DNA of 64,000 bases from an uncultured virus (IMG/VR IMGVR_UViG_3300037200_000039) (IMGVR_UViG_3300037200_000039); one strand, 5' to 3'; shown: positions 1 through 64,000, counted from the stretch's first letter. Notes: generated by a model from the letters alone, not told the origin. Translations and numbers: made by a program.

Positions 1-386
1 TCGCGGGCGGCGCGGGCGTTGCGGGCGTCGAGGGCGGCGCTGGCGGCGCGGGCGTCGAGCGCGTTGCGGGCGGCGCGGGCGTCGATGGCGGCGATGGCGT
101 CGATGGCGGCGCGGGCGTCGAGGGCGGCGCGGGCATCGCGGGCGTCGCTGGCGCCGCTGGCAATTGGCTTTCTTCCGGTTCGTTTATCAAAATCATTCAA
201 TATTTCATGAATGGTCGCATCCAGAGATGGATAATCAGTCAATCTCCAACCAGCGCGGATCTGGACAATGTCCCGCTTCACGCCGAGAGCCTGGCAATAA
301 GCCATTAGCGACTTCTCCACCGCTATGCAGTCGATGAGGCCTGGAAAATTACAGACGGCTTTGTATTGATCTAGAAGAGTGGTCAT
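1..386 (-). CDS. Hypothetical protein (runs off window start) with Asp/Ala/Arg repeats; possibly DUF6745-like
   Basis: Hand-translated from ATG at 386 (AAAGGAAC upstream): MTTLLDQYKAVCNFPGLID... then DARAALDARAAIDAIAAIDARAAR repeats, open to the window edge. The family guess rests on the repeats and the neighbouring RQGDV gene. Confidence 0.65.
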   Translation of the reverse strand, partial: MTTLLDQYKAVCNFPGLIDCIAVEKSLMAYCQALGVKRDIVQIRAGWRLTDYPSLDATIHEILNDFDKRTGRKPIASGASDARDARAALDARAAIDAIAAIDARAARNALDARAASAALDARNARAAR

Positions 387-437
387 TTATTAGTTCCTTT
401 GATTCGATCTGATCTGATCTACATAAGTCAACTGCAC

Positions 438-782
438 TCAATCCACCACGCGCGTTAGCGCGACTGGCTTATATTCCATTTGCTGGGGAAGCAGCCATTT
501 GCCAACCACCAGGTTGCCAGGAACCGTAGCATGTTCCTCATGCAACAAGCCTAGCGACGTTTCGACCTGCAGATACCGCTCTCCGCTACCAGTCTTTAAC
601 AACTTCACACCGTCGCTGCGATCAACGAATTCGAATCTATGGTGATGGCCGGTACTTTCGCCTAATGCCAAGATGACCTTCTTGCCGGTCGGTGGCTGTG
701 CAACGGCATCAACAGGAATTGCCTTGACAGGTATCAAAAGAACGTCGCCCTGACGGGGACCGCAAGTAGATTTAGATTTCAT
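438..782 (-). CDS. Conserved small phage protein, RQGDV/His-rich type
   Basis: ATG at 782 with AGGAG upstream; motifs RQGDVLL, GESTGHHH, LLHEEH, QMEY, RVVD. Confidence 0.75.
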   Translation of the reverse strand: MKSKSTCGPRQGDVLLIPVKAIPVDAVAQPPTGKKVILALGESTGHHHRFEFVDRSDGVKLLKTGSGERYLQVETSLGLLHEEHATVPGNLVVGKWLLPQQMEYKPVALTRVVD

Positions 783-929
783 GAATGTGCTCCTTATATT
801 GATGGTAAGACTCATTCGAATGCGGTTGCAACGCAGATTGCCACATTGTAGAGTGTAACGCAAGCAGGTATTTAAGGAACGGTAAATGAACCAGCGATCA
901 CTGTTTGGCAATGTTGACACGGCCGCATC

Positions 930-2339
930 GTGATTACCCTTCGTCCTTACCAGATTGAAGCGATGCAGAATATCCGCGCTGCGTTCGCGTCTGGCGCCAA
1001 AGCACCGCTCTATGTGCTTCCATGCGGCGGGGGCAAGACTACGATTTTCTCCGCTATTGCCGAATCCAGCGCGCGGCGCAGTAAGCGCGTTTTAATTCTG
1101 TGCCATCGCGTCGAATTGGTAGATCAGATAGTTGCGGCACTTAAACAGTTTGATGTAATCCCGGATGTAATAGCCGCGGGGTATGGCCGCCGAGCTGGCG
1201 GCCATGGCGGATCTACTACGCGCGCTTATCACGCGGTCTCGGTCGCATCCGTGCAAACCCTCGTGCGTCGGCTGGATAGTTATCCTGATCCCACGATGAT
1301 TATCGTTGACGAAGCACATCACACCGTGGCAGGTTCCTGGTCTGCGATATTAAATCGCTATAAAAACGCAAAGGTTCTGGGGCTTACCGCGTCACCAATT
1401 CGATTAGATGGCCGTGGTCTAGCCGCTCATTTTGACAGATTAATTGTTGGCCCTAGCGTAGCCGAGTTAACAGCACAAGGATTCCTAGCGCCAGCGCGTA
1501 TCTTCGCGCCGCCGACTGTCGATACATCAGGACTCCATACTAGAGCCGGTGATTATAAGACCGAAGAATCTTCGGCGTTACTTGATGCACCAGGCATTAC
1601 CGGGAACGCTCTCAGTCACTACCTAAAACACGCCCCAAATCTGCCGGCACTGGTATTTTGTACGTCAGTATCTCACGCACATCACGTCGCCGAGCAATTC
1701 AGAGACGCTAACATTTCAGCTGTCTCATTGCACGGCGGCACGGACTGCGAAGTCAGGCGCTTAGCGGTCAATGATTTCAGAGAAGGCCGCATCAAAGTAG
1801 TTACCCAGTGTGGGCTAGCGAATGAAGGCTGGGATTTACCTGGTGTTCACTGCGGAATTTTCTTGCGCCCCACCACCAGTTTAGGTTTATGGATTCAGAT
1901 GACCGGAAGATGCAGTAGACCGTCACCCGGTAAATCACATGCCATTTTGCTGGATCATGTCGGAAACTGCCAGAGGCTTGGCATGCCAGACGAGCCGCGC
2001 GACTGGCAACTGACCGCTGACGTTATCAAGCGCAAGGAGAAATCCGCTGTCGGTGTTCGCATATGCCACAAATGCTTTGCGGCATCGTCAGCACGCGCCT
2101 CGGCATGCATCGAGTGCGGTACACCATTCATGGTCAAGCCGCGCGAGATCGCGGAGCGCGAAGGAGAACTAGTGGAGTTGACAGCCGAGCAAATCGCGAA
2201 GAAAAGAGAACGTCAAGAGCAAGGGAGATCGAGGACGTTGGCAGAGCTTGAGCAGTTCGCACGAATGAAGGGCTACGCCCGTGGGTGGCCTGAGCATGTT
2301 CTGAGAGCAAGAGAAGCAAGGAAACAAAATGTGGAATGA
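930..2339 (+). CDS. SF2 DEAD/DEAH-box helicase with C-terminal zinc finger
   Basis: LRPYQ, PCGGGKT (Walker A), DEAHH, LTASP, QMTGRCSR, CHKC...CIECG. Confidence 0.93.
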   Translation: MITLRPYQIEAMQNIRAAFASGAKAPLYVLPCGGGKTTIFSAIAESSARRSKRVLILCHRVELVDQIVAALKQFDVIPDVIAAGYGRRAGGHGGSTTRAYHAVSVASVQTLVRRLDSYPDPTMIIVDEAHHTVAGSWSAILNRYKNAKVLGLTASPIRLDGRGLAAHFDRLIVGPSVAELTAQGFLAPARIFAPPTVDTSGLHTRAGDYKTEESSALLDAPGITGNALSHYLKHAPNLPALVFCTSVSHAHHVAEQFRDANISAVSLHGGTDCEVRRLAVNDFREGRIKVVTQCGLANEGWDLPGVHCGIFLRPTTSLGLWIQMTGRCSRPSPGKSHAILLDHVGNCQRLGMPDEPRDWQLTADVIKRKEKSAVGVRICHKCFAASSARASACIECGTPFMVKPREIAEREGELVELTAEQIAKKRERQEQGRSRTLAELEQFARMKGYARGWPEHVLRAREARKQNVE

Positions 2340-2363
2340 AATATATGCAGTGGGTACAGAACC

Positions 2364-2588
2364 ATGACTAACGAAGAAGCACTCGAAGGTTTTAAATCAC
2401 TCGCCGAATTGGTGCGCGGCGTATGCTACGAGCATCAGCGCTACAAATTGTATGCGCAAGTCTACCGCGCGCATCTCTATATACGATCCTCATTCGATGC
2501 CTACGAATTGGCGAAGGAAGCAGTGGCTTTCATGGATGCGGTATTTGAACATCCGTCTACTGCCACGTCTACCGAACCAGCCCCATGA
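2364..2588 (+). CDS. Hypothetical protein
   Basis: 74-aa ORF in a co-directional, tightly packed gene run. Confidence 0.55.
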   Translation: MTNEEALEGFKSLAELVRGVCYEHQRYKLYAQVYRAHLYIRSSFDAYELAKEAVAFMDAVFEHPSTATSTEPAP

Positions 2589-2680
2589 ACAAAATCCGCT
2601 TCGGCAAACTCACACCGGTTACTATCACCAGGGTATTTGAACACCAGTTTTCCGAAGTGGTAAAGAGGACTTCTCTATGA
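2585..2680 (+). pseudogene. 31-aa ORF duplicating the N-terminus of the 3045 gene
   Basis: MNKIRFGKLTPVT is identical to the start of 3045..3308; ATGA overlaps at both ends. Confidence 0.5.
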
Positions 2681-3084
2681 CGATTGAAATCACCGAGCGC
2701 GTGCAGGCAGTGTGGCACATGGAAATCCAGGGTGGCAACTGGCTAGCAGCAGTTGAGAGCTTGGAGGGTGGCGGATCTAAAATCAGCTATCGATTCAGAT
2801 ATTATCATGATGATAAACTGTTCGAGGATAGCAAAGACCTTCGCCACTGGTATCGGGCGGAAAGCGAAATAGACGTCGTCCAGGCGATTGATAAGGTGCG
2901 GCAGGTAGTTGCTTACATGCAGCGGACGGGAGTTGGCGTGGACTCGCACGAGATCGTGCGCGGACGCTTATCACTGAATGATTTCGCAGCACTGCTAATG
3001 GCGCAACGTTATATGCACACGAAACGCGTGCAGGCGGGGACGGAGTGAACAAAATCCGCTTCGGCAAACTCACACCGGTTACTA
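2586..3084 (+). repeat. 39-bp perfect direct repeat (2586-2624 and 3046-3084)
   Basis: tgaacaaaatccgcttcggcaaactcacaccggttacta occurs twice and flanks gene 2677..3048. Confidence 0.95.
2677..3048 (+). CDS. Hypothetical protein
   Basis: 123 aa, AGAGGA upstream, overlaps neighbours by 4 nt. Confidence 0.7.
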   Translation: MTIEITERVQAVWHMEIQGGNWLAAVESLEGGGSKISYRFRYYHDDKLFEDSKDLRHWYRAESEIDVVQAIDKVRQVVAYMQRTGVGVDSHEIVRGRLSLNDFAALLMAQRYMHTKRVQAGTE

Positions 3085-3308
3085 CCAGAGCCATAGGGCT
3101 TAGCCAATTACAACGCGATCTAGACGCAGACCTAGAACATCAAATCGATGCAATGTACGAGCGCATGTTGGCCGCCGATCGGGAGGCGAATGTGGAAGGC
3201 GCGCGAGAGTACTATCACGAACTCGCGCGGCTGGTGCGCAGTCGCTCGGCACAGCAGATCGCGAAGATGGAAACGCGTCTACGACTACTACGACTGGAGA
3301 TACCATGA
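3045..3308 (+). CDS. Hypothetical protein
   Basis: 87 aa, GTGA/ATGA coupled to neighbours. Confidence 0.65.
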   Translation: MNKIRFGKLTPVTTRAIGLSQLQRDLDADLEHQIDAMYERMLAADREANVEGAREYYHELARLVRSRSAQQIAKMETRLRLLRLEIP

Positions 3309-3415
3309 GCGAATTTGTCACTAACCATCCGTGGTGGATGGTAGCTATTTTGCTGACTGTTATTATATGCGCTGATCTTATAGCCGATGGGCTTAAAGGT
3401 CCAGATAAGTCCTGA
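3305..3415 (+). CDS. Small single-TM peptide
   Basis: Hand-translated MSEFVTNHPWWMVAILLTVIICADLIADGLKGPDKS; GGAG upstream. Confidence 0.5.
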   Translation: MSEFVTNHPWWMVAILLTVIICADLIADGLKGPDKS

Positions 3416-3671
3416 GCAACAAGCACGGATGCGCAAGCAAGCTGGGGAAGTGCAAATGGAACGCACCATAGAATACTGCTACAACTGCGAGTGGTATAAG
3501 AAGATAGCAATATTCGCACCTAGCGACGTACCACCCCACAAAGGACTTCATGGGGGTAGATGCCATTACAATCCGCCGGACGATAAGGGCTTTCCACATG
3601 TATTTGGCGGGGATTTCTGTTCACGATGGACTGCTGCGGACGGACGCAAGGCATGGACTCCCGGTGAGTGA
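3387..3671 (+). CDS. Cys-rich small phage protein
   Basis: CYNCEWY...GRCHYNPP...FP...DFCSRW pattern. Confidence 0.65.
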   Translation: MGLKVQISPEQQARMRKQAGEVQMERTIEYCYNCEWYKKIAIFAPSDVPPHKGLHGGRCHYNPPDDKGFPHVFGGDFCSRWTAADGRKAWTPGE

Positions 3672-4050
3672 ATCCGACCTCTACGCCGAGATCTTGCGCG
3701 AGCACAGCCGCGGGCCGACGCGATTGTTCCGGCAGCAATCGGCGCTCGCATGGGCCGGCAAGATCATCGATCGCACGCATGATCGGATTACACTGCTGAA
3801 TCCACACCCCATTAAACTAGGTGTCCCGGGCATGGCCGATCTAGGGGGCTTGAGTAGCGTACTGATTACTGACGCAATGGTCGGCCAAATAATCGCGGTG
3901 TACCTGGCGATTGAGTGCAAGGCCGGGCGCGGTCATGCGACTACTGAGCAGAAGGACTTCATCGCTATGGTGCAATGCTTGGGCGGCCGTGCGGGCATTG
4001 CGCGGTCGAGTGCAGAGGCGGGGCGGATTATTGGCGGGACGCGCCAGTGA
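3664..4050 (+). CDS. VRR-NUC domain nuclease
   Basis: GTG at 3664; GMADLGG...LAIECKA...TTEQKDFI...GGRAGIARS (PD-(D/E)xK type). Confidence 0.88.
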   Translation: MSESDLYAEILREHSRGPTRLFRQQSALAWAGKIIDRTHDRITLLNPHPIKLGVPGMADLGGLSSVLITDAMVGQIIAVYLAIECKAGRGHATTEQKDFIAMVQCLGGRAGIARSSAEAGRIIGGTRQ

Positions 4051-4730
4051 AGCCTCTAGCCGTAGATCTCTTTGCGGGTCTAGGCGGTTGGACTGAAGGA
4101 CTCGTTGCAGAAGGCTACTACGTGGTCGGATTCGATAACGTTCGACACGTCTATGGTGAGCAGCGATACCCGGCACAGCTCGTCGTTCAGGACGTTCTGA
4201 CATTGCATGGTAGACAGTTCAAGGACGCGGCGCTGATCGTCGCGAGTCCGCCGTGCCAAGAGTACAGCTATCGTGCGATGCCGTGGAAACGCGCGAAGGC
4301 ATTGCCGCCGCCGGATAATTCGCTATTCGAGGCGTGCTTTCGCATCCAGCGCGAGGCGTGTGAAGCCGCTGGCCACTACATCCCAATGGTGGTCGAGAAC
4401 GTCTGCGGCGCGCAGAAGTGGGTGGGACGAGCTCGCTGGCACTATGGATCATTTTACTTGTGGGGCGACGTGCCGGCGCTCATGCCGATGATGCGCAAGT
4501 GCGTCAAGAACAGCGGCGGCTCGTGGTTTGCGGTATCTCACAACAATGTACCGCATAGCAGGGGAGACGACGTCAAGTGCGGTGGCGACTGGTTCGGAGC
4601 GGGCGAAAACGCGAGCGCGATGCGTCACCAGTCCTCGCGCAGCCCCAAGCGCCGCATGGCCTCGGCCATGATCGCGAAGATTCCCGAGCCGCTGTCACGG
4701 CACATCGCGCGGGTCTATTTCCCACGATGA
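4047..4730 (+). CDS. DNA cytosine-C5 methyltransferase-like protein (short form)
   Basis: Motif I DLFAGLGG, motif IV SPPCQEYS, motif VI VENV; GTG start overlaps the upstream stop. Confidence 0.85.
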   Translation: MKPLAVDLFAGLGGWTEGLVAEGYYVVGFDNVRHVYGEQRYPAQLVVQDVLTLHGRQFKDAALIVASPPCQEYSYRAMPWKRAKALPPPDNSLFEACFRIQREACEAAGHYIPMVVENVCGAQKWVGRARWHYGSFYLWGDVPALMPMMRKCVKNSGGSWFAVSHNNVPHSRGDDVKCGGDWFGAGENASAMRHQSSRSPKRRMASAMIAKIPEPLSRHIARVYFPR

Positions 4731-4768
4731 CAACGCAAGCGGCTATATCAGTTCACCACTCACGGTGC

Positions 4769-6157
4769 TCAAATGCTAACCCCTGAAATGATTGTTTCTT
4801 CTGAGCAATTCAAGCGCGGGTACAGCACCTCTGGAATACGCCGATTGAGAAACTTGCACAACGCCGCCCATTCCATCCCGGCATCCATGTCCATGACTAA
4901 GAGATCCTCGGGGCGATTACGAAAATACTGGCGCACCTCGAGGTTATGTCGACGGTAGCGTTGGAGGAATACCCGCGCGTCGAAATCTTTCTGTCCATAG
5001 AGTTCCGTGTGGATGGTGTTCGAGAACGGATAGATATCCCATACCCCGCGATCTGGATTGTGCTCATAACTCCATAAACGCTCTACGCTCTTAAGCCAAT
5101 CCGATTCGTTTCTGCAAGTTAAGATGAACTTCGAGCCAGGATAGGCTTTGTCCAATTTCTCGTACAGTAGCGGAAAGGGATTGTCTGAGAACGCATACCA
5201 TCGCTCTAGTGTCTTAGATCGCCCTAGCGCTTGCATCTCGTACCACATAAGGGCCGCTTGCCCGGTGCCCCAGTGGAAGCTATCAAACCCGAGGACCTTG
5301 AACGCTTCGTGCAGACTATTGGTTCCAGTTTTTTGCATTCCAATACCGAAGATGCGCGTTGGCAGCTTCTGAAGCTCAATGGGAGTTGTGCCCATAGCAG
5401 AACCGTTAGACTTGTACACCATGCCGCAGCCGAAGTTGCCGTCATTCACCACTCTCTCAATGCGCATATCGATTTGCTTGCTGTGCCACTTGTGCTCATT
5501 GTTCTGCGCTTCTGGATATTCCTTAAACCGCACCTCGGGTCCGTGGCTTATGACCTGGAGATCCTTGCTATCGAAAAACTGTCCTGTGTAACCAGCGCGA
5601 TTCAAGCGCCCCAGCATATCGATATCTTCACTCCCCCAGATTTTAAAGATCTCATCGTAGCCGCCAATTTTTACAAAACTGTCTGCATACATAGCCAGGC
5701 GCCCGGCGAAGCCGCGCCGAGGACGCGTATCGTCCCACGGCATGCGTTTGATTGCCGCGAAATCCGGATACAAAAACATCTGCCGTGGGTTCATCGACGC
5801 ATTGAACTTATCGGCAATGAACTGCGCGAAATCAGGCCCCGTGAAGTTATCTGCATCAAGTGTGCAGATGATATCTGCGTGCTCAAGCATCCCGCAGCGT
5901 ATTGCCATGTTCTTAGCATGTGCGATCAGCCATTTACCGCCATTCAAATAACTGTAAATGACCAAACGTCCTGACTTTATATCGTCCAGATGCGTCCCCC
6001 ATAGATACTGCTGTATATCATCATCGCTGTTGTAGTCCAGCACCACGAATACGGCATTGGGGTATGCGGCGTTATCGGCGAGGTTTTTAGGCAGAGTTAA
6101 TTTGAGGTGCTGGGTACGGCCCTTACAGGTGGTACAGAATGCGATGCGTACCGGCAT
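4769..6157 (-). CDS. GT-A glycosyltransferase (GT2/GT7-like) fused to a sulfotransferase-family domain
   Basis: N-terminal part: VVLDYNSDD, HAKNMA, LDAD (DxD), GGYDEIFKIWGSED. C-terminal part: IFGIGMQKTGTNSL (PAPS loop-like), KFILTCR..WLKS, WAALCKFL. Confidence 0.85.
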   Translation of the reverse strand: MPVRIAFCTTCKGRTQHLKLTLPKNLADNAAYPNAVFVVLDYNSDDDIQQYLWGTHLDDIKSGRLVIYSYLNGGKWLIAHAKNMAIRCGMLEHADIICTLDADNFTGPDFAQFIADKFNASMNPRQMFLYPDFAAIKRMPWDDTRPRRGFAGRLAMYADSFVKIGGYDEIFKIWGSEDIDMLGRLNRAGYTGQFFDSKDLQVISHGPEVRFKEYPEAQNNEHKWHSKQIDMRIERVVNDGNFGCGMVYKSNGSAMGTTPIELQKLPTRIFGIGMQKTGTNSLHEAFKVLGFDSFHWGTGQAALMWYEMQALGRSKTLERWYAFSDNPFPLLYEKLDKAYPGSKFILTCRNESDWLKSVERLWSYEHNPDRGVWDIYPFSNTIHTELYGQKDFDARVFLQRYRRHNLEVRQYFRNRPEDLLVMDMDAGMEWAALCKFLNRRIPEVLYPRLNCSEETIISGVSI

Positions 6158-6159
6158 GC

Positions 6160-6324
6160 TTATCCTTCAAGCCCTAATACCAAATCCAACCAATCGGGTA
6201 TGCGCCGCTCACCCTTGAGCCAGCGTTGCACGGTACGCACATCTACGTGCAGGTGCTTGGCCGCTTCTGACGTCCCGTAACTATGCTTTCTCATCCACTC
6301 GCGTAGTTCACCCTTGGATGCCAT
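6160..6324 (-). CDS. Small XRE/Cro-like HTH protein (54 aa)
   Basis: Hand-translated MASKGELREWMRKHSYGTSEAAKHLHVDVRTVQRWLKGERRIPDWLDLVLGLEG. Confidence 0.8.
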   Translation of the reverse strand: MASKGELREWMRKHSYGTSEAAKHLHVDVRTVQRWLKGERRIPDWLDLVLGLEG

Positions 6325-6329
6325 CGATC

Positions 6330-6359
6330 ACCATATGACCAATGGTCGCTACTTGTCAA
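6330..6359 (-). promoter_or_regulatory. Sigma70-like promoter with a GAC-N5-GTC palindrome in the spacer
   Basis: Minus strand TTGACA-N18-TATGGT immediately upstream of the HTH start; gaccaatggtc at 6337-6347. Confidence 0.55.
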
Positions 6360-6599
6360 GCGGTTTTACCTCGTCGTACGCGTCACCCGTGACGTGGGCC
6401 AAGCGGTGGCCTACGGGTTTCGCACTTGCCGCAAACTTTGGAACCCAGTTCTACGTTACCGTTCAAACGAGGCACTAATTTTCTCCTTGCCGTGTCGTTG
6501 TTCCAATCGCTTCACGGCTTCCGTCACAACAGTTGACGATTGCTGCTCGGCCGGTACAAACCTACTCGGCTATAAGCGTCATCATTTCCTCGGTGTAGC

Positions 6600-7196
6600 T
6601 CACGCGCTATCTGCCGCGCCGGACTCATCCGGCCGCAATTCATCGCCCGTGCCACCATTCGCAATCCTGGTAAGCATCGTGCGCATCTCCTGGCGCTCCT
6701 GATAGGTTAGTTTCGAAGAATCAATAATCGGCGGCGCCGCGCGCTTGTCATCCATCTCGACTTGCTGCGCTGGAGGTTTCCAATGCTCACCGCCGCGCCG
6801 ATCCAGCACACCCATACCCACCTTGGCATTATTGGAATCAGTATCCGACGTCGCAATGCGCATCATGTTGGCGGCAACCAGCGAAATCGCCTGCGCCGCG
6901 CCGAGTTCGATGTCGGGCAAGTAATACGCTGCAATCAACTCGGGAGGCACACCCAGTAAATGTGCAATCGCTGGCCGGTCCATGCCGAGGCCCGCGAAGC
7001 GGCGCACCATCCCCGAGAACAGCGCCGATGGATGCTCGCCCACGGTGCGCAGAACCTCCAGCCGTTCCTGGTGCTCTGCCTCCTGGCGCTCGAACTGCTG
7101 CTTCATCCACACGGCCAACTCTTCGCGCGCGCCGCCCGTGACAGCGGGTAACTTGGCCGGCCCGGACTTGCGCTTGCGCCTAGCGGACATACTCAT
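6600..7196 (-). CDS. Probable terminase small subunit (HTH type)
   Basis: GMDRPAIAHLLGV...YY..DIELGAAQAISLVAANMMRIAT...LDRRGGEHW and C-terminal IDSSKLTYQERQEMR resemble phage TerS-type proteins. Confidence 0.65.
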   Translation of the reverse strand: MSMSARRKRKSGPAKLPAVTGGAREELAVWMKQQFERQEAEHQERLEVLRTVGEHPSALFSGMVRRFAGLGMDRPAIAHLLGVPPELIAAYYLPDIELGAAQAISLVAANMMRIATSDTDSNNAKVGMGVLDRRGGEHWKPPAQQVEMDDKRAAPPIIDSSKLTYQERQEMRTMLTRIANGGTGDELRPDESGAADSA

Positions 7197-7366
7197 CCTG
7201 CTCCCTTCTTCGACCTCGTGAACGTTTCGAGGAGCTTGGCCAGCGCGGCGATGTTCGCGAGCAGGTCGCGGCGGTCCGCCAGCTCGGCAGCGGTGAGCTT
7301 CATGCGCGCCCCTTCCCCAGCCGGTGACTTGCGCTTAGGTGACTTGCGCCTAGCGGCCATACTCAT
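7193..7366 (-). CDS. Short mosaic ORF built from duplicated starts of neighbouring genes
   Basis: MSMAARRK... (cf. TerS start MSMSARRK) joined to MKLTAAELA (cf. MKLTDAELA of 7350..7637). Confidence 0.45.
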   Translation of the reverse strand: MSMAARRKSPKRKSPAGEGARMKLTAAELADRRDLLANIAALAKLLETFTRSKKGAG

Positions 7367-7637
7367 CTTCCATCTTCTTGAACGCTGCGTCGAACTTGTC
7401 ATAATCATTATCTAACTGATACGCGATCAGCGCCTTGGTCTTCAACGCCCCTCGGCGGGCCTCTACAACACGGGGGTTATCATCAAGAGATCGATACTCG
7501 GCAAACTCTGCCTCCAGTGCCTCGATGTGCTTGAGCAGGGCGCGGCGGTCGATCTCTGCAAACGTAGGCGTGTCAAGAGGGCGTAACACACCATCCCGCC
7601 CTTTGATCTCCGCCAGCTCGGCGTCGGTGAGCTTCAT
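7350..7637 (-). CDS. Hypothetical protein
   Basis: 95 aa, coupled overlap with the upstream gene. Confidence 0.65.
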   Translation of the reverse strand: MKLTDAELAEIKGRDGVLRPLDTPTFAEIDRRALLKHIEALEAEFAEYRSLDDNPRVVEARRGALKTKALIAYQLDNDYDKFDAAFKKMEDEYGR

Positions 7638-7906
7638 GCGCGCCCCTTCATTTCTGGCATTCCCTCGAAACGCGCGATCATCTCCTTGAACAACGTGACG
7701 ATATCTTTGCGATCCGCACCGTTGCTGATGAAGTTTGCCCGGCCAGTGTTGTCGTACGGGAATACCAGCAGCACGAAGCCCACAGTCTTGTGCGGCGCTT
7801 TCAGATCGCCGTTGAATGTCTCATCGAGCGCGCCCACAATGGCGTTCATCTGCTCGATGTACTCGGGTTCGATCGGCGCATCGCCCAAGGTGTGATCGTC
7901 GCTCAT
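7634..7906 (-). CDS. Conserved phage hypothetical protein
   Basis: GFVLLVFPY...RANFISNGADRKDIV..FKEMIARFEG. Confidence 0.75.
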   Translation of the reverse strand: MSDDHTLGDAPIEPEYIEQMNAIVGALDETFNGDLKAPHKTVGFVLLVFPYDNTGRANFISNGADRKDIVTLFKEMIARFEGMPEMKGRA

Positions 7907-8136
7907 GGCTTCTTCTCCACGATGCCTTGATGCAAGTCATAGCCGCCCGCAAGGCCCACAGTCCTCGCCCATTTCCCACGACGCTTCAACAGCCCCAGCA
8001 CATATTCCTCCAAGCCCTTATGCTCCTCCCATGCCTCGGCCTCGAGTTCGGCCTTCAGATTCGCGGGCACATATAGCGTCAGCTTCCCCATCCGCACCTT
8101 CCAGCGCGGGCGTTCAATCCGATCGGCAGGCTTCAT
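7903..8136 (-). CDS. Hypothetical, possible ribbon-helix-helix protein
   Basis: KLTLYVPANLKAELEAEA...LEEYVLGLL. Confidence 0.6.
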   Translation of the reverse strand: MKPADRIERPRWKVRMGKLTLYVPANLKAELEAEAWEEHKGLEEYVLGLLKRRGKWARTVGLAGGYDLHQGIVEKKP

Positions 8137-9230
8137 GTGCTATTACCGCACGGCCCATGGAACCGGATACTCCAATTGGTGAGCGCAAACCCCGGCCCCA
8201 TCACCACACCAAACAACGAACCATCCGGCAGCCATTGCGCCACCGCAGCAACCCGGTTACTCAACTGCGATTCCGGATACCCCGGCACATTAAAATGCGT
8301 CAACTGCTGTAACCCCGATCCATCCGCATTCATCAACATAAACTCAGTCTTCAAATTTAGTACGTTATACCCAGCAGCATCCGGATACGGAACCGACGAC
8401 ATGAACGCAATCTTCTTGCCATTCGGCGAGTACAACCCGTGCTCATCCCATACCGTCGGCGTAGCGGTCAACTGCTCGAGCGCCCCAGTCACTACATTGA
8501 TCGACCACTGATCCATGCCATACGCCCCGATCGGTGGCGCAAGCCCAATATCCGTCGAGATCAACAACGTCTCATTATCCGGCGCGAAGTTCCCGGGCTC
8601 AATCCAAGTCGCACCCGCAGGGGTTATGTCGCGAATGTTCGCAAACGCCGGCACCCCAGACGTCACCACCCAATCCGCTACCATCAAACGCCACACCCCA
8701 AATGCCGCGCTCGAACTCACCCCACCAGACATCTGCGCCCACACTGCGGTATTCCCATCCGACGTGAACGCTACCCCCGTATATCCATCCCCCGCAGCAC
8801 TCACATCAAAGTCCGTCAACTGCACCCACCTCAAGCCATCCGGCGTCACCGCCCAAATGTTCAGCCATACCCCACTCTGCAAAAACCCAATCTTCAACCC
8901 CTGCGGCAGCCATGCGTCCGCATACCCCTCCTGCTCCACCCCCACAATCAACCAAGCACCCGATGGATGCGCGCATAACTCCAACTTGTTCAAGCCCACC
9001 GCCGGCCCACCAGGCACCTGCGTCGCACTTAACGGCGTCGACACACCCTGCGCATCCACACTGTAAATCTGATAAATCCCCGCTGCATCCGGCTGCGTCA
9101 CATAACACGCAGTATGACCCGGCAATAACGTCAGATTCTGATACACCGTCTCCAACTGCGCCACCGATTCCACCGCACACGCATGATGATGATGATGATG
9201 ACGCTGCGCCTGGTTCTGCTCAGTGGTCAT
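8133..9230 (-). CDS. TolB/PD40-like beta-propeller protein with an N-terminal His6 tract
   Basis: Repeats FTSDG, FAPDN, YSPNGKKIAFMS, MNADGSGLQQLT, WLPDG; start at MTTEQNQAQRHHHHHH. Confidence 0.8.
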   Translation of the reverse strand: MTTEQNQAQRHHHHHHACAVESVAQLETVYQNLTLLPGHTACYVTQPDAAGIYQIYSVDAQGVSTPLSATQVPGGPAVGLNKLELCAHPSGAWLIVGVEQEGYADAWLPQGLKIGFLQSGVWLNIWAVTPDGLRWVQLTDFDVSAAGDGYTGVAFTSDGNTAVWAQMSGGVSSSAAFGVWRLMVADWVVTSGVPAFANIRDITPAGATWIEPGNFAPDNETLLISTDIGLAPPIGAYGMDQWSINVVTGALEQLTATPTVWDEHGLYSPNGKKIAFMSSVPYPDAAGYNVLNLKTEFMLMNADGSGLQQLTHFNVPGYPESQLSNRVAAVAQWLPDGSLFGVVMGPGFALTNWSIRFHGPCGNST

Positions 9231-9438
9231 GGCCGTTCCATCCCACATCGAACGTCGTAGGCGTAGGCACAATCACTGTTGCTGCTGGATGCTGCTGCGC
9301 TAACACATGCCGCAATTGCCACGTTATCCAATTGGTGACCGAGCGCCCGTCCGCCGCCGCCGCACGACTTATCAGATCAAACTCCAGCGCATCCAGATAT
9401 ACATGCACATCACGTTTGCCCTTGCCAGGTCTGGTCAT
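9220..9438 (-). CDS. Ribbon-helix-helix (Arc/CopG-like) protein
   Basis: VHVYLD..EFDLISRAAAADGRSVTNWI. Confidence 0.7.
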   Translation of the reverse strand: MTRPGKGKRDVHVYLDALEFDLISRAAAADGRSVTNWITWQLRHVLAQQHPAATVIVPTPTTFDVGWNGHDH

Positions 9439-9893
9439 TGCAGCACCGCTCCGTTGGTGGCTACCGGCCCCGTTAGCTGCCCGCTCGCCGCCCGCGCGGC
9501 TGCCATCTCGGCCATCCACTGCACCGCACCCGGATAACACTTCACACAGAACGCATAGCTCGCTCCTCCAGCAACGACCACGCGTTCATCATCGTACATG
9601 CATGGCACATCACACCGCTGACACACCGCGTCCGAGTCATCATACGGCTCATCGTCAGCCAGTACCTGCATCACCTCCGGCACTACCGCTGCCCCACTCG
9701 GAGCCACAGCCAATCGACTCCGCGAACGTAACTCAATCACCCACCGAATGGCATACTCAGCAATGCGCGGAATCGGCTGCACACTCGCACAGTAACGAGT
9801 GATCGTCCGAATGTTCACCAATAACTCGTCAGCCGCCTTGCGCTGCGATAGCCCATGCGCCGCTAGATGCGCCTTCAATTCCTCACCAGTCAT
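9435..9893 (-). CDS. XRE-like HTH protein with a C-terminal CxxC-CxxC
   Basis: MTGEELKAHLAAHGLSQRKAADELLVNIRTITRY; CQRC...CVKC; GAGG upstream. Confidence 0.78.
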   Translation of the reverse strand: MTGEELKAHLAAHGLSQRKAADELLVNIRTITRYCASVQPIPRIAEYAIRWVIELRSRSRLAVAPSGAAVVPEVMQVLADDEPYDDSDAVCQRCDVPCMYDDERVVVAGGASYAFCVKCYPGAVQWMAEMAAARAASGQLTGPVATNGAVLQ

Positions 9894-9929
9894 ATCATTC
9901 ACCTCGATATAGCCTTTATACCATCCCAT

Positions 9930-10218
9930 GGTTTAATGCCATTGTCAATATGTCATGTCTGTCAGACTTTATGCCATATGGTGATTTGTCTATTACGACT
10001 TTAAACCATATGAATGGCATTAAACCATCGGTGTAATGCCATCGGTAGGTATATTGCCATCGGTAATTTGTCTATTAAGACTTTGCGCCATCGGTATATA
10101 GTCTAGTTGAGTCATATTGCCATCGGTGTAATGTCATATCAGACAATAAACCGATGGTATATTGCCTTATAAGGACGTTTTGCCATACGGTATATTGCCT
10201 TATATACGGCTTATTGCC
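9930..10218. repeat. Array of 18 pseudo-palindromic 11-bp boxes G(G/A/T)Y-N5-RYC
   Basis: Boxes start at 9930, 9944, 9965, 9980, 9997, 10016, 10030, 10048, 10062, 10079, 10093, 10111, 10125, 10142, 10156, 10174, 10189 and 10208 (e.g. ggtatattgcc three times). Confidence 0.85.
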
Positions 10219-10240
10219 ATATGTCCTGGTGGCAAAATTA

Positions 10241-10330
10241 GGGTCCCATCCCCTATATCAACGCGGGGCGCAGGACCGGTACTTCGGGTCCCGATCATTA
10301 GGAAAAAGGGGGGTGCCACCCCCTCAAAAA
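10241..10330 (-). other. GC-rich hairpin flanked by A/T runs, plus two GGGTCCC motifs; terminator or packaging-site candidate
   Basis: aaaaaggggggtgccaccccctcaaaaa at about 10303-10330; gggtccc at 10241 and 10286. Confidence 0.4.
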
Positions 10331-10654
10331 CCTGCCACCATCGCGCCGGCTGGATCTCCAGGACCATCCGTTGCATGCGCGCGTCGCTCGACTCGCGTCT
10401 GTGCATAACCTGTGAATAGCGCGTTTCGATTCGCGTTGCGTCGGCATTACGCGCGTATGTCATTGATATCATTGCAATGCTGCGAATGCACATGATTTAA
10501 CATAATAGTTATTATACGAAGTTGCAGTGCAGCATTCATGCTGGCATGGCGTGCGTCATGACGACATGGAGCGCTTCCCAAGTTTTGGCGAGCTCGCGTC
10601 CGCCGACGCTGATTGCCCCCCCTTCGAGGCGGTTTCTCCTGCGTTGCAACAAAG

Positions 10655-10685
10655 TTATCCACAGGTTATCCACAGGTTATCCACA
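10655..10685 (+). promoter_or_regulatory. Three perfect tandem DnaA boxes
   Basis: TTATCCACA at 10655, 10666 and 10677 (11-bp period). Confidence 0.85.
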
Positions 10686-10772
10686 GGCGAGTCGCCATTT
10701 GGCTACTGAAAAGTGGCCATTTGTCTGGCGAGTCGCCATTTGGCTACTGAAAAGTGGCCATTTGTCTGGCGA
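10686..10772 (+). repeat. 41-bp tandem repeat, 2 copies
   Basis: ggcgagtcgccatttggctactgaaaagtggccatttgtct at 10686 and 10727. Confidence 0.95.
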
Positions 10773-10910
10773 TAGACACTCAAGCCCATTAACGTCTATC
10801 AAAATGGGCTTGAGTGTCTATCGAGCGTCTATCGAGTGTCTATCACCCTTATTCTTATATTATTAATAATAATAGAGTTATTTATATGATAGACGCCTAT
10901 AGACGCATAT
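10771..10910. other. Putative replication origin: 20-bp inverted repeat, GTCTATC iterons and an AT-rich tract
   Basis: gatagacactcaagcccatt (10771-10790) pairs with aatgggcttgagtgtctatc (10803-10822); gagYgtctatc three times at 10812-10844; AT-rich about 10849-10890; inverted atagacgc twice after it. Confidence 0.6.
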
Positions 10911-11111
10911 ATGTAACGTTATGCGCACATGGAAGTGAGGGGTATTGTGGGGGGTACGATTAGAAGCTAAGAGTTTTAAACTATAACCTGGAAGCGGTTT
11001 TGGCGTCACACGTGCGTTATTGTCAACAATATCAATGACCTAAGGCGTGACACTCACTTACAAGCCGCTATTATCTACAGCCGCTTGAGTTCCTGGCAGT
11101 GAAACCCGGAG

Positions 11112-11197
11112 CGATGAAATCGATGCACATAGTGGTGGTTGACAAGTATCGCAACGATGAAATCGATGCACATAGTGGTGGTTGACAAGTATCGCAA
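11112..11197 (+). repeat. 43-bp tandem repeat, 2 copies, each containing TTGACA
   Basis: cgatgaaatcgatgcacatagtggtggttgacaagtatcgcaa at 11112 and 11155. Confidence 0.95.
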
Positions 11198-11265
11198 CGA
11201 GGTGGGAGTATCAACGGGGCGGGAGTATTGCAACGCGGGTCGATATAGGAGGTCAGATGCATGTA

Positions 11266-11307
11266 GCACAGTGGGAGATGCGTGGGGCACAGTGGGAGAT
11301 GCGTGGG
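11266..11307 (+). repeat. 21-bp tandem repeat, 2 copies
   Basis: gcacagtgggagatgcgtggg twice. Confidence 0.9.
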
Positions 11308-11323
11308 GCACAGGGTGATAGTT

Positions 11324-11560
11324 ATGCCAAGTAAGAAGCCAACAATGGTGGTGCGGATGGACCAAGGGTTATTGGACCGGGTGCGGGCGGCGGCGGCCTT
11401 GGCGACCCGTACACCGACCAACTTTGTGTTACGTCTGATCCAGGAAGGCGTGCCCATGCCAGCGCCGCCGGCGCCGCAAGAGTCCGGCTCGAGGCCGGAG
11501 TCTGGTGAGTCAGGTCACGGTGCTGGAAGTGGAGTCCAAGGCCGGAGTCTGGGTCGGTGA
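11324..11560 (+). CDS. Ribbon-helix-helix (Arc-like) protein
   Basis: KPTMVVRMDQGLLDRVRAAAA..TRTPTNFVLRLI. Confidence 0.7.
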   Translation: MPSKKPTMVVRMDQGLLDRVRAAAALATRTPTNFVLRLIQEGVPMPAPPAPQESGSRPESGESGHGAGSGVQGRSLGR

Positions 11561-11859
11561 GTATGCTTAACGTCAAGATCAAGTTTGATCCGCTGCACAT
11601 GGTGGGGTTGGACAAGTTGGCGGCCGAGCGTGGTCAGACGCGCAGCGCGCTGGTGCGCTCGATGGTGTACACCTGTCTAGTGCGGGAACTGGGCGCGGCT
11701 CAGCATAGCGGCGTGCCGTTTAAGTTACTCGAGCCTCCCACGTGTCCCAAGCGCTTCCTGCAGCACCTGTTCCGGGTAGTCGATGGGCGTTGGGTGAACA
11801 CCAATGAATATGGGATACCGCTAGAGGGGGCGGCACCCGTGACTGAGCGGCGCGCGTGA
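11557..11859 (+). CDS. CopG-like ribbon-helix-helix protein
   Basis: VKIKFD....GLDKLAAERGQTRSALVRSMV. Confidence 0.72.
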   Translation: MSMLNVKIKFDPLHMVGLDKLAAERGQTRSALVRSMVYTCLVRELGAAQHSGVPFKLLEPPTCPKRFLQHLFRVVDGRWVNTNEYGIPLEGAAPVTERRA

Positions 11860-12167
11860 GCACGCCACGGCGTGTGGTGTGCATGCGGCGGCAGCGTGAG
11901 TTGCCCTATGAGCAACGCGTAGCGGAGCAGTTAGCGGTGGGGGACCACGCTTGGGTATCGTTTGACGGGCGTTATGCGCTGCCGGTGACGGTGCTGGAAG
12001 TGGCTAAGCGGCATTACACGGTGCGGATCGAGTGTGATGCGCCGCGCGACCGTAGCTGGCGGCGCTGCCGCTTGCGTCCGGTGCGCGTGGGCCGGCAGCA
12101 CAGTCTATTCTTGGACGAGGTGCGCAGCACGCCGCAGGCCGCGTGCGTGAATTGCGTTAGTTTCTAG
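11856..12167 (+). CDS. Hypothetical protein
   Basis: 103 aa, GTGA-coupled. Confidence 0.55.
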   Translation: MSTPRRVVCMRRQRELPYEQRVAEQLAVGDHAWVSFDGRYALPVTVLEVAKRHYTVRIECDAPRDRSWRRCRLRPVRVGRQHSLFLDEVRSTPQAACVNCVSF

Positions 12168-12219
12168 AGTCGCGTTGGCAGTCGATGTCCAAAACTGAGA
12201 TGGCGGCGCTGGCATGGGC

Positions 12220-12272
12220 CTTAAAAATATTTTCAAATAATCGTTGACAACGCAAGCGGCTGTAGATATAGT
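12220..12272 (+). promoter_or_regulatory. Strong sigma70-type promoter with UP element
   Basis: TTGACA (12244)-N17-TATAGT (12267), preceded by ttaaaaatattttcaaataa. Confidence 0.8.
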
Positions 12273-12362
12273 CTTCCCACATCGCAAACGGGTTGCGATG
12301 AAACCAGGAGACTACGACCATGACCAATGGGCGACGCTGCAACGCATTAGGAGGATGAGCAA

Positions 12363-12593
12363 ATGACACTCACCGAACTCGAACGGCGCGCACGCATTAC
12401 CTATCTGCTGGCACGCCTCAAGAAGCACCCAGCAGGAGACGGCATCGGCATGGCGGAACTCGTCGCGGAAATCATCGAGCTTCACAACTCGCGCCCGCGG
12501 CGCCGCGTCGGCGATGCCTGCATTCAGGGTTGGACCTACATCGAGCCACATGGCATGCGCCAGGGGCGGGATTGGGAGGGTAGCCAGCCATGA
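12363..12593 (+). CDS. Hypothetical protein
   Basis: AGGAGG upstream; 76 aa. Confidence 0.65.
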   Translation: MTLTELERRARITYLLARLKKHPAGDGIGMAELVAEIIELHNSRPRRRVGDACIQGWTYIEPHGMRQGRDWEGSQP

Positions 12594-12658
12594 TTCCATT
12601 CATATTCGTTTGCCTCTGGTTGGTGTTGGTGATGATACTCACCGGGGCGGAGCAGTGA
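12590..12658 (+). CDS. 22-aa hydrophobic peptide
   Basis: MIPFIFVCLWLVLVMILTGAEQ; GGAGG upstream, 4-nt overlaps on both sides. Confidence 0.4.
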   Translation: MIPFIFVCLWLVLVMILTGAEQ

Positions 12659-12834
12659 GGCCCGCAGACGCAAGAGCGCTGGCATACCGATTAGTGGGCC
12701 AGGCGCTGGCTTGCAAGGACACGTCAATTAGCGCAGAGGAGGCCAAATTAATCTTGTGCGAGCTGGCGGAAGTGGCGGACCTCGTGCTGGCCGAGCTCAA
12801 GCATGAAGCGACGCCCGCGCCGCCAGCGCGATAA
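12655..12834 (+). CDS. Hypothetical protein
   Basis: GTG at 12655, MRPADARALAYRL... Confidence 0.5.
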   Translation: MRPADARALAYRLVGQALACKDTSISAEEAKLILCELAEVADLVLAELKHEATPAPPAR

Positions 12835-12863
12835 CGGCCCATGCGCGGGCCAATCGGCGTACA

Positions 12864-14246
12864 GTGACCAGCATGTGTATTGGCGGTATTGGATTGGCTG
12901 GCGCGCTCACCCTCACTCCGAGCGCGGGCACGGTGGCAGGCAGCATCACGTTGCAGGGGCTGGCCGTTGGGTTTTTGACGGTGGAAGTCTCGTATAACGA
13001 CATGCTGTTCGGGCGTGCTACGCCCGCCGCCGATGGCGCCTTCGCAATCACTTTCAGCACCCTGAGCCTGCCGGATGGCCCGGATACCCTGGCGGTGGCC
13101 GCCTACAATGCCGCTGCAGGTCAGCCATATACCCTGACGGCTGCGGCTGCGTGGAGCGTGACCGTCGGCAACAGTGCCATTAATATCGAGAGCCATGGCG
13201 CTGTAGCGGATGGCACGACTGACAATATCACCGCCATTACCAATGCGATTGCTGCGGCGGCAACCGCGGGTGTCTCGGTATATGTACCGGCCGGCACCTT
13301 CGCCTTTGGCAACATCATATCGCTCACTGGCACCAAGATGTTTGGCGTCGGAGTAGCCTCGGTGCTATATGCCCTCGATTACAACAACGAAGCGATCTTC
13401 CTGTATGGCAGCGGCTCCCAGGTGAGACAACTGACGCTGACCGGTGCCACCGCGCCAGCACGCCTGTCACCGTGGCAGGCGACGCATATCACCGCTTTTG
13501 GGGCCAGCAACTTTGTGATCGATCACGTTAACATTGTGGGTTCGGCCGCGGCTGGCATACAACTGGCTAATGTGCAGGTAACGAATGGCGCTGGATCTAG
13601 CAATGGGATGATCACGAATAACACGCTCACCGGGACGTTTGCGGATTCGATCCACATGACCGCGTGGGCGAGTTTTATTCACGTTGAGGGCAACACCATT
13701 GTAGGCTCAGGGGATGACGGTATAGCGGTGGTCAGTTACGACTATGATAGCGGCGTTACGCACGACATAACGGCAATCAACAATGTTATAACCGGCAATG
13801 TCAATGGCCGTTCAATGTCAGTGGTCGGTGGCGAGAATGTGCTCTATCAGAACAACTATTTAGCCAATGATACGTTGGCGGCTGGCGTATATATTGCGCA
13901 GGAGAGCAGCTACAACACCTATGGCTGCACGAATGTAACTGTTGAGTTCAATACGATCGTAAATTGTGGCAATTACACTATCGGACATGCGCCGGTGATG
14001 ATAATTACCACGGGGTCTGGGTCTAATACGGATATTAATCTAATCAGCAACCAGATCGTCATAACCACTAATAATTACTACGGCGTGCGCGTATATGGCA
14101 ATAACACTCCGCCGATCGTGCTGAATTATAATCAGATCATTGGCACCCCTAGCCCGTATGACATAGAGGATACGGGAGTGACCCTGAATCCTTACGTGTC
14201 GGGTGCGGTGGGCTATGTGGCAGCGCCAGTGCTGCCGATTCCGTAG
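12864..14246 (+). CDS. Ig-like domain plus right-handed beta-helix (pectate-lyase-3-like) protein
   Basis: LPDGPDTLAVAAYNAA (Ig-like); INIESHGAVADGTTDN...VYVPAGTF; Asn-ladder repeats; GDDGIAVVSY. Confidence 0.85.
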   Translation: MTSMCIGGIGLAGALTLTPSAGTVAGSITLQGLAVGFLTVEVSYNDMLFGRATPAADGAFAITFSTLSLPDGPDTLAVAAYNAAAGQPYTLTAAAAWSVTVGNSAINIESHGAVADGTTDNITAITNAIAAAATAGVSVYVPAGTFAFGNIISLTGTKMFGVGVASVLYALDYNNEAIFLYGSGSQVRQLTLTGATAPARLSPWQATHITAFGASNFVIDHVNIVGSAAAGIQLANVQVTNGAGSSNGMITNNTLTGTFADSIHMTAWASFIHVEGNTIVGSGDDGIAVVSYDYDSGVTHDITAINNVITGNVNGRSMSVVGGENVLYQNNYLANDTLAAGVYIAQESSYNTYGCTNVTVEFNTIVNCGNYTIGHAPVMIITTGSGSNTDINLISNQIVITTNNYYGVRVYGNNTPPIVLNYNQIIGTPSPYDIEDTGVTLNPYVSGAVGYVAAPVLPIP

Positions 14247-14261
14247 CGGAGAGGTGAAACA

Positions 14262-14507
14262 ATGAAACTGACTGGCGATCGCTGCCGCTGCTCCACGTGC
14301 CACGAGTACTTCAACTCGAGCGCGGCGTTTGATAAGCACCGCATAGGCGCCTACACGCCGGGAAGCAGGCGCTGTCGCTCGGCCGAAGAGATGGCCACCG
14401 CTGGCATGGCCCGAAACGCCAAGAACTTCTGGGTCACCGAAAAATTTGACGCCGTAGCTTTTGGGAGAGTTGTTTCAGCGGCGATCTACCAGACCCCTAG
14501 GGGGTAG
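14262..14507 (+). CDS. Phage zinc-binding protein, FDxHR type
   Basis: CRCSTCHEYFNSSAAFDKHRIG...RRC. Confidence 0.8.
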   Translation: MKLTGDRCRCSTCHEYFNSSAAFDKHRIGAYTPGSRRCRSAEEMATAGMARNAKNFWVTEKFDAVAFGRVVSAAIYQTPRG

Positions 14508-14541
14508 TAGGGGGTACGATATCGCGACGGGTATCTCCTCA

Positions 14542-14557
14542 CGTTCCACGTGAAACA
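14542..14557. promoter_or_regulatory. parS-like palindrome
   Basis: CGTTCCACGTGAAACA, 15/16 match to the bacterial consensus TGTTNCACGTGAAACA; intergenic. Confidence 0.7.
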
Positions 14558-14692
14558 TAGGGTAGCCGTGGCGTCAAGCGCACCGGCTCCAGCCGCGCTC
14601 AATTTAACTTTACACGGCGCCGGGTGGGGTCTACATTCGGGGCTTCTCCGAAGCGCACATACACATATACCGTGACCGTGGGAAGTACCACC

Positions 14693-14878
14693 ATGAATGA
14701 AACCCGCCGCGAGCCGCTGCTCCGAGGGCGCCGTATCGCGCTCACTATCACATTGGACCCGCAAGTGCTTGCCGCGCTCGGCGTCATTGGCGAGGGCAAC
14801 CGCTCCAAGGCCGTCGAGACCCTGGTCAAGTGGTACCTTGCGGCCGCGCCTATTGCCCCTGATCTGCCGATTCCGTAG
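14693..14878 (+). CDS. Small RHH-like protein
   Basis: RIALTITLDPQVLAAL...GNRSKAVETLV. Confidence 0.65.
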   Translation: MNETRREPLLRGRRIALTITLDPQVLAALGVIGEGNRSKAVETLVKWYLAAAPIAPDLPIP

Positions 14879-14890
14879 CCAACCCACCCC

Positions 14891-17047
14891 ATGGCGGTGG
14901 ATTACAAGCCAGTGGCGCAGGCGGCGCTGCAGCAAGCCTCTACGCTGCTGCCAGCGTGGATTGGCGGCCATCGCGAGGGCCATGAATGGCTGGCTGAGCG
15001 CAGAGCCAATGGCGGTTTAGGCGATAGCCTTAAAGTCAATCTCGAGACTGGCCTATGGTCGCACTTCGGCGCCGGCGGGGCGCAGCGCCCAGGCGGCAGT
15101 GACCTGATTGGCCTGTACGCCTACGTCAAGCATCTCGCTCCAGGGGCGGCTTATAGCCAGATCGCCGCGCAGGTCGGAATAACAGAACGGGCGGTCCAGG
15201 TCCTGCCGCGCGCCCGCGCGGGGCCCGATCCCAACCAACTCCAGCCGATCCCCGATAATCCACCACAGGCGCCCGAGCACCGTGTCCACGGCTATGCCGC
15301 CGAAATATACAAGTACGGCCAGCAGCAATGGGTATGTCGCTATGAAACGCCGCACGGCAAGACTTTTTCGCTATTGACCTGGCGCAATGGCCGGTGGAGC
15401 TTCACAGGGCACCCGGGGCCGCTGCAACTGTATGGCGCGGAGTTGCTGGCCGCGCACCCCGACCGCAAAGTCCTGGTGGTGGAGGGTGAGAAGTGCGCCA
15501 ACCGCGCACGCCCGATATTGAAGCAGTCCGTCATTGTCACCTGGGCGGGGGGCGCCGGTGCAGCGCGCAAGACTGATTGGACCACACTGCGTAACCGCGA
15601 GGTGACCATCTGGCCGGACGCGGATGAGCCTGGGCGCAAGGCCGCAGCGGACATTGCAGCCATTCTGGAGCCCGTGGCGCGGCGCGTGCGGGTGCTGCAC
15701 ACCAATGGCAAGGCCGATGGCTGGGACGTCGCTGACGCCATTGCAGAGGGCTGGAACGCCGAAACCATTCTGACCTGGGTGGATGAGCACGTGATCGAGC
15801 CAGCGGCGCCGCGCGTCGAGGTGTTGCCGCCGGCTGATCCGGAATCCGATTATCCAGCCGGGTCAGCACCGCAATCATATCTTGCGATCTGGCAATCGCT
15901 GGGTCTCATGTCGGACGCCAAAGACATCCCCCATCCCACCTTAAGCAATGCCAGCATCATTCTGCAATACCAACCCCCGTATAAGGGCAAGATCTGGTTC
16001 GACACGTTTCGTAGCGCAGTGTGGCATAGCGTGGCGGGCGCGCCGCGGCCCTGGACTGATGCCGACGATCGGCGCGCCACCACCTTCATTCAGCAGCGCT
16101 TAGGCCTACCTAAAATCCACTCCGGGATCGTGCAGGAAGCGGTGCTGCATGCAGCCGAATGCCAGCCCCGTAATACACTTACTGAGTGGCTTGACTCGCT
16201 AGTATGGGACGGCATTCCACGCCTGACTACGTGGCTCGCGGATTGCTTGGGCGTCGAGCGCGATGCTTACCATGATGCAGTCGCGCGCAATTGGCCTATT
16301 TCGATGGTCGCGCGTGCCTATGACCCAGGTTGTAAAGTGGACACCATGCCGGTGCTGGAGGCTGATCAGGGAACTGGCAAGTCGACATTCCTCAAGGTAC
16401 TTGGCCATCCATGGTTTGCTGCACTCAAGATGGCATTCGGCGAGAAAGACTTCCTCCAGGCAATCCAGGGCCGCTGGTTGGTCGAGATCCCGGATATGGC
16501 AGGCTTCTCGCGCCGCGAACATAGCGACATTCTCGCGACCATTAGCGACGCCCGCGATGTATATCGCAAAACGTACGCGCGAGTGACCGAAGAACATCCG
16601 CGCGTTACGGTATTCGCGGCGACCTCGGAAAACAACGAATATCTACAGGAAACCCGCGGACGGCGCCGCTATTGGCCACTGGTCTGCGGAACCATAAATA
16701 CCGATACCCTGCAGGCCCAACGCGCCCAGATATTCGCCGAGGCGGTAATCGAATACCGCAATGGCAGCCAATGGCACGAGGTGCCAGAGAACGAGAGCGA
16801 CGAAATCCAGTCAGCACGCGCATCGCGCGATATCTGGACCGACACCGTCATGCACTACGCCGAGCACTACGGCGAGAGCAAACTCACATCCTGCGCCATT
16901 CTCACCAATTGCATCAATATGGAACTGTCGCGCCAAGACGATGCGGCTAAGCGCCGCATCTATCGCATCATGACGGAAAACGGCTGGAAACAACTGCGCG
17001 ATCGTAAAGAACGCTTCTGGCGGCAAGCCACCACTGCCAAGGGCTGA
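14891..17047 (+). CDS. Primase-helicase: TOPRIM domain plus VapE/VirE-like P-loop ATPase
   Basis: VLVVEGEKCA, IWPDADEPG, GWDVADA (TOPRIM); WDGIPRL, PGCKVD, DQGTGKST, RKTYAR, GRRRYWP (VapE). Confidence 0.9.
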   Translation: MAVDYKPVAQAALQQASTLLPAWIGGHREGHEWLAERRANGGLGDSLKVNLETGLWSHFGAGGAQRPGGSDLIGLYAYVKHLAPGAAYSQIAAQVGITERAVQVLPRARAGPDPNQLQPIPDNPPQAPEHRVHGYAAEIYKYGQQQWVCRYETPHGKTFSLLTWRNGRWSFTGHPGPLQLYGAELLAAHPDRKVLVVEGEKCANRARPILKQSVIVTWAGGAGAARKTDWTTLRNREVTIWPDADEPGRKAAADIAAILEPVARRVRVLHTNGKADGWDVADAIAEGWNAETILTWVDEHVIEPAAPRVEVLPPADPESDYPAGSAPQSYLAIWQSLGLMSDAKDIPHPTLSNASIILQYQPPYKGKIWFDTFRSAVWHSVAGAPRPWTDADDRRATTFIQQRLGLPKIHSGIVQEAVLHAAECQPRNTLTEWLDSLVWDGIPRLTTWLADCLGVERDAYHDAVARNWPISMVARAYDPGCKVDTMPVLEADQGTGKSTFLKVLGHPWFAALKMAFGEKDFLQAIQGRWLVEIPDMAGFSRREHSDILATISDARDVYRKTYARVTEEHPRVTVFAATSENNEYLQETRGRRRYWPLVCGTINTDTLQAQRAQIFAEAVIEYRNGSQWHEVPENESDEIQSARASRDIWTDTVMHYAEHYGESKLTSCAILTNCINMELSRQDDAAKRRIYRIMTENGWKQLRDRKERFWRQATTAKG

Positions 17048-17076
17048 ACCGTAGGAGGGCGCTATACTCGCACCGC

Positions 17077-18720
17077 ATGGCCGCCACATTTGACTTAACC
17101 AAGATCGATCAGCGCCTCCAGCTATTGGATTTGGACCGCGTCGACTGCGAGGAAAGTCTCTATACCTTCCTGAAGCGATCATGGGCGAATATAGACCCAG
17201 CACCGTGGGCGGACGGATGGCATATTCAGGCGATCTGTGAGCACCTCGAAGCAGTGGTCGATGGGCAGATACGCCAGCTCATAATCAATGTCCCGCCACG
17301 GTGCTGCAAGTCTATAACTACCAGCGTGGCATTCCCGGCATGGACCTGGGCGCAGTCGCGCAAAAGTCCGACCTCTGGTCCGGGCGTGCCGTTCTTGTAT
17401 GCCTCATATGCCGACAGGCTCTCATTGAGAGATTCAGTGAAATGTCGGCGGTTGATTGAATCGCCGTGGTATTCGCAAAGATGGGGCCGCCGGTTTCAGT
17501 TATTAGGCGATCAAAACCAGAAGTCACGGTTCGCAAACGACCAAGGAGGCGAAAGGCTCATCACAAGTATCGGCGCCGGCGTTACTGGTGAAGGTGGAAA
17601 TATAATTTGTATCGACGACCCCAACGCCGCCAACGAGGTTGCCAGCGAGGCATCCATAGAAACTACAATAAGCTGGTGGACCACTGTGATGCCCTCGCGG
17701 CTCAACGATATGGCCACTGGGGCTTTTGTGATTATTCAGCAGCGGCTCGCGGAGAACGACCTCACCGGGCATATTCAAGAAAACGAAGCGGATGGCTGGG
17801 TGCAATTGATATTGCCGGCGCGCTATGAGCCGGAACGCACCATTATATTGAGCACATCCATTGGCTGGACCGATCCGCGCACCGAGCCCGGTGAATTGTT
17901 GTGGCCAGCGAAGTTTAGCGATGAATCGCTGAAGCGTCTTGAGAAAAAAATGGGGCCATTTATTTCGGCCGGGCAGCTGCAACAGCGACCTGAGCCGCAG
18001 GGTGGCGGAATCATCAAACGGGAATGGTGGAAGTTATGGGTAGGGGGTGCGGTATATCCGGCTATGGACTTCGTGTTGGGGTGCTTGGATACGGCATATA
18101 CGGAAGACACGATGAACGATCCATCTGGCATGATTGTATGGGGAGTATTCTCGGGCAGCTTGTTGGAGGGAGAGATAGCGCAGTCGACGCGCAGCATGGG
18201 GCGCGATGGCCGACCGATGTATATCGATCGGCGCTACAGTGAGATCACGCCGCAAGTCATGCTGATGCACGCGTGGGATGATCGATTGGAGTTGCATAAT
18301 CTAGTGACGCGCGTCGCGAAGGTGTGCGTTGCGATGAAGGTGGATTTGCTATTGATCGAGAACAAGGCATCTGGTATTTCGGTTGCGCAAGAAATCCGCC
18401 GGCTGTACAGCAATGAGCGCTTCGGGGTACAGTTGTTTGACCCTAAGAGTCAGGACAAGACGGCGCGCCTGTATTCAGTGCAGCATCTGTTTGCTGAGGG
18501 TATTATTTATGCGCCTGACCTCACGTGGGCGGAGCGCGTGATTACGCAGGTTGGCATGTTCCCGAAGGGCAAGCACGATGAGTTTGTCGACTTGACCTCG
18601 ATGGGTCTACGCCATCTGCGCGATAACGGACTGATAGCGCGTGCGCCGGAACGTCAGGCTGAGCTTCAGTCTCTGACGGTATATCCTGGTGGCCAGGCAG
18701 CGCCGCTGTATCCGGCATGA
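17077..18720 (+). CDS. terL: Terminase large subunit
   Basis: IINVPPRCCKS, TGEGG.IICIDDP, IIQQRL..DL.G, QLQQRP, LDTAY, LIENKASG, HDEFVD. Confidence 0.95.
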   Translation: MAATFDLTKIDQRLQLLDLDRVDCEESLYTFLKRSWANIDPAPWADGWHIQAICEHLEAVVDGQIRQLIINVPPRCCKSITTSVAFPAWTWAQSRKSPTSGPGVPFLYASYADRLSLRDSVKCRRLIESPWYSQRWGRRFQLLGDQNQKSRFANDQGGERLITSIGAGVTGEGGNIICIDDPNAANEVASEASIETTISWWTTVMPSRLNDMATGAFVIIQQRLAENDLTGHIQENEADGWVQLILPARYEPERTIILSTSIGWTDPRTEPGELLWPAKFSDESLKRLEKKMGPFISAGQLQQRPEPQGGGIIKREWWKLWVGGAVYPAMDFVLGCLDTAYTEDTMNDPSGMIVWGVFSGSLLEGEIAQSTRSMGRDGRPMYIDRRYSEITPQVMLMHAWDDRLELHNLVTRVAKVCVAMKVDLLLIENKASGISVAQEIRRLYSNERFGVQLFDPKSQDKTARLYSVQHLFAEGIIYAPDLTWAERVITQVGMFPKGKHDEFVDLTSMGLRHLRDNGLIARAPERQAELQSLTVYPGGQAAPLYPA

Positions 18721-18965
18721 GCACCGGGATTATCAAATCACCCCACGATTGCATGGTCCTGGCATCTGCGACGGTCGATCTGATCTCGAAAGTACAGCGG
18801 CCGTGGCTATTCCGGGTTACAGTGGTAGGCAAGCCGCCGCATTTGGCGCGCAGAGTCTATGAAATAGCCGCTATTTCAGATTCCCAGGCCGCAATGGTTG
18901 GAATTGAGAAGTTCGTGAAAGAAATGTCACAGCAGCATCCAGCTAGGATATTGGCGGTATTGTGA
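18717..18965 (+). CDS. Hypothetical protein between TerL and portal
   Basis: 82 aa, coupled overlaps. Confidence 0.7.
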   Translation: MSTGIIKSPHDCMVLASATVDLISKVQRPWLFRVTVVGKPPHLARRVYEIAAISDSQAAMVGIEKFVKEMSQQHPARILAVL

Positions 18966-21343
18966 GTGCCGTCCCGGGCCTAGGCAATGCGAATCTACGC
19001 ATACCAGGACCGCCCGACGCTGAGCTACCGGACCCCGCGCACGTCATTGTACAGATGGACGCGCCCGACACCGATATTCCAGAAATCGACGAGAAGGGGA
19101 ACATCCTCAAGATCATCCACGGTGACGGCTCCGTCTCCATATCGCTGGATGGTAAGGGATTGGGCAATGTCGCTGCGGCAAATGACCGGACGCTCGAATG
19201 GTTCGATAACCTGGTAGATAAGATCGACGCGAACGAGTTATCGAGAATCGCCGAGGATCTCTTGCGCGGGGTTGAACAGGACATCCAATCGCGTAAGGAT
19301 TGGATTGACGAGCGAGCACTCGGCATCAAGCTGCTCGGCCTCAAGATTGAGCTACCGAACGTACAGGGCGGCGCCGATGCAGCGCCAGTCGAGGGCATGT
19401 CGAAGGTACGCCATCCGCTGCTGCTCGAGGCAGTGCTGAGATTCCAGGCTAATGCTCGCGCGGAACTGCTGCCGACGGATGGGCCGGTCAAGATCCGCAA
19501 TGATGATAACGACGCGACGCTGAAAGAAGATCAACTTGCGAACGCGTATGAACGCGACATGAATCACTATCTGACGGCAATCGCCACTGAGTACTACCCC
19601 GATACCGATCGCATGCTACTGATGCTCGGATTCGGCGGCACGACCTTCAAGAAGGTATACTTCTGCCCGCTGCGTAATCGGCCGGTCTCGGAGTCGGTCG
19701 ACGCCGACGATATCATCGTGAATCAGGCGGCGGTCAATCTAGCGAATGCGCGCCGCATTACCCACCGTACCTACTTGCGCCCGTCGACCGTCAAGCGTCT
19801 GCAGATCTTGGGCGTGTATCGCGACACGGACTTGTCAGATCCGATCCCGCAACAGGAAGATGCGGTACAGCGCGAGGAAAAGTCGCAGCAAGGACTACAA
19901 TCTAATAATTTCCTGGCGGATGATCGTGATCGACAGATATACGAGATTTGCTGCGAGCTCGACGTTAAGGGCTTTGAGCACAAGCACAAGGGGAAAGTGT
20001 CGGGTCTGGAAATTCCCTACAAGGTATCGATCGATGTGTCATCGCGCACGGTGCTTGCGATTACGCGCAATTACGACGAAGACGATAAGGAACTACCGAC
20101 CGCGCGCCAGAGCTACATAAAGTATACCTTCGTGCCTGGATTTGGCTTCTACGATATCGGACTGCTGAATATTCTGGGCAACACCACGAATGCGGTGACA
20201 GCTGCGTGGCGGGAGATGCTGGATAACGGGATGTTCGCGAATTTCCCGGGCTTTTTGATGGCGAAATCCGGCGCGCGTCAGAACACGAATGTCTTTCGGG
20301 TGCCACCTGGCGGCGGGGTGCAAGTAGATACCGGCGGTCTACCGATCACCCAGGCTATCATGCCGTTGCCGTATGAGAGCACGCATATGGCGCCGCTGAT
20401 GGCCCTCGTCCAGGACATGGTGCAAACCGGGCAGCGCGTCGGTGGCACGTCTGAGATGCAAGTCGGCGAGGGCCGCGCCGACGCGCCGGTCGGCACGACG
20501 TTGGCGTTGATCGACCAAGCGGTCAAGATCATCAATAGTGTGCACAAGCGCATGTTCACCGCCCAAGCCGAAGAAATTGCGCTGTTAGTTAAGGTATTCA
20601 GAGAGCATCCGCACAGCTTTTTTGCGCACAAGTGCAAGTCCAAAACCGTCTGGGACGCCGCGAAGTTCATCGAGGCTGTGAACAACTGCGAGCTGGTGCC
20701 GCAAGCAGATCCCAATACCGCGAGCATGGGTCAGCGTGTGCTCAAGATTCAAGGCTTGAAGCAACTCCAAGCCGCGAGTCCGAATCTATATGATCCGATC
20801 GCCATTGATACAGCGGCTCTGCAAGCAATGGGATGGAGTAATCCGGAGGCGTTCTTTGTACCGCCTACGGCTCGGGCTGCTCCGCCTCCGGAACTCCAGG
20901 AGCTCCAGGCCAAAATACAAAACGACAAGGCTGCGGCTGCTGCCAAAACACTGGAAGCACAATCGCGCATGACCGAGGCGCAAGCCAAGGCAGCGGACGT
21001 GAAAGCCAAGGTGGATACGGGCCACTATGCGCCGCAGCCGGAAGCGGCTGGCGCTCCCGCTGCGCCACCACAAGATACGCCGGTCGACGTAGCGCTAGCG
21101 CAGGCTAAAATACTGGACTCGCATACGCGTGCCAGGGACGTTGCGGTAAAAGAGCGTGAAGCCGAGACCGAGAACCGCAATCGGGATCAAGATCGCGCCG
21201 CTAAATTGCATGAGACGGCCATTGCGCTGGCCGGCGATTTGATAAAGGCGCCAACTACCGAAGGCGGCGGCCAGGTGTCAACGTCGGGAGTCGGCCATCG
21301 TGCCTCGAAGATTATCAAGGATGCAGACAAGGGATTGAAATGA
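18962..21343 (+). CDS. Portal protein
   Basis: Position after TerL, 793 aa; SRKDW, HPLLLEAVLRFQA, FKKVY, PGFGFYDIGL, APVGTTLAL; coiled-coil C-terminus. Confidence 0.88.
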   Translation: MSAVPGLGNANLRIPGPPDAELPDPAHVIVQMDAPDTDIPEIDEKGNILKIIHGDGSVSISLDGKGLGNVAAANDRTLEWFDNLVDKIDANELSRIAEDLLRGVEQDIQSRKDWIDERALGIKLLGLKIELPNVQGGADAAPVEGMSKVRHPLLLEAVLRFQANARAELLPTDGPVKIRNDDNDATLKEDQLANAYERDMNHYLTAIATEYYPDTDRMLLMLGFGGTTFKKVYFCPLRNRPVSESVDADDIIVNQAAVNLANARRITHRTYLRPSTVKRLQILGVYRDTDLSDPIPQQEDAVQREEKSQQGLQSNNFLADDRDRQIYEICCELDVKGFEHKHKGKVSGLEIPYKVSIDVSSRTVLAITRNYDEDDKELPTARQSYIKYTFVPGFGFYDIGLLNILGNTTNAVTAAWREMLDNGMFANFPGFLMAKSGARQNTNVFRVPPGGGVQVDTGGLPITQAIMPLPYESTHMAPLMALVQDMVQTGQRVGGTSEMQVGEGRADAPVGTTLALIDQAVKIINSVHKRMFTAQAEEIALLVKVFREHPHSFFAHKCKSKTVWDAAKFIEAVNNCELVPQADPNTASMGQRVLKIQGLKQLQAASPNLYDPIAIDTAALQAMGWSNPEAFFVPPTARAAPPPELQELQAKIQNDKAAAAAKTLEAQSRMTEAQAKAADVKAKVDTGHYAPQPEAAGAPAAPPQDTPVDVALAQAKILDSHTRARDVAVKEREAETENRNRDQDRAAKLHETAIALAGDLIKAPTTEGGGQVSTSGVGHRASKIIKDADKGLK

Positions 21344-21389
21344 TTGCCAAACTCAGAACTTACGTCTACTCTGTCCAGAGGACTGAATC

Positions 21390-21686
21390 ATGACTGATAT
21401 GCGCGCAGTGCCTAAACCGGAAGGATACGATCTGCGAGTTGCGCGTTCACAGAAAACAAACGATTTGCCAGGAAGCCTTTGGCTTCCCGAGGATGCGCTG
21501 TTTTCTGCTTTCGAGATGATGAAAGAACAGCCGCCGCGAGGAGCATTCATAGTGTGCTGGTATACGCCAAATACGGACGATGGAAACAAAGGCCGATTGA
21601 AATTAAAATTTCAGGGATATCAACAGCATGATTGCCAGATGAAGGCGCTAGCAGCGGAAATGGCAGCATGGCTGGTGGCACCATGA
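21390..21686 (+). CDS. Hypothetical protein
   Basis: 98 aa, GAGGA upstream. Confidence 0.6.
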   Translation: MTDMRAVPKPEGYDLRVARSQKTNDLPGSLWLPEDALFSAFEMMKEQPPRGAFIVCWYTPNTDDGNKGRLKLKFQGYQQHDCQMKALAAEMAAWLVAP

Positions 21687-22354
21687 GCGCCGCACTTGCT
21701 GAACGAGCACGATCCCAAGCTAAGTCGAAGGCCGAGCGCATGACGCGCGGCGATCCTAAGGCCAAAGTAGACGCGTCCTCGTGGACCCCATCGTCTCCCA
21801 TGAACGCCGACGTCCAGACCGGCGAGCGACCTATCTCACGGCCGCAGTTCCGCAATGGCGGTAAGGTGATGGGTGGCGCTGCGGTCATGCACGGCGGCCG
21901 TAAACCGCGTAAGGCCGGCGGCAGTGCGATGACACCGGACAACTATATCAATCGGGACGTCAAAGAGGCCAACGAGGAACGCCCTGGGATCAAACACGTT
22001 GGGGGGTTCAAAAAAGGCGGCCGCACCCACGGCGAAGATTGCACGTGCGCGAAATGCAGCGGCGGGCGCGTCGCGCGCAAGGATGGCGGCCGAGCCAAAA
22101 AGGGCATGAACGTCAATATCATCATCACGCAGCCGAAGGACAAGCCAGCGATGCCACCTCCGGGTATGATGCCGCCCGGCGCCGGTCCAGTCGGAATGCA
22201 CCAAGCGCCACCGCCGGCGATGCCGCCCCCGGGAGCTGCGCCGCCGATGGGTCCGCCGCCAATGGGGCGCAAGTCTGGCGGGCGCGCATATGCACTCAAG
22301 GATGGCGCGGGCGGTGGGCTAGGACGATTGCAGAAGATCAAGGCGTACGGTTGA
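21683..22354 (+). CDS. Basic Gly/Pro/Met-rich protein with repeated xxGG motifs (probable head-internal protein)
   Basis: FRNGGKV, RKAGG, FKKGGR, RKDGGR, RKSGGR; ends GAGGGLGRLQK. Confidence 0.7.
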   Translation: MSAALAERARSQAKSKAERMTRGDPKAKVDASSWTPSSPMNADVQTGERPISRPQFRNGGKVMGGAAVMHGGRKPRKAGGSAMTPDNYINRDVKEANEERPGIKHVGGFKKGGRTHGEDCTCAKCSGGRVARKDGGRAKKGMNVNIIITQPKDKPAMPPPGMMPPGAGPVGMHQAPPPAMPPPGAAPPMGPPPMGRKSGGRAYALKDGAGGGLGRLQKIKAYG

Positions 22355-22356
22355 TT

Positions 22357-22563
22357 GTGCCTATCACCGGCCAATCAAAGTTTGAAATCGAATTGAAAAA
22401 GATTATCGATGAAGAGATAGATCGATTGAGCGAAGTGCTCGAAGCGGGAGTAGGCATACCTGATTACGCCAAATATCAAAACATCGTGGGCCAGATATAT
22501 GCACTGCGCCTCGTGGCAAATGAGTATTGCTTCGAAGCCAACGACACTATAGAAAAAAGGTAG
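22357..22563 (+). CDS. Small conserved phage protein
   Basis: GTG at 22357; ELKKIIDEEI...DYAKYQNIVGQIYAL; lies just upstream of the GroES-like gene. Confidence 0.65.
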   Translation: MPITGQSKFEIELKKIIDEEIDRLSEVLEAGVGIPDYAKYQNIVGQIYALRLVANEYCFEANDTIEKR

Positions 22564-22567
22564 CACC

Positions 22568-22954
22568 GTGCCTCTTACCCCGAATATTGCTGTATCTATG
22601 AAGCACGAGAAGGATCCGTGTCTGCAAATCCTGGAAGAGATTGGTGATCTCAGTGGCTTTCAGATTCTGAATAATGAAGTGCTGATTGCCATCTATCGAC
22701 GGCCAGAAAAGACCCGCGGCGGGATTATCCTGACGCCAAACAATTTGAATGAGGATCTCTATCAATCCAAAGCTGGGCTGGTGGTGAAGATCGGCCCCAG
22801 TTGCGAGTTTCCGACCGTGCCGATTGCGCTCCACGACTGGGTTATCGTGCGGCCTTCAGACACCTATGCGCTGGAAGTGAACTTTGTGTCGTGCCGTCTG
22901 ACGCAAGACAAGTTTATTCGTGTCAAAGTAGCCACCCCGGGGATGGTATGGTGA
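22568..22954 (+). CDS. GroES/Cpn10-like co-chaperonin
   Basis: VLI...EKTRGGIILT...GLVVKIGP...DWVIV. Confidence 0.8.
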   Translation: MPLTPNIAVSMKHEKDPCLQILEEIGDLSGFQILNNEVLIAIYRRPEKTRGGIILTPNNLNEDLYQSKAGLVVKIGPSCEFPTVPIALHDWVIVRPSDTYALEVNFVSCRLTQDKFIRVKVATPGMVW

Positions 22955-22958
22955 TCAC

Positions 22959-23897
22959 ATGAGCAGCGAAGAGGTTAGCATTGATTTCGACGAAATTGAC
23001 CGGCTCAAGGCTGAAGAAGCCGAAAAATCCAAGAAAACTGACGCCAAAAAAGTTGACGCCGAACCGAAAATTGAAGTCGTCAAAGAGGAGCCCGAGCGAA
23101 AACCAAAAGCGGAGATCGTCAAGCCAGAGGACGGCCTCGAAAAGCTCAAAAAGCAACTCGACGATGAAAAGATTGCACGCCAGAACGCTGAAACACGCGC
23201 TCGCGAGGCTGCCGAGTCGGAAGTACGCGCTAAAACCGAGGTACTAAGTACACAGGTCGACATATTCACTAGCGCAATCGCGAGTCTCAAGCAGTCCGAC
23301 GACATGCTCGAGCAAAAATACGCCGAAGCGCTTACCGCGCAGGACTATCCCGCAGCCGCCAAGGTACAGCGCGAGATGGCAAACAATGCCGCTAAGCTCA
23401 TGACGCTGGAGGAGGGCAAGAAGCGCGTGGAATCGGCACCGAAGCCGGCCGTGCGGCCCCCTAGTGATCCACTGGACCAATTTACTGCCCAATTATCACG
23501 ACGCTCGGCAGATTGGGTGAGAGCGCACCCTGATTACGTGCGCGATGCCGCCAAGAATCGCGAAATGATCGCGGCACACGAAATCGCCGTGGCTCGTGGC
23601 CACAAGGTTGACAGCGACGAGTACTTCCGGTCGGTTGAGAAAACCTTGGAACTGGAACTGGAGCAGGAGCAATCGATTGTCATCGATCCAGATCCGCCGG
23701 AAGCGGCCACCAAGCCGACACGGCGCGCATCGCTGGCTGCCGCGCCGGTAACGCGTAGCGGCAATGGCGCCGGCAATCGCCCGAATGTAGTAACGCTGTC
23801 GTCGCAAGAGGTAGAGATGGCGCAAATGATGCAGATGACGCCGGAAGAGTACGCGCGGCATAAGGTCTCTTTGAAACGAGAAGGACGCATAAATTGA
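22959..23897 (+). CDS. Probable scaffolding protein
   Basis: Acidic coiled coil in the head module; C-terminal VTLSSQEVEMAQMMQMTPEEYARHK. Confidence 0.7.
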   Translation: MSSEEVSIDFDEIDRLKAEEAEKSKKTDAKKVDAEPKIEVVKEEPERKPKAEIVKPEDGLEKLKKQLDDEKIARQNAETRAREAAESEVRAKTEVLSTQVDIFTSAIASLKQSDDMLEQKYAEALTAQDYPAAAKVQREMANNAAKLMTLEEGKKRVESAPKPAVRPPSDPLDQFTAQLSRRSADWVRAHPDYVRDAAKNREMIAAHEIAVARGHKVDSDEYFRSVEKTLELELEQEQSIVIDPDPPEAATKPTRRASLAAAPVTRSGNGAGNRPNVVTLSSQEVEMAQMMQMTPEEYARHKVSLKREGRIN

Positions 23898-24505
23898 CCA
23901 CTGAACCCACCAAAGACGATGCAATTCCTCCGCGCCCGCGGCATACGACGCTGCATACACCTCTGCCACCGGCGCCCGGGGTGCCCCCCGACGAGACCGA
24001 TTCCATACCGGCGCCTCCAAAGTACCTCGAAGAATCGTCGCGTACGCGCGCAGCACGTCGCGCCGCTGAATTGCGCGAGCACCTAGGGCCGGCCGGCCAT
24101 GACGAAAGCACCGATATGTACTTCATCGATCCGCGCGCAATCCCCGATGGATGGTCCTATGAGTGGAAGAGCCGCACGGTGCTGGGGGCACCCAATCCGT
24201 CATACGAAGTATCACTAGCGCGCCGCGGCTGGGAGGCAGTTCCGGCATCTCGTCATCCGGAAATGATGCCCCAGAACTGGTCCGGCAACTACATCGAGCG
24301 CGAGGGCCAGATTCTGATGGAAAGGCCGATGGAAATCACCGACGAGGCCAAAGCCTATGAGATACGCAAGGCACGTATGCAGATACACCAGAGAGAAGAG
24401 GGACTGAGCCAAGCCCCAGCCGGTACGGCTGAACGGGATAATAAGGGCACGCCGCTGACCAAGGTCGCTAAATCCTATGAGGCGATCCCGATTCCGCGGG
24501 AGTGA
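23894..24505 (+). CDS. Conserved head-module hypothetical protein
   Basis: IPDGWSYEWK...GWEAV...GQILMERP. Confidence 0.75.
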   Translation: MTTEPTKDDAIPPRPRHTTLHTPLPPAPGVPPDETDSIPAPPKYLEESSRTRAARRAAELREHLGPAGHDESTDMYFIDPRAIPDGWSYEWKSRTVLGAPNPSYEVSLARRGWEAVPASRHPEMMPQNWSGNYIEREGQILMERPMEITDEAKAYEIRKARMQIHQREEGLSQAPAGTAERDNKGTPLTKVAKSYEAIPIPRE

Positions 24506-24673
24506 TATGGACCGCCATATATTATTCGCTCATCCAACACGAGATATCGCGACCGCGATGCAGTACCGTCGCAGATCAGCGGCATCCGTAAGAACTTGCT
24601 GAATAAAGTTAATCAGAACTCAAAACCAACCTATGGGTCGATCCGGAGCAGTTCGATGCATGGAGGGCTTTGC

Positions 24674-25375
24674 GTGAAGACGGAGGTAATCGGTAACGCG
24701 ACGCTGTATCTCGGGGACTGCCGCGAGATTCTGCCGACGCTGCCGAATGTCGATGCTGTGGTGACAGATCCGCCGTATGGGATTGGCTTTAAATATGCGT
24801 CCCACGACGATTCTGCGGACGGCTACGGGAATTTTATTTGGTCGATAATTTCTGCTGCAGAGGCGCTTTGCCGGCCATCCTCTCCCGTCTTTGTTTGGCA
24901 AGCGCAAACGAATTTCAAGAAATTTAGCCAGTGGTTCCCGCGAGACTGGCGAATTTTGATTGAGGCGCGGAATTTTGTGCAAATGCGCTCCCACGTTATG
25001 CAATTCGCTTATTCGCCGGTTTTGACATGGTGGACGCCTGGCGATGGGAAGCCTTGGCGGGAACCCAAAGATAGCGGCAAATGGGTTAATCGGGATTGGT
25101 TCATTGCCAACAGTGCGGCGGCCGTATCGGATACCACGAGCCTAGCGAGACAGCATCCATGCCCGCGCCAGGTGGATGCAATGGAATTTGTCATCGGTAA
25201 CTGGGTAAGGCCCATGAGCCTAGCGCTGGACCCCTTCATGGGCTCAGGTACGACAGGGGTAGCCTGCGCGAACCTCGGCCGCAATTTCATCGGCATCGAG
25301 ATCGAGCCCAAATACTTCGATATTGCCTGTAAGCGCATCGATGCGGCGTACGCGCAGGGGAGACTATTCGCATGA
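24674..25375 (+). CDS. DNA N6-adenine/N4-cytosine methyltransferase (beta class)
   Basis: GDC, VTDPPYG, HPCP, LDPFMGSGTTG, IGIEI; GGAGG before GTG 24674. Confidence 0.92.
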   Translation: MKTEVIGNATLYLGDCREILPTLPNVDAVVTDPPYGIGFKYASHDDSADGYGNFIWSIISAAEALCRPSSPVFVWQAQTNFKKFSQWFPRDWRILIEARNFVQMRSHVMQFAYSPVLTWWTPGDGKPWREPKDSGKWVNRDWFIANSAAAVSDTTSLARQHPCPRQVDAMEFVIGNWVRPMSLALDPFMGSGTTGVACANLGRNFIGIEIEPKYFDIACKRIDAAYAQGRLFA

Positions 25376-25399
25376 AACTACCAGAGCAGAAATACGTCG

Positions 25400-25633
25400 A
25401 TGCCGCTGAAAAGCTCGGATCGTAATACCCGAGAGAATCGCAAATCAGCTATGACCCCGGCGCGCATTGAGCGCTTCGCCGATAGACTCGCTGAATATTC
25501 CATCCAGGGCGGCAAAATGTGGGTATCGCAAGTATCCACGGATCGGGTGATATTTCGCGGCATCGATGGCTTGAGCTTGAACGTCAACGACGTGCGCAAG
25601 CTGCGCGACTGGCTGACTAGCATCCTGCCCTGA
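25400..25633 (+). CDS. Hypothetical protein (start uncertain)
   Basis: ORF ending VRKLRDWLTSILP. Confidence 0.5.
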   Translation: MPLKSSDRNTRENRKSAMTPARIERFADRLAEYSIQGGKMWVSQVSTDRVIFRGIDGLSLNVNDVRKLRDWLTSILP

Positions 25634-25634
25634 G

Positions 25635-25663
25635 TTGACAATTGCCCATCAAAAGCGCATAAC
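25635..25663 (+). promoter_or_regulatory. Promoter candidate for the capsid operon
   Basis: TTGACA-N17-CATAAC, about 100 nt before 25761. Confidence 0.55.
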
Positions 25664-25760
25664 CCCGTCTTCAGCCCGGTGCTGAGTTCAAGTCCAGATT
25701 CTTTTCAGATCCCAGTAAGGCTCCGGTGGCCATGCGATCTCCGATTCGGGAGTATTCCGC

Positions 25761-26369
25761 ATGGCAAACGTATTCTCGCCATTTGGCTTTAGTCAGCGTT
25801 CGGGCACAGGCTCCTCGCCGACCTACGAACAAGTCATAGGGACTGTTAACTACAATACCGCGAATATCTTCTTCGGCGATCCAGTCTTTCGCTTAGTCGC
25901 CGATGGCACTCTTGCCGGCATTACCACCGGCCCCGGGCCTGGCACCACGCCGCTAGCCGGCGTATTCCTCGGCTGTAAATACTCCAGCGTCGCCTTCAGG
26001 CGCACGACCTGGGCTAACTACTGGCCCGGCTCCGACGTCGCGAGCACCAATAGCGTCGAAGCCTATATCGTCAACGATCCGAATGCGCAGTTCACCGCGC
26101 AAGTCGGCGTATCGACCAGCGTCGGCATCGTCGCCGCGAACATCGGCATGAACGTGCAATTCGCCTACGGCACCGGCAATACCGCCAATGGAATATCAGG
26201 GGCCTACATCGATATCAGCGTGACTCCAGCGGTCACCGCAACGCTGCCATTCCGCGTCGTGGGATTGGTACTTAATCCGCCGGGCTCCCCCGGCACACAA
26301 ACCGGCGCGAACAATTTCGCGATTGTCGCCTATAACAACGTCGAAACTAAGAACATGTTGGCGGTGTAG
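25761..26369 (+). CDS. Capsid-associated (decoration/cement-like) protein
   Basis: Directly before the MCP; IFFGDPV, GVFLGC.Y, VNDPNAQF, G.TANGISG, TLPFRVVG. Confidence 0.75.
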   Translation: MANVFSPFGFSQRSGTGSSPTYEQVIGTVNYNTANIFFGDPVFRLVADGTLAGITTGPGPGTTPLAGVFLGCKYSSVAFRRTTWANYWPGSDVASTNSVEAYIVNDPNAQFTAQVGVSTSVGIVAANIGMNVQFAYGTGNTANGISGAYIDISVTPAVTATLPFRVVGLVLNPPGSPGTQTGANNFAIVAYNNVETKNMLAV

Positions 26370-26378
26370 GAGCGACTT

Positions 26379-27293
26379 ATGGCTATTAATCTTTCAGCGA
26401 TTAAAGACCTGCTACTCCCTGGCTTGCGCGGGATCGAGGGCAAATATGAAATGATCCCCCAGCAGGCGGACAAGGTCTTTAATCGAGTGGACTCGAAACT
26501 CGCGCTCGAACGGACCGCTGAAATGCGCTACTTGGCGCTTGCTCAACTCAAGACCGAAGGTGGACAGACACAGTTCGATAACAATTCCGGCGAACGCTAT
26601 GTATATAACCAGGAGCATATCGAGCTGGGTTTGGGATACGCAATCACCAGAAAGGCCATCGACGATAATCTTTATAAGACCCAATTTCATCCCTCGAATC
26701 TAGGGCTGATCGAGTCGTTCAATCAAGCTCGCGAGATCTACGGCGCTAACGTACTCAACACGGCCAACGTGTACAACCCCAACGTCGGCGGCGATGGTGT
26801 GCCCCTGTGTTCACCAAGTCATCCGATCGACGGCAATGTATACGCGAATACGCCGGCAGTGCAGGTCGATCTGAACGAATCGACCTTGCTCAATAGCATG
26901 ATCTCGATCCGTACCAACTTCCGCGATCAGGCCAACCTGAAAGTGTTCGCGCGCGGTCGCAAGCTAATCGTGCCGCCAACGCTGCAACCTCTCGCAATTC
27001 GGCTGACCAAGACCGAACTGCGCCCGGGCACTGCTGATAACGACGTGAACGCAATCCTCTCCACAGCCGGCGGACTGTCCGAAGGCTACCTGGTCATGGA
27101 CTTCCTCACGTCGAACTACGCATGGTTCCTGCTTACCAACATCGCAGGGCTCGCGTACATGGAGCGCGTGCCGTTCGAAACTGACATGCAGGTGGACTTT
27201 GTCACCGACAATTTATTGGTCAAGGCGTACCACCGTTTCAGTTATAATTACTATAATCCGAGAGCTTTATATGGGAACTTCCCAACTGTATAG
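26379..27293 (+). CDS. Major capsid protein
   Basis: LLLPGL, KTEG, LGYAIT..AIDDNLY, GGDGVPLCS.SHP, KLIVPP.L, GTADNDVN, WFLLT, RFSY. Confidence 0.9.
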   Translation: MAINLSAIKDLLLPGLRGIEGKYEMIPQQADKVFNRVDSKLALERTAEMRYLALAQLKTEGGQTQFDNNSGERYVYNQEHIELGLGYAITRKAIDDNLYKTQFHPSNLGLIESFNQAREIYGANVLNTANVYNPNVGGDGVPLCSPSHPIDGNVYANTPAVQVDLNESTLLNSMISIRTNFRDQANLKVFARGRKLIVPPTLQPLAIRLTKTELRPGTADNDVNAILSTAGGLSEGYLVMDFLTSNYAWFLLTNIAGLAYMERVPFETDMQVDFVTDNLLVKAYHRFSYNYYNPRALYGNFPTV

Positions 27294-27377
27294 TATTGTT
27301 TTATACCGTTATCTGGACAAGCATTCTGGTCGTGATGCTGCTGTGACGCTTACGGTCATCCAGACCGAGGTCTCCAA

Positions 27378-27926
27378 ATGAGTGACATTAACGGCGGCCA
27401 ATTCCCTCAGACTTCAGGTAGCCCGATTTGGCCCGGTACGGTATTCACGGGTCCGCTGATTGCGGGCAATGTCATACACAGTGATGGATCGGGAACGCTT
27501 GCGGGTGTTGGTGGGACTACGGGCACTGCAAACCAGGGCTATGCGCACATGTGCCAGAGCGCGGTATGCACGCAGGCCACTAACGGCACAGTTGCGGGAC
27601 TGTTCACGACGTCGATTGTGATTCCGGCGCAGAGCCAGATTACGGGTATCAAGGTCATGGTGACCACGGTATTGAGCGGCGCAGCTACGACCTTCGGCAT
27701 TGGGACGAGTGCGTCGGCGACTGCGTTGACAGCAGCTAGTGCGGGTGTGACCTCGGGTGCGCTAGGATTGGTATCGCTCAATCCGGGAACCAGCCTTACG
27801 CAGATTGCGAATTGGGACAATGTGGGTAATCAGGATGTGCAGATCGTTGTGCAATCGACCAATACTGGCACTGGGGTATTCACCCTGACGGTGGATTACT
27901 TGCAGGGAATCAACCTGGCCTCATGA
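27378..27926 (+). CDS. Virion structural protein (post-MCP)
   Basis: TVFTGPL.AG N-terminus; IPAQSQI...; beta-rich. Confidence 0.7.
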   Translation: MSDINGGQFPQTSGSPIWPGTVFTGPLIAGNVIHSDGSGTLAGVGGTTGTANQGYAHMCQSAVCTQATNGTVAGLFTTSIVIPAQSQITGIKVMVTTVLSGAATTFGIGTSASATALTAASAGVTSGALGLVSLNPGTSLTQIANWDNVGNQDVQIVVQSTNTGTGVFTLTVDYLQGINLAS

Positions 27927-27949
27927 GTTAGCTAAAAGGAATCATCGAT

Positions 27950-28243
27950 ATGAAAGGCAGGACAAAGCGTGAAGCCGGCGGCGTTAACGAGGCGAAAGAG
28001 GACGAGAAAAAGACTCCGGATCGCACTGCGCCGAATCCAGTATCGGAGGAGGCAGAGGAAAAGAAGCATGGCGGTCGTGCGAAGCGCAAAGAGGGCGGCA
28101 AGGTAGAAGGCGAGAAAGCCAAGATGCATGCGGGACGCAAGCCACGTAAGAACGGCGGGCGCACGGGTTCTGATACCAATCCATTCACCAGCGCACGGCA
28201 TATGACACCACCGAAAGGACATTCCACTGAGGCATCAGAGTAG
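27950..28243 (+). CDS. Small basic xxGG-motif protein
   Basis: REAGG, KKHGGR, RKEGGKV, GRKPRKNGGR; resembles part of 21683..22354. Confidence 0.7.
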   Translation: MKGRTKREAGGVNEAKEDEKKTPDRTAPNPVSEEAEEKKHGGRAKRKEGGKVEGEKAKMHAGRKPRKNGGRTGSDTNPFTSARHMTPPKGHSTEASE

Positions 28244-28266
28244 GTTCGAAGTTTGAATGATTGCGC

Positions 28267-28299
28267 GAGACGGGAGCCGCGCGCTCCCGTTTTCGTTTT
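28267..28299 (+). terminator. Rho-independent terminator
   Basis: acgggagc-cgcgc-gctcccgt followed by tttcgtttt. Confidence 0.75.
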
Positions 28300-28310
28300 A
28301 GGAGGATGAA

Positions 28311-28529
28311 ATGAGTAAGGCCGCAAAGATCATCGAGGAGACGCCGCTGGAGCAGTATCCACTTGCGTCACTTTACACCTGGTCGCGCCTCGAGACGCTG
28401 CATCCGAAACCGCTTGCACCGATAGATCGCAAGAAGCCATCGCTATTGAAGCATCGACACGTTGTAACGCGCGCCAGAACTTCAGACAAACCAGCGCCAC
28501 TGATAATTCACTGGCCGAAAGGAGCATGA
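28311..28529 (+). CDS. Hypothetical protein
   Basis: AGGAGG upstream. Confidence 0.55.
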   Translation: MSKAAKIIEETPLEQYPLASLYTWSRLETLHPKPLAPIDRKKPSLLKHRHVVTRARTSDKPAPLIIHWPKGA

Positions 28530-28877
28530 ATGCGCCCTATCACGGTCACTGTAGGTCCGCTAGCAGCTGGCGGTACTAGCACACCCTGGGTTGCGCTAGA
28601 CCCGTGGGCGGTCGCGCAAGTGGCCATTCAATGCAATGTGGTTGGCACCGTGAATTACACAGTGCAGTCGACATTGGACGATCCCAACAGCCCGACCAAT
28701 CCAGTGTTGGCGTCAGCGGTCACTTGGGTAAATACGTCGGATACGGCAGCTGTTGGCGCTTCCGGTCCGATCCAGACGAACTTTGCCTATACGCCGCTTT
28801 ATGTTCGGTGTTTGCTCAATAGCGGTACGGGATCGGTGACGATGACGGTACTGCAGTCAAGCTCGGTGCCCTACTGA
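28530..28877 (+). CDS. Virion structural protein
   Basis: GTVNYTVQSTLDDP...RCLLNSGTGSV, beta-sandwich type. Confidence 0.75.
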   Translation: MRPITVTVGPLAAGGTSTPWVALDPWAVAQVAIQCNVVGTVNYTVQSTLDDPNSPTNPVLASAVTWVNTSDTAAVGASGPIQTNFAYTPLYVRCLLNSGTGSVTMTVLQSSSVPY

Positions 28878-29041
28878 TGTCCGGAATATCAACAGGCGCA
28901 GGACTGTGGGGCGGCACGCTCGGGCTATCAGGCAATGGTGGCAGCAGCGGCGGTGGAACGACGACATATTACCTCACCAATGACGCTGGAACGCAGCAAC
29001 TGACGAATGATGCCGGATCCCAGCAGCTAACCAGTCAATAA
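28877..29041 (+). CDS. 54-aa Gly-rich peptide with two LTNDAG repeats (putative fibre docking adaptor)
   Basis: Hand-translated [54 protein letters not shown]. Confidence 0.7.
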   Translation: MSGISTGAGLWGGTLGLSGNGGSSGGGTTTYYLTNDAGTQQLTNDAGSQQLTSQ

Positions 29042-29044
29042 ATC

Positions 29045-29503
29045 ATGACACAAGCATTCAATAGTTTTGTGAGTGGATTGCCTGGTGCAACCACGTTGAC
29101 CGGCACTGAACTCATACCTTTGATTCAGGGAGGGGCATCCAGTCAATCAACGCCATCGGCACTCAAAACTTACTTGACAAGTGCTGTGTCTAGCGTCAGC
29201 GGAACTCCATCGGCCAATATCGATTATGGCGCGAGTCCCCCATCAGGCTATGTTGCTGGCGTCACCAATCGTCTGATATTGACGCCGAGCGCCAACCTAT
29301 CAGTGTTGGGGTTACTATCAGCACCTGACGGATGGGCAGTCTTAATAAAAAACGCCTCTGCCACTTATTCAATCACATTTCCGCATCACGGCGCGGGAAC
29401 ATCTACCAATCAGTTCGACAACGCGAGTGCAGCCTCAGTCGTGCTGCCGCCGCTCGGCGCCGCATTGGCAAACTACGTTGTCAATGAATGGACCTTCTCA
29501 TGA
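29045..29503 (+). CDS. Fibre adaptor protein
   Basis: N-terminal LPGATTLTGTE; C-terminal domain similar to the end of 42867..44039. Confidence 0.7.
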   Translation: MTQAFNSFVSGLPGATTLTGTELIPLIQGGASSQSTPSALKTYLTSAVSSVSGTPSANIDYGASPPSGYVAGVTNRLILTPSANLSVLGLLSAPDGWAVLIKNASATYSITFPHHGAGTSTNQFDNASAASVVLPPLGAALANYVVNEWTFS

Positions 29504-31596
29504 AATACTTCAGTTATCTTATTATTTCATTATTGTTTTCATACGCTTTATACGCCCAAGTCACGCCGGTCATACCATCGGGCACAGTGATGGGAAACAC
29601 CAGCGGTGCGGCAGCGGCTCCAAAGCCTGTTATTACAGGGACAGCTCTTGCCGTGTTTGACATATCTACCTATGGGGCGAAGTGCGACGGCGTCACAGAC
29701 GATGCTGCGGCATTTAACTCAGCATTTACTGCGATTCGCGCGGTAACGGCGCTTAGTGGTTCTGGTGCGCAGTACTTGGGACAGGCCGCCCACTTGGTCA
29801 CCCCAGCGCGCGTCTGTCTCATCAAATCGACAATCAACGCGACCGTTCTATATGGGGCCGGTTTCACCTGGGATGGTGAGGGCACTTTGATTTTGTGTCA
29901 GACCAATGGCACACCGTGTGTAGACGCAACTGGTGTTGAAAACGTCACCATTCGTAATTTGAATATTTATGGTTCTGCGACTTTGACCCCTAACATCGGA
30001 CTTGCCATCGGCCGCTATACCAGCACCAGTGGCAACTTAGCGGGTAATAATGTATTCGACGCGCCTAAAGTTATAGGGTATTTCACTAGTACTCCATTCT
30101 TCGATAATCAGGCTGAGACCACACATATCAATTCTGGTTGGTTTTTAACCATGTCTAACAACAATTGGGCAGCAGCAGTGTTTGATGGTGAGAACCATTT
30201 CAATTTTCAGACCATTGCTGCAGGCGGTCCTTACCCGCAAAATACTGCGCAGGGGTTTGCTGAGTCCACCTGTACAGATTGTGTATTCATGACCTTTGGC
30301 ACTGCATCGCCGGCGGTGTGGATCGGGGGAGCTTGGCGCCTACGGCTTGCCAATTCATATGTCGGGGTATGGGGTGGCACGGGTGGCAATGATGGTGTGA
30401 TTCTGTATACCCCTGGAAGCATCTCGAACCTGCTACTTGATGCGGATCTTCATTTTGAACTCAATCCCAGCCTTAATTCTGCATTTCGCTTCGCGGGCGC
30501 TGCTGCGATTACGCAGTTCGGATTGCACGTGCGTGATCATTCACCACAAGTTGCCGCGGGATCGTCATTCTTCGCGCGTGATACTGCTGGCACCTATGGG
30601 ACTGCCGTTAGCACGGTAGCAATCAACGACGCCAACATCGAATTAGGTGGCTTCGTCAACGGCGGCGCAACATTGTTCGATAACGCGGCACAGTTCACGG
30701 TTAATGGCTTAGTTAACATGCAGCCAGGAAATTGGACAGCACCAGCGAGTTTCTCTGGTAATCTGTGCCTTCCTGTATGCCAGAGTTATGCGCAGCCCGG
30801 CAACACGAGCAACATTGCCATCGGTCCATCGACCATGCAGGCTGCAGTTACGGGGAGCAGTAACCTAGCCATCATGCCTGGCGCACTCAGTGCATTAACC
30901 GGCGGACTGCAGAATGTAGCCATCGGCACCAACAGCCTTGGGGCTATAACGAGTGGCACAGGCAATACGGCGATCGGGTTTCTGGCGGGCGCTGCGGAGA
31001 CCGGCAGCTACAATACTGCCTACGGCTGGCAAGCACTATCAGCAACCGGTCTTACGGGAGCGACTAACGTAGCGCTTGGCGGTAATGCGCTCGAGGCGTG
31101 TACGGGTGTCTGTGCTAGCAACGTGGCGGTTGGCAGCAACGCATCAAATATTCTTACGACGGGTGCCAACAATCTCGTACTTGGGAACAGTGTTGGCACT
31201 AGCACTCTCACGACCGGAAGCAATAATATATTGCTCGGCAACTCCAATGCAGTCGATACCGTAACCTCTAGCAGTAGTAACGAGGTGAACATTGCAGGGC
31301 TGCTGTTTTATAACAATGCAGCTTTGGGCGCGCCCGCAGTATCTGCTTGTGGCACGTCACCTGCAATCGATGCGCGTGCCAACAACCGCTCAGGCACTGT
31401 GACCGTGGGTTCCGGTGCCGTAGCATCCTGCACCATCACTTTCGCAGGTTCCGGCTACGGCACTTGGAACCACTGTCGGGTAACGCCACACTCGACGGTT
31501 GCAGCGTTTGCCTATAGCTACACTAAGACGGTGTTGACCGTTACTGCCACTTCAGCCACATCTCTGATAATTGACTATGATTGCGATGGGTACTGA
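29500..31596 (+). CDS. Beta-helix spike/adhesin-like protein with a predicted signal peptide
   Basis: MKYFSYLIISLLFSYALYA-QV; YGAKCDGVTDD; NxAxG YadA-head-like repeats. Confidence 0.8.
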   Translation: MKYFSYLIISLLFSYALYAQVTPVIPSGTVMGNTSGAAAAPKPVITGTALAVFDISTYGAKCDGVTDDAAAFNSAFTAIRAVTALSGSGAQYLGQAAHLVTPARVCLIKSTINATVLYGAGFTWDGEGTLILCQTNGTPCVDATGVENVTIRNLNIYGSATLTPNIGLAIGRYTSTSGNLAGNNVFDAPKVIGYFTSTPFFDNQAETTHINSGWFLTMSNNNWAAAVFDGENHFNFQTIAAGGPYPQNTAQGFAESTCTDCVFMTFGTASPAVWIGGAWRLRLANSYVGVWGGTGGNDGVILYTPGSISNLLLDADLHFELNPSLNSAFRFAGAAAITQFGLHVRDHSPQVAAGSSFFARDTAGTYGTAVSTVAINDANIELGGFVNGGATLFDNAAQFTVNGLVNMQPGNWTAPASFSGNLCLPVCQSYAQPGNTSNIAIGPSTMQAAVTGSSNLAIMPGALSALTGGLQNVAIGTNSLGAITSGTGNTAIGFLAGAAETGSYNTAYGWQALSATGLTGATNVALGGNALEACTGVCASNVAVGSNASNILTTGANNLVLGNSVGTSTLTTGSNNILLGNSNAVDTVTSSSSNEVNIAGLLFYNNAALGAPAVSACGTSPAIDARANNRSGTVTVGSGAVASCTITFAGSGYGTWNHCRVTPHSTVAAFAYSYTKTVLTVTATSATSLIIDYDCDGY

Positions 31597-31598
31597 TA

Positions 31599-33317
31599 GT
31601 GTGGAAATATTTCATGTGGCTCTTACTTTCACCCTACGCGGGGCACTCGCAAGTATTGCCAGTCAACACCGCGAATAGCGTGATTGACGTGATGAACTAC
31701 GGTGCCAAGTGCGACGGGGTGACCAATGATTCCACTGCTGTCAATAACGCGATTGCTGCCATCAGGGCTCGTAGTGTGACAGCAGATTTTCGTAATGGAC
31801 CGCCAGGACATTTAGTTTTTCCAGCGACCGCTACGGGATGCAAGATTACTTCGACGATCAACGCAACTAGCGGATCTTCGGGCGGCACACTCTACGGTGC
31901 TGGGTTCGTATTCGATATGACTGGTGCCATGTTGATCTGTTCCACGAGTGGTACCCCATGCATTGATGCGACTGGCACAGGACAGGCTACGTGGCTCAAT
32001 CTCAACATCTATGGAACTTCTACCAATGCACCTAACATTGGGTTGGCATTAGGCCGAGTAACCAACAATTTTGTAGGCGCCGATGACAACAAGATATACA
32101 ACCCAACTATTGTTGGTACGTTCACGTTAGCACCATACTTTAACAATCAATCAGAAACTACCATTATTAGCGGAGCTAACTTTTATAACTACGCTGCCAA
32201 TGCGTATGGGGCGATCTGGGATGGTTCAAACCATTTCCACTTCCAGACGCTTGCAGTCGGGGGACCGTATCCGCAAAACGTGTATGAGTCGTTCAACGAA
32301 AATGTATGTATCTTATGCAATATAGGAGTGAGTGGCATCGGAGCCGTGTCAATTTGGATTGGTGGCACTTCACGTCATAGATTTATCAATCTATACAACT
32401 CAAACAATCCATCTGCGCCCACTACTCCCAGTCCATCGATAGTTCTATGGTATGGCAATAGTCTGACCAATGATTTGCTAGAACTAGATGCACACACAGA
32501 GAATGTCGGAGGCGTAGCTGCGGCGATGCCAAATGTTGTCATGTTCTCTGGCGCTGCGGCCATTGCTCAGAACAGTTTAGAAATCCGCGACGGATTCTCT
32601 GAACAATCTGGCGCATATTTTGCGCGCGACACAACGGCACGTTTTGGCACTACCCCGACATCCATTATCATCCGCCATGCAGATTTTAATATCATGCATC
32701 AAGCTAATGGAGGATCTGGAGCTACTTGGTTTGATACGCCTGCCGATTACGTTATCGATGGCAATATTTATGCTGGAGATAATACCTACAATTCTCCAGG
32801 AACATTCACCGGCAATCTCATCAATAACGGTGCTGCGAGTTCGTACATATCCACACTAGTTCCAGTGCAATCGGGCAATGCGATCACCATTCAGCCGCCT
32901 GGAGCCAGCTCCGGTAACTTGCAAGTTAATCTAGGTGCCCCATATGGCAGCACAGGGGCTGTATCGACAACGTATTTCAACGGCGCAGATGTGGCCAACT
33001 GGCAATTGGGTGCCAATACAGGAACCGCACCGCCATTCTTTTTATACGATGTTGCAAACGGTGCGAATGCCATCGTTGTGAATGCCAACAAAGGCACATT
33101 ACAGCTAGCGGCCGATGGCCGAGTATCTAGTTTCGGTGGCGTGACGACACTGGCGGTTTACACCGTGGCGACACTGCCCGCATGCAGCGGTGCAAATGGC
33201 AATGGCTTGGCGATTGTTAGTGACGCTACATCTCCCACCTACAACGCTGCGCTGACGGGGGGCGGGACTGTACGGGTGCCAGTATTTTGCAATGGCACTT
33301 CGTGGAGCGCCCATTGA
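31599..33317 (+). CDS. Paralogous beta-helix spike with a probable signal peptide
   Basis: GTG 31599 WKYFMWLLLSPYAGHS-QV; YGAKCDGVTND; C-terminal YTVATLPAC...DAT...VFCNGTSW. Confidence 0.78.
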   Translation: MWKYFMWLLLSPYAGHSQVLPVNTANSVIDVMNYGAKCDGVTNDSTAVNNAIAAIRARSVTADFRNGPPGHLVFPATATGCKITSTINATSGSSGGTLYGAGFVFDMTGAMLICSTSGTPCIDATGTGQATWLNLNIYGTSTNAPNIGLALGRVTNNFVGADDNKIYNPTIVGTFTLAPYFNNQSETTIISGANFYNYAANAYGAIWDGSNHFHFQTLAVGGPYPQNVYESFNENVCILCNIGVSGIGAVSIWIGGTSRHRFINLYNSNNPSAPTTPSPSIVLWYGNSLTNDLLELDAHTENVGGVAAAMPNVVMFSGAAAIAQNSLEIRDGFSEQSGAYFARDTTARFGTTPTSIIIRHADFNIMHQANGGSGATWFDTPADYVIDGNIYAGDNTYNSPGTFTGNLINNGAASSYISTLVPVQSGNAITIQPPGASSGNLQVNLGAPYGSTGAVSTTYFNGADVANWQLGANTGTAPPFFLYDVANGANAIVVNANKGTLQLAADGRVSSFGGVTTLAVYTVATLPACSGANGNGLAIVSDATSPTYNAALTGGGTVRVPVFCNGTSWSAH

Positions 33318-33779
33318 ATGAACTCCACCGACACGGGCGCCTACAACATCTGCATCAATCAGGGTGCGACGTTAACGCTGATGTTCATATGGACCACTGG
33401 TCAGTGCTGCGGCGCCGTTGGGACTACCGCTATGCCGGTAGATCTCACAGGCTATACCGCAGCATTGCAGATTCGCGCATATGCACTGGCGCCGACCATC
33501 CTATACGACGCGTCATCGAATCTCGTACTGGGCGGCATTGCAGGCACCATTACGCTCACCATTCCAGCGAGTGTAACTGCGACCTTTGGCTGGTGGCAGG
33601 GTGTCTATGATTTGTTGCTCATCAGTTCTAGCGGTGTCGTGACTAGGCTGTTAGCCGGCACAGTAACTGTGTCGGCACAGGTGACAATCAGTAACATAAT
33701 TGTAGTTACAGTCATTACCAACTCGAGTGGTGGAACGATTACCGATTCAAGCGGCAGCGCCATAACGTCTCTACCGTAG
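33318..33779 (+). CDS. Fibre/baseplate adaptor (Ig-like, BppU/LtfC-like)
   Basis: [10 protein letters not shown]...[13 protein letters not shown]...GTITLTI...GVYDL...VTRLLAGTV. Confidence 0.75.
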
Positions 33780-33790
33780 GGAATGAAGCA

Positions 33791-36406
33791 ATGAGTGAAG
33801 TCGGCAGTTACCCAAATGCAGCCCCACTAACGGGCACGGAACGCCTGCTAGGCGATCAATCCGCTGTTACCGTCAACATTACGCCTGCGCAGATCGCAAC
33901 CTATGTAGGGGCAACATCGGGTCCCACGGGTCCTACGGGACCGACTGGCATAGGAACTACAGGCCCCACGGGCGCTACGGGAACAACGGGAACCACCGGA
34001 GTTGGTGGCCCCACGGGCCCCACGGGCGCGAACGGAACCACCGGAGTTGGTGGCCCCACGGGCCCCACGGGCGCGAACGGAACTACTGGTGTTGGCGGAC
34101 CCACTGGGCCCACGGGTCCTTCCGGCACAGGCCCCACGGGCGCAGGCGCTACGGGCCCGACTGGTCCCACAGGCATAACTGGACCTACGGGCTTTGGTTC
34201 AGGTTCGCCCGGCCCCACGGGCCCCACGGGCGCCACGGGAACAACGGGAACTACCGGAGTTGGTGGCCCCACGGGTCCCACTGGAACAACGGGAACTACC
34301 GGTGTTGGCGGCCCTACGGGTCCCACGGGAACAACGGGAACTACCGGTGTTGGCGGCCCTACAGGCCCCACGGGCGCGAACGGAACTACCGGTGTTGGCG
34401 GCCCTACAGGCCCCACGGGCGCGAACGGAACTACCGGTGTTGGCGGCCCTACAGGCCCCACGGGCGCGATAGGAATCACAGGCCCCACAGGTGCAACCGG
34501 TGCAACCGGAACTACTCCGTCTATAGTGACGGCATCAGTATCTAGTCGGCCTCCTCTAGTCACTGACAACACGACCAAGGGATATACCACGGCGTCCGTA
34601 TGGCAATACCGAGGCAAGCTATACAACGCTGCTGTTTATTGCGCATCGGATTCAGCCGCGTGGGCGCAAGCCTACACAAGTGCAATCGGTACGCCGGTCG
34701 ATCTAATGGGAACTACCGTTACCAAGTTTGCAGGCGGCACGTGCGCGTTGCTCAAGGACTATACCGGCGCTGCTGTCGACGTAGCCGTTACGATCAGTTC
34801 CGTCTATCAGATCTATACCATCAATATACTGGCCAATGGCGAACTAGATAATGTTGCCTTGGGTGCCGTCATGGCAACCGCCGATGCCAACACGAACGCG
34901 CTCGTGCTCAGGGTATATGACCAGACTGGCAATGGAAATCATGCAGCGCTAGTGACAGCCACTGGGGTCCCTTGCGTTGTTAACGCGACAGTGACCAGCG
35001 GTACAACGTTCACTGTTAACAGTGTCACCAGCGGTACCGTAGCACTGGCTCAGCAGATTTTTGGCAATGGCATGCCAGCGCTCACTGGCAATACCAGTGC
35101 TCTCACACTAAGCAGCGGTAGTGGTCCCTACACACTCTCTGGGACTGCGGCTCTGAATCCTGGACCGGAGGCCATGTATTTAGGGGTGACCAGTCCACCA
35201 TATATTGATTGGGACCCAATACTGGGGCGTTACACGCTACAGGCGCCGAACGTCAACGTATCATCTGGTAGCACGACTAATCGCCGCTGTCTGCAATTGC
35301 CGCAGGCAATGACTCTGACCAGTACGCAGAATTACGGTATATATGCGGTCGGATCTGGCGTAGGGTCCGCCGATGGACAAGCACCAGTGTTGTGCGCGGT
35401 CGGCGATGCGACGGTATCTACCAACTATGAATCTATATTGGGGAGTATCGGCGGCGGCCCACCCGAGCCGCAAGTATTTGGCCAGCTAACGATAAACCGC
35501 ACCAGCGGATCAAACCGTATTGTGCCGACTTATATCACCACGCAGCCGTCGGTGCTACTAGCCTATACCGCGAGCACGCCGCTGACGACCATTAGCGTCA
35601 ATGAACAAACCGGTACCAGTTCGACTGCGATTCCATCTGCGGCTCTCGCGGGCGGTTATATCTTCTGCTATGGCGGCACGTCCCTTGATTGTTACTCGAT
35701 GATGCAACTAGTGGGACTGGCAATATTCAATGCGGCGCCCACAACCGCGCAAGCCAAGGCGCTGCGCTACGGAGCATATGCACGATTCAACATTCTGCCG
35801 CAGGTGACTAACACTCTTGCGATGATTGGCGATTCACGCTTTGCCAACCAAACGGTAACCCCGGGATTTGGTAGTTCTGTATTGCTGGCACGCTATCTTG
35901 GCAATAATTGGAACGTCTACAATTTAGGCACTTCGAATATCACCACTGCACAATGCGTCGGAGATGGCCTGGTACCGACAGTGACCGGCGTAGCGAAATC
36001 TCTATCAGTGCTAAAAGGTCCTGGTCTGAACTATGCAGTTATTCTGCTAGGGGTGAACGATTTCATCATCGGCTCATCAGCGGTCGCTACTGTTCTCGCG
36101 TCGCTGCAAACCTTATGCTCGCAAATATCCAATGTTGGGTTTACGCCGATTTTGATATCAGAACTTGCGACTTCGGTCACGACTGGTTCCGCTAATACCA
36201 ATGTACCGCTGCTGCATACCGCGATTCAGGCGCAGGGAACTTCTGGCATGGGTTGCGCAGCAATCATTGATCTGACTGGTTATACGCCGATCATGACTCC
36301 GTCTAGCAGCTCGTATTACTCTGGTGGCTTACATCCAAATGGAGCGTTGCATGAAATCATCAGCTCTTCTATAGCGTTACAGTTATCTGCATTGGGCGTT
36401 GCGTGA
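33791..36406 (+). CDS. Collagen-like fibre with a C-terminal SGNH/GDSL esterase-like domain
   Basis: About 200 aa of GPT/GTT repeats including 15-aa units; MIGDS, LLGVNDF, GLHPN. Confidence 0.85.
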
Positions 36407-36410
36407 TGCG

Positions 36411-39400
36411 ATGACGACCGTCAACGTCAGCCAGCCGGGGCCGATTCAAACGGTCACGGTAGCGACGCCTGGGCCGCAAGGTCCGACCGGCCCCATGGGC
36501 AATCCGGGGCCTACGGGAACTACTGGCCCTACCGGACCTGTAGCCATGGGGCCGACGGGAGCTACGGGACAATTCGGCGGTCCCACCGGGCCAACTGGCG
36601 GATCTGGCCCTACGGGTCCCAGCGGTACGGGTCCCACAGGCGCCACAGGAGGCGCAGGACCCACGGGCGGTGCTGGACCTACGGGTCCGAGTGGGACCGG
36701 ACCCACGGGTCCTACGGGCGCAGGACCCACGGGCGGTGCTGGACCTACGGGACCGAGCGGAACCGGACCCACGGGTCCTACGGGCGCAGGACCCACGGGC
36801 GCAACCGGGGCTGGCGGCCCCACCGGGCCGTCGGGCACTGGACCTACGGGGCCTACGGGCACAGGCGCCACGGGCCCCACAGGAACTACCGGCCCTCCAG
36901 GGGGACCCACGGGCGCAACCGGGGCTGGCGGCCCCACCGGGCCGTCGGGCACTGGACCTACGGGGCCATCAGTGACCGGACCCACGGGCGCCACAGGGCC
37001 GACGGGTCCTGGTGGCATTGGGACTACGGGTCCTACGGGCCCCACAGGAATCGGAGCGACCGGAGCTACCGGCCCCACAGGTATAACGGGCCCTACGGGA
37101 TTCGGTGCGGGTTCTGCTGGACCTACTGGACCTACGGGACTCACTGGATCTGGAGCCACCGGACCCACTGGTCCCACAGGCACCGGACCGACGGGGGCCG
37201 GCGCCACTGGTCCGACTGGACCATCTGGCGTCGGCCCTACCGGCCCTCCCGGAGTCGGCGCATTGGGACCGACGGGGCCTACGGGCTCAATAGGTCCTGG
37301 CGGCGATGACTCCAACCAGTTGTATGCGAGCACCTATCCCGGCATAGATCCGACCGGTACCACCGATAGTGCCGTGGCATTGCAGGCGGCAGTCACTGCT
37401 GCTGTTACTGCTGGCAGGGAACTGGTGATCGATTGCCCGATTCTCTGCGTGATTGGATTCGACTACACCAAGACAATTTTCCTGCCCTCCTACCTCTCCA
37501 TGAGGTTTACCAAGGCTGGAATGTTCATCACACAAGCCACGGGACCCAAGTTTCTGTGTTTCGTCGGTACCAATATTTGCATCGATGGCATGAATCTCGT
37601 TTACAACGCGGCCGTGTGGCCGCTGGCGATTTATGCGGCGGGAGGTATTTTGACAGGCACGCTCACTACGGCAGGGAGCGGCTATGTCAACGGCACCTAT
37701 AACAACGTGCCATTAACCGGCGGCCATGGCTTCACCGCATTCGCGAATATCGTGATTACTGGCAATGCCGTGCAATCGGTCACCATTGGCACTGGCTTGG
37801 GCTCAAACTTCCAAGTCAACGATGTATTGTCGGCCTCTGCGACCTATTTAGGCGGCGGTTCGCCCACTGCGTTTAGCTATACGGTCAATAGCGTTTCAGC
37901 GACGCCGGCATTCCAGACAGCAGAAACCAACTGTGTATATACCACGCTAAATAATTACCTTCAGACTCTCTACAACACATCGGGCGGGATCAATGGAGTC
38001 AATTTCGCTGGTGGCAGTGCGGGCCCGTGGGGCAATAGCACAACCAACGAATGCGCGATCATTGATTTTCGCGGCGGCTTTACCACCAATGTTTCCTTTA
38101 CCGGTCATACCATTATTCAAGTACCCAATGGAGCACCAGCCTGCAATTTTCCGCCAACGATATTCAATAATGCGAACGAATGGAATCCCGGCTCGACCGC
38201 GGTTACCAATGGGGCCATCGTTACTTCGACGCTCACCAGCGGGGGCTCTGGCTATACCCCTGGCACCCATAACTATGTAGTGCTAACTGGAGCTGGCACT
38301 GCGGGTACCGTCAAAGCAACACTCGTAGTCAATACCAGCGGTGTAATATCGTCGTACACTATCTACAGCGCCGGTACTGGAATATCTGCTGGCAATGTAC
38401 TCACCTACAGCGGTTCTGGCGGCAGCGGGCTCCAAATCACAGTCAACACGGTTGGATATACTCCGCCGAGTTGCTCTCAGGGCCCCTCGAATATTACCTT
38501 TGAAAATCTGACGGTGGACGGTTATTGCATGGGCAGCGTCGGGGTGGTTGGTGGGACCACGGGTCTAAGCATCGAGAACTTGAAGACGCTGCGCTACAGC
38601 GATGCGCAGAATTCCATTACGAATGATCCGCAAGGCTTACAGGTCGGCAGTTGCGGTACCTGGTTCGCTCCACCACATTTCTTTTATGGTACGACTTCTT
38701 CCAATCCGAACTTTTTTGGAAAGGTCTGTATTGACGCATGGTATGACGCAGGACTGTATACCGGATTGCCCACTCGTCGCTCAACTGCTAGCGGTCTGAT
38801 GCAGCGATGCAAGTTCACTGCGAGCAACGGCTCGTACGTCAACATGATATCGGCATGCCCTGATGGAGCAATGCAGATGCTAACCAGCAGCCTTCCAGAC
38901 TGTAAGGTAGACGTCAAATGTACGGCCCCTTCAACTACCAATATGTGCACCAATCCTGGCTATCAAACTGGAACGACGGTGGCCGTGTCATTTCCTGGTG
39001 CAGATCCGCTCAACGAAGTATTTTTCAAGGCAAAGATCATTGACCCAGCGCCAGTGCCGGCGGGCTTCCCGTTCGGCAGCGACGGCACCGCGAATCATGT
39101 GGGGCTGTTTTTAGATTTAGAAGTAGCAGTGCAAGACTGGCCGAATGCTGCGTACTCAGTGACGTCTCCATCAGGATTTACAGCCGTCAGCACCTATAAT
39201 ACGGCCTACCCGGGTATTGGATTGGCTGGCGTAAACAACATCCTACGCATGAAAATAGCGTTTGCTGCCTGTACCAGCACCACCACATTCAGAGGTTGTT
39301 TGGACAATGCGGGTGCGACCATTGCGCAAAGCACCGTTTACGATATCGACGTGGCCGGTTGGAGGCAGTTCACCGGCGCGAATGCCGCATCCTATAAGCA

Positions 39401-40049
39401 GCATATTGTTATCGGCAATAGCACGGTCGGTGTAACCGTAAAGATGCTCGATACCTCAAACAATATGCTGATGGTAGTGGAGGATGGCTTAGTAACGGAG
39501 CGCTGGACGCAAGGATCTATCGTGGCACCGCCGGCCGGTTCCACTTTTACGGTTAGCCCAATTAATTACCCAACGGTCTACGCAATCGATCGCTGGGCGT
39601 GGGTGACATGGACCAATACCATTGGCGGTCCTACTTCCATGAATTTAGGGTGGAGCACCTCACCCACTGCTATTGCCTCGGGGCTGCCAGTGGGCGCGAA
39701 TTCTGCTGCGCAAATACCAGGATTCAGCCCGATTCCAGTGGCCGGTACCGGTATCCCGATACTCACGACGGTTGGCGGTAATTTCAGCGTGCAACTTACC
39801 GGCACTGCGACCGGGGGCACTATGACGACCTTGGTCGACACTAGCCAGAGTTGGACCTCGAACCAATGGCATGACTATGGGCTTTACAATATCACCCAGG
39901 GCTGGACGGTGATTATCGCGTCAAGTACCAGCAATACGCTGACCCTAAAGTACGCGGCTCCTACATCGGCTACCTCTGGTGATTCGTATGTAATTACAGC
40001 AGCGGGTCTTTTATCGCTTAGCGGCATTTGCACCTATGGAATCATCTAA
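36411..40049 (+). CDS. Long collagen-like fibre with a spike-like body
   Basis: About 290 aa of GPT repeats, then [17 protein letters not shown] (spike neck) and GSGY..GTY..V.LTG repeats. Confidence 0.85.
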
Positions 40050-40408
40050 TGAATGAATGGACTGAAATGTGGGAACTGGTCAAAGGCAAGCATCGTAAGC
40101 GCGAGCATCAGGAGATCTACATCTATGCCGGTCCGGTAGTAGACGAGACAGGTACGGTGACTCATGCGACAAAAACACAATTCACGATTCACTGCGCGCG
40201 GTATGTGCTCGAGCAGCTTGATCCGAATGAGGGATGGGAAATACTGCATGTCGGGGGCCACTACCCGCCGGACGAATGGGTGGGCAAGCCTAGTCACCAC
40301 ATCAACCGCACTATGCAGCGCGTGCCCAAGCATCCCGGCTTGACCTTCGTCGCAGGCGCTACCATACCGCCGGACCACAAGGAGTTAGTTAGAGGGGATA
40401 CCAAATGA
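40049..40408 (+). CDS. Hypothetical protein
   Basis: Coupled between the fibre gene and the glycosyltransferase. Confidence 0.6.
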   Translation: MNEWTEMWELVKGKHRKREHQEIYIYAGPVVDETGTVTHATKTQFTIHCARYVLEQLDPNEGWEILHVGGHYPPDEWVGKPSHHINRTMQRVPKHPGLTFVAGATIPPDHKELVRGDTK

Positions 40409-41460
40409 AGATCGCCATTTCATCTATCTCGAAAGACGAATCGCTGCACGTTGCTAGATTTTGCGAATCGGCGAAAGATGCTGATTTGATATCCGTATGC
40501 GACACTGGATCTACTGATAACACCGTAGAACTATTGCATGAGTATGACGTTGTCGTACATCACATAAATGTAACTCCATGGCGCTTTGATGACGCCAGAA
40601 ATGCGGCTCTTGCATTGCTTCCAACCGATGTCGACGTAGTAGTGAGTTTAGATCTAGATGAAATTCTTCAGCCAGGTTGGAGAGAGGAAATCGAACGGAT
40701 ATGGGTTCCTGGAACAACACGCATGAGATATGGTTTTGATTGGGGATGTGGAATCGTATTCCAATACGAGAAAATATTTGCTCGTAAAGGCTATAGGTTT
40801 CACCACCCCCTACACGAGTACCCCGTGGCGGATCGCATTCAAGAAGTCTGGGCAAATACCGATAAATTGCTGGTAATCCATCAGCCAGATCCTAATAAGT
40901 CTCGCGGCCAGTATTTGGATATCCTGCGGATATCGGTTGAAGAAGATCCATTCTGTCCGCGCAATGCATTCTACTACGCACGCGAATTATCGTTTCATCA
41001 GCGGTGGCAAGATGCCATTGATCAGGCGCGACGCTATCTCGCGTTACCGCGTGCGACATGGCCTAGCGAGCGCTGTTATGCGACGCGCGTCATTGGACGT
41101 TGCTACCAGGAATTGGGCGACTACACCAGCGCCTTGTCGTGGCTGCGCACCTCGGCTAGCGAAGCGCCAGAGACGCGCGAACCGTGGTACGAACTGGCGC
41201 TTGCCTGTTATCGCACGCAACGCTGGCCCGAATCATTGGGTGCGGCGCTAACGTGTCTCACTATTGCTAACCGTGAAAAGCTCTATACGGTGGACCCAGA
41301 AGTATGGGGCTGGGCGCCGCATGATCTCGCGTCTATTGCTGCCTATAACTTAGGATTATGGCAACTCGCCTTGGAACACGCCAAGCTTGCGGTGGCTCTC
41401 GCACCGGATGATTTACGACTGCGCCAAAATTTGGCGTTCTGCGAGGCAAAAGTCGCATGA
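40405..41460 (+). CDS. GT2 glycosyltransferase with C-terminal TPR repeats
   Basis: ISKDE, CDTGSTDNT, RFDDARNAAL, SLDLDE, LHE, then TPR-like helices (FYYAREL, REPWYELA). Confidence 0.92.
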   Translation: MKIAISSISKDESLHVARFCESAKDADLISVCDTGSTDNTVELLHEYDVVVHHINVTPWRFDDARNAALALLPTDVDVVVSLDLDEILQPGWREEIERIWVPGTTRMRYGFDWGCGIVFQYEKIFARKGYRFHHPLHEYPVADRIQEVWANTDKLLVIHQPDPNKSRGQYLDILRISVEEDPFCPRNAFYYARELSFHQRWQDAIDQARRYLALPRATWPSERCYATRVIGRCYQELGDYTSALSWLRTSASEAPETREPWYELALACYRTQRWPESLGAALTCLTIANREKLYTVDPEVWGWAPHDLASIAAYNLGLWQLALEHAKLAVALAPDDLRLRQNLAFCEAKVA

Positions 41461-42158
41461 GTACGCCAGCCGCCAATGTGACCAATACCTCAGGTACGTA
41501 TAACTTTGCTCCTTCTCTTGGTGAGACGGTTCTATATAGTTTTGGATTATGCGGAGTGCGTGCAACGGCCCTCACGCAATCGCACTTCGAGACCGCGCGC
41601 ATGGCGGCGAATCTCATGATGTCGGCATGGTCCGCGCGTGGGGTTAATTTGTGGCAGGTAGATTCTCAACAGATCACATTGCAGCAGGGATGCAGCACCT
41701 ATCAGGTTCCATCGAATACGATTGTGATGCTGGATATGTACATCACGCATACGACCGGTATCGATCGAGTCGTCATGCCGATTAGCCGTACCGAGTACGC
41801 GAATTTTCCCAATAAGCAGCAGCAGGGTTTCCCCAACTGTGCTTGGTTTGATCGATTGCTATCACCCACTGTGACGCTCTGGCCGGTGCCTGACAGTACT
41901 GTCAAGTGCCTCCACTATTATCGTCTGCGCCAGTCTCAGGATTCTATATTGGGCAATGGCGCGTCAATCGAAATCCCAACGTATTTCTGGGATGCATTCG
42001 CGCTCGGCCTGGCGTGGCGCTTGGCGCTCACTTGGGCGCCGGCACAGGCGCCAATGCTCAAGCCATTAGCCGATGAAGCGTACAACTTCGCAGCGACGCA
42101 GAATGTAGAGAGTTCAAATTATTACCTTGCGCCAATGATCGGCGGGTATTTTCGGTAA
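41457..42158 (+). CDS. Head-tail connector/tail tubular-type protein
   Basis: TSGTYNF, W.ARGVNLW, ISRTEY...PNK.QQG.P, LWPVPD, GLAWRLA. Confidence 0.7.
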   Translation: MSTPAANVTNTSGTYNFAPSLGETVLYSFGLCGVRATALTQSHFETARMAANLMMSAWSARGVNLWQVDSQQITLQQGCSTYQVPSNTIVMLDMYITHTTGIDRVVMPISRTEYANFPNKQQQGFPNCAWFDRLLSPTVTLWPVPDSTVKCLHYYRLRQSQDSILGNGASIEIPTYFWDAFALGLAWRLALTWAPAQAPMLKPLADEAYNFAATQNVESSNYYLAPMIGGYFR

Positions 42159-42877
42159 TGGCATACGCATCCCTCCAAGGTCGGGCTAATCCAAACAGAG
42201 GCGCAGCAGCGATCTGTGATCGGTGCGGATTCGTGTTTTCCCACGTTGACCTAAAATCGCAGAGTGAATGGCGCGGCCCGGTGCTGCAAAACATTCAACT
42301 GCTGGTGTGCAGTACTTGCATGGATATTCCGCAGGAGAACTTGCGCTCGATTGCCGTACCGGCCGATCCGCGCCCGATACTCAACGCGCGCGTGCAAGAT
42401 TTCGCGGTCGCCGAAACAGACTATCGCGCCCTGACGCCGTCGACCGTCACTGATTTTGTGACCGGACTGCCACGACCAGCGGCGACGCTGCGCGTAACTC
42501 AGGATTGCAGCAATCGGACTTCCACTGGCTACAGTCAGCCGCTAGGGCTTGAGCAACCAGCGATCATGCCGCAACAACTCCTAAACGATGTTCCGACAGC
42601 CTATGGCATTGTGCTCCCAGTGCTCTCAGTGAGCGCGCTCGGGACTATCGTGACGGTGACCTGTTCCGCTGTTCACAATCTGCAACCGGGCTATCAAGTA
42701 TCAGTGCTTGGATTGACCGCTGGCAATGGGTTCTACAGCGTCGAAGTACCCACCGCGACGATGTTTACGTATCAGACGATTGTGCCAGTAGCGCCTTCGC
42801 TGACCTCGCAAACAAGGATCGTCACAGCGAATGTGGGACTGCCATTGGGCGCAACGGAGTTGCAGAGTGGCTACTAA
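42158..42877 (+). CDS. Conserved structural protein with N-terminal CDRCG...CxxC
   Basis: AICDRCGF...[11 protein letters not shown]...DPRP..NAR; C-terminal beta domain. Confidence 0.72.
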
Positions 42878-44039
42878 GGAGATCCCGCAACTTCCGGCGC
42901 TGATTGCGCTAACTGGCAGCGAACTGATTGAAGTCGTTCCGGTAGGGCCTACGGGCGTACCTGGGGCATCATCGCGCGCTACATTGAGGCAGGCTGCCGC
43001 CTTGGGCGGACCAGCTGGACCGACGGGTCCCACGGGCGCATCTGGTGGGCCGACGGGTCCCACCGGCCCCAGCGGTACGGGTCCGACTGGCGCCACAGGT
43101 GCAGGCGCAATGGGCGCTACAGGTCCCACGGGCCCTGGCGGCTCCGGTCCTACCGGGCCATCTGGCGCAGGCGCCACGGGCCCCACTGGTCCTAGCGGCA
43201 TTGGCCCGACGGGTGCCACGGGTTCCTCCGGCACCGGGCCCACTGGGCCGACTGGTATTGGCGCAATGGGTCCCCCGGGTCCGACCGGGCCCCAAGGCGT
43301 TGGCTTCTTTGGGCCGACTGGACCCACTGGTGCGGGTGCCACAGGAACTACCGGAGGTACAGGATCGGCGGGTCCCACAGGCGCCACAGGAGGCGCAGGC
43401 GCGATGGGCGCTACAGGTCCCACGGGCCCTACCGGCGCAACAGGACCTAGTGGCACTGCGGGCACCCCCGGCGGCCCCACGGGCCCTACGGGTACTGCCG
43501 GCCCTACGGGTCCTGGTGGCAGCGGGCCCACAGGACCATCGGTAACTGGACCTACCGGCACCGGCGCCACAGGTCCTACGGGTCCGAGTGGGACCGGTCC
43601 CACGGGTCCTACGGGCGCTACCGGAATAGGATCGGCGGGCCCGACTGGACCTACGGGCGTCGGTTCAGGTTCGCCAGGCCCCACAGGACCCACCGGGTCC
43701 CCTGGCAGCGGAGGCAGTGGGATTACCGGCGTTGCTACCGATACACCATCAGGCACACAGAACAATTACACGGTTGCTGGTGCGATGGGTTCGACGATTA
43801 CTTTTATTGATCTAACTCCATCGGGAGCCTGCAATATCACCGGATTGATAGCCGGCTTCGATGGTCAGTTTGTGACCATCACGAATTTGAGTGCAACTAT
43901 TTCGCTGACGCTGGATGCACTCAATGCAGGATCAACCTCGACCAATCAATTTCGCTTAGTTGGCAATTTAGCGCTTGGCCAATACAACAGCGCATCCTTT
44001 CGGTACTCCGCCACTATTGGCCACTGGATATCCGTATGA
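42867..44039 (+). CDS. Collagen-like fibre adaptor
   Basis: GTG 42867 [18 protein letters not shown]; about 230 aa of GPT repeats; C-terminal domain paralogous to 29045. Confidence 0.82.
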
Positions 44040-45472
44040 AATATCTACTAGCACTAATCCTAGTGACCCTGCCGCTCACGGCAAGTGCTCAGGCGCCGGT
44101 ATATAACTACTTCTCTCCAGGGTGTGCGTTATCTGGCACCGCGTCGCAACAAACGGTCAATTTGAATACCGGCGGATGCATTGTTGGTAATCTGTCGGTG
44201 ACCAACCTCAACGGCGGCACGGCAGCATCCGCGTCGACCTACTTTAGCGGTGCGGGTACTTGGACCACGCCGCCCGGTGCGCCAGGCGGCGCCAATCAAC
44301 AAGTACAAGTGAACAATTCAGGCGTATTCGCCGGATATCCTAATTTCACGTGGACCTCGAGCAACAATTCGCTGTACGTGGGTTATTCAACGAGTTCAAC
44401 CAACGGCAGTTTGGTAATAGGAGGGACCGGAACCGGGGTAGGCACGGTCCGCGGCGGCGCAGAACTGGATCTAAGCGGTAATCCGCTAATTCTCTATACC
44501 ACGGGCGGCGGCGCCCTCAACATCGCGGGCTCTGCTGGGACTGGCGCAAGTACAGGAACCTCGATCTCGATGACCGCAGGTAATACCGGATCAACCTCAT
44601 CATCGCCCGGAGGTGCCGTGACCATTACGGGGGGAGTGGGCAATGCCAGCGCTGCCAGTGGACAGATATCTCTCGTTGGCGGATCTGGCTATTCGACCAC
44701 GGGGACCGCCGGCAATGTATCCCTGCAAGGCGGTTTGGGAAACACGTTGAGCAAATCTGGTCAGGTGAATATATTGACCAACAATACCACCAGAATGACC
44801 ATCCCAAATACAGGAGGATTGTCTATCAGTTCGCCAGCGAGCGGGGCAGCGCTGACTGTCAATGCAGCTAGTGGTACCCCAGCCGCTAATATAGTGGGGA
44901 CTGCTGGCAGCATATTTTCATCGCAAGCACTACAAGTAACTTCTCCCAACACAGTTGGCCAAAGCAACGGCATGCGGATCGTCGCGGGTACCAATTATGG
45001 GGATTCACAGTTAATGCTGACGAACGCAGCAGGTACGATTAATGATTGGATATTCTTGGGCGACGGCGGATTGGTATCATCCGGCCAAAGCGACAAAGGC
45101 GCCGGTACAGTCAACGCGCAGGCGCTGTATGTGAATGGGTTATCTGTGAATCCGAACGCTTCTTGGGCAATGTCCACTGGTGCAAGCGGGACATCGCCTT
45201 CGCTGAATTATTGTCTTCATTGCGGATCAACGGCTATCGTTCGTAGTAGTACCGGGCTATACATGATCACTCATAACGATGGACTCAATGGTTCTGGATC
45301 TGGGGGTTCGCTTGTTTGTGGATTATCTCAACTAGGTGTGGGATCGTCCCCTGCATTAGTGGCTGGAAGCGCCTTTAGCAGCACCACAGCGTACGTATCG
45401 GTATATTCTGTGTCGTCGGGGATTCTTGCCGATATACAGGGCGTAACAGTTGCTTGTATCCATACTAACTAA
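44036..45472 (+). CDS. Gly/Ser/Thr-rich fibre protein with a predicted signal peptide
   Basis: [40 protein letters not shown] repeats; [16 protein letters not shown]. Confidence 0.8.
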
Positions 45473-45483
45473 GCAGATCGCAT

Positions 45484-45963
45484 ATGACCCCCAACCTCAG
45501 CGCCTTTCTAGCGATGATCCGCTTCGCAGAAGGGACCAGTACCTATCCTGACCCCTATGCCGTGACCTTTGGTGGCAAGTTCACTATTACTGATTTCTCG
45601 AACCACCCGTACTGCGCTCTGCAATGGCATGGCGAGCCGCTGGATTTCTTAGGATCGGATTACGTGGGCAAGATCTCCACTGCGGCAGGTGCCTATCAGA
45701 TCACGGCGCCGACGTGGCGCGTCTTGAGGCGCCTATGGTCATTGCCAGATTTCTCGCCAGCATCACAGGACGCAGCAACGGTAGAACTCATTCGCGCGAA
45801 ACGCGGCGCACTCGACTGTATCGAATATGGAAACCCGGAGGCCGCGATTTTTGCATGTAGTGGCATCTGGGCAAGCTTCCCTGGGTCAACCTCGCGACAA
45901 CCACAACGAGAACTCACTTCTTTGATTGAATCGTACACCAACGGCGGAGGCACGCTCGCATGA
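45484..45963 (+). CDS. Endolysin, lambda R-like lytic transglycosylase
   Basis: AFLAMIRFAEGT, STAAGAYQI, DFSPASQD, WASFPG. Confidence 0.9.
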   Translation: MTPNLSAFLAMIRFAEGTSTYPDPYAVTFGGKFTITDFSNHPYCALQWHGEPLDFLGSDYVGKISTAAGAYQITAPTWRVLRRLWSLPDFSPASQDAATVELIRAKRGALDCIEYGNPEAAIFACSGIWASFPGSTSRQPQRELTSLIESYTNGGGTLA

Positions 45964-46118
45964 ATATTATATGGATTATCTTGCTCGTATTGCTCATAGG
46001 TGGCGCATTCGGAGGTTCCCATCTGGGGTGGTATGGCTACGGCGTGGGATACGGTGGTGGCGGAGTGCTGATACTAATTTTGTTGCTGGTGTGGCTGGCA
46101 AGTGCGGGGCGCATATGA
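45960..46118 (+). CDS. Small two-TM protein, DUF3309-like
   Basis: Hand-translated MNIIWIILLVLLIGGAFGGSHLGWYGYGVGYGGGGVLILILLLVWLASAGRI. Confidence 0.65.
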   Translation: MNIIWIILLVLLIGGAFGGSHLGWYGYGVGYGGGGVLILILLLVWLASAGRI

Positions 46119-46321
46119 CAGCGTCAGAGTTGGCTCAAATAATCACGTCGATAGCGACACTGATAGGCGTGATTGTGAGCGCAGTCGTATCATTGCGTAA
46201 TGGCATAAAGATTGATGCCGTCCACAAGTCGACAAACGGACTCGCGGAGCGCAACGAGGCAATTGCACGCAAGCTCGGGGTAGAGGAAGGTAAGGCAACA
46301 GCGAAGGCGAATCCGACATGA
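46115..46321 (+). CDS. Single-TM lysis-cassette protein (holin/antiholin-like)
   Basis: MTASELAQIITSIATLIGVIVSAVVSL...IDAVHKSTNG. Confidence 0.65.
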   Translation: MTASELAQIITSIATLIGVIVSAVVSLRNGIKIDAVHKSTNGLAERNEAIARKLGVEEGKATAKANPT

Positions 46322-46632
46322 ATATCACCGTTATCACACCGTCAATCGGCATAGCGCCAGCGATTCCCTGGTATCAAAGCCCGCAACTTATCGGACTCAT
46401 TACCACGATAGTTTCAGCAGCCATAGCGATATATGGCCCAAAGCTGAATATCTCCTCCACCGACATAACGACCGTCGTCACCGATATATTCGGTGTAATT
46501 GCGCTGATTGCGCCAATTATTGGCACTGTGCTTAGGATTAAATCTACCGTGCAGCCGGTCACTCTCACGCAAGCTGCCGCCGACGTACACCCCAATACTA
46601 TTGCATCAGGGATCACACAACATGTACCGTAA
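46318..46632 (+). CDS. Two-TM holin-like protein
   Basis: PWYQS motif followed by two hydrophobic segments. Confidence 0.65.
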   Translation: MNITVITPSIGIAPAIPWYQSPQLIGLITTIVSAAIAIYGPKLNISSTDITTVVTDIFGVIALIAPIIGTVLRIKSTVQPVTLTQAAADVHPNTIASGITQHVP

Positions 46633-46740
46633 AATCGTAATCAGCATCGCAATTGGGAGCGCCATACCATTCATTCTGGGGGCATTCATTCTGGTTGCCG
46701 AGAGAATGCATTGACTGCTCCACATTGAATAAGGCATAGC

Positions 46741-47235
46741 GTGCCGGATATCCGTCTCCAATTTGTTCTCGGATCTGGATTACGATCCAGAGCTATTGCT
46801 TGGTGGGGTAACGGCTATGGCGGCCTCAGTCACTGTGATGGCATTTTGAGTGACGGCCGACTGCTTGGAGCTCGCAGCGACGCCGTAGGGGGACAGCCAG
46901 CGGGTACGGATATTCGACCAGCCAATTACGAAAAGTGGCTAAAGCGCATCGTCGTGACATTCGATGCGTCCCCTCTGGAATATGCGTCATGGGAAGCGAG
47001 CTTGCGGGCGAAGATCGGCACCCCGTACGATACAGCCGCTATATGGGGATTCATTACCGGCAGATCCGAGAACACCGCAGGGCAATGGATCTGCTCCGCA
47101 CTCCAAATCAATGCATTGCAGCACATCGGACGTATATCATTCCCGCTACCCATGCCGGCGCACCAAATAACCCCTAACACGCTGCTGAATATTGCGGTGG
47201 CTGTTGGGGGAACATTCGAAGTCTTTGACCACTAA
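46741..47235 (+). CDS. Permuted papain-like NlpC/P60 (YiiX/YebB-like) protein
   Basis: SHCDG...GTPYD...WICSAL...ITP. Confidence 0.78.
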   Translation: MPDIRLQFVLGSGLRSRAIAWWGNGYGGLSHCDGILSDGRLLGARSDAVGGQPAGTDIRPANYEKWLKRIVVTFDASPLEYASWEASLRAKIGTPYDTAAIWGFITGRSENTAGQWICSALQINALQHIGRISFPLPMPAHQITPNTLLNIAVAVGGTFEVFDH

Positions 47236-47246
47236 AGGAGCCTAAA

Positions 47247-47426
47247 ATGACCAGACAAACGTATGAAGAGGAAGACGACGCTCGCCGTCTGAAGCATATT
47301 GAGCAGATGCTTGAGCAAATTATGGAGCGCTCGCCGGCAGCACCACCGCCAGCAACGCCAGATAAGGCGCCTGAGCCAGAAATTGCCATCCCTGGTAATT
47401 GGGGGAAACATAAGCCTAAGAAATAG
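47247..47426 (+). CDS. Small hypothetical protein
   Basis: AAAGGAG upstream; MTRQTYEEEDDARRLKHIEQML... Confidence 0.6.
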   Translation: MTRQTYEEEDDARRLKHIEQMLEQIMERSPAAPPPATPDKAPEPEIAIPGNWGKHKPKK

Positions 47427-47474
47427 TTGACTTTAGGTGTATAAGTACGGTAGCACACGCAACGGACCGTAACC

Positions 47475-48263
47475 TTGTCGACGCCTGCGACCACGCCTCT
47501 CTCGTACAACGGCTACATCCAGCAAATAGGTGTGATGGCGGTCGTCGTGACTCAGGACGTCGCTGGCGTCTGGCAAGGGGTAGATCCGGCCTTCAATTCC
47601 ATCGTTCCGCAGATGCTCAATTATTCTGAGGCCAGAATCCAGCGCGACCTGGATTTCCTTCAGTCGCAAACCTCGAACACGTATACGCTGATCCCAGGCA
47701 ATCCAGTATTCTCCATTCCGATTGACGATTTCCTTACGATCCAGACGCTGGAGGTAACGCAGACTGCCGGCAGCACCCTAGTCAATACGACGCCGTTGCT
47801 GCCGGTTTCGAAGGAATTCATCCAGAACTGTTACAGCGGCGTTGCCAGTGCAGGCACCCCGCAATACTTCGCGCCAGTCGGCGATAGTTTCGGCAACGGC
47901 GGTGATATCAGCAACAACATCCTGCTAGGACCGGTGCCAAACTACTCCTATACCCTGCGGGTATTCGGGACCATTCGCATGCCATCGCTCGCCAAGTATG
48001 CGACGGCTGGACCGGCGGATACGTCATATACGTACATTTCTGAGTGGCTTCCCGATATGTTGGTAATGGCTAGCATGATCTACATATCAGCGTTTCAACG
48101 CAATTTCTCAGCAACCTCCGATGATACTCAGATGTCTATGTCCTACGAGAAGCAGTATCAGGCACTACGTCTCGGAGCGATTGCCGAAGAGAACCGCCGC
48201 AAGGGTCAAGCTAGCGGATGGAGCGGATATTCTACGCCGACTGCGGCAACCCCGACGCGCTAG
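47475..48263 (+). CDS. Head-tail adaptor/tail tubular protein A-like
   Basis: YSEARIQRDL, GTPQYFA, LGPVP, TYISEWLPDML, YEKQYQ. Confidence 0.72.
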   Translation: MSTPATTPLSYNGYIQQIGVMAVVVTQDVAGVWQGVDPAFNSIVPQMLNYSEARIQRDLDFLQSQTSNTYTLIPGNPVFSIPIDDFLTIQTLEVTQTAGSTLVNTTPLLPVSKEFIQNCYSGVASAGTPQYFAPVGDSFGNGGDISNNILLGPVPNYSYTLRVFGTIRMPSLAKYATAGPADTSYTYISEWLPDMLVMASMIYISAFQRNFSATSDDTQMSMSYEKQYQALRLGAIAEENRRKGQASGWSGYSTPTAATPTR

Positions 48264-48266
48264 CCC

Positions 48267-50390
48267 ATGCCGCACGCATCGCTAAAATTGGTGGGCGGTG
48301 TCAATACCCAAGAGACGCCAGCCCTCAATGAGAATTCAGGTATTGCGCAATCAAACTTAATACGTTTTGTTTATAGTCCGAATGGCGAGTCGCTTTTGCA
48401 AAAGCTCGGCGGTTGGTCACGCTTCTATCCCACTCCGATGCCGGCCCCGGTGCGCGCCCTCTGGGCCTGGGAGGACCTTAATCTCAATTCGCATCTCGCC
48501 GTCGGCACCACGACTATTCCAAGCACCACACGAGCGCAACTAGCAGTTATCACTGCCGGCATACTTAACGATATCTCTCCGACCTCGGTTTTCGTGGACA
48601 TAGCGGCAGTTATCTCGACCGCCGCTGGTAGCTACTCGGTACAGATCACCGACAACGTCATAACCGGTGTTACCAATTACGACTCGGTCTACATCGCAAC
48701 GCAAATCAGCATTGGTGGATTGATTCTGTTTGGACTCTATGCCTGCGCCCCAGACACGATCCTGCTCGATAACGGCTACACGATTTATGCGCGCGACCAA
48801 TTGGGCAATTTACTGCCAGCCTCTTCTACTTCATCGCTACCGGTACTACCATCATTCACTACCGTAGGACCATTGGGTTCTATCGCCGGCTCGAGCACGG
48901 TTACTGTAACGCTTCCCAACTACACATATGCTGCGGGCGATACTTTCCCAATACTAATACCGACCGCTGTAGGCGGGATCACTCTCTACGGCAACTACAT
49001 CGTACAGTCGATAATCGATGCTAACAATTTCACGATTGTCACAAGTGCCATAGCGAGTTCATCCGCTACTGGCACCTTGAATGGCGGCCTCGCACAGTTC
49101 ATCTATTCATTCGGTCAGGGTGCAATCCCGTCTGGTACCGGATACGGTATTGGTCCCTACGGGTCTGGTGGGTATGGCACCGGAACGCCTATTAGTCCTT
49201 ATGCGAGCATTGCGCCACCGATCAATGCACTTGAATGGACCTTCGATAATTGGGGCGAAATCCTCATCGCATGCGCGATACAACCGCCAGATTCTGGGAC
49301 GCCATTCCAGCCGATCTACCAATGGGACCCGGGGCAGCCGACTGCCACCATTATTGATGCAGCGCCCCCGGTCAATGACGGCATCTTCGTTGCCATGCCG
49401 CAGCGGCAAATTGTTGCATGGGGCTCGACTCAGACCGGCATTCAAGATCCGCTGCTGTTGTCATGGTGCGATGTGGGTAACTACAATTCGTGGATACCGA
49501 CGGTAACGAATCAAGCTGGCTCGTATCGTATCCCTAAGGGTTCGCGCATTGTCTGCTGTGTGCAGGGGCCGCAGCAGGCAATCATCTTGACCGATGTAGA
49601 TATGTGGAGCATGCAATATATCGGGCCGCCATATGTGTATTCATTCAACGAGATAGGTACCGGCTGCGGATTGATTGCTCGCAAGTCAGTAATCTTCATG
49701 AACGGCATAGGCTACTGGATGGGATTCTCGCAGTTTTATACCCTATCCAGCAGCGGTGTACAGCCGATCCCATGTGCGGTGTGGGATGTGATATTCCAGA
49801 ATATCGATCAGAACAATCTATACAAGATTCGCGTTGCTGCCAATTCACGCTTCGGCGAGATTCAATGGTTCTATCCGTCGCGGTCCGGCAAAGGCGAAGT
49901 CGATAGCTATGTGAAATTCAATGTCTATCTGAACGTCTGGGACTATGGCACGTTAGGACGTTCCGCCTGGGTGGATCAATCGGTGTTAGGTCCACCCATA
50001 GGGGCCGATCCGGCATCATTGTATCTGTATCAACATGAAGTCTCGAATGATGCAGATGGCGTGGCAATGCTGCCGTTCTTTCAGACTGGGTATTACGCAG
50101 TGGCGGAGGGTGATACCAAGACCTTCATAGACTGGATCTGGCCAGATATGAAATGGGGAATGTACAACCAATCACAATTGGCGCAAGTCCAGATCTCATT
50201 TCTGTGCGCTGATTACCCTGGTGATACTCCGACGCTGTATGGGCCATATACCGTTACGCAGGCTACGGAATACTTCTACACCAGGCTGCGGGCTAGATTG
50301 GTGGCCGTCAAAATATCTAGCAGCGATCTTGGGAGCTGGTGGCGAATTGGCGCAATTCGGTATCGTTTCGCGCCGGATGGCAAAATATGA
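48267..50390 (+). CDS. Tail tubular protein B/packaged-DNA stabilisation-like protein
   Basis: KLGGW, W.FDNWGE, LSWCD, W.PT.TNQAGS, GCGLI, WMG, FGEIQWFYPS, RLRAR. Confidence 0.78.
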   Translation: MPHASLKLVGGVNTQETPALNENSGIAQSNLIRFVYSPNGESLLQKLGGWSRFYPTPMPAPVRALWAWEDLNLNSHLAVGTTTIPSTTRAQLAVITAGILNDISPTSVFVDIAAVISTAAGSYSVQITDNVITGVTNYDSVYIATQISIGGLILFGLYACAPDTILLDNGYTIYARDQLGNLLPASSTSSLPVLPSFTTVGPLGSIAGSSTVTVTLPNYTYAAGDTFPILIPTAVGGITLYGNYIVQSIIDANNFTIVTSAIASSSATGTLNGGLAQFIYSFGQGAIPSGTGYGIGPYGSGGYGTGTPISPYASIAPPINALEWTFDNWGEILIACAIQPPDSGTPFQPIYQWDPGQPTATIIDAAPPVNDGIFVAMPQRQIVAWGSTQTGIQDPLLLSWCDVGNYNSWIPTVTNQAGSYRIPKGSRIVCCVQGPQQAIILTDVDMWSMQYIGPPYVYSFNEIGTGCGLIARKSVIFMNGIGYWMGFSQFYTLSSSGVQPIPCAVWDVIFQNIDQNNLYKIRVAANSRFGEIQWFYPSRSGKGEVDSYVKFNVYLNVWDYGTLGRSAWVDQSVLGPPIGADPASLYLYQHEVSNDADGVAMLPFFQTGYYAVAEGDTKTFIDWIWPDMKWGMYNQSQLAQVQISFLCADYPGDTPTLYGPYTVTQATEYFYTRLRARLVAVKISSSDLGSWWRIGAIRYRFAPDGKI

Positions 50391-50415
50391 GTAATACAGT
50401 GGTGGAAACGCCCCC

Positions 50416-50760
50416 ATGAGCGCCAGTACCAGCGACGTACTCACGAGTATCAAGAATATTGTGACCACGCTGGCCACGGCGACGCAGACGTATTTAAGTG
50501 TCAACGGCACAGTAAATTATCCGAACATTACCGCTCCGACCGTCATCAGCACTAAGACCGGCCGCGTTGGTATTGTCAGCGTACTAGCGGCCGGCACGAC
50601 CGTAGGCACTATCTACGACGGGGCCCTCCTCACTGCAACCACCAAACCCATTGCACCGATTCCGAATTATATCGGGGTATTCCGCGCGCCGATCCCAGTA
50701 AGCTTTGGCATCCTAGTTGTACCCGGCATAGGTCAGGTAGTCACGGTGTCATACACGTGA
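50416..50760 (+). CDS. Structural protein
   Basis: [10 protein letters not shown]...GTIYD...[15 protein letters not shown]. Confidence 0.7.
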
Positions 50761-52937
50761 CTGAATGGCTCATTGGCGGTCCCCCACCGGGCAGCGGCGG
50801 CGGTGCTACGGGGCCGCAAGGGCCTACTGGGCCGACTGGTGCTACGGGGAGCGGATATCCTGGAGCCATGGGTGCTACTGGCCCGACGGGACCCCCGGGA
50901 GATGGCCCTACGGGACCCACTGGCGCAGGTCCGACCGGGCCATCTGGCGTAGGTCCGACCGGGCCCAGCGGCGGCACGGGCCCTACGGGACCCACAGGAA
51001 TTACCGGACCAGGCGGTACCCCCGGCGGCCCCACGGGGCCTACGGGCACAGGCGCCACGGGCACCACAGGGCCGACGGGTCCTGGTGGCATTGGGACTAC
51101 GGGCCCAATAGGCCCGACCGGCCCGACCGGCCCGACCGGCCCTCTCTATCCGCAGACCCCCGCCGAGCTCGCAGCGCTGGTGACGCCAACGAACTTCTAC
51201 ATCGCTCCGTACAACGTGCTGCGCTACGGAGCGGACCCCACGGGAGTAACCGACAGTACGGCCGCATTCCAGGCGGCGCTGAACTCGGTGAGTTACCTCG
51301 TCGCCCCGACGACTCTCGCGCAAACGCTCGCCCAAGGCGGCCAGGTCTATGTGCCGCGCGGTGTGTATATTGTCAAGTCGACGCTCTATCTCAATTCCAA
51401 CGTGCACCTGGTCGGCGAGGACTGCGGGCCCATCCAGCAGTCGCCCTTGGGAATTACGCCACCGGTCGGTGGCGCAGTCATTCTGTATCAAAATCCCACA
51501 CTGGAATCTATTGCCATCGATGCTAGCGGTTACTGGCTCACGGCGCAAAGCGCCTATACCGGCACCGCAACGGCCGGCGGCGCGAGCACTATCACTATCA
51601 CCGCGGGCCTGACGGTCAATACGCAAGGCGCCGCGCAGATTAGCATCACGAGCGGCACCGGGGCTGGGCAGACGATTCCGGTGTCCGCTTACAACAGTGG
51701 CAGCGGATTGCTATCGATCTCATGGCCCTGGGAGACTGTGCCGGATGCGACCAGTGTCTGGTCAATCCCCGGGCACACCATCGGCCAGAGAATGGCGCAA
51801 TTGATCTCCGCGGGCGAGGGCTCGATTGAGACGAACGGCGTCGGCAGCTACGTGCAGGCGCCCGCCGTGAGAAACATCATAGTAGTATCGCAGAGCGGCC
51901 ATTACATGGGTGTGCGGATGAGCGTTGCTCCCCAATGCGGCGTTGAAAATGTTCTGACGTGGGGGTTCCAAGTAGGTTTAGAGGAGACCGGCTGCGCCTA
52001 CGGAAACTTTCGCAATATCGTCTCCGCCTCTTTGCTCATTGGCTTTGCGTGGGTGCAAAGCGACCACGTCACTCGTATCAGTTGCGAGTGCTTTGCAGTC
52101 AACGCCACTGCTTCCCCCGTTACCACTGCGAACGCGCCGTGGTTCGTGCGCTGGATGGCAGCACTCGGCGCTGACCCCAATTCCAACTACTTCACCGGCC
52201 ATTATATTGCGGGTTACGACGCCGGCGGCTGCTTCATAACCTGTGACGGCGAGGGCGGCGACCGTAGCTACTTTGCGTACAACCCATTGGGGACGGTGTT
52301 CGTGGGATGCCATATGGAACGCTTCACGCACCTAGGGTTTTATCAGAATGCGGGCACCGTCATGTGGGTAGGTGGCGATTGGAACAGCACCAACACGGCG
52401 CCTGCCTTCTCCGGGATTAGTTGCAATCTCACCATTGACGGATTCTCAGGCGATGCGGGAATGGGCGCTGGAGCGATCACGATAGGCAGTTTCCCCAATA
52501 CATATGGTGGGCGCGTCACAGTACGCAATGTCACTCCGCAAGGAGGTGACTCGAGGCCAGTAGCTGGATCGCTCGTAGTTTGGGACGCCTATCCGCCGCG
52601 CATCGCCGCGGGCAACATCAACACCGTGGGCGCTGGCACGCTCACCGCAGGCGCGCTCTATGGCGGAGCGATTATTCGCGGCGGCACTCAGGTCGGGGCA
52701 TTTTCCGACACCCTGGATAGTGCGGCGAATATCATCGCGCAATTCATTCCGGTGCCGATCGTGGGATCGACCTGTCAATGCACGATTTACAACACCACCA
52801 CGCAGATTGAGACTTTGCTCGCGGGTTCCGGCGTGACGTTTCAAACCGGGACATTAACGATCGCTGCCGCGGCCTCGCGGGTATTGACGCTGAGCATAGG
52901 GAATATCGGCGCGCCGGCCGTGAACATCTTGGCCTAA
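50757..52937 (+). CDS. Collagen-like stalk plus pectate-lyase-3-like beta-helix spike
   Basis: About 110 aa of GPT repeats; [23 protein letters not shown]...VYVPRGVY. Confidence 0.85.
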
Positions 52938-52946
52938 GGACTACTG

Positions 52947-53522
52947 ATGCCACTATTACACGGTAAAAAGAATATCGGCCACAACATCAGTGAAATGGAG
53001 TCCGCAGGCCATCCCCGAGATCAGGCTATTGCCGCTGCATTGAATGTCGCGCGCAAGCATCGCGATGATGGCGGCGAAGTGTCGATTCCTAAGACGCCCG
53101 TCGTCAAGCAGCACGTCGGGCCCATTCATTCGAGCGTGGCGGGACGCACCGATCATTTGCCGATGGAGGTTCCATCGGGTTCATACGTGATTCCTGCGGA
53201 CGTGGTTAGCGGGATGGGAGAGGGGAACACCATAGCCGGCTTTAGGCATCTCAGACGTATGTTCGGTGGCGTACCGTACAGCGGCAGCAAAGCCCCCTAC
53301 GGACAGACCGGCGGACCATATGGCATGGCTAAGGGGGGTACCACATCCGGCGTGCCGATCGTGGCCGCTGGCGGGGAGCACGTGCTCACGCCAGACGAAG
53401 TACGCCACGCTGGCGGCGGAGATCTAGAGATGGGACACGCGGTGCTCGATGAATTCGTAAAACGCATGCGCAAGGAACTGGTCAAGACGCTGAAGGGCTT
53501 ACCGGCGCCGAGGAAGGATTGA
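52947..53522 (+). CDS. Conserved virion-associated protein
   Basis: NISEM..AGHP.DQAIAAAL; GRTD.LP..VPSGSYVIPADVVSG.GEGNT.AG. Confidence 0.72.
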   Translation: MPLLHGKKNIGHNISEMESAGHPRDQAIAAALNVARKHRDDGGEVSIPKTPVVKQHVGPIHSSVAGRTDHLPMEVPSGSYVIPADVVSGMGEGNTIAGFRHLRRMFGGVPYSGSKAPYGQTGGPYGMAKGGTTSGVPIVAAGGEHVLTPDEVRHAGGGDLEMGHAVLDEFVKRMRKELVKTLKGLPAPRKD

Positions 53523-53704
53523 TCCAGTGATTCACGTAATAAAAACTGACGGTAATGCGGCATGTGGAGAAAAGCTCGTATCTCCTGATAATCTTTTATG
53601 TGCCTATGAGTTTTATACCCACGAGTCAAAGCATCGATGTAAAGAATGTCATGAAAAGGTGAGTTGTCATTTGCCTAGCTTCGTAGGCTGGGGACGCATA
53701 GTTT

Positions 53705-54202
53705 ATGACTGACGACACGCTCCAAATCCGCCTCGCTACGACCGCTGACATGGACGAAGTTATGCGCCTGGCGTATATGGCGTGTGAGGACAACGGGTTC
53801 CTCGACTACAGTCCAGAACTATTGGCCAAAGAGATCTATCCAGCACTCATCCAGGACCATGGATTATTCGCCGTCATTGGACCCCCGCAAGGCGCTATTG
53901 AAGGATTTGTGCTGTTGCGCATCGGCACTATGTTTTACAGCACTCAGAAATGTTTGGAGGAAAAGTGTCTATGGGTCCATCCAGATCATAGATCTGCGGG
54001 CGGCGGTCGCGCCAAGAAACTTATCGACTTCACCAAGAAAGCAGCAGATCGCCTCGGATTGCCTCTTATAATCGGGATCATGACCTCGAAACGAACAGCA
54101 TCCAAGGTTCGTCTGTATCAACGTGAATTCGGAGAGCCAGCAGGGGCGTTCTTCCTATACGGCGCCAAGTGCGGAACACATAAAGTGGAAACGGTTTCTT
54201 AA
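53705..54202 (+). CDS. GNAT-fold acetyltransferase-like protein
   Basis: IRLAT..D, LWVHPDHRS..G.AKKLI, LY.R. Confidence 0.8.
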   Translation: MTDDTLQIRLATTADMDEVMRLAYMACEDNGFLDYSPELLAKEIYPALIQDHGLFAVIGPPQGAIEGFVLLRIGTMFYSTQKCLEEKCLWVHPDHRSAGGGRAKKLIDFTKKAADRLGLPLIIGIMTSKRTASKVRLYQREFGEPAGAFFLYGAKCGTHKVETVS

Positions 54203-54221
54203 CAGCGTGTATAAGTGAACT

Positions 54222-55718
54222 ATGTGTGTACAGATCTCAATTTACTCCGGCGGGGGCGGCTCAACGACCGGTCCCAGCGTAGTACCTAACTTCCAACTCA
54301 TCAACCAGGGCGGCCCCAACAATGGCGGCGATGCTGGGTCCTATACGTTCAATAGCAATGTCTTCAATTACTCGAATACTGCGAATCCGAACTACCAGGG
54401 ACTTTCGTGGCTGCCAGCTACACCGGGCACTGGTGGGGTGGTAACTAAGTACAACATCTACCGGAACGGATCGTTATATGATTTTGTCGCAACGCCGCTG
54501 ACTATCACAGGGTACATTAGCGGCTCAACGTTTACAGTATCCAGTGTGACTGGCGGCTCGAGCAGCAATAGCATTTCGGACGGACTGCTATTGCCAGGTG
54601 CGCTGTTGCAATCCGCAGCCAGTGGATTTCAGTCGGGAACTACCATCGTGCTGTATACGACCGCGAACACCGGGGGCGGTGGCGCTGGAACGTATTCGGT
54701 AAACTTAAGCCAAACGGTGGGGAATTCCGGTGCCCACGCAACGTTCACATGCTGGGCCTACAACGATACAGCGGCCACGAATAGTATCCCGGTGCAGTAC
54801 AACGCAGCTGCAACGGTGTATGCCTATGCTGTGACAGCTGTTGATGCCAGCAGCAATGAAAGCACAAAAGCGTATCCCACCGTATGGTGCTATAGAGGGA
54901 TTAGCTACAACATCAATTCGATGGATTTTAGCACTGCGACTTGGAATGCAACCAATACCACTGGCTCACCAACGCCCGGACCTTACGATGTCGAAGTAAC
55001 ATTCCCAGCGGGCGCCAATATCTTCATCGACGCGATGGGGAACGGGGGAGATGGCCACGGCAATCAGACGCTATTCGATGATCTCGAGATAGGCGCATTC
55101 CTGAACGGCCATTTTGTGATGGATTTAAATTTTACCAATGGTAGTTCTGGCACCAACAACAGTCTATTTTTTGAACCTCAGACTCGCTGCTATGGAGATC
55201 CATATCCCGCGGGCTCAGGTTCCGTCGATACTCAAGCAGGCATCGGCATCACGATGTCTGACTATGGGACGATTGCCATAGGCTCCTGGAACACGATAGC
55301 TATCCCGATGAATGTGCTGCCGTGGGGAACTACGGTGTTCACGGGCTATATAACCGCCAACACATCTGGCTCATTCTTCCCTTATGGTGCCGTGCTTACG
55401 GTACTGTCGATAATATCGAAGACCTCGGTTGGATTGTGCTCGGGATATAGGATTTCAGATGCCGGACATTTGACGCCAGCTAACACCTATATACTCGCCC
55501 CAACTGGGGGCGCAGCAAGCACGTTTACCACCGGAACTTACAATATAACGAGCCCCAACATTACCACCTCCAGCAACGTCGGCAGTTCAGGTTCTCCTGT
55601 GACATTTACTGCAACGTGCACTGGCTTTTACAAATTTGGCATTGGCATCGGCGCAGCTGGACCTATCTCGCCCTCTCCCGTGTGCTACGTCAATAACTTC
55701 GGATTTACCACGACATGA
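54222..55718 (+). CDS. Fn3 plus carbohydrate-binding-like surface protein
   Basis: LSW...YNIYRNG...YAYAVTAVDASSNES (split Fn3); WNTIAIPM...YVNNFGF. Confidence 0.65.
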   Translation: MCVQISIYSGGGGSTTGPSVVPNFQLINQGGPNNGGDAGSYTFNSNVFNYSNTANPNYQGLSWLPATPGTGGVVTKYNIYRNGSLYDFVATPLTITGYISGSTFTVSSVTGGSSSNSISDGLLLPGALLQSAASGFQSGTTIVLYTTANTGGGGAGTYSVNLSQTVGNSGAHATFTCWAYNDTAATNSIPVQYNAAATVYAYAVTAVDASSNESTKAYPTVWCYRGISYNINSMDFSTATWNATNTTGSPTPGPYDVEVTFPAGANIFIDAMGNGGDGHGNQTLFDDLEIGAFLNGHFVMDLNFTNGSSGTNNSLFFEPQTRCYGDPYPAGSGSVDTQAGIGITMSDYGTIAIGSWNTIAIPMNVLPWGTTVFTGYITANTSGSFFPYGAVLTVLSIISKTSVGLCSGYRISDAGHLTPANTYILAPTGGAASTFTTGTYNITSPNITTSSNVGSSGSPVTFTATCTGFYKFGIGIGAAGPISPSPVCYVNNFGFTTT

Positions 55719-55736
55719 ACAGGGAGTTACCACGAC

Positions 55737-57032
55737 ATGACTGACCAAATTATCACCGTACCTGTCACGGGCGGTACGGTATCGATCGATGTAACGACAT
55801 TAGCTGCGGCAGTGGCCGTTATTTTAGGTGGCACTGTTACACCACCACCACCGCCTCCTCCACCACCGCCTCCGCCTCCGCCTCCGTCACCAATCTTCTA
55901 TGTGTATCAAAATCATTCTGGTACGGGACCAAACGGTCAGAGCGCATTGTGGGATGGGGACTTTAGTTTTGGCTCCAACGGCCCGATCGTGGGCAATGAC
56001 ACAACGCATCCACAACTGGGACACACTTATGACATGAAAGTACCTGGTGGAGTGAATGGCGTCGGCGGGGGTATGGCATGGATGCCAGTAGCTAGTTATG
56101 GTTCTGGAATTCCAGATGGCTCTGGCAAAGGGCCATTCGGCTTCGACATGAGCCCTTACACATGGATGACCTTCGATATCTGGACTGCATTTCCTAGCGA
56201 TACTTACGATATGACGTATGAGTACTTAGGCAACTTCTCTACCGGTACTGCCGATCAAGGCACCGGTGCTTACATCGATAGCATCGTCAATATTCCCGGA
56301 GTCAAATTGACAGCATCCGCGTGGAGCACCGTTAAATTCCCGATCGCTGCATTAGGCCAGTTGGGGGTGCGCGGTGTGTATAAGTTCTTCATACGCGATA
56401 ACACCTCCGATGCATCGCAGGTATTCTATCTCGACAACGTTGGCTTTATTTCAGGACACTATTCGTTTATCTACGACGGCGGCGCCCCTAATGGGTTCAA
56501 TCTAACTACTAACTCTTGGAATAATGATCCTTCGACTTTGCTAAACGGCTGGACCGACGCTAGCACTGCGACTATGAACTATGATGTTGCGCCCACTGGC
56601 TTGGCGGAATTGAGTAACAAGGTATCTCTCAACGGCATGACACAGCCGGGTGCGGGTACGACTTCGACCAATTGCATCAGCATGCAATCCACCAGCGCTG
56701 GTGGAATGTGGAAGGTGAAGAATGTTGGCTTCACCATTAGCTCATATACGAATTTCACCTTTGGCGCGCTTCCGACCGGTGGTATGCATTCCTACTCGGT
56801 GCAGTTCTATAACACCTCCGGCGCTGCTATCGGATCTGCGGTAGCAGTATTGCAGAATAGTATCTTCACCACTCGCGAATGGAACAACAATGGCGGCCAT
56901 TGGACGATCTACTCGATTCCGCTGGCTAACTTTGGCGCACTGCCGGCGCAGATCGGCGCCCTATCGATCACTGACACCAGCGGATTGGCTACAAACACTA
57001 TCTACCTATCAGCACCGGCGTTTTTCACTTGA
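55737..57032 (+). CDS. Poly-Pro linker plus two CBM-like beta-sandwich domains
   Basis: Poly-Pro run; YTWMTFDI...WSTVKFPIAALG...FYLDNVGF; second domain WTIYSIPLANFG...IYL. Confidence 0.68.
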   Translation: MTDQIITVPVTGGTVSIDVTTLAAAVAVILGGTVTPPPPPPPPPPPPPPPSPIFYVYQNHSGTGPNGQSALWDGDFSFGSNGPIVGNDTTHPQLGHTYDMKVPGGVNGVGGGMAWMPVASYGSGIPDGSGKGPFGFDMSPYTWMTFDIWTAFPSDTYDMTYEYLGNFSTGTADQGTGAYIDSIVNIPGVKLTASAWSTVKFPIAALGQLGVRGVYKFFIRDNTSDASQVFYLDNVGFISGHYSFIYDGGAPNGFNLTTNSWNNDPSTLLNGWTDASTATMNYDVAPTGLAELSNKVSLNGMTQPGAGTTSTNCISMQSTSAGGMWKVKNVGFTISSYTNFTFGALPTGGMHSYSVQFYNTSGAAIGSAVAVLQNSIFTTREWNNNGGHWTIYSIPLANFGALPAQIGALSITDTSGLATNTIYLSAPAFFT

Positions 57033-57223
57033 AGACCGTTTGGCAATACATAGGAATTATAGCGCTAATCAGCACCACGATATTGTGGCTGCGTGGTCCG
57101 GCTGGTGATGCGGCATATGACGTAGTCGCATCCATGATGCAAGATCGCGATGCGGAGTTACAGGCAAATGAGTTGAGAAAAGCGGATTGGACCGCGCATA
57201 TGACACTTGGAATAGGGGAATAG
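57029..57223 (+). CDS. Small single-TM protein
   Basis: 64 aa, hydrophobic N-terminus. Confidence 0.45.
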   Translation: MKTVWQYIGIIALISTTILWLRGPAGDAAYDVVASMMQDRDAELQANELRKADWTAHMTLGIGE

Positions 57224-57225
57224 CT

Positions 57226-60200
57226 GTGGGGGGGAAGTCGAGCCAATCAAGCCAATCCGTGCAGGTGCCAGCGAGCGTCCTTGCGCAATATCAATCCGTG
57301 AATGCGCAGGCAGATCAAACTGCTACTCAGCCGTTCCAAGATTATAGCGGTCAATTTGTTGCGCCAGTGAATGCGCAACAGCAGCAGGGAATTGTCGGCA
57401 CGAACGCAGCTGCGACGGAAGCGCAGCCGTATTACGGCGCTGCGACTGGACAACTCGGACAAGCGCAGGCAAATACACAGCCGGCAAACAGCGCTGCATT
57501 AGGGCTTGCCGGGGCATCCGCACAGCAAGTAAACGCGAGCCCGCTGACCGGTCAGCAGATCAACCAGTACATGTCACCGTACCTGCAAGATGTCATGGGC
57601 AGTACCCAGGCACTGCAAAACCAATCGAACCAAGAGCAGCAAGCAGGGCAATTGGGTACAGCGATTCAGTCAGGTGCGTTTGGTGGAGATCGTACTGGAA
57701 TTGCCGCAGCAAATCTCGAACAACAGCAGAATCTGACAAATGCCAACGTGTTATCTGGCATCGCCAACACTGGCTATAACAATGCGCTGTCGACGGCGCA
57801 GCAACAGCAGGGCGTGAATCTGTCGGCCGGTCAAGCGAACCGTGCGGCATTGGGCTCAGCGGCCACCAACATTGCTGGCATCGGTCAGACTCAATATGGT
57901 GAGGGCGCAAACACGGCGTCCTCATTGGCGAGTTTAGGCAGTGGCGCGCAGACCGCTGGATTGCAAGGCGCGTCAGCACAACTGGGTGCGGGCACTGTAG
58001 AGCAACAAACGCAACAGGCGCAGGATACTGCTCAATACAATCAGTTCCTACAGCAGCAGAGTTATCCGTTTCAGGTTGATCAATTTTTGGCGAATATCGC
58101 CGAAGGGACCGGAGCTCTTTCCGGTTCAACGACGACCACATCGCAGCCTGGCGGATTCTTCTCAGACGAGCGCCTGAAATCAGACAAGAAACCTATTGGT
58201 AAGACGTTCGATGGTCAGACGATCTACAGCTACAAGATGCATGGCGATCCGCGCACGCAAATTGGACTGATGGCGCAGGATGTAGAGGACAAGCACCCCG
58301 AGGCGGTAGGATTGGCTGGCTCAGGCTACAAGACGGTGGACTATGAGAAGGCCACCAAGAAAGCTGCGAATGATGGCCACTTCTACGCAGGCGGTGTCGT
58401 GCCGATGCGCAGAGCGGCGGGTGGCCCGGTAGATCCCGGTGATTATTCGTCGATACTTGCGGCGCAGCAGCAGATGTATTCAGGATTGAGCGGTGCACGC
58501 ACGATGGGCGGCTCGCCTCGTGGTGGGGCCGCTGGTGTGCCGGCAGCATCGGTGCCTGTTGGGCATCTAGATGCGCCATCGGGAGGGTTACAGCGTCAGC
58601 CATCCGGTGCACAGAATTTGTCAGGTGCGATGACGTTAGCGAATCAAGGCAATCAGATCTATAAGAACTTCTCTGGTCCATCGCAGCAACCGCAGCAACC
58701 GACGCCTACGAAGACTGGGTCAGGCACTGGCACATGGGATACCAGTTCGCAAGCTGGCGTCGGGAATTTCGACGGCTCGAGCCTGCGCCGCGGCGGAATA
58801 GCCGGCTATGATTCTGGCGGCTCGACGCCGTACGAATCGGCGGGATTCGATATCCCCGACGAGAACTCCCACAATGCCTTGACCAAGCCAGCGGCACTGC
58901 CGCCGAAGTCGCCGAGTGGATTCCAGCAATTGATGAGTATGGGCTCTGGCATGGGCGGCATGAGTAGCATGATGGGCGGATTGGGCGGTGCATCCGGTGC
59001 GTCTGGGGGCGCCGATGCAGCCAGCGATGCGGGGGATTCGATGGATGCCGTTGATGCAGCCGAGATCGCCGCGCGCGGCGGCCGAATTCATCGCGACGCC
59101 GGCGGCGATGCGGTGACAGCCGATTCGACGGACCTTCAGTCAACCGCGGGTAGCGATGCACCTGCGACGGGTATTGCGCAATCGCCAGGGCTAGCGCAGG
59201 GAGCACCTAACACGTCGCTGAATTCGGTCAAGCACTTAGCCCTGGCGGCGGGCGAGGCATACTTAGGGGATTATGCCGGCGCTGCCGGGCAGGCGTATGA
59301 AGCGTATGGTGCAGCCAAAAACAAACGCGGCGGCCGGATACACAAGGATGTTGCCGGCGGCGTCGGGGATGATGATACGTTGCCGGAGATTCAGGCTGAC
59401 GTGCCGACGAAGCAGTTCCAAGGCGTATCTGATTCGGGTCCGGCATATACCGGCGGTGTGAACCCGGCGCCGATGCCGGCGGTTGATGCGGGCGCAACAC
59501 CAAGTGCGAACATATCCACTGATGACTCTGGACTGAAGGGTCCGTCCTGGTGGGACCGCAATAAGGGCAACATCATTCCGCTAGCGCAGGGACTAGCGGC
59601 GATGGGTACGGCGCCTACCAAACACTTAGGGGTGGCGCTTGCGGCCGGCCTTGGGGCTGGTGCGCAGTCGTACGTGCCTACCCAGCAGGGACTGGCTAAT
59701 ACACAGCAGACGCAAACCCAGACGCAGGGGATGGATATCGCGAATCAGATTGCGCAGCAAAAGCTAAATTACCTGAAGTCGCCCCCTCCCAGCGGCGGGA
59801 CGCCGTCGCCGATATCGCAGCCGCAGCAGTCTGATCCGACGCCATTACCGGATCAATTGCGGAAAATGTACGCAGTGGCGCCCGTAACTCAAAGCGAGGC
59901 GCAGCAGTTGCAATATGCCCATAAGCAGGCTGTAGCACTCGGCAGTGACCAGCCGGTCCAGGCGGTGCATGACGCAATCAGCAATCGCACTACGGCGCAG
60001 ACATTTAAGGTACAACAAGATGCGCGCCAGAACTACGACGCAGCAGTGTTTACTGCCAATCATTCGAAAGATCCTGCAATCCGCGCAAGTGCTGCCGCAA
60101 CAGCCGATGCTTACCGCCAATGGACCGGTGATGAACCAGGTGACCAGAATGGAGTAACGGTCAACAAACGCACCGGACAGCCGTTCATAGGAGAAGAAGC

Positions 60201-61200
60201 GCAACGATTGCCTCCTGGCAGATATGCCGAAATGATGGCGCAGGCGCAGGAAAAGATTCCAATGCCAACTGGCAATGCCGCTGATCCGGGCGAAACTGCC
60301 CTGACGCCTAGGTATAAGGTTGCGGGATTTAATGATGCGCAATCCTACGTCGCCAGCCTGCCACCTCCGGGCACCCCCGGCATTCCCGGAGGCGCACCCT
60401 CTGCGGGCCAAGGCGCTCCCACTGCCATACCGCAACAGCCGCGATCCGTTGGAGCGCCGGCCGCTGTCGCTCAGCGTCCTGCGGGGGTCCGGCGCCAGAG
60501 CACTGCGGCGCCAGCATCGGCGGCACCGGTTGATCCAATAGCAGCGAAGGCGTTCGGCGATTCTTCCTATGATCTACCGAAGATTCCCAATCGGCCTGGC
60601 GTCACCATTGGCGAGGGTACTCGAAACAAAGTGCTCGCCTCCAATGAGAAGCGCAAAGAACTTCAAGCCGATGCCGAACAGACGGCGCAGGCATCCGGTG
60701 CAGCGCTCCAGTATGCCACTGCGGCCAAGCAGATCATGGCTTCGAAAGGTGCGCCAACAACTGGATTCTTGGGGCCTGTCGCCAAAGCGATCTCTAGTGT
60801 GTATTCCGGGGTAGATGCCACGAATTATCAGGAAGTCGCGAAGTACTTGGGCAATCTTGCGGTGCAGGCGGGTAAAGGAAATTTCCCGCACGCTACCGAA
60901 AAAGAAAACATGGTTCAATTTGAGCAACTGAGCCCGAGCACGGCAAATACGCCAGATGCGCTCAACAATCTGCTTGATTCAAATATCAAGACCGCGAAAT
61001 ATACGCTAGATACGGCGGATCGAGCTGGCAAGTATCTGGATCAAAACAAAGACCCGCAGAAATTCTTTCGCTGGAATCAGCAGTATTATCCGCGCGAGGA
61101 TATATCGAAGGCCGCTGCTCCAGCCGCTGCGATCCAGCATCTAAAGTCGCATCCTGAACTCGCAGACGCTTTCAAGACGAAATACGGCTACTTGCCATGA
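57226..61200 (+). CDS. DNA ejection/pilot protein with an internal peptidase S74-like chaperone domain
   Basis: GTG 57226 GGKSSQS; Gln/Ala-rich; YMSPY, GAFGGDR; SDERLK...IGLMAQDVE..HPEAV...VDY. Confidence 0.78.
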   Translation: MGGKSSQSSQSVQVPASVLAQYQSVNAQADQTATQPFQDYSGQFVAPVNAQQQQGIVGTNAAATEAQPYYGAATGQLGQAQANTQPANSAALGLAGASAQQVNASPLTGQQINQYMSPYLQDVMGSTQALQNQSNQEQQAGQLGTAIQSGAFGGDRTGIAAANLEQQQNLTNANVLSGIANTGYNNALSTAQQQQGVNLSAGQANRAALGSAATNIAGIGQTQYGEGANTASSLASLGSGAQTAGLQGASAQLGAGTVEQQTQQAQDTAQYNQFLQQQSYPFQVDQFLANIAEGTGALSGSTTTTSQPGGFFSDERLKSDKKPIGKTFDGQTIYSYKMHGDPRTQIGLMAQDVEDKHPEAVGLAGSGYKTVDYEKATKKAANDGHFYAGGVVPMRRAAGGPVDPGDYSSILAAQQQMYSGLSGARTMGGSPRGGAAGVPAASVPVGHLDAPSGGLQRQPSGAQNLSGAMTLANQGNQIYKNFSGPSQQPQQPTPTKTGSGTGTWDTSSQAGVGNFDGSSLRRGGIAGYDSGGSTPYESAGFDIPDENSHNALTKPAALPPKSPSGFQQLMSMGSGMGGMSSMMGGLGGASGASGGADAASDAGDSMDAVDAAEIAARGGRIHRDAGGDAVTADSTDLQSTAGSDAPATGIAQSPGLAQGAPNTSLNSVKHLALAAGEAYLGDYAGAAGQAYEAYGAAKNKRGGRIHKDVAGGVGDDDTLPEIQADVPTKQFQGVSDSGPAYTGGVNPAPMPAVDAGATPSANISTDDSGLKGPSWWDRNKGNIIPLAQGLAAMGTAPTKHLGVALAAGLGAGAQSYVPTQQGLANTQQTQTQTQGMDIANQIAQQKLNYLKSPPPSGGTPSPISQPQQSDPTPLPDQLRKMYAVAPVTQSEAQQLQYAHKQAVALGSDQPVQAVHDAISNRTTAQTFKVQQDARQNYDAAVFTANHSKDPAIRASAAATADAYRQWTGDEPGDQNGVTVNKRTGQPFIGEEAQRLPPGRYAEMMAQAQEKIPMPTGNAADPGETALTPRYKVAGFNDAQSYVASLPPPGTPGIPGGAPSAGQGAPTAIPQQPRSVGAPAAVAQRPAGVRRQSTAAPASAAPVDPIAAKAFGDSSYDLPKIPNRPGVTIGEGTRNKVLASNEKRKELQADAEQTAQASGAALQYATAAKQIMASKGAPTTGFLGPVAKAISSVYSGVDATNYQEVAKYLGNLAVQAGKGNFPHATEKENMVQFEQLSPSTANTPDALNNLLDSNIKTAKYTLDTADRAGKYLDQNKDPQKFFRWNQQYYPREDISKAAAPAAAIQHLKSHPELADAFKTKYGYLP

Positions 61201-63353
61201 GCAATCCGTTCGACCAATTTGATGCGGCCCCTGCCCCTGCGGCCCAAGCGAGTGCGTCGAATCCGTTCGATGTATTCGATGAGAAGCCAGCAAAGGTTGA
61301 GGAACCTGCGCCAGAAGAAACAATGGGCCGTATCGCCGGTCTAGGCGCGCGTGCTCTCGCTTCCGGTGCAGCCGAAATACCTGACACAATCATGAAACTG
61401 GCGAACCCGTTAGCGAGCGCTGTCCAAGCAGTCACGGGCAAGCCTTCGACGCCTGACGAGCCATACAAGCCGCAGCTTGCGGATTTTGTGCACCCTGAAA
61501 AGTGGCATCAAGCAGCGCAATATTTCGCCGACAAAGCCGGCGCTCCGACGCCGCAGACGAGTGCTGAGCGGATCGGCAGCAAAGCCGTAGAGGCATTATC
61601 CAGCGCGGCGCTGGCCCCGGAGACGCCCATTGCAGCCGGAATATCATCAATGATGGGAGGTGCTAGCCAGCAGAGTGCAGCAGAAGCAGGCGCTGGCAGA
61701 ATTGGGCAGACGGCGGCAGGATTGGCAGGCGGGAGCTTGCCTGCGCTAGGCGCCGGACTCGCAGCCGGCGCCCGCGGAATTGTCCGCGGTGGCGTAGAGG
61801 GCCAAGCTGCGATGCAACAGCGCATCGCAGATGCTGCCCAGGCTGATACGACATTATCCGCTGGCCAAGCTGGTGGATCGCCAGCGGTTCAGTACGCCGA
61901 AGGGACAATGTCCAAGCTGTGGGGCGGAGCACCCATCAAGAAACTAGCCGAACAGCAGACGCAGGATACTGGCGGCAATATCGGGCGCATCATTGGCAAT
62001 CTAGCGAAAGGAGAAACTGTATCCCCAACAAGTGCTGGCACCGCCATAGAAAAAGGTATTGGCGATGCGCGTACGCCTGGTACGACGCTAGGAGATATGC
62101 ATGCAGCCGAAGGCGTAGCCTATGGCAAGCTTGATAATCTAATTGATCCAGCCACACCATTCAGTGCGTCCAAAACCGTCTCGGCCATCAATTCTGTGGG
62201 TATGCAAAACGGCATTGTTCCAGTTCCTTCGCAGATTACCGGCATTCGCAAGAACTTGCTGGCCAAGGTAGCACAGAACTCCAAGCCAACCGGGTTTGAG
62301 GGGGTCGGCAACCCACCAGCGCCAGCACCGCAACTATCGTATGGCGATTTGCGGGCCGTCAAAACGGAACTCGGTAATTCAATCGACTGGGGCTTTGCGC
62401 CCGCTGACAAAGTCGCCAATGGCAAGCTGATTAAACTGTGGGGTGCGGTCAAAGACGATATCGATAGTGGCGCGATGAATCACAGCCCAGAGGCCGCACA
62501 GGCACAGACAGAAGCGAATGCACTCTATCAGAAAAACCAAGCAACGCGCGATGACCTGAAACCGTTCATCGATAAGGCCGGCGGCCCCGAGGCGCTGTAT
62601 CAGGCGGCTACCAATGGCACCAAGCTAGGCGCCACGAAAGTATCAACTGTCATGAATGCGATCAATCCTGACCAGCAGAACATCGTGCGCGCGACCATAC
62701 TTGATAGGCTTGGCAAAGCCGCTGGCGCGCAGGACGCGCAATACAGCCCGAGCACCTTTCTGACGCAATGGAACCGACTAGCACCAGAAGCAAAAGATGC
62801 ATTGTTTGGCAGTAGCAACGCTAGCGGGTTGCGTGATAATCTAGATTCCCTCAGTAGAACGGTTGGTAATATCAACAAAGGCACGAGGCTGCGCAATCCC
62901 TCTGGGACCGGCGAAGCGGTCGGGCACGTGGCTGGCTACGAGGCTGCCTTCGAGGGAGTAAAAAATGCACTGTCAGGACATCTGGGTACACTTGCTTATA
63001 CTGCTAGTGGTCTGGCTGCGAATCACGCACTCTCGAGAGCGCTGACGAATCCCGCAACAGTTAATTGGCTAGCGCAGACGACGAAGGCGCCGATATCTGC
63101 CCTTCCTAATGCTATTCATCAGCTATCACAGATGAATGATCCTGATGCGCATGCATTGTCCAAAGCAATACAACAGCCAGTGTCGCGTGCCACAGGCGGG
63201 CGTACTGGACAATCCAAAGAGCAACTTGTTAACCGCTTAATCAACCGTTGGAAAGCAGCGAAGAAAGCCACCGACGCAACGACGAAACCATTATTATCTC
63301 AGCCCGACGCCGCGATAGTGAGGGCTCTGAATATCGCGCAGGAGCATATCTAG
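61197..63353 (+). CDS. Internal virion/ejection protein
   Basis: NPFDQFD/NPFDVFD N-terminus, Ala/Gly-rich, NPSGTG motif. Confidence 0.72.
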   Translation: MSNPFDQFDAAPAPAAQASASNPFDVFDEKPAKVEEPAPEETMGRIAGLGARALASGAAEIPDTIMKLANPLASAVQAVTGKPSTPDEPYKPQLADFVHPEKWHQAAQYFADKAGAPTPQTSAERIGSKAVEALSSAALAPETPIAAGISSMMGGASQQSAAEAGAGRIGQTAAGLAGGSLPALGAGLAAGARGIVRGGVEGQAAMQQRIADAAQADTTLSAGQAGGSPAVQYAEGTMSKLWGGAPIKKLAEQQTQDTGGNIGRIIGNLAKGETVSPTSAGTAIEKGIGDARTPGTTLGDMHAAEGVAYGKLDNLIDPATPFSASKTVSAINSVGMQNGIVPVPSQITGIRKNLLAKVAQNSKPTGFEGVGNPPAPAPQLSYGDLRAVKTELGNSIDWGFAPADKVANGKLIKLWGAVKDDIDSGAMNHSPEAAQAQTEANALYQKNQATRDDLKPFIDKAGGPEALYQAATNGTKLGATKVSTVMNAINPDQQNIVRATILDRLGKAAGAQDAQYSPSTFLTQWNRLAPEAKDALFGSSNASGLRDNLDSLSRTVGNINKGTRLRNPSGTGEAVGHVAGYEAAFEGVKNALSGHLGTLAYTASGLAANHALSRALTNPATVNWLAQTTKAPISALPNAIHQLSQMNDPDAHALSKAIQQPVSRATGGRTGQSKEQLVNRLINRWKAAKKATDATTKPLLSQPDAAIVRALNIAQEHI

Positions 63354-63364
63354 ATTATGTGTGA

Positions 63365-63541
63365 TCATAGACGGAGTTTTATCCATACCCATTCAAGGGC
63401 AGATCCGATCGCATAAAGTAGCATTGTGACTAAGAAAATGACTAAGAAAATGACTAAGAAAAACACAACGCGGCAAATGATGTTTAAGGCAATTACCGCG
63501 GCAATTATGCCCACCAAGATAAGAAATAGTGTTCCAATCAT
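63365..63541 (-). CDS. 58-aa hydrophobic membrane protein, antisense to the late operon
   Basis: Hand-translated MIGTLFLILVGIIAAVIALNIICRVVFFLVIFLVIFLVTMLLYAIGSALEWVWIKLRL; contains the 12-bp repeat tgactaagaaaa three times. Confidence 0.6.
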   Translation of the reverse strand: MIGTLFLILVGIIAAVIALNIICRVVFFLVIFLVIFLVTMLLYAIGSALEWVWIKLRL

Positions 63542-63599
63542 TGAGCCACGGTATCTTAAGCCGCTTGCGTTGTCAACTATCGAGCGGGAGCATATCTAA

Positions 63600-64000
63600 A
63601 TGGCCGACGTATTCAGCCCAAATAAGGGATTCGATGAACCTGCGACCGGCTCCTACCCAAATACGTGGGGCCCGGTGCTCAACGCCGACTTCGCGACAAT
63701 CGATACCTGTTTCGGCGGGCTGACTCAGATCAATGTCACGGGTGTTGCACCTGGCATATATACGTTGCAACTCTCTCAATATCAGCCGCCCAACATCGTA
63801 TTCAACGGCGTGCTGACCGGGGATTTAGCGTACACACTGCCCCTCGGGGTAGGTGGCATCTGGAGCGTCTATAACAATACCAGCGGGGCATTTAGCTTGT
63901 TCTTTGCCTCGAATAGCGGCTCTACTCTCGCGCTGACACAGGGACAGCGCACACTCCTGGTGTGCGATGGCGCGAATGTGCAATACGCGGATGGTCAAGT
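63600..64000 (+). CDS. Tail fibre N-terminus (runs off window end)
   Basis: GGGAG upstream; MADVFSPNKGFDEPATGSYPNTWGPVLNADF..ID; open to the end. Confidence 0.75.
   Translation, partial: MADVFSPNKGFDEPATGSYPNTWGPVLNADFATIDTCFGGLTQINVTGVAPGIYTLQLSQYQPPNIVFNGVLTGDLAYTLPLGVGGIWSVYNNTSGAFSLFFASNSGSTLALTQGQRTLLVCDGANVQYADGQ

Follow-up and report, generated by a model that had tools for sequence, protein, structure and literature searches.

The 64,000-nt stretch of DNA analysed here (the window), from an uncultured short-tailed phage (IMG/VR IMGVR_UViG_3300037200_000039), encodes Sec/signal-peptidase-I-type leaders on two, perhaps three, tail-fibre- or tailspike-like proteins, those starting at 29500 and 44036 and perhaps the one at 31599 (genes 1, 3 and 2). 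The new point is that the leader gene, its start overlapping the preceding stop, sits behind a leaderless stub made up of a virion anchor and a common C-terminal domain. The leaders are conserved family-wide and the coupled gene pair recurs in two tail types. A literature search found no paper reporting this phenomenon. The arrangement suggests that part of the host-recognition gear is matured outside the cytoplasm, the compartment where particles are built.

The N-termini quoted for the three proteins in an earlier note on this DNA are present in the sequence as given there. Gene 1 begins with MKYFSYLIISLLFSYALYA followed by QV, and its ATG overlaps the TGA of stub 1 (ATGA). The ATG of gene 3 likewise overlaps a TGA, that of the preceding gene, which ends at 44039 (ATGA). 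Gene 2, read from its GTG, starts with MWKYFMWLLLSPYAGHS followed by QV, a shortened leader-like sequence (KYF...S before QV). The basic n-region is provided by Lys2 in genes 1 and 3 and by Lys3 in gene 2, and the predicted cleavage boxes (LYA, GHS and ASA, each before Q) have a small, uncharged residue at both -3 and -1. Leader calls were made with crude custom n-h-c rules. Among 54 window ORFs, a crude scan found Lys2, an adjoining strong hydrophobic stretch and a small-x-small box only in genes 1 and 3. A stricter rule was passed by four of 55 entries, namely these two and two weak ones (28530 and the over-long 42831 start). The rule for an uninterrupted hydrophobic stretch, set at roughly 7-15 residues or longer, was passed by the h-regions of genes 1 and 3 but not by gene 2. 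The gene 2 leader is doubtful because the stricter rule failed from both GTG 31599 and TTG 31581; a public gene call starts this protein at ATG 31614 (P0224), and the earlier note had rightly ranked it as the weakest case. Judged from their sequence, the predicted leaders of genes 1 and 3 are of the canonical Sec/signal-peptidase-I type. Tat, lipoprotein and SAR signals were rejected, as the three leaders contain neither RR nor an L-x-x-C lipobox and have an A-x-A-type site.

Table 1. Features of the two stub/leader-gene regions and their neighbours (window coordinates; CTD, connector domain).
Feature	Coordinates	Strand	Description
Stub 1	29045..29503	+	152 aa, leaderless; anchor-like N-terminal motif LPGATTLTGTELIPLIQGG; C-terminal connector domain of ~80 aa (CTD)
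Stub 1 CTD	about 29216-29500	+	Aligned with stub 2 by BLASTP; part of the CTD profile
Gene 1 leader	29500..29556	+	MKYFSYLIISLLFSYALYA; predicted cleavage before Gln20
Gene 1	29500..31596	+	698 aa: leader, 40-residue linker, YGAKCDG beta-helix domain, repeats, tip
Gene 2	31599..33317	+	572 aa from GTG 31599; alternative starts TTG 31581, ATG 31614
153-aa protein	33318..33779	+	phrog_1084, E 1.6e-22; no leader
Stub 2	42867..44039	+	Anchor motif, collagen-like G-x-y run, CTD at 43752-44036
Gene 3 leader	44036..44089	+	Predicted cleavage before Gln19
Gene 3	44036..45472	+	478 aa: leader, conserved mature block, fibre body rich in Gly/Ser/Thr, tip with four Cys
Gene 3 conserved mature block	~44096-44386	+	Contains GGCIVGNL
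Endolysin	45484..45963	+	phrog_90, E 6e-32; immediately 3' of gene 3
104-aa membrane protein	46318..46632	+	Hydrophobic segments; same-place homologues in L010 and L011

Whether homologues in related contigs keep the leader, a check proposed in the earlier note, was answered for both families. In the gene 3 (44036) family a leader was present in 12 of 12 fetched database relatives, in nine of nine viral loci and in all 26 further fetched cluster representatives, while 17 of 22 relatives of the beta-helix of genes 1 and 2 passed the leader rule. Of 51 unique N-termini in the gene 3 family, 50 could be parsed to a cleavage site directly before the conserved mature block. These sites harbor A (44), G (4) or S (2) at -1 and A (38), L (5), T (3), G (3) or S (1) at -3. 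The net charge of the n-region was +1 to +4 in 21 of 22 rows, the exception being a truncated gene call, and the h-regions comprise 11-22 residues with a mean Kyte-Doolittle value of 1.6-2.7. The leaders drift in sequence and length (16-38 residues), and conservation starts exactly at +1. The conserved block was located at residue 9-39 in all 32 cluster representatives matching from profile position 1-3 and was never internal; no fused form was seen. Moreover, the block's two cysteines co-vary: both occur in 43, neither in six and one alone in none of 49 unique blocks. Family comparison, cleavage-site conservation and co-variation of the Cys pair strongly support the earlier reading of the leaders as export signals, and the leaders of the 29500 and 44036 types are not a product of chance.

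Wrong start codons, with the true proteins beginning downstream of the hydrophobic stretch, are a highly improbable explanation. A public call does start gene 3 at GTG codon 10 (P0050, 469 aa), and gene 2 has the later public start and fails the leader rule. However, in all relatives the frame continues upstream as an open, hydrophobic stretch that has a basic start and contains an A-x-A box, and the ATG or GTG overlap with the upstream stop is conserved. We also consider it improbable that the hydrophobic N-terminus goes unused for export, either as a docking or trimerisation helix inserted into the stub CTD or because the protein folds or binds fast enough to stay in the cytoplasm, which would leave assembly conventional. 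In the docking version, the N-terminus would plug into the CTD while leaving the coupled ribosome. The leader and the coupled start are indeed the sole features common to all partners of CTD stubs, gene 1 included, and there are leaderless forms of both the beta-helix and the fibre repeats. A helix of this kind, however, would make the basic n-region and the A-x-A box at fixed distance superfluous; A, G or S occupies -1 in 50 of 50 parsed sites and A occupies -3 in 38. Free drift of the leader up to a sharp boundary at +1, and cysteines that co-vary as a disulfide would, likewise argue for export.

Genes 1 and 2 are paralogues with a common domain of about 400 residues that starts with YGAKCDG. 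Searched as a profile, this domain matched right-handed beta-helix glycanases of solved structure in their N-terminal cap (5m5z, E 3e-7; 7chu, E 1e-5). Pfam PF12708 reached 18.8 bits on gene 2, below the cut-off of 27, and was absent on gene 1; several homologues are annotated with PF12708 or PF13229 in precomputed annotation. The C-terminal part of gene 1 consists of NxAxG-type repeats, a region matching phrog_6002 and phrog_4636 'tail spike', and a four-Cys tip ending in YDCDGY, and gene 2 has the tip LPAC...VFCNG..W.AH. Both lack an N-terminal particle-binding domain, with about 40 (gene 1) and 17 (gene 2) residues between predicted cleavage site and YGAKCDG. In three types of phage, leader-bearing relatives lie within structural modules. 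The product of 33318..33779 gave weaker matches to 'L-shaped tail fiber protein assembly'. Gene 3 had no match in Pfam or PHROG. Its repeat, GNL.V.NLNGGT.AS..(Y/F)..G.GTW, also occurs in leaderless phage fibres, and a block-plus-repeat profile matched 10784 proteins at E<=1e-3, including leaderless proteins with fibre-anchor N-termini and a fibre of MW202524.1. In L013-L018, genes of this type follow those for the baseplate and tail fibres. No homologues of these leader-bearing families were found in cultured phages. The match to a beta-helix cap, the 'tail spike' matches and the fibre repeat agree with the tailspike- or fibre-like bodies described earlier.

The two stubs are related. BLASTP aligned the CTD of stub 1 with that of stub 2 (E 8e-8) together with the anchor motifs. 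The ORF of stub 2 is open from 42831, and GTG 42867 agrees with the starts of its relatives. Stub 1 had no match in Pfam or PHROG, the common CTD has no family in either, and the nearest atlas clusters of stub 1 are 140-150-aa proteins (82-100% viral). The CTD of about 80 residues is common to both stubs and is also found in the gene preceding each fibre of the 44036 type. By our own count, after removal of repeated contigs, there are 26 distinct genes with a terminal CTD, and behind 24 of them comes an ORF with a leader, its start codon overlapping or adjoining the stop. Such pairs occur in podovirus- and myovirus-type contigs. In the two others (L121 and L122) an adaptor gene directly follows and a leader-bearing fibre is missing, and in L102 the CTD precedes another domain within the same chain, so that the CTD may be a working tip on its own. 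Three anchor types were observed: a motif of the podovirus type, which may or may not be joined by collagen; an N-terminus of myovirus tail fibres (phrog_12796), next to which lies a complete sister fibre that has no leader; and, for beta-helix relatives, either the Pfam Gp77 fibre-tail adaptor (PF23148, 39.6 bits, upstream of the leader-bearing beta-helix in L002) or a tailspike N-terminal piece (L005).

The best explanation, to which we assign an even chance, is an appendage in two parts: a stub mounted in the cytoplasm and a distal module that would be exported, cleaved, oxidised and joined to it at lysis. The distal modules would be gene 1, a putative beta-helix glycan-active enzyme with adhesin-like repeats, and gene 3, a Gly/Ser/Thr-rich fibre; gene 2 may be a further one. 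Each would be translated by termination-reinitiation right after its stub, which would be mounted on the particle by its virion-anchor N-terminus and present the CTD. Sec would export the distal module by means of a genuine signal peptide, signal peptidase I would cleave before Gln, and folding and disulfide formation would take place in the periplasm. The module would meet stub-bearing particles only once holin and endolysin have merged the compartments, or else in the lysate; the 46318..46632 product is holin-like by position only. Docking would probably occur by the newly exposed N-terminus (Q-x-Y/F-x-Y/F-F-x-P in the gene 3 family).

The compartment-split appendage proposed in the earlier note from sequence alone is partly supported: the coupled pair in two unrelated tail types and the leader-bearing structural proteins detected by MS/MS in phage phi18:3 favor it, and the two unpartnered stubs do not. 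The paired cysteines proposed there were found in the quoted motifs, with even counts (14, 8 and 6), but Cys are no denser here than in the leaderless fibres that the window encodes, which counts against a two-part appendage. The same is true for the existence of leaderless homologues (P0007, P0008 and L009), the absence of a CTD stub upstream of the beta-helix relatives in L002-L008 and the mature N-terminus of gene 1, which lacks the aromatic motif seen in the gene 3 family. Furthermore, the interval between membrane permeabilisation and lysate dilution is short, and we know of no mechanism that joins stub and distal module. A broader version would extend this scheme to many uncultured tailed phages whose hosts are diderm. 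Part of the host-recognition apparatus would be put together across the inner membrane from a cytoplasmic stub and a Sec-exported receptor-binding or glycan-cutting distal module, which signal peptidase would trim and which would acquire disulfides in the periplasm. We put this forward tentatively, as somewhat less than an even chance; the module would snap onto the connector by its fresh N-terminal aromatic strand only when holin merges the compartments. If true, tailed-phage morphogenesis would include an obligatory periplasmic maturation step timed by lysis.

A less likely reading, which we nevertheless take seriously, is export of the leader-bearing proteins without any incorporation into the particle; they would act on the infected-cell envelope, an alternative also named in the earlier note, or in the lysate. 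As receptor-destroying or receptor-masking enzymes or adhesins, they might keep progeny off debris, block superinfection or aid escape from capsule or EPS, and each stub would be a short fibre complete in itself. The mature proteins, with only 17-45 residues before the beta-helix and no particle-binding domain, fit this reading, as do the lysis genes adjoining gene 3 and its relatives and the stubs without partner (2 of 26). About half of the public fibre-repeat proteins (76 of 144) look exported by the custom rule, and many of these lie in bacterial MAG contigs. Known analogues would be the bacterial glycanase WceF and gp40 of phage PBR31 (excerpts of PMC7949094 and PMC10975493). On the other hand, 24 of 26 cases, spread over two tail types, preserve the start-stop overlap with a stub that has no distal module, the genes fill the slot of leaderless tail-fibre or tailspike homologues (L009, beside the sheath gene), and the phi18:3 record lists leader-bearing proteins from virion preparations. 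Unlike morons, the genes are not marked off by promoter or terminator signals: no such sites flank them or set them apart from the operon, and the window showed no excess over shuffles (12 and 11 sites versus shuffle means of 16.9 and 14.7). A moron or lysogenic-conversion protein was rejected on these grounds, on the overlap of the starts with upstream stops and on the size of 478-698 aa.

A cultured precedent for leader-bearing structural proteins is provided by the podovirus phi18:3 of Cellulophaga (Pachyviridae, NC_021794.1), whose record assigns gp085-087 as structural/tail 'based on experimental MS/MS proteomics'. All three are large, are encoded one after another 5' of the endolysin gene and start MK-hydrophobic-S/A before Q; leaders go unmentioned in the record. 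In contrast to the window, phi18:3 has no upstream CTD stub and a Bacteroidota host, and no sequence relation to the window proteins was seen. The original proteomics is reportedly that of Holmfeldt et al. 2013. Podovirus tailspikes and fibres of the P22 gp9 type are one chain with an N-terminal particle-binding domain. They resemble the window proteins in their beta-helix glycan-active body, which is putative in genes 1 and 2, or fibre repeats and in their late-operon position, and leaderless homologues fill such slots (L009). Here, however, anchor and distal body are separate genes, and the distal one bears a Sec leader. Multi-part or adaptor-mediated appendages are known from the T4 long fibre (gp34-37) and the K1-5 and G7C adaptors. 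In adaptor systems ('Podophage GP4 fiber-tail adaptor protein gp77', PF23148) a virion-bound piece likewise carries a separately encoded distal receptor-binding protein, whereas the known parts are all cytoplasmic and leaderless.

Lom and Bor of lambda and Llp of T5 are exported phage accessory proteins from tail or lysis regions. Another such protein, Cor, is discussed in PMC4936722, and exported lysis enzymes are represented by the Sec and SAR endolysins (excerpt of PMC7143992). PBR31 gp40 of Xanthomonas is an SGNH esterase with a signal peptide whose gene adjoins lysis genes (excerpt of PMC10975493). WceF of Pantoea stewartii and AmsF of Erwinia are exported bacterial tailspike-like glycanases; WceF, as described in the excerpt of PMC7949094, is a trimeric tailspike-fold beta-helix enzyme with a cleavable export signal, thought to act in periplasm or biofilm. 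It differs in using Tat instead of Sec and in being encoded in a chromosomal EPS cluster, with no phage context or stub partner. These exported phage proteins, which act in the envelope, resemble the window proteins in having a signal peptide and a position among tail or lysis genes. They are, however, small lipoproteins, outer membrane proteins or lysis enzymes without coupling to any anchor stub, whereas the window proteins are fibre- or spike-like and 478-698 aa long.

The N-termini of genes 29500, 31599 and 44036 read exactly as quoted in the earlier note, which had assigned apparent Sec signal peptides to all three. Of 54 ORFs scanned by crude criteria, 29500 and 44036 alone combined a lysine at position 2 with a strongly hydrophobic stretch right after it and a small-x-small site. 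Leaders were judged by a home-made rule together with comparison among relatives. The stricter form of this rule was passed by four of 55 entries (29500, 44036, 28530 and an over-long start at 42831), and outside the genes of the finding itself by 2 of 52 window ORFs. The 42831 start is probably wrong, because relatives begin at the position of GTG 42867. In both 29500 and 44036 the ATG shares nucleotides with the TGA of the preceding gene (ATGA), an overlap that supports these starts and implies translational coupling. Gene 31599 is a paralogue of 29500, and its N-terminus (KYF...S/QV) resembles the 29500 leader (KYF...A/QV) in shortened form. The gene failed the rule from GTG 31599 as well as from TTG 31581. 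Thus, rule and relatives uphold the assignment for 29500 and 44036, while 31599, which is publicly called from ATG 31614, is doubtful.

Public gene calls start 44036 at GTG codon 10 (P0050) and 31599 at the ATG mentioned (P0224), downstream of or inside the leader. Since both calls miss the leaders, automatic annotation can hide such elements. Sec and signal peptidase I need a hydrophobic N-terminus that starts with basic residues and carries an A-x-A box at set spacing. Because the leaders are conserved only as a feature and match these requirements, 29500 and 44036 are very likely exported and cleaved; for 31599 the same prediction is tentative. A docking helix, the alternative considered for the leader, would need neither the basic start nor an A-x-A box so placed. 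Cysteine richness was discarded as a sign of export, the leaderless fibres of the window being equally Cys-rich. A shared C-terminal 4-Cys tip domain of 29500 and 44036 was likewise dismissed (profile comparison probability 1.3%; no BLAST match).

In the 44036 family, the leader was kept in 12/12 database relatives, 9/9 viral loci and 26/26 further representatives. Thirteen of 30 database matches were examined, including the protein of the window itself. Each of the other 12 has a basic start followed by a hydrophobic run, and an A-x-A-type site immediately precedes a conserved block containing ...C(I/V).GNL; the nine loci in viral contigs had the same arrangement; P0052 is an N-terminally cut gene call. 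A profile of the mature block gave 10784 matches at E<=1e-3 against 1.84 billion cluster representatives; the generic fibre repeat accounts for most of them. Of the top 150 matches, 32 start at profile position 1-3, all with the block at residue 9-39, and the 26 new representatives are drawn from this group. Profile matches deeper inside proteins consisted of generic repeat only, so that a leaderless fusion containing the block was not seen among them.

A cleavage site could be parsed in 50 of 51 unique N-termini, with A (44), G (4) or S (2) at -1 and A (38), L (5), T (3), G (3) or S (1) at -3; glutamine occupies +1 in 33. The sole exception, P0056, has a leader that the motif pattern missed. 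Length and sequence of the leader drift freely and conservation begins at +1. Both cysteines of the mature block are present in 43 of 49 unique blocks and neither in six, a single one never occurring. Such paired presence or absence is as would be expected of a disulfide. Sequence comparison of the family with the PDB gave no match, ESM Atlas scores for 44036 were all under 0.9 and serve as leads only, and a genome-contig search returned generic fibre repeat alone, with no close relative and no host. The family occurs in two settings, type A and type B (see the table). Some proteins encoded by the type B lysis genes have starts resembling those of lipoproteins, a hint at diderm hosts. The repeat GNLPVTNLN.GT.AS..TFWRGDGTW was accompanied by leader-like N-termini, by the home-made rule, in 76 of the 144 best representatives (P0080-P0223), and many such proteins (L019-L061) lie on contigs assigned by binning to MAGs from several bacterial phyla.

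Among beta-helix homologues of 29500 and 31599, 17 of 22 passed the rule. P0005 failed although a hydrophobic run and AGA/Q are present, its n-region being neutral as called; P0006 is truncated; and P0007, P0008 and L009 are leaderless. Hence, both leader-bearing and leaderless versions exist. Leader-bearing genes sit in structural modules of different phages (L002, L004 and L005), in the last of which the 271-aa protein matches N-terminal parts of tailspike PHROGs only. The leaderless L009 gene directly precedes a tail-sheath gene.

The window is derived from an uncultured podovirus-like phage. Its long ORFs lie nearly all on the + strand from about 10.5 kb onward, and no tRNAs were found in it. 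The same proteins are also encoded on a 70,038-bp contig of a public collection, and the portal region gave one match, to the uncultured record MW202675.1 (68%). Comparison of 29500, 44036 and the protein P0061 with 50,697 phage records by tblastn yielded partial repeat matches or nothing. Gene identities were obtained by Pfam and PHROG searches. The second stub, together with the fibre and lysis block, lies between two SU10-adaptor paralogues. The collagen-like protein encoded from 33791 is a leaderless enzyme-bearing fibre of the same operon as the leader genes. The targets of the phage glycosyltransferases may be its own fibres or host surface glycans. Two GroES-like genes are likewise annotated in the record of Cellulophaga phage phi18:3, which may be coincidence.

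Selected features of the window and of the loci compared with it (single numbers are gene starts)
Feature	Position or locus	Strand	Evidence or context
Glycosyltransferase and sulfotransferase domains in one gene	4769-6157	-	PF17784, 113 bits
Beta-helix protein	12864-14246	+	PF12708, 46.9 bits; PF13229, 34.9 bits; tail-spike PHROGs; outside late operon, directly upstream of primase-helicase; N-terminus mildly hydrophobic, no basic residue
Primase-helicase	14891
Large terminase	17077		phrog_38
SU10-type portal	18962
GroES/Cpn10-like protein	22568-22954	+	Weak match, E 1.5e-4, 22.1 bits (cut-off 21.1); between portal and head genes
Major capsid protein	26379
Collagen-like fibre without leader	33791-36406	+	PF01391, 51 bits; C-terminal GDSL/SGNH esterase-like domain, 30.7 bits, below cut-off 32.9
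Fibre-like genes	33791, 36399, 42831, 50757		Among many in the window
GT2 glycosyltransferase with TPR repeats	40405-41460	+	phrog_13126, E 3e-95; amid fibre cluster; conserved in L010 (3322-4377)
SU10-adaptor paralogue	41457-42158	+	34.5 bits
Endolysin	45484
SU10-adaptor paralogue	47475-48263	+	49 bits
Structural protein	48267		phrog_3287
Ejection-type protein	57187
Leader-bearing beta-helix gene	L002		Head module and gene matching Pfam Gp77 'fiber-tail adaptor', 39.6 bits
Leader-bearing beta-helix gene	L004		Portal, scaffold, capsid, then leader gene, phrog_4492 fibre, head-closure Hc3
Leader-bearing beta-helix gene	L005		Baseplate wedge, phrog_587 protein, tail fibre, 271-aa protein, then leader gene
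44036 family, type A	L010-L012		Syntenic with window
44036 family, type B	L013-L018		Baseplate hub, wedge subunits (phrog_120, phrog_6), phrog_587, 383-aa leaderless tail fibre (phrog_12796), 242-aa protein, leader-bearing fibre, lysis genes
697-aa protein, Pseudomonadota MAG contig	L045:7785-9875		Leader MKRLLALLFLALVTPAYA/QQ, fibre repeat and connector-domain-like stretch (E 1.5e-9) in one chain
Stub with CTD ending in two extra residues, EF	L121:1501-1791; L122:1501-1791		SU10-adaptor-like gene follows at once; no leader fibre or lysis genes between

Directly upstream of 29500 and 44036 lie the leaderless stubs 29045 (stub 1) and 42867 (stub 2), which share a C-terminal connector domain (CTD) of about 80 residues with the genes directly upstream of the leader-bearing fibres in L010-L018. 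BLASTP gave E values of 2e-15 for stub 2 against the L013 stub and 8e-8 for stub 1 against stub 2. Across the first set of loci, the CTD profile was found nowhere else, except weakly in two MAG proteins. The N-terminal parts differ: 29045 carries a short podovirus-type anchor motif, 42867 and the L010-L012 stubs the same motif plus a collagen-like run, and the L013 stub the first 130 residues of phrog_12796, a family of myovirus fibres. Together with the shared CTD, these parts identify the stubs as anchors without a distal part.

A CTD search of viral contigs revealed 15 loci, in 14 of which the domain ends the protein, and in all 14 a leader ORF begins at the stop or 1-45 nt ahead of it. Their partners include new mature N-termini (VYHYFPPPG, VYNYFAPGG, TAFPLFQP and TFQYFNPAAG); in L102 a further 110-residue domain follows the CTD in the same chain. 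With a narrower CTD alignment, metagenome contigs gave 16 loci (13 strong terminal matches, three weak or internal), and 11 of the 13 strong stubs are followed by a leader ORF. After removal of repeat contigs and sequences, 24 of 26 distinct stubs by our own count have a leader-bearing partner; starts in high-GC loci were picked by eye from the frames. The rule that a CTD stub precedes a leader-bearing partner is new here. Since the stub abuts the second adaptor in L121 and L122, the segment with the fibre and lysis genes acts as a cassette that can be inserted. The leader genes showed no promoter- or terminator-like signals beyond chance, and a moron identity was rejected as no such signal sets them apart.

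We favour a two-part appendage, in which the stub would be mounted on the particle in the cytoplasm and the exported distal module would join at lysis. For joining speak the conserved, coupled pairing with anchor-only stubs in two tail types and the fact that leader genes fill slots where leaderless homologues sit. Alternatively, the products might be exported envelope proteins that never enter the virion. The mature proteins lack a particle-binding domain, two stubs have no partner, 29500 is devoid of the aromatic N-terminal motif and no CTD stubs precede the other leader-bearing beta-helix genes, all of which count against joining; moreover, we know of no mechanism or timing for it. Complete fibres without leaders are encoded by the window phage and by type B phages as well, so the exported modules of the two-part appendage may be auxiliary, in which case incomplete occupancy would be tolerable.

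In the textbook account, tailed phages are built entirely in the cytoplasm. Routine export of receptor-binding modules would make fibre folding reliant on the Sec, signal peptidase and Dsb functions of the host; envelope biochemistry could then set host range, and recombinant fibres or depolymerases of this kind would need periplasmic expression. If instead the products stay in the envelope, they would constitute a widespread class of phage-exported enzymes and adhesins made from tail-fibre parts, likewise undescribed. Leader-trimming annotation pipelines, as seen in the calls for 44036 and 31599, hide the feature. The pair of stub and leader gene offers a small and concrete test system in which two proteins, a single docking domain and a single N-terminal motif are involved.

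In the literature searched, no tail fibre or tailspike was described as carrying a Sec leader, and a term search of the crassvirus structural atlas found no mention of signal peptides (PMC10172136). The nearest printed analogues include WceF, a bacterial Tat-exported tailspike-like glycanase (PMC7949094), gp40 of phage PBR31, an SGNH esterase with a signal peptide that adjoins lysis genes (PMC10975493), Cor-type lipoproteins in structural clusters (PMC4936722) and exported endolysins (PMC7143992). Among cultured phages, Cellulophaga phage phi18:3 encodes gp085-087 upstream of its endolysin; all three have such leaders and are labelled structural from MS/MS in the GenBank record, which we count in favour of joining.
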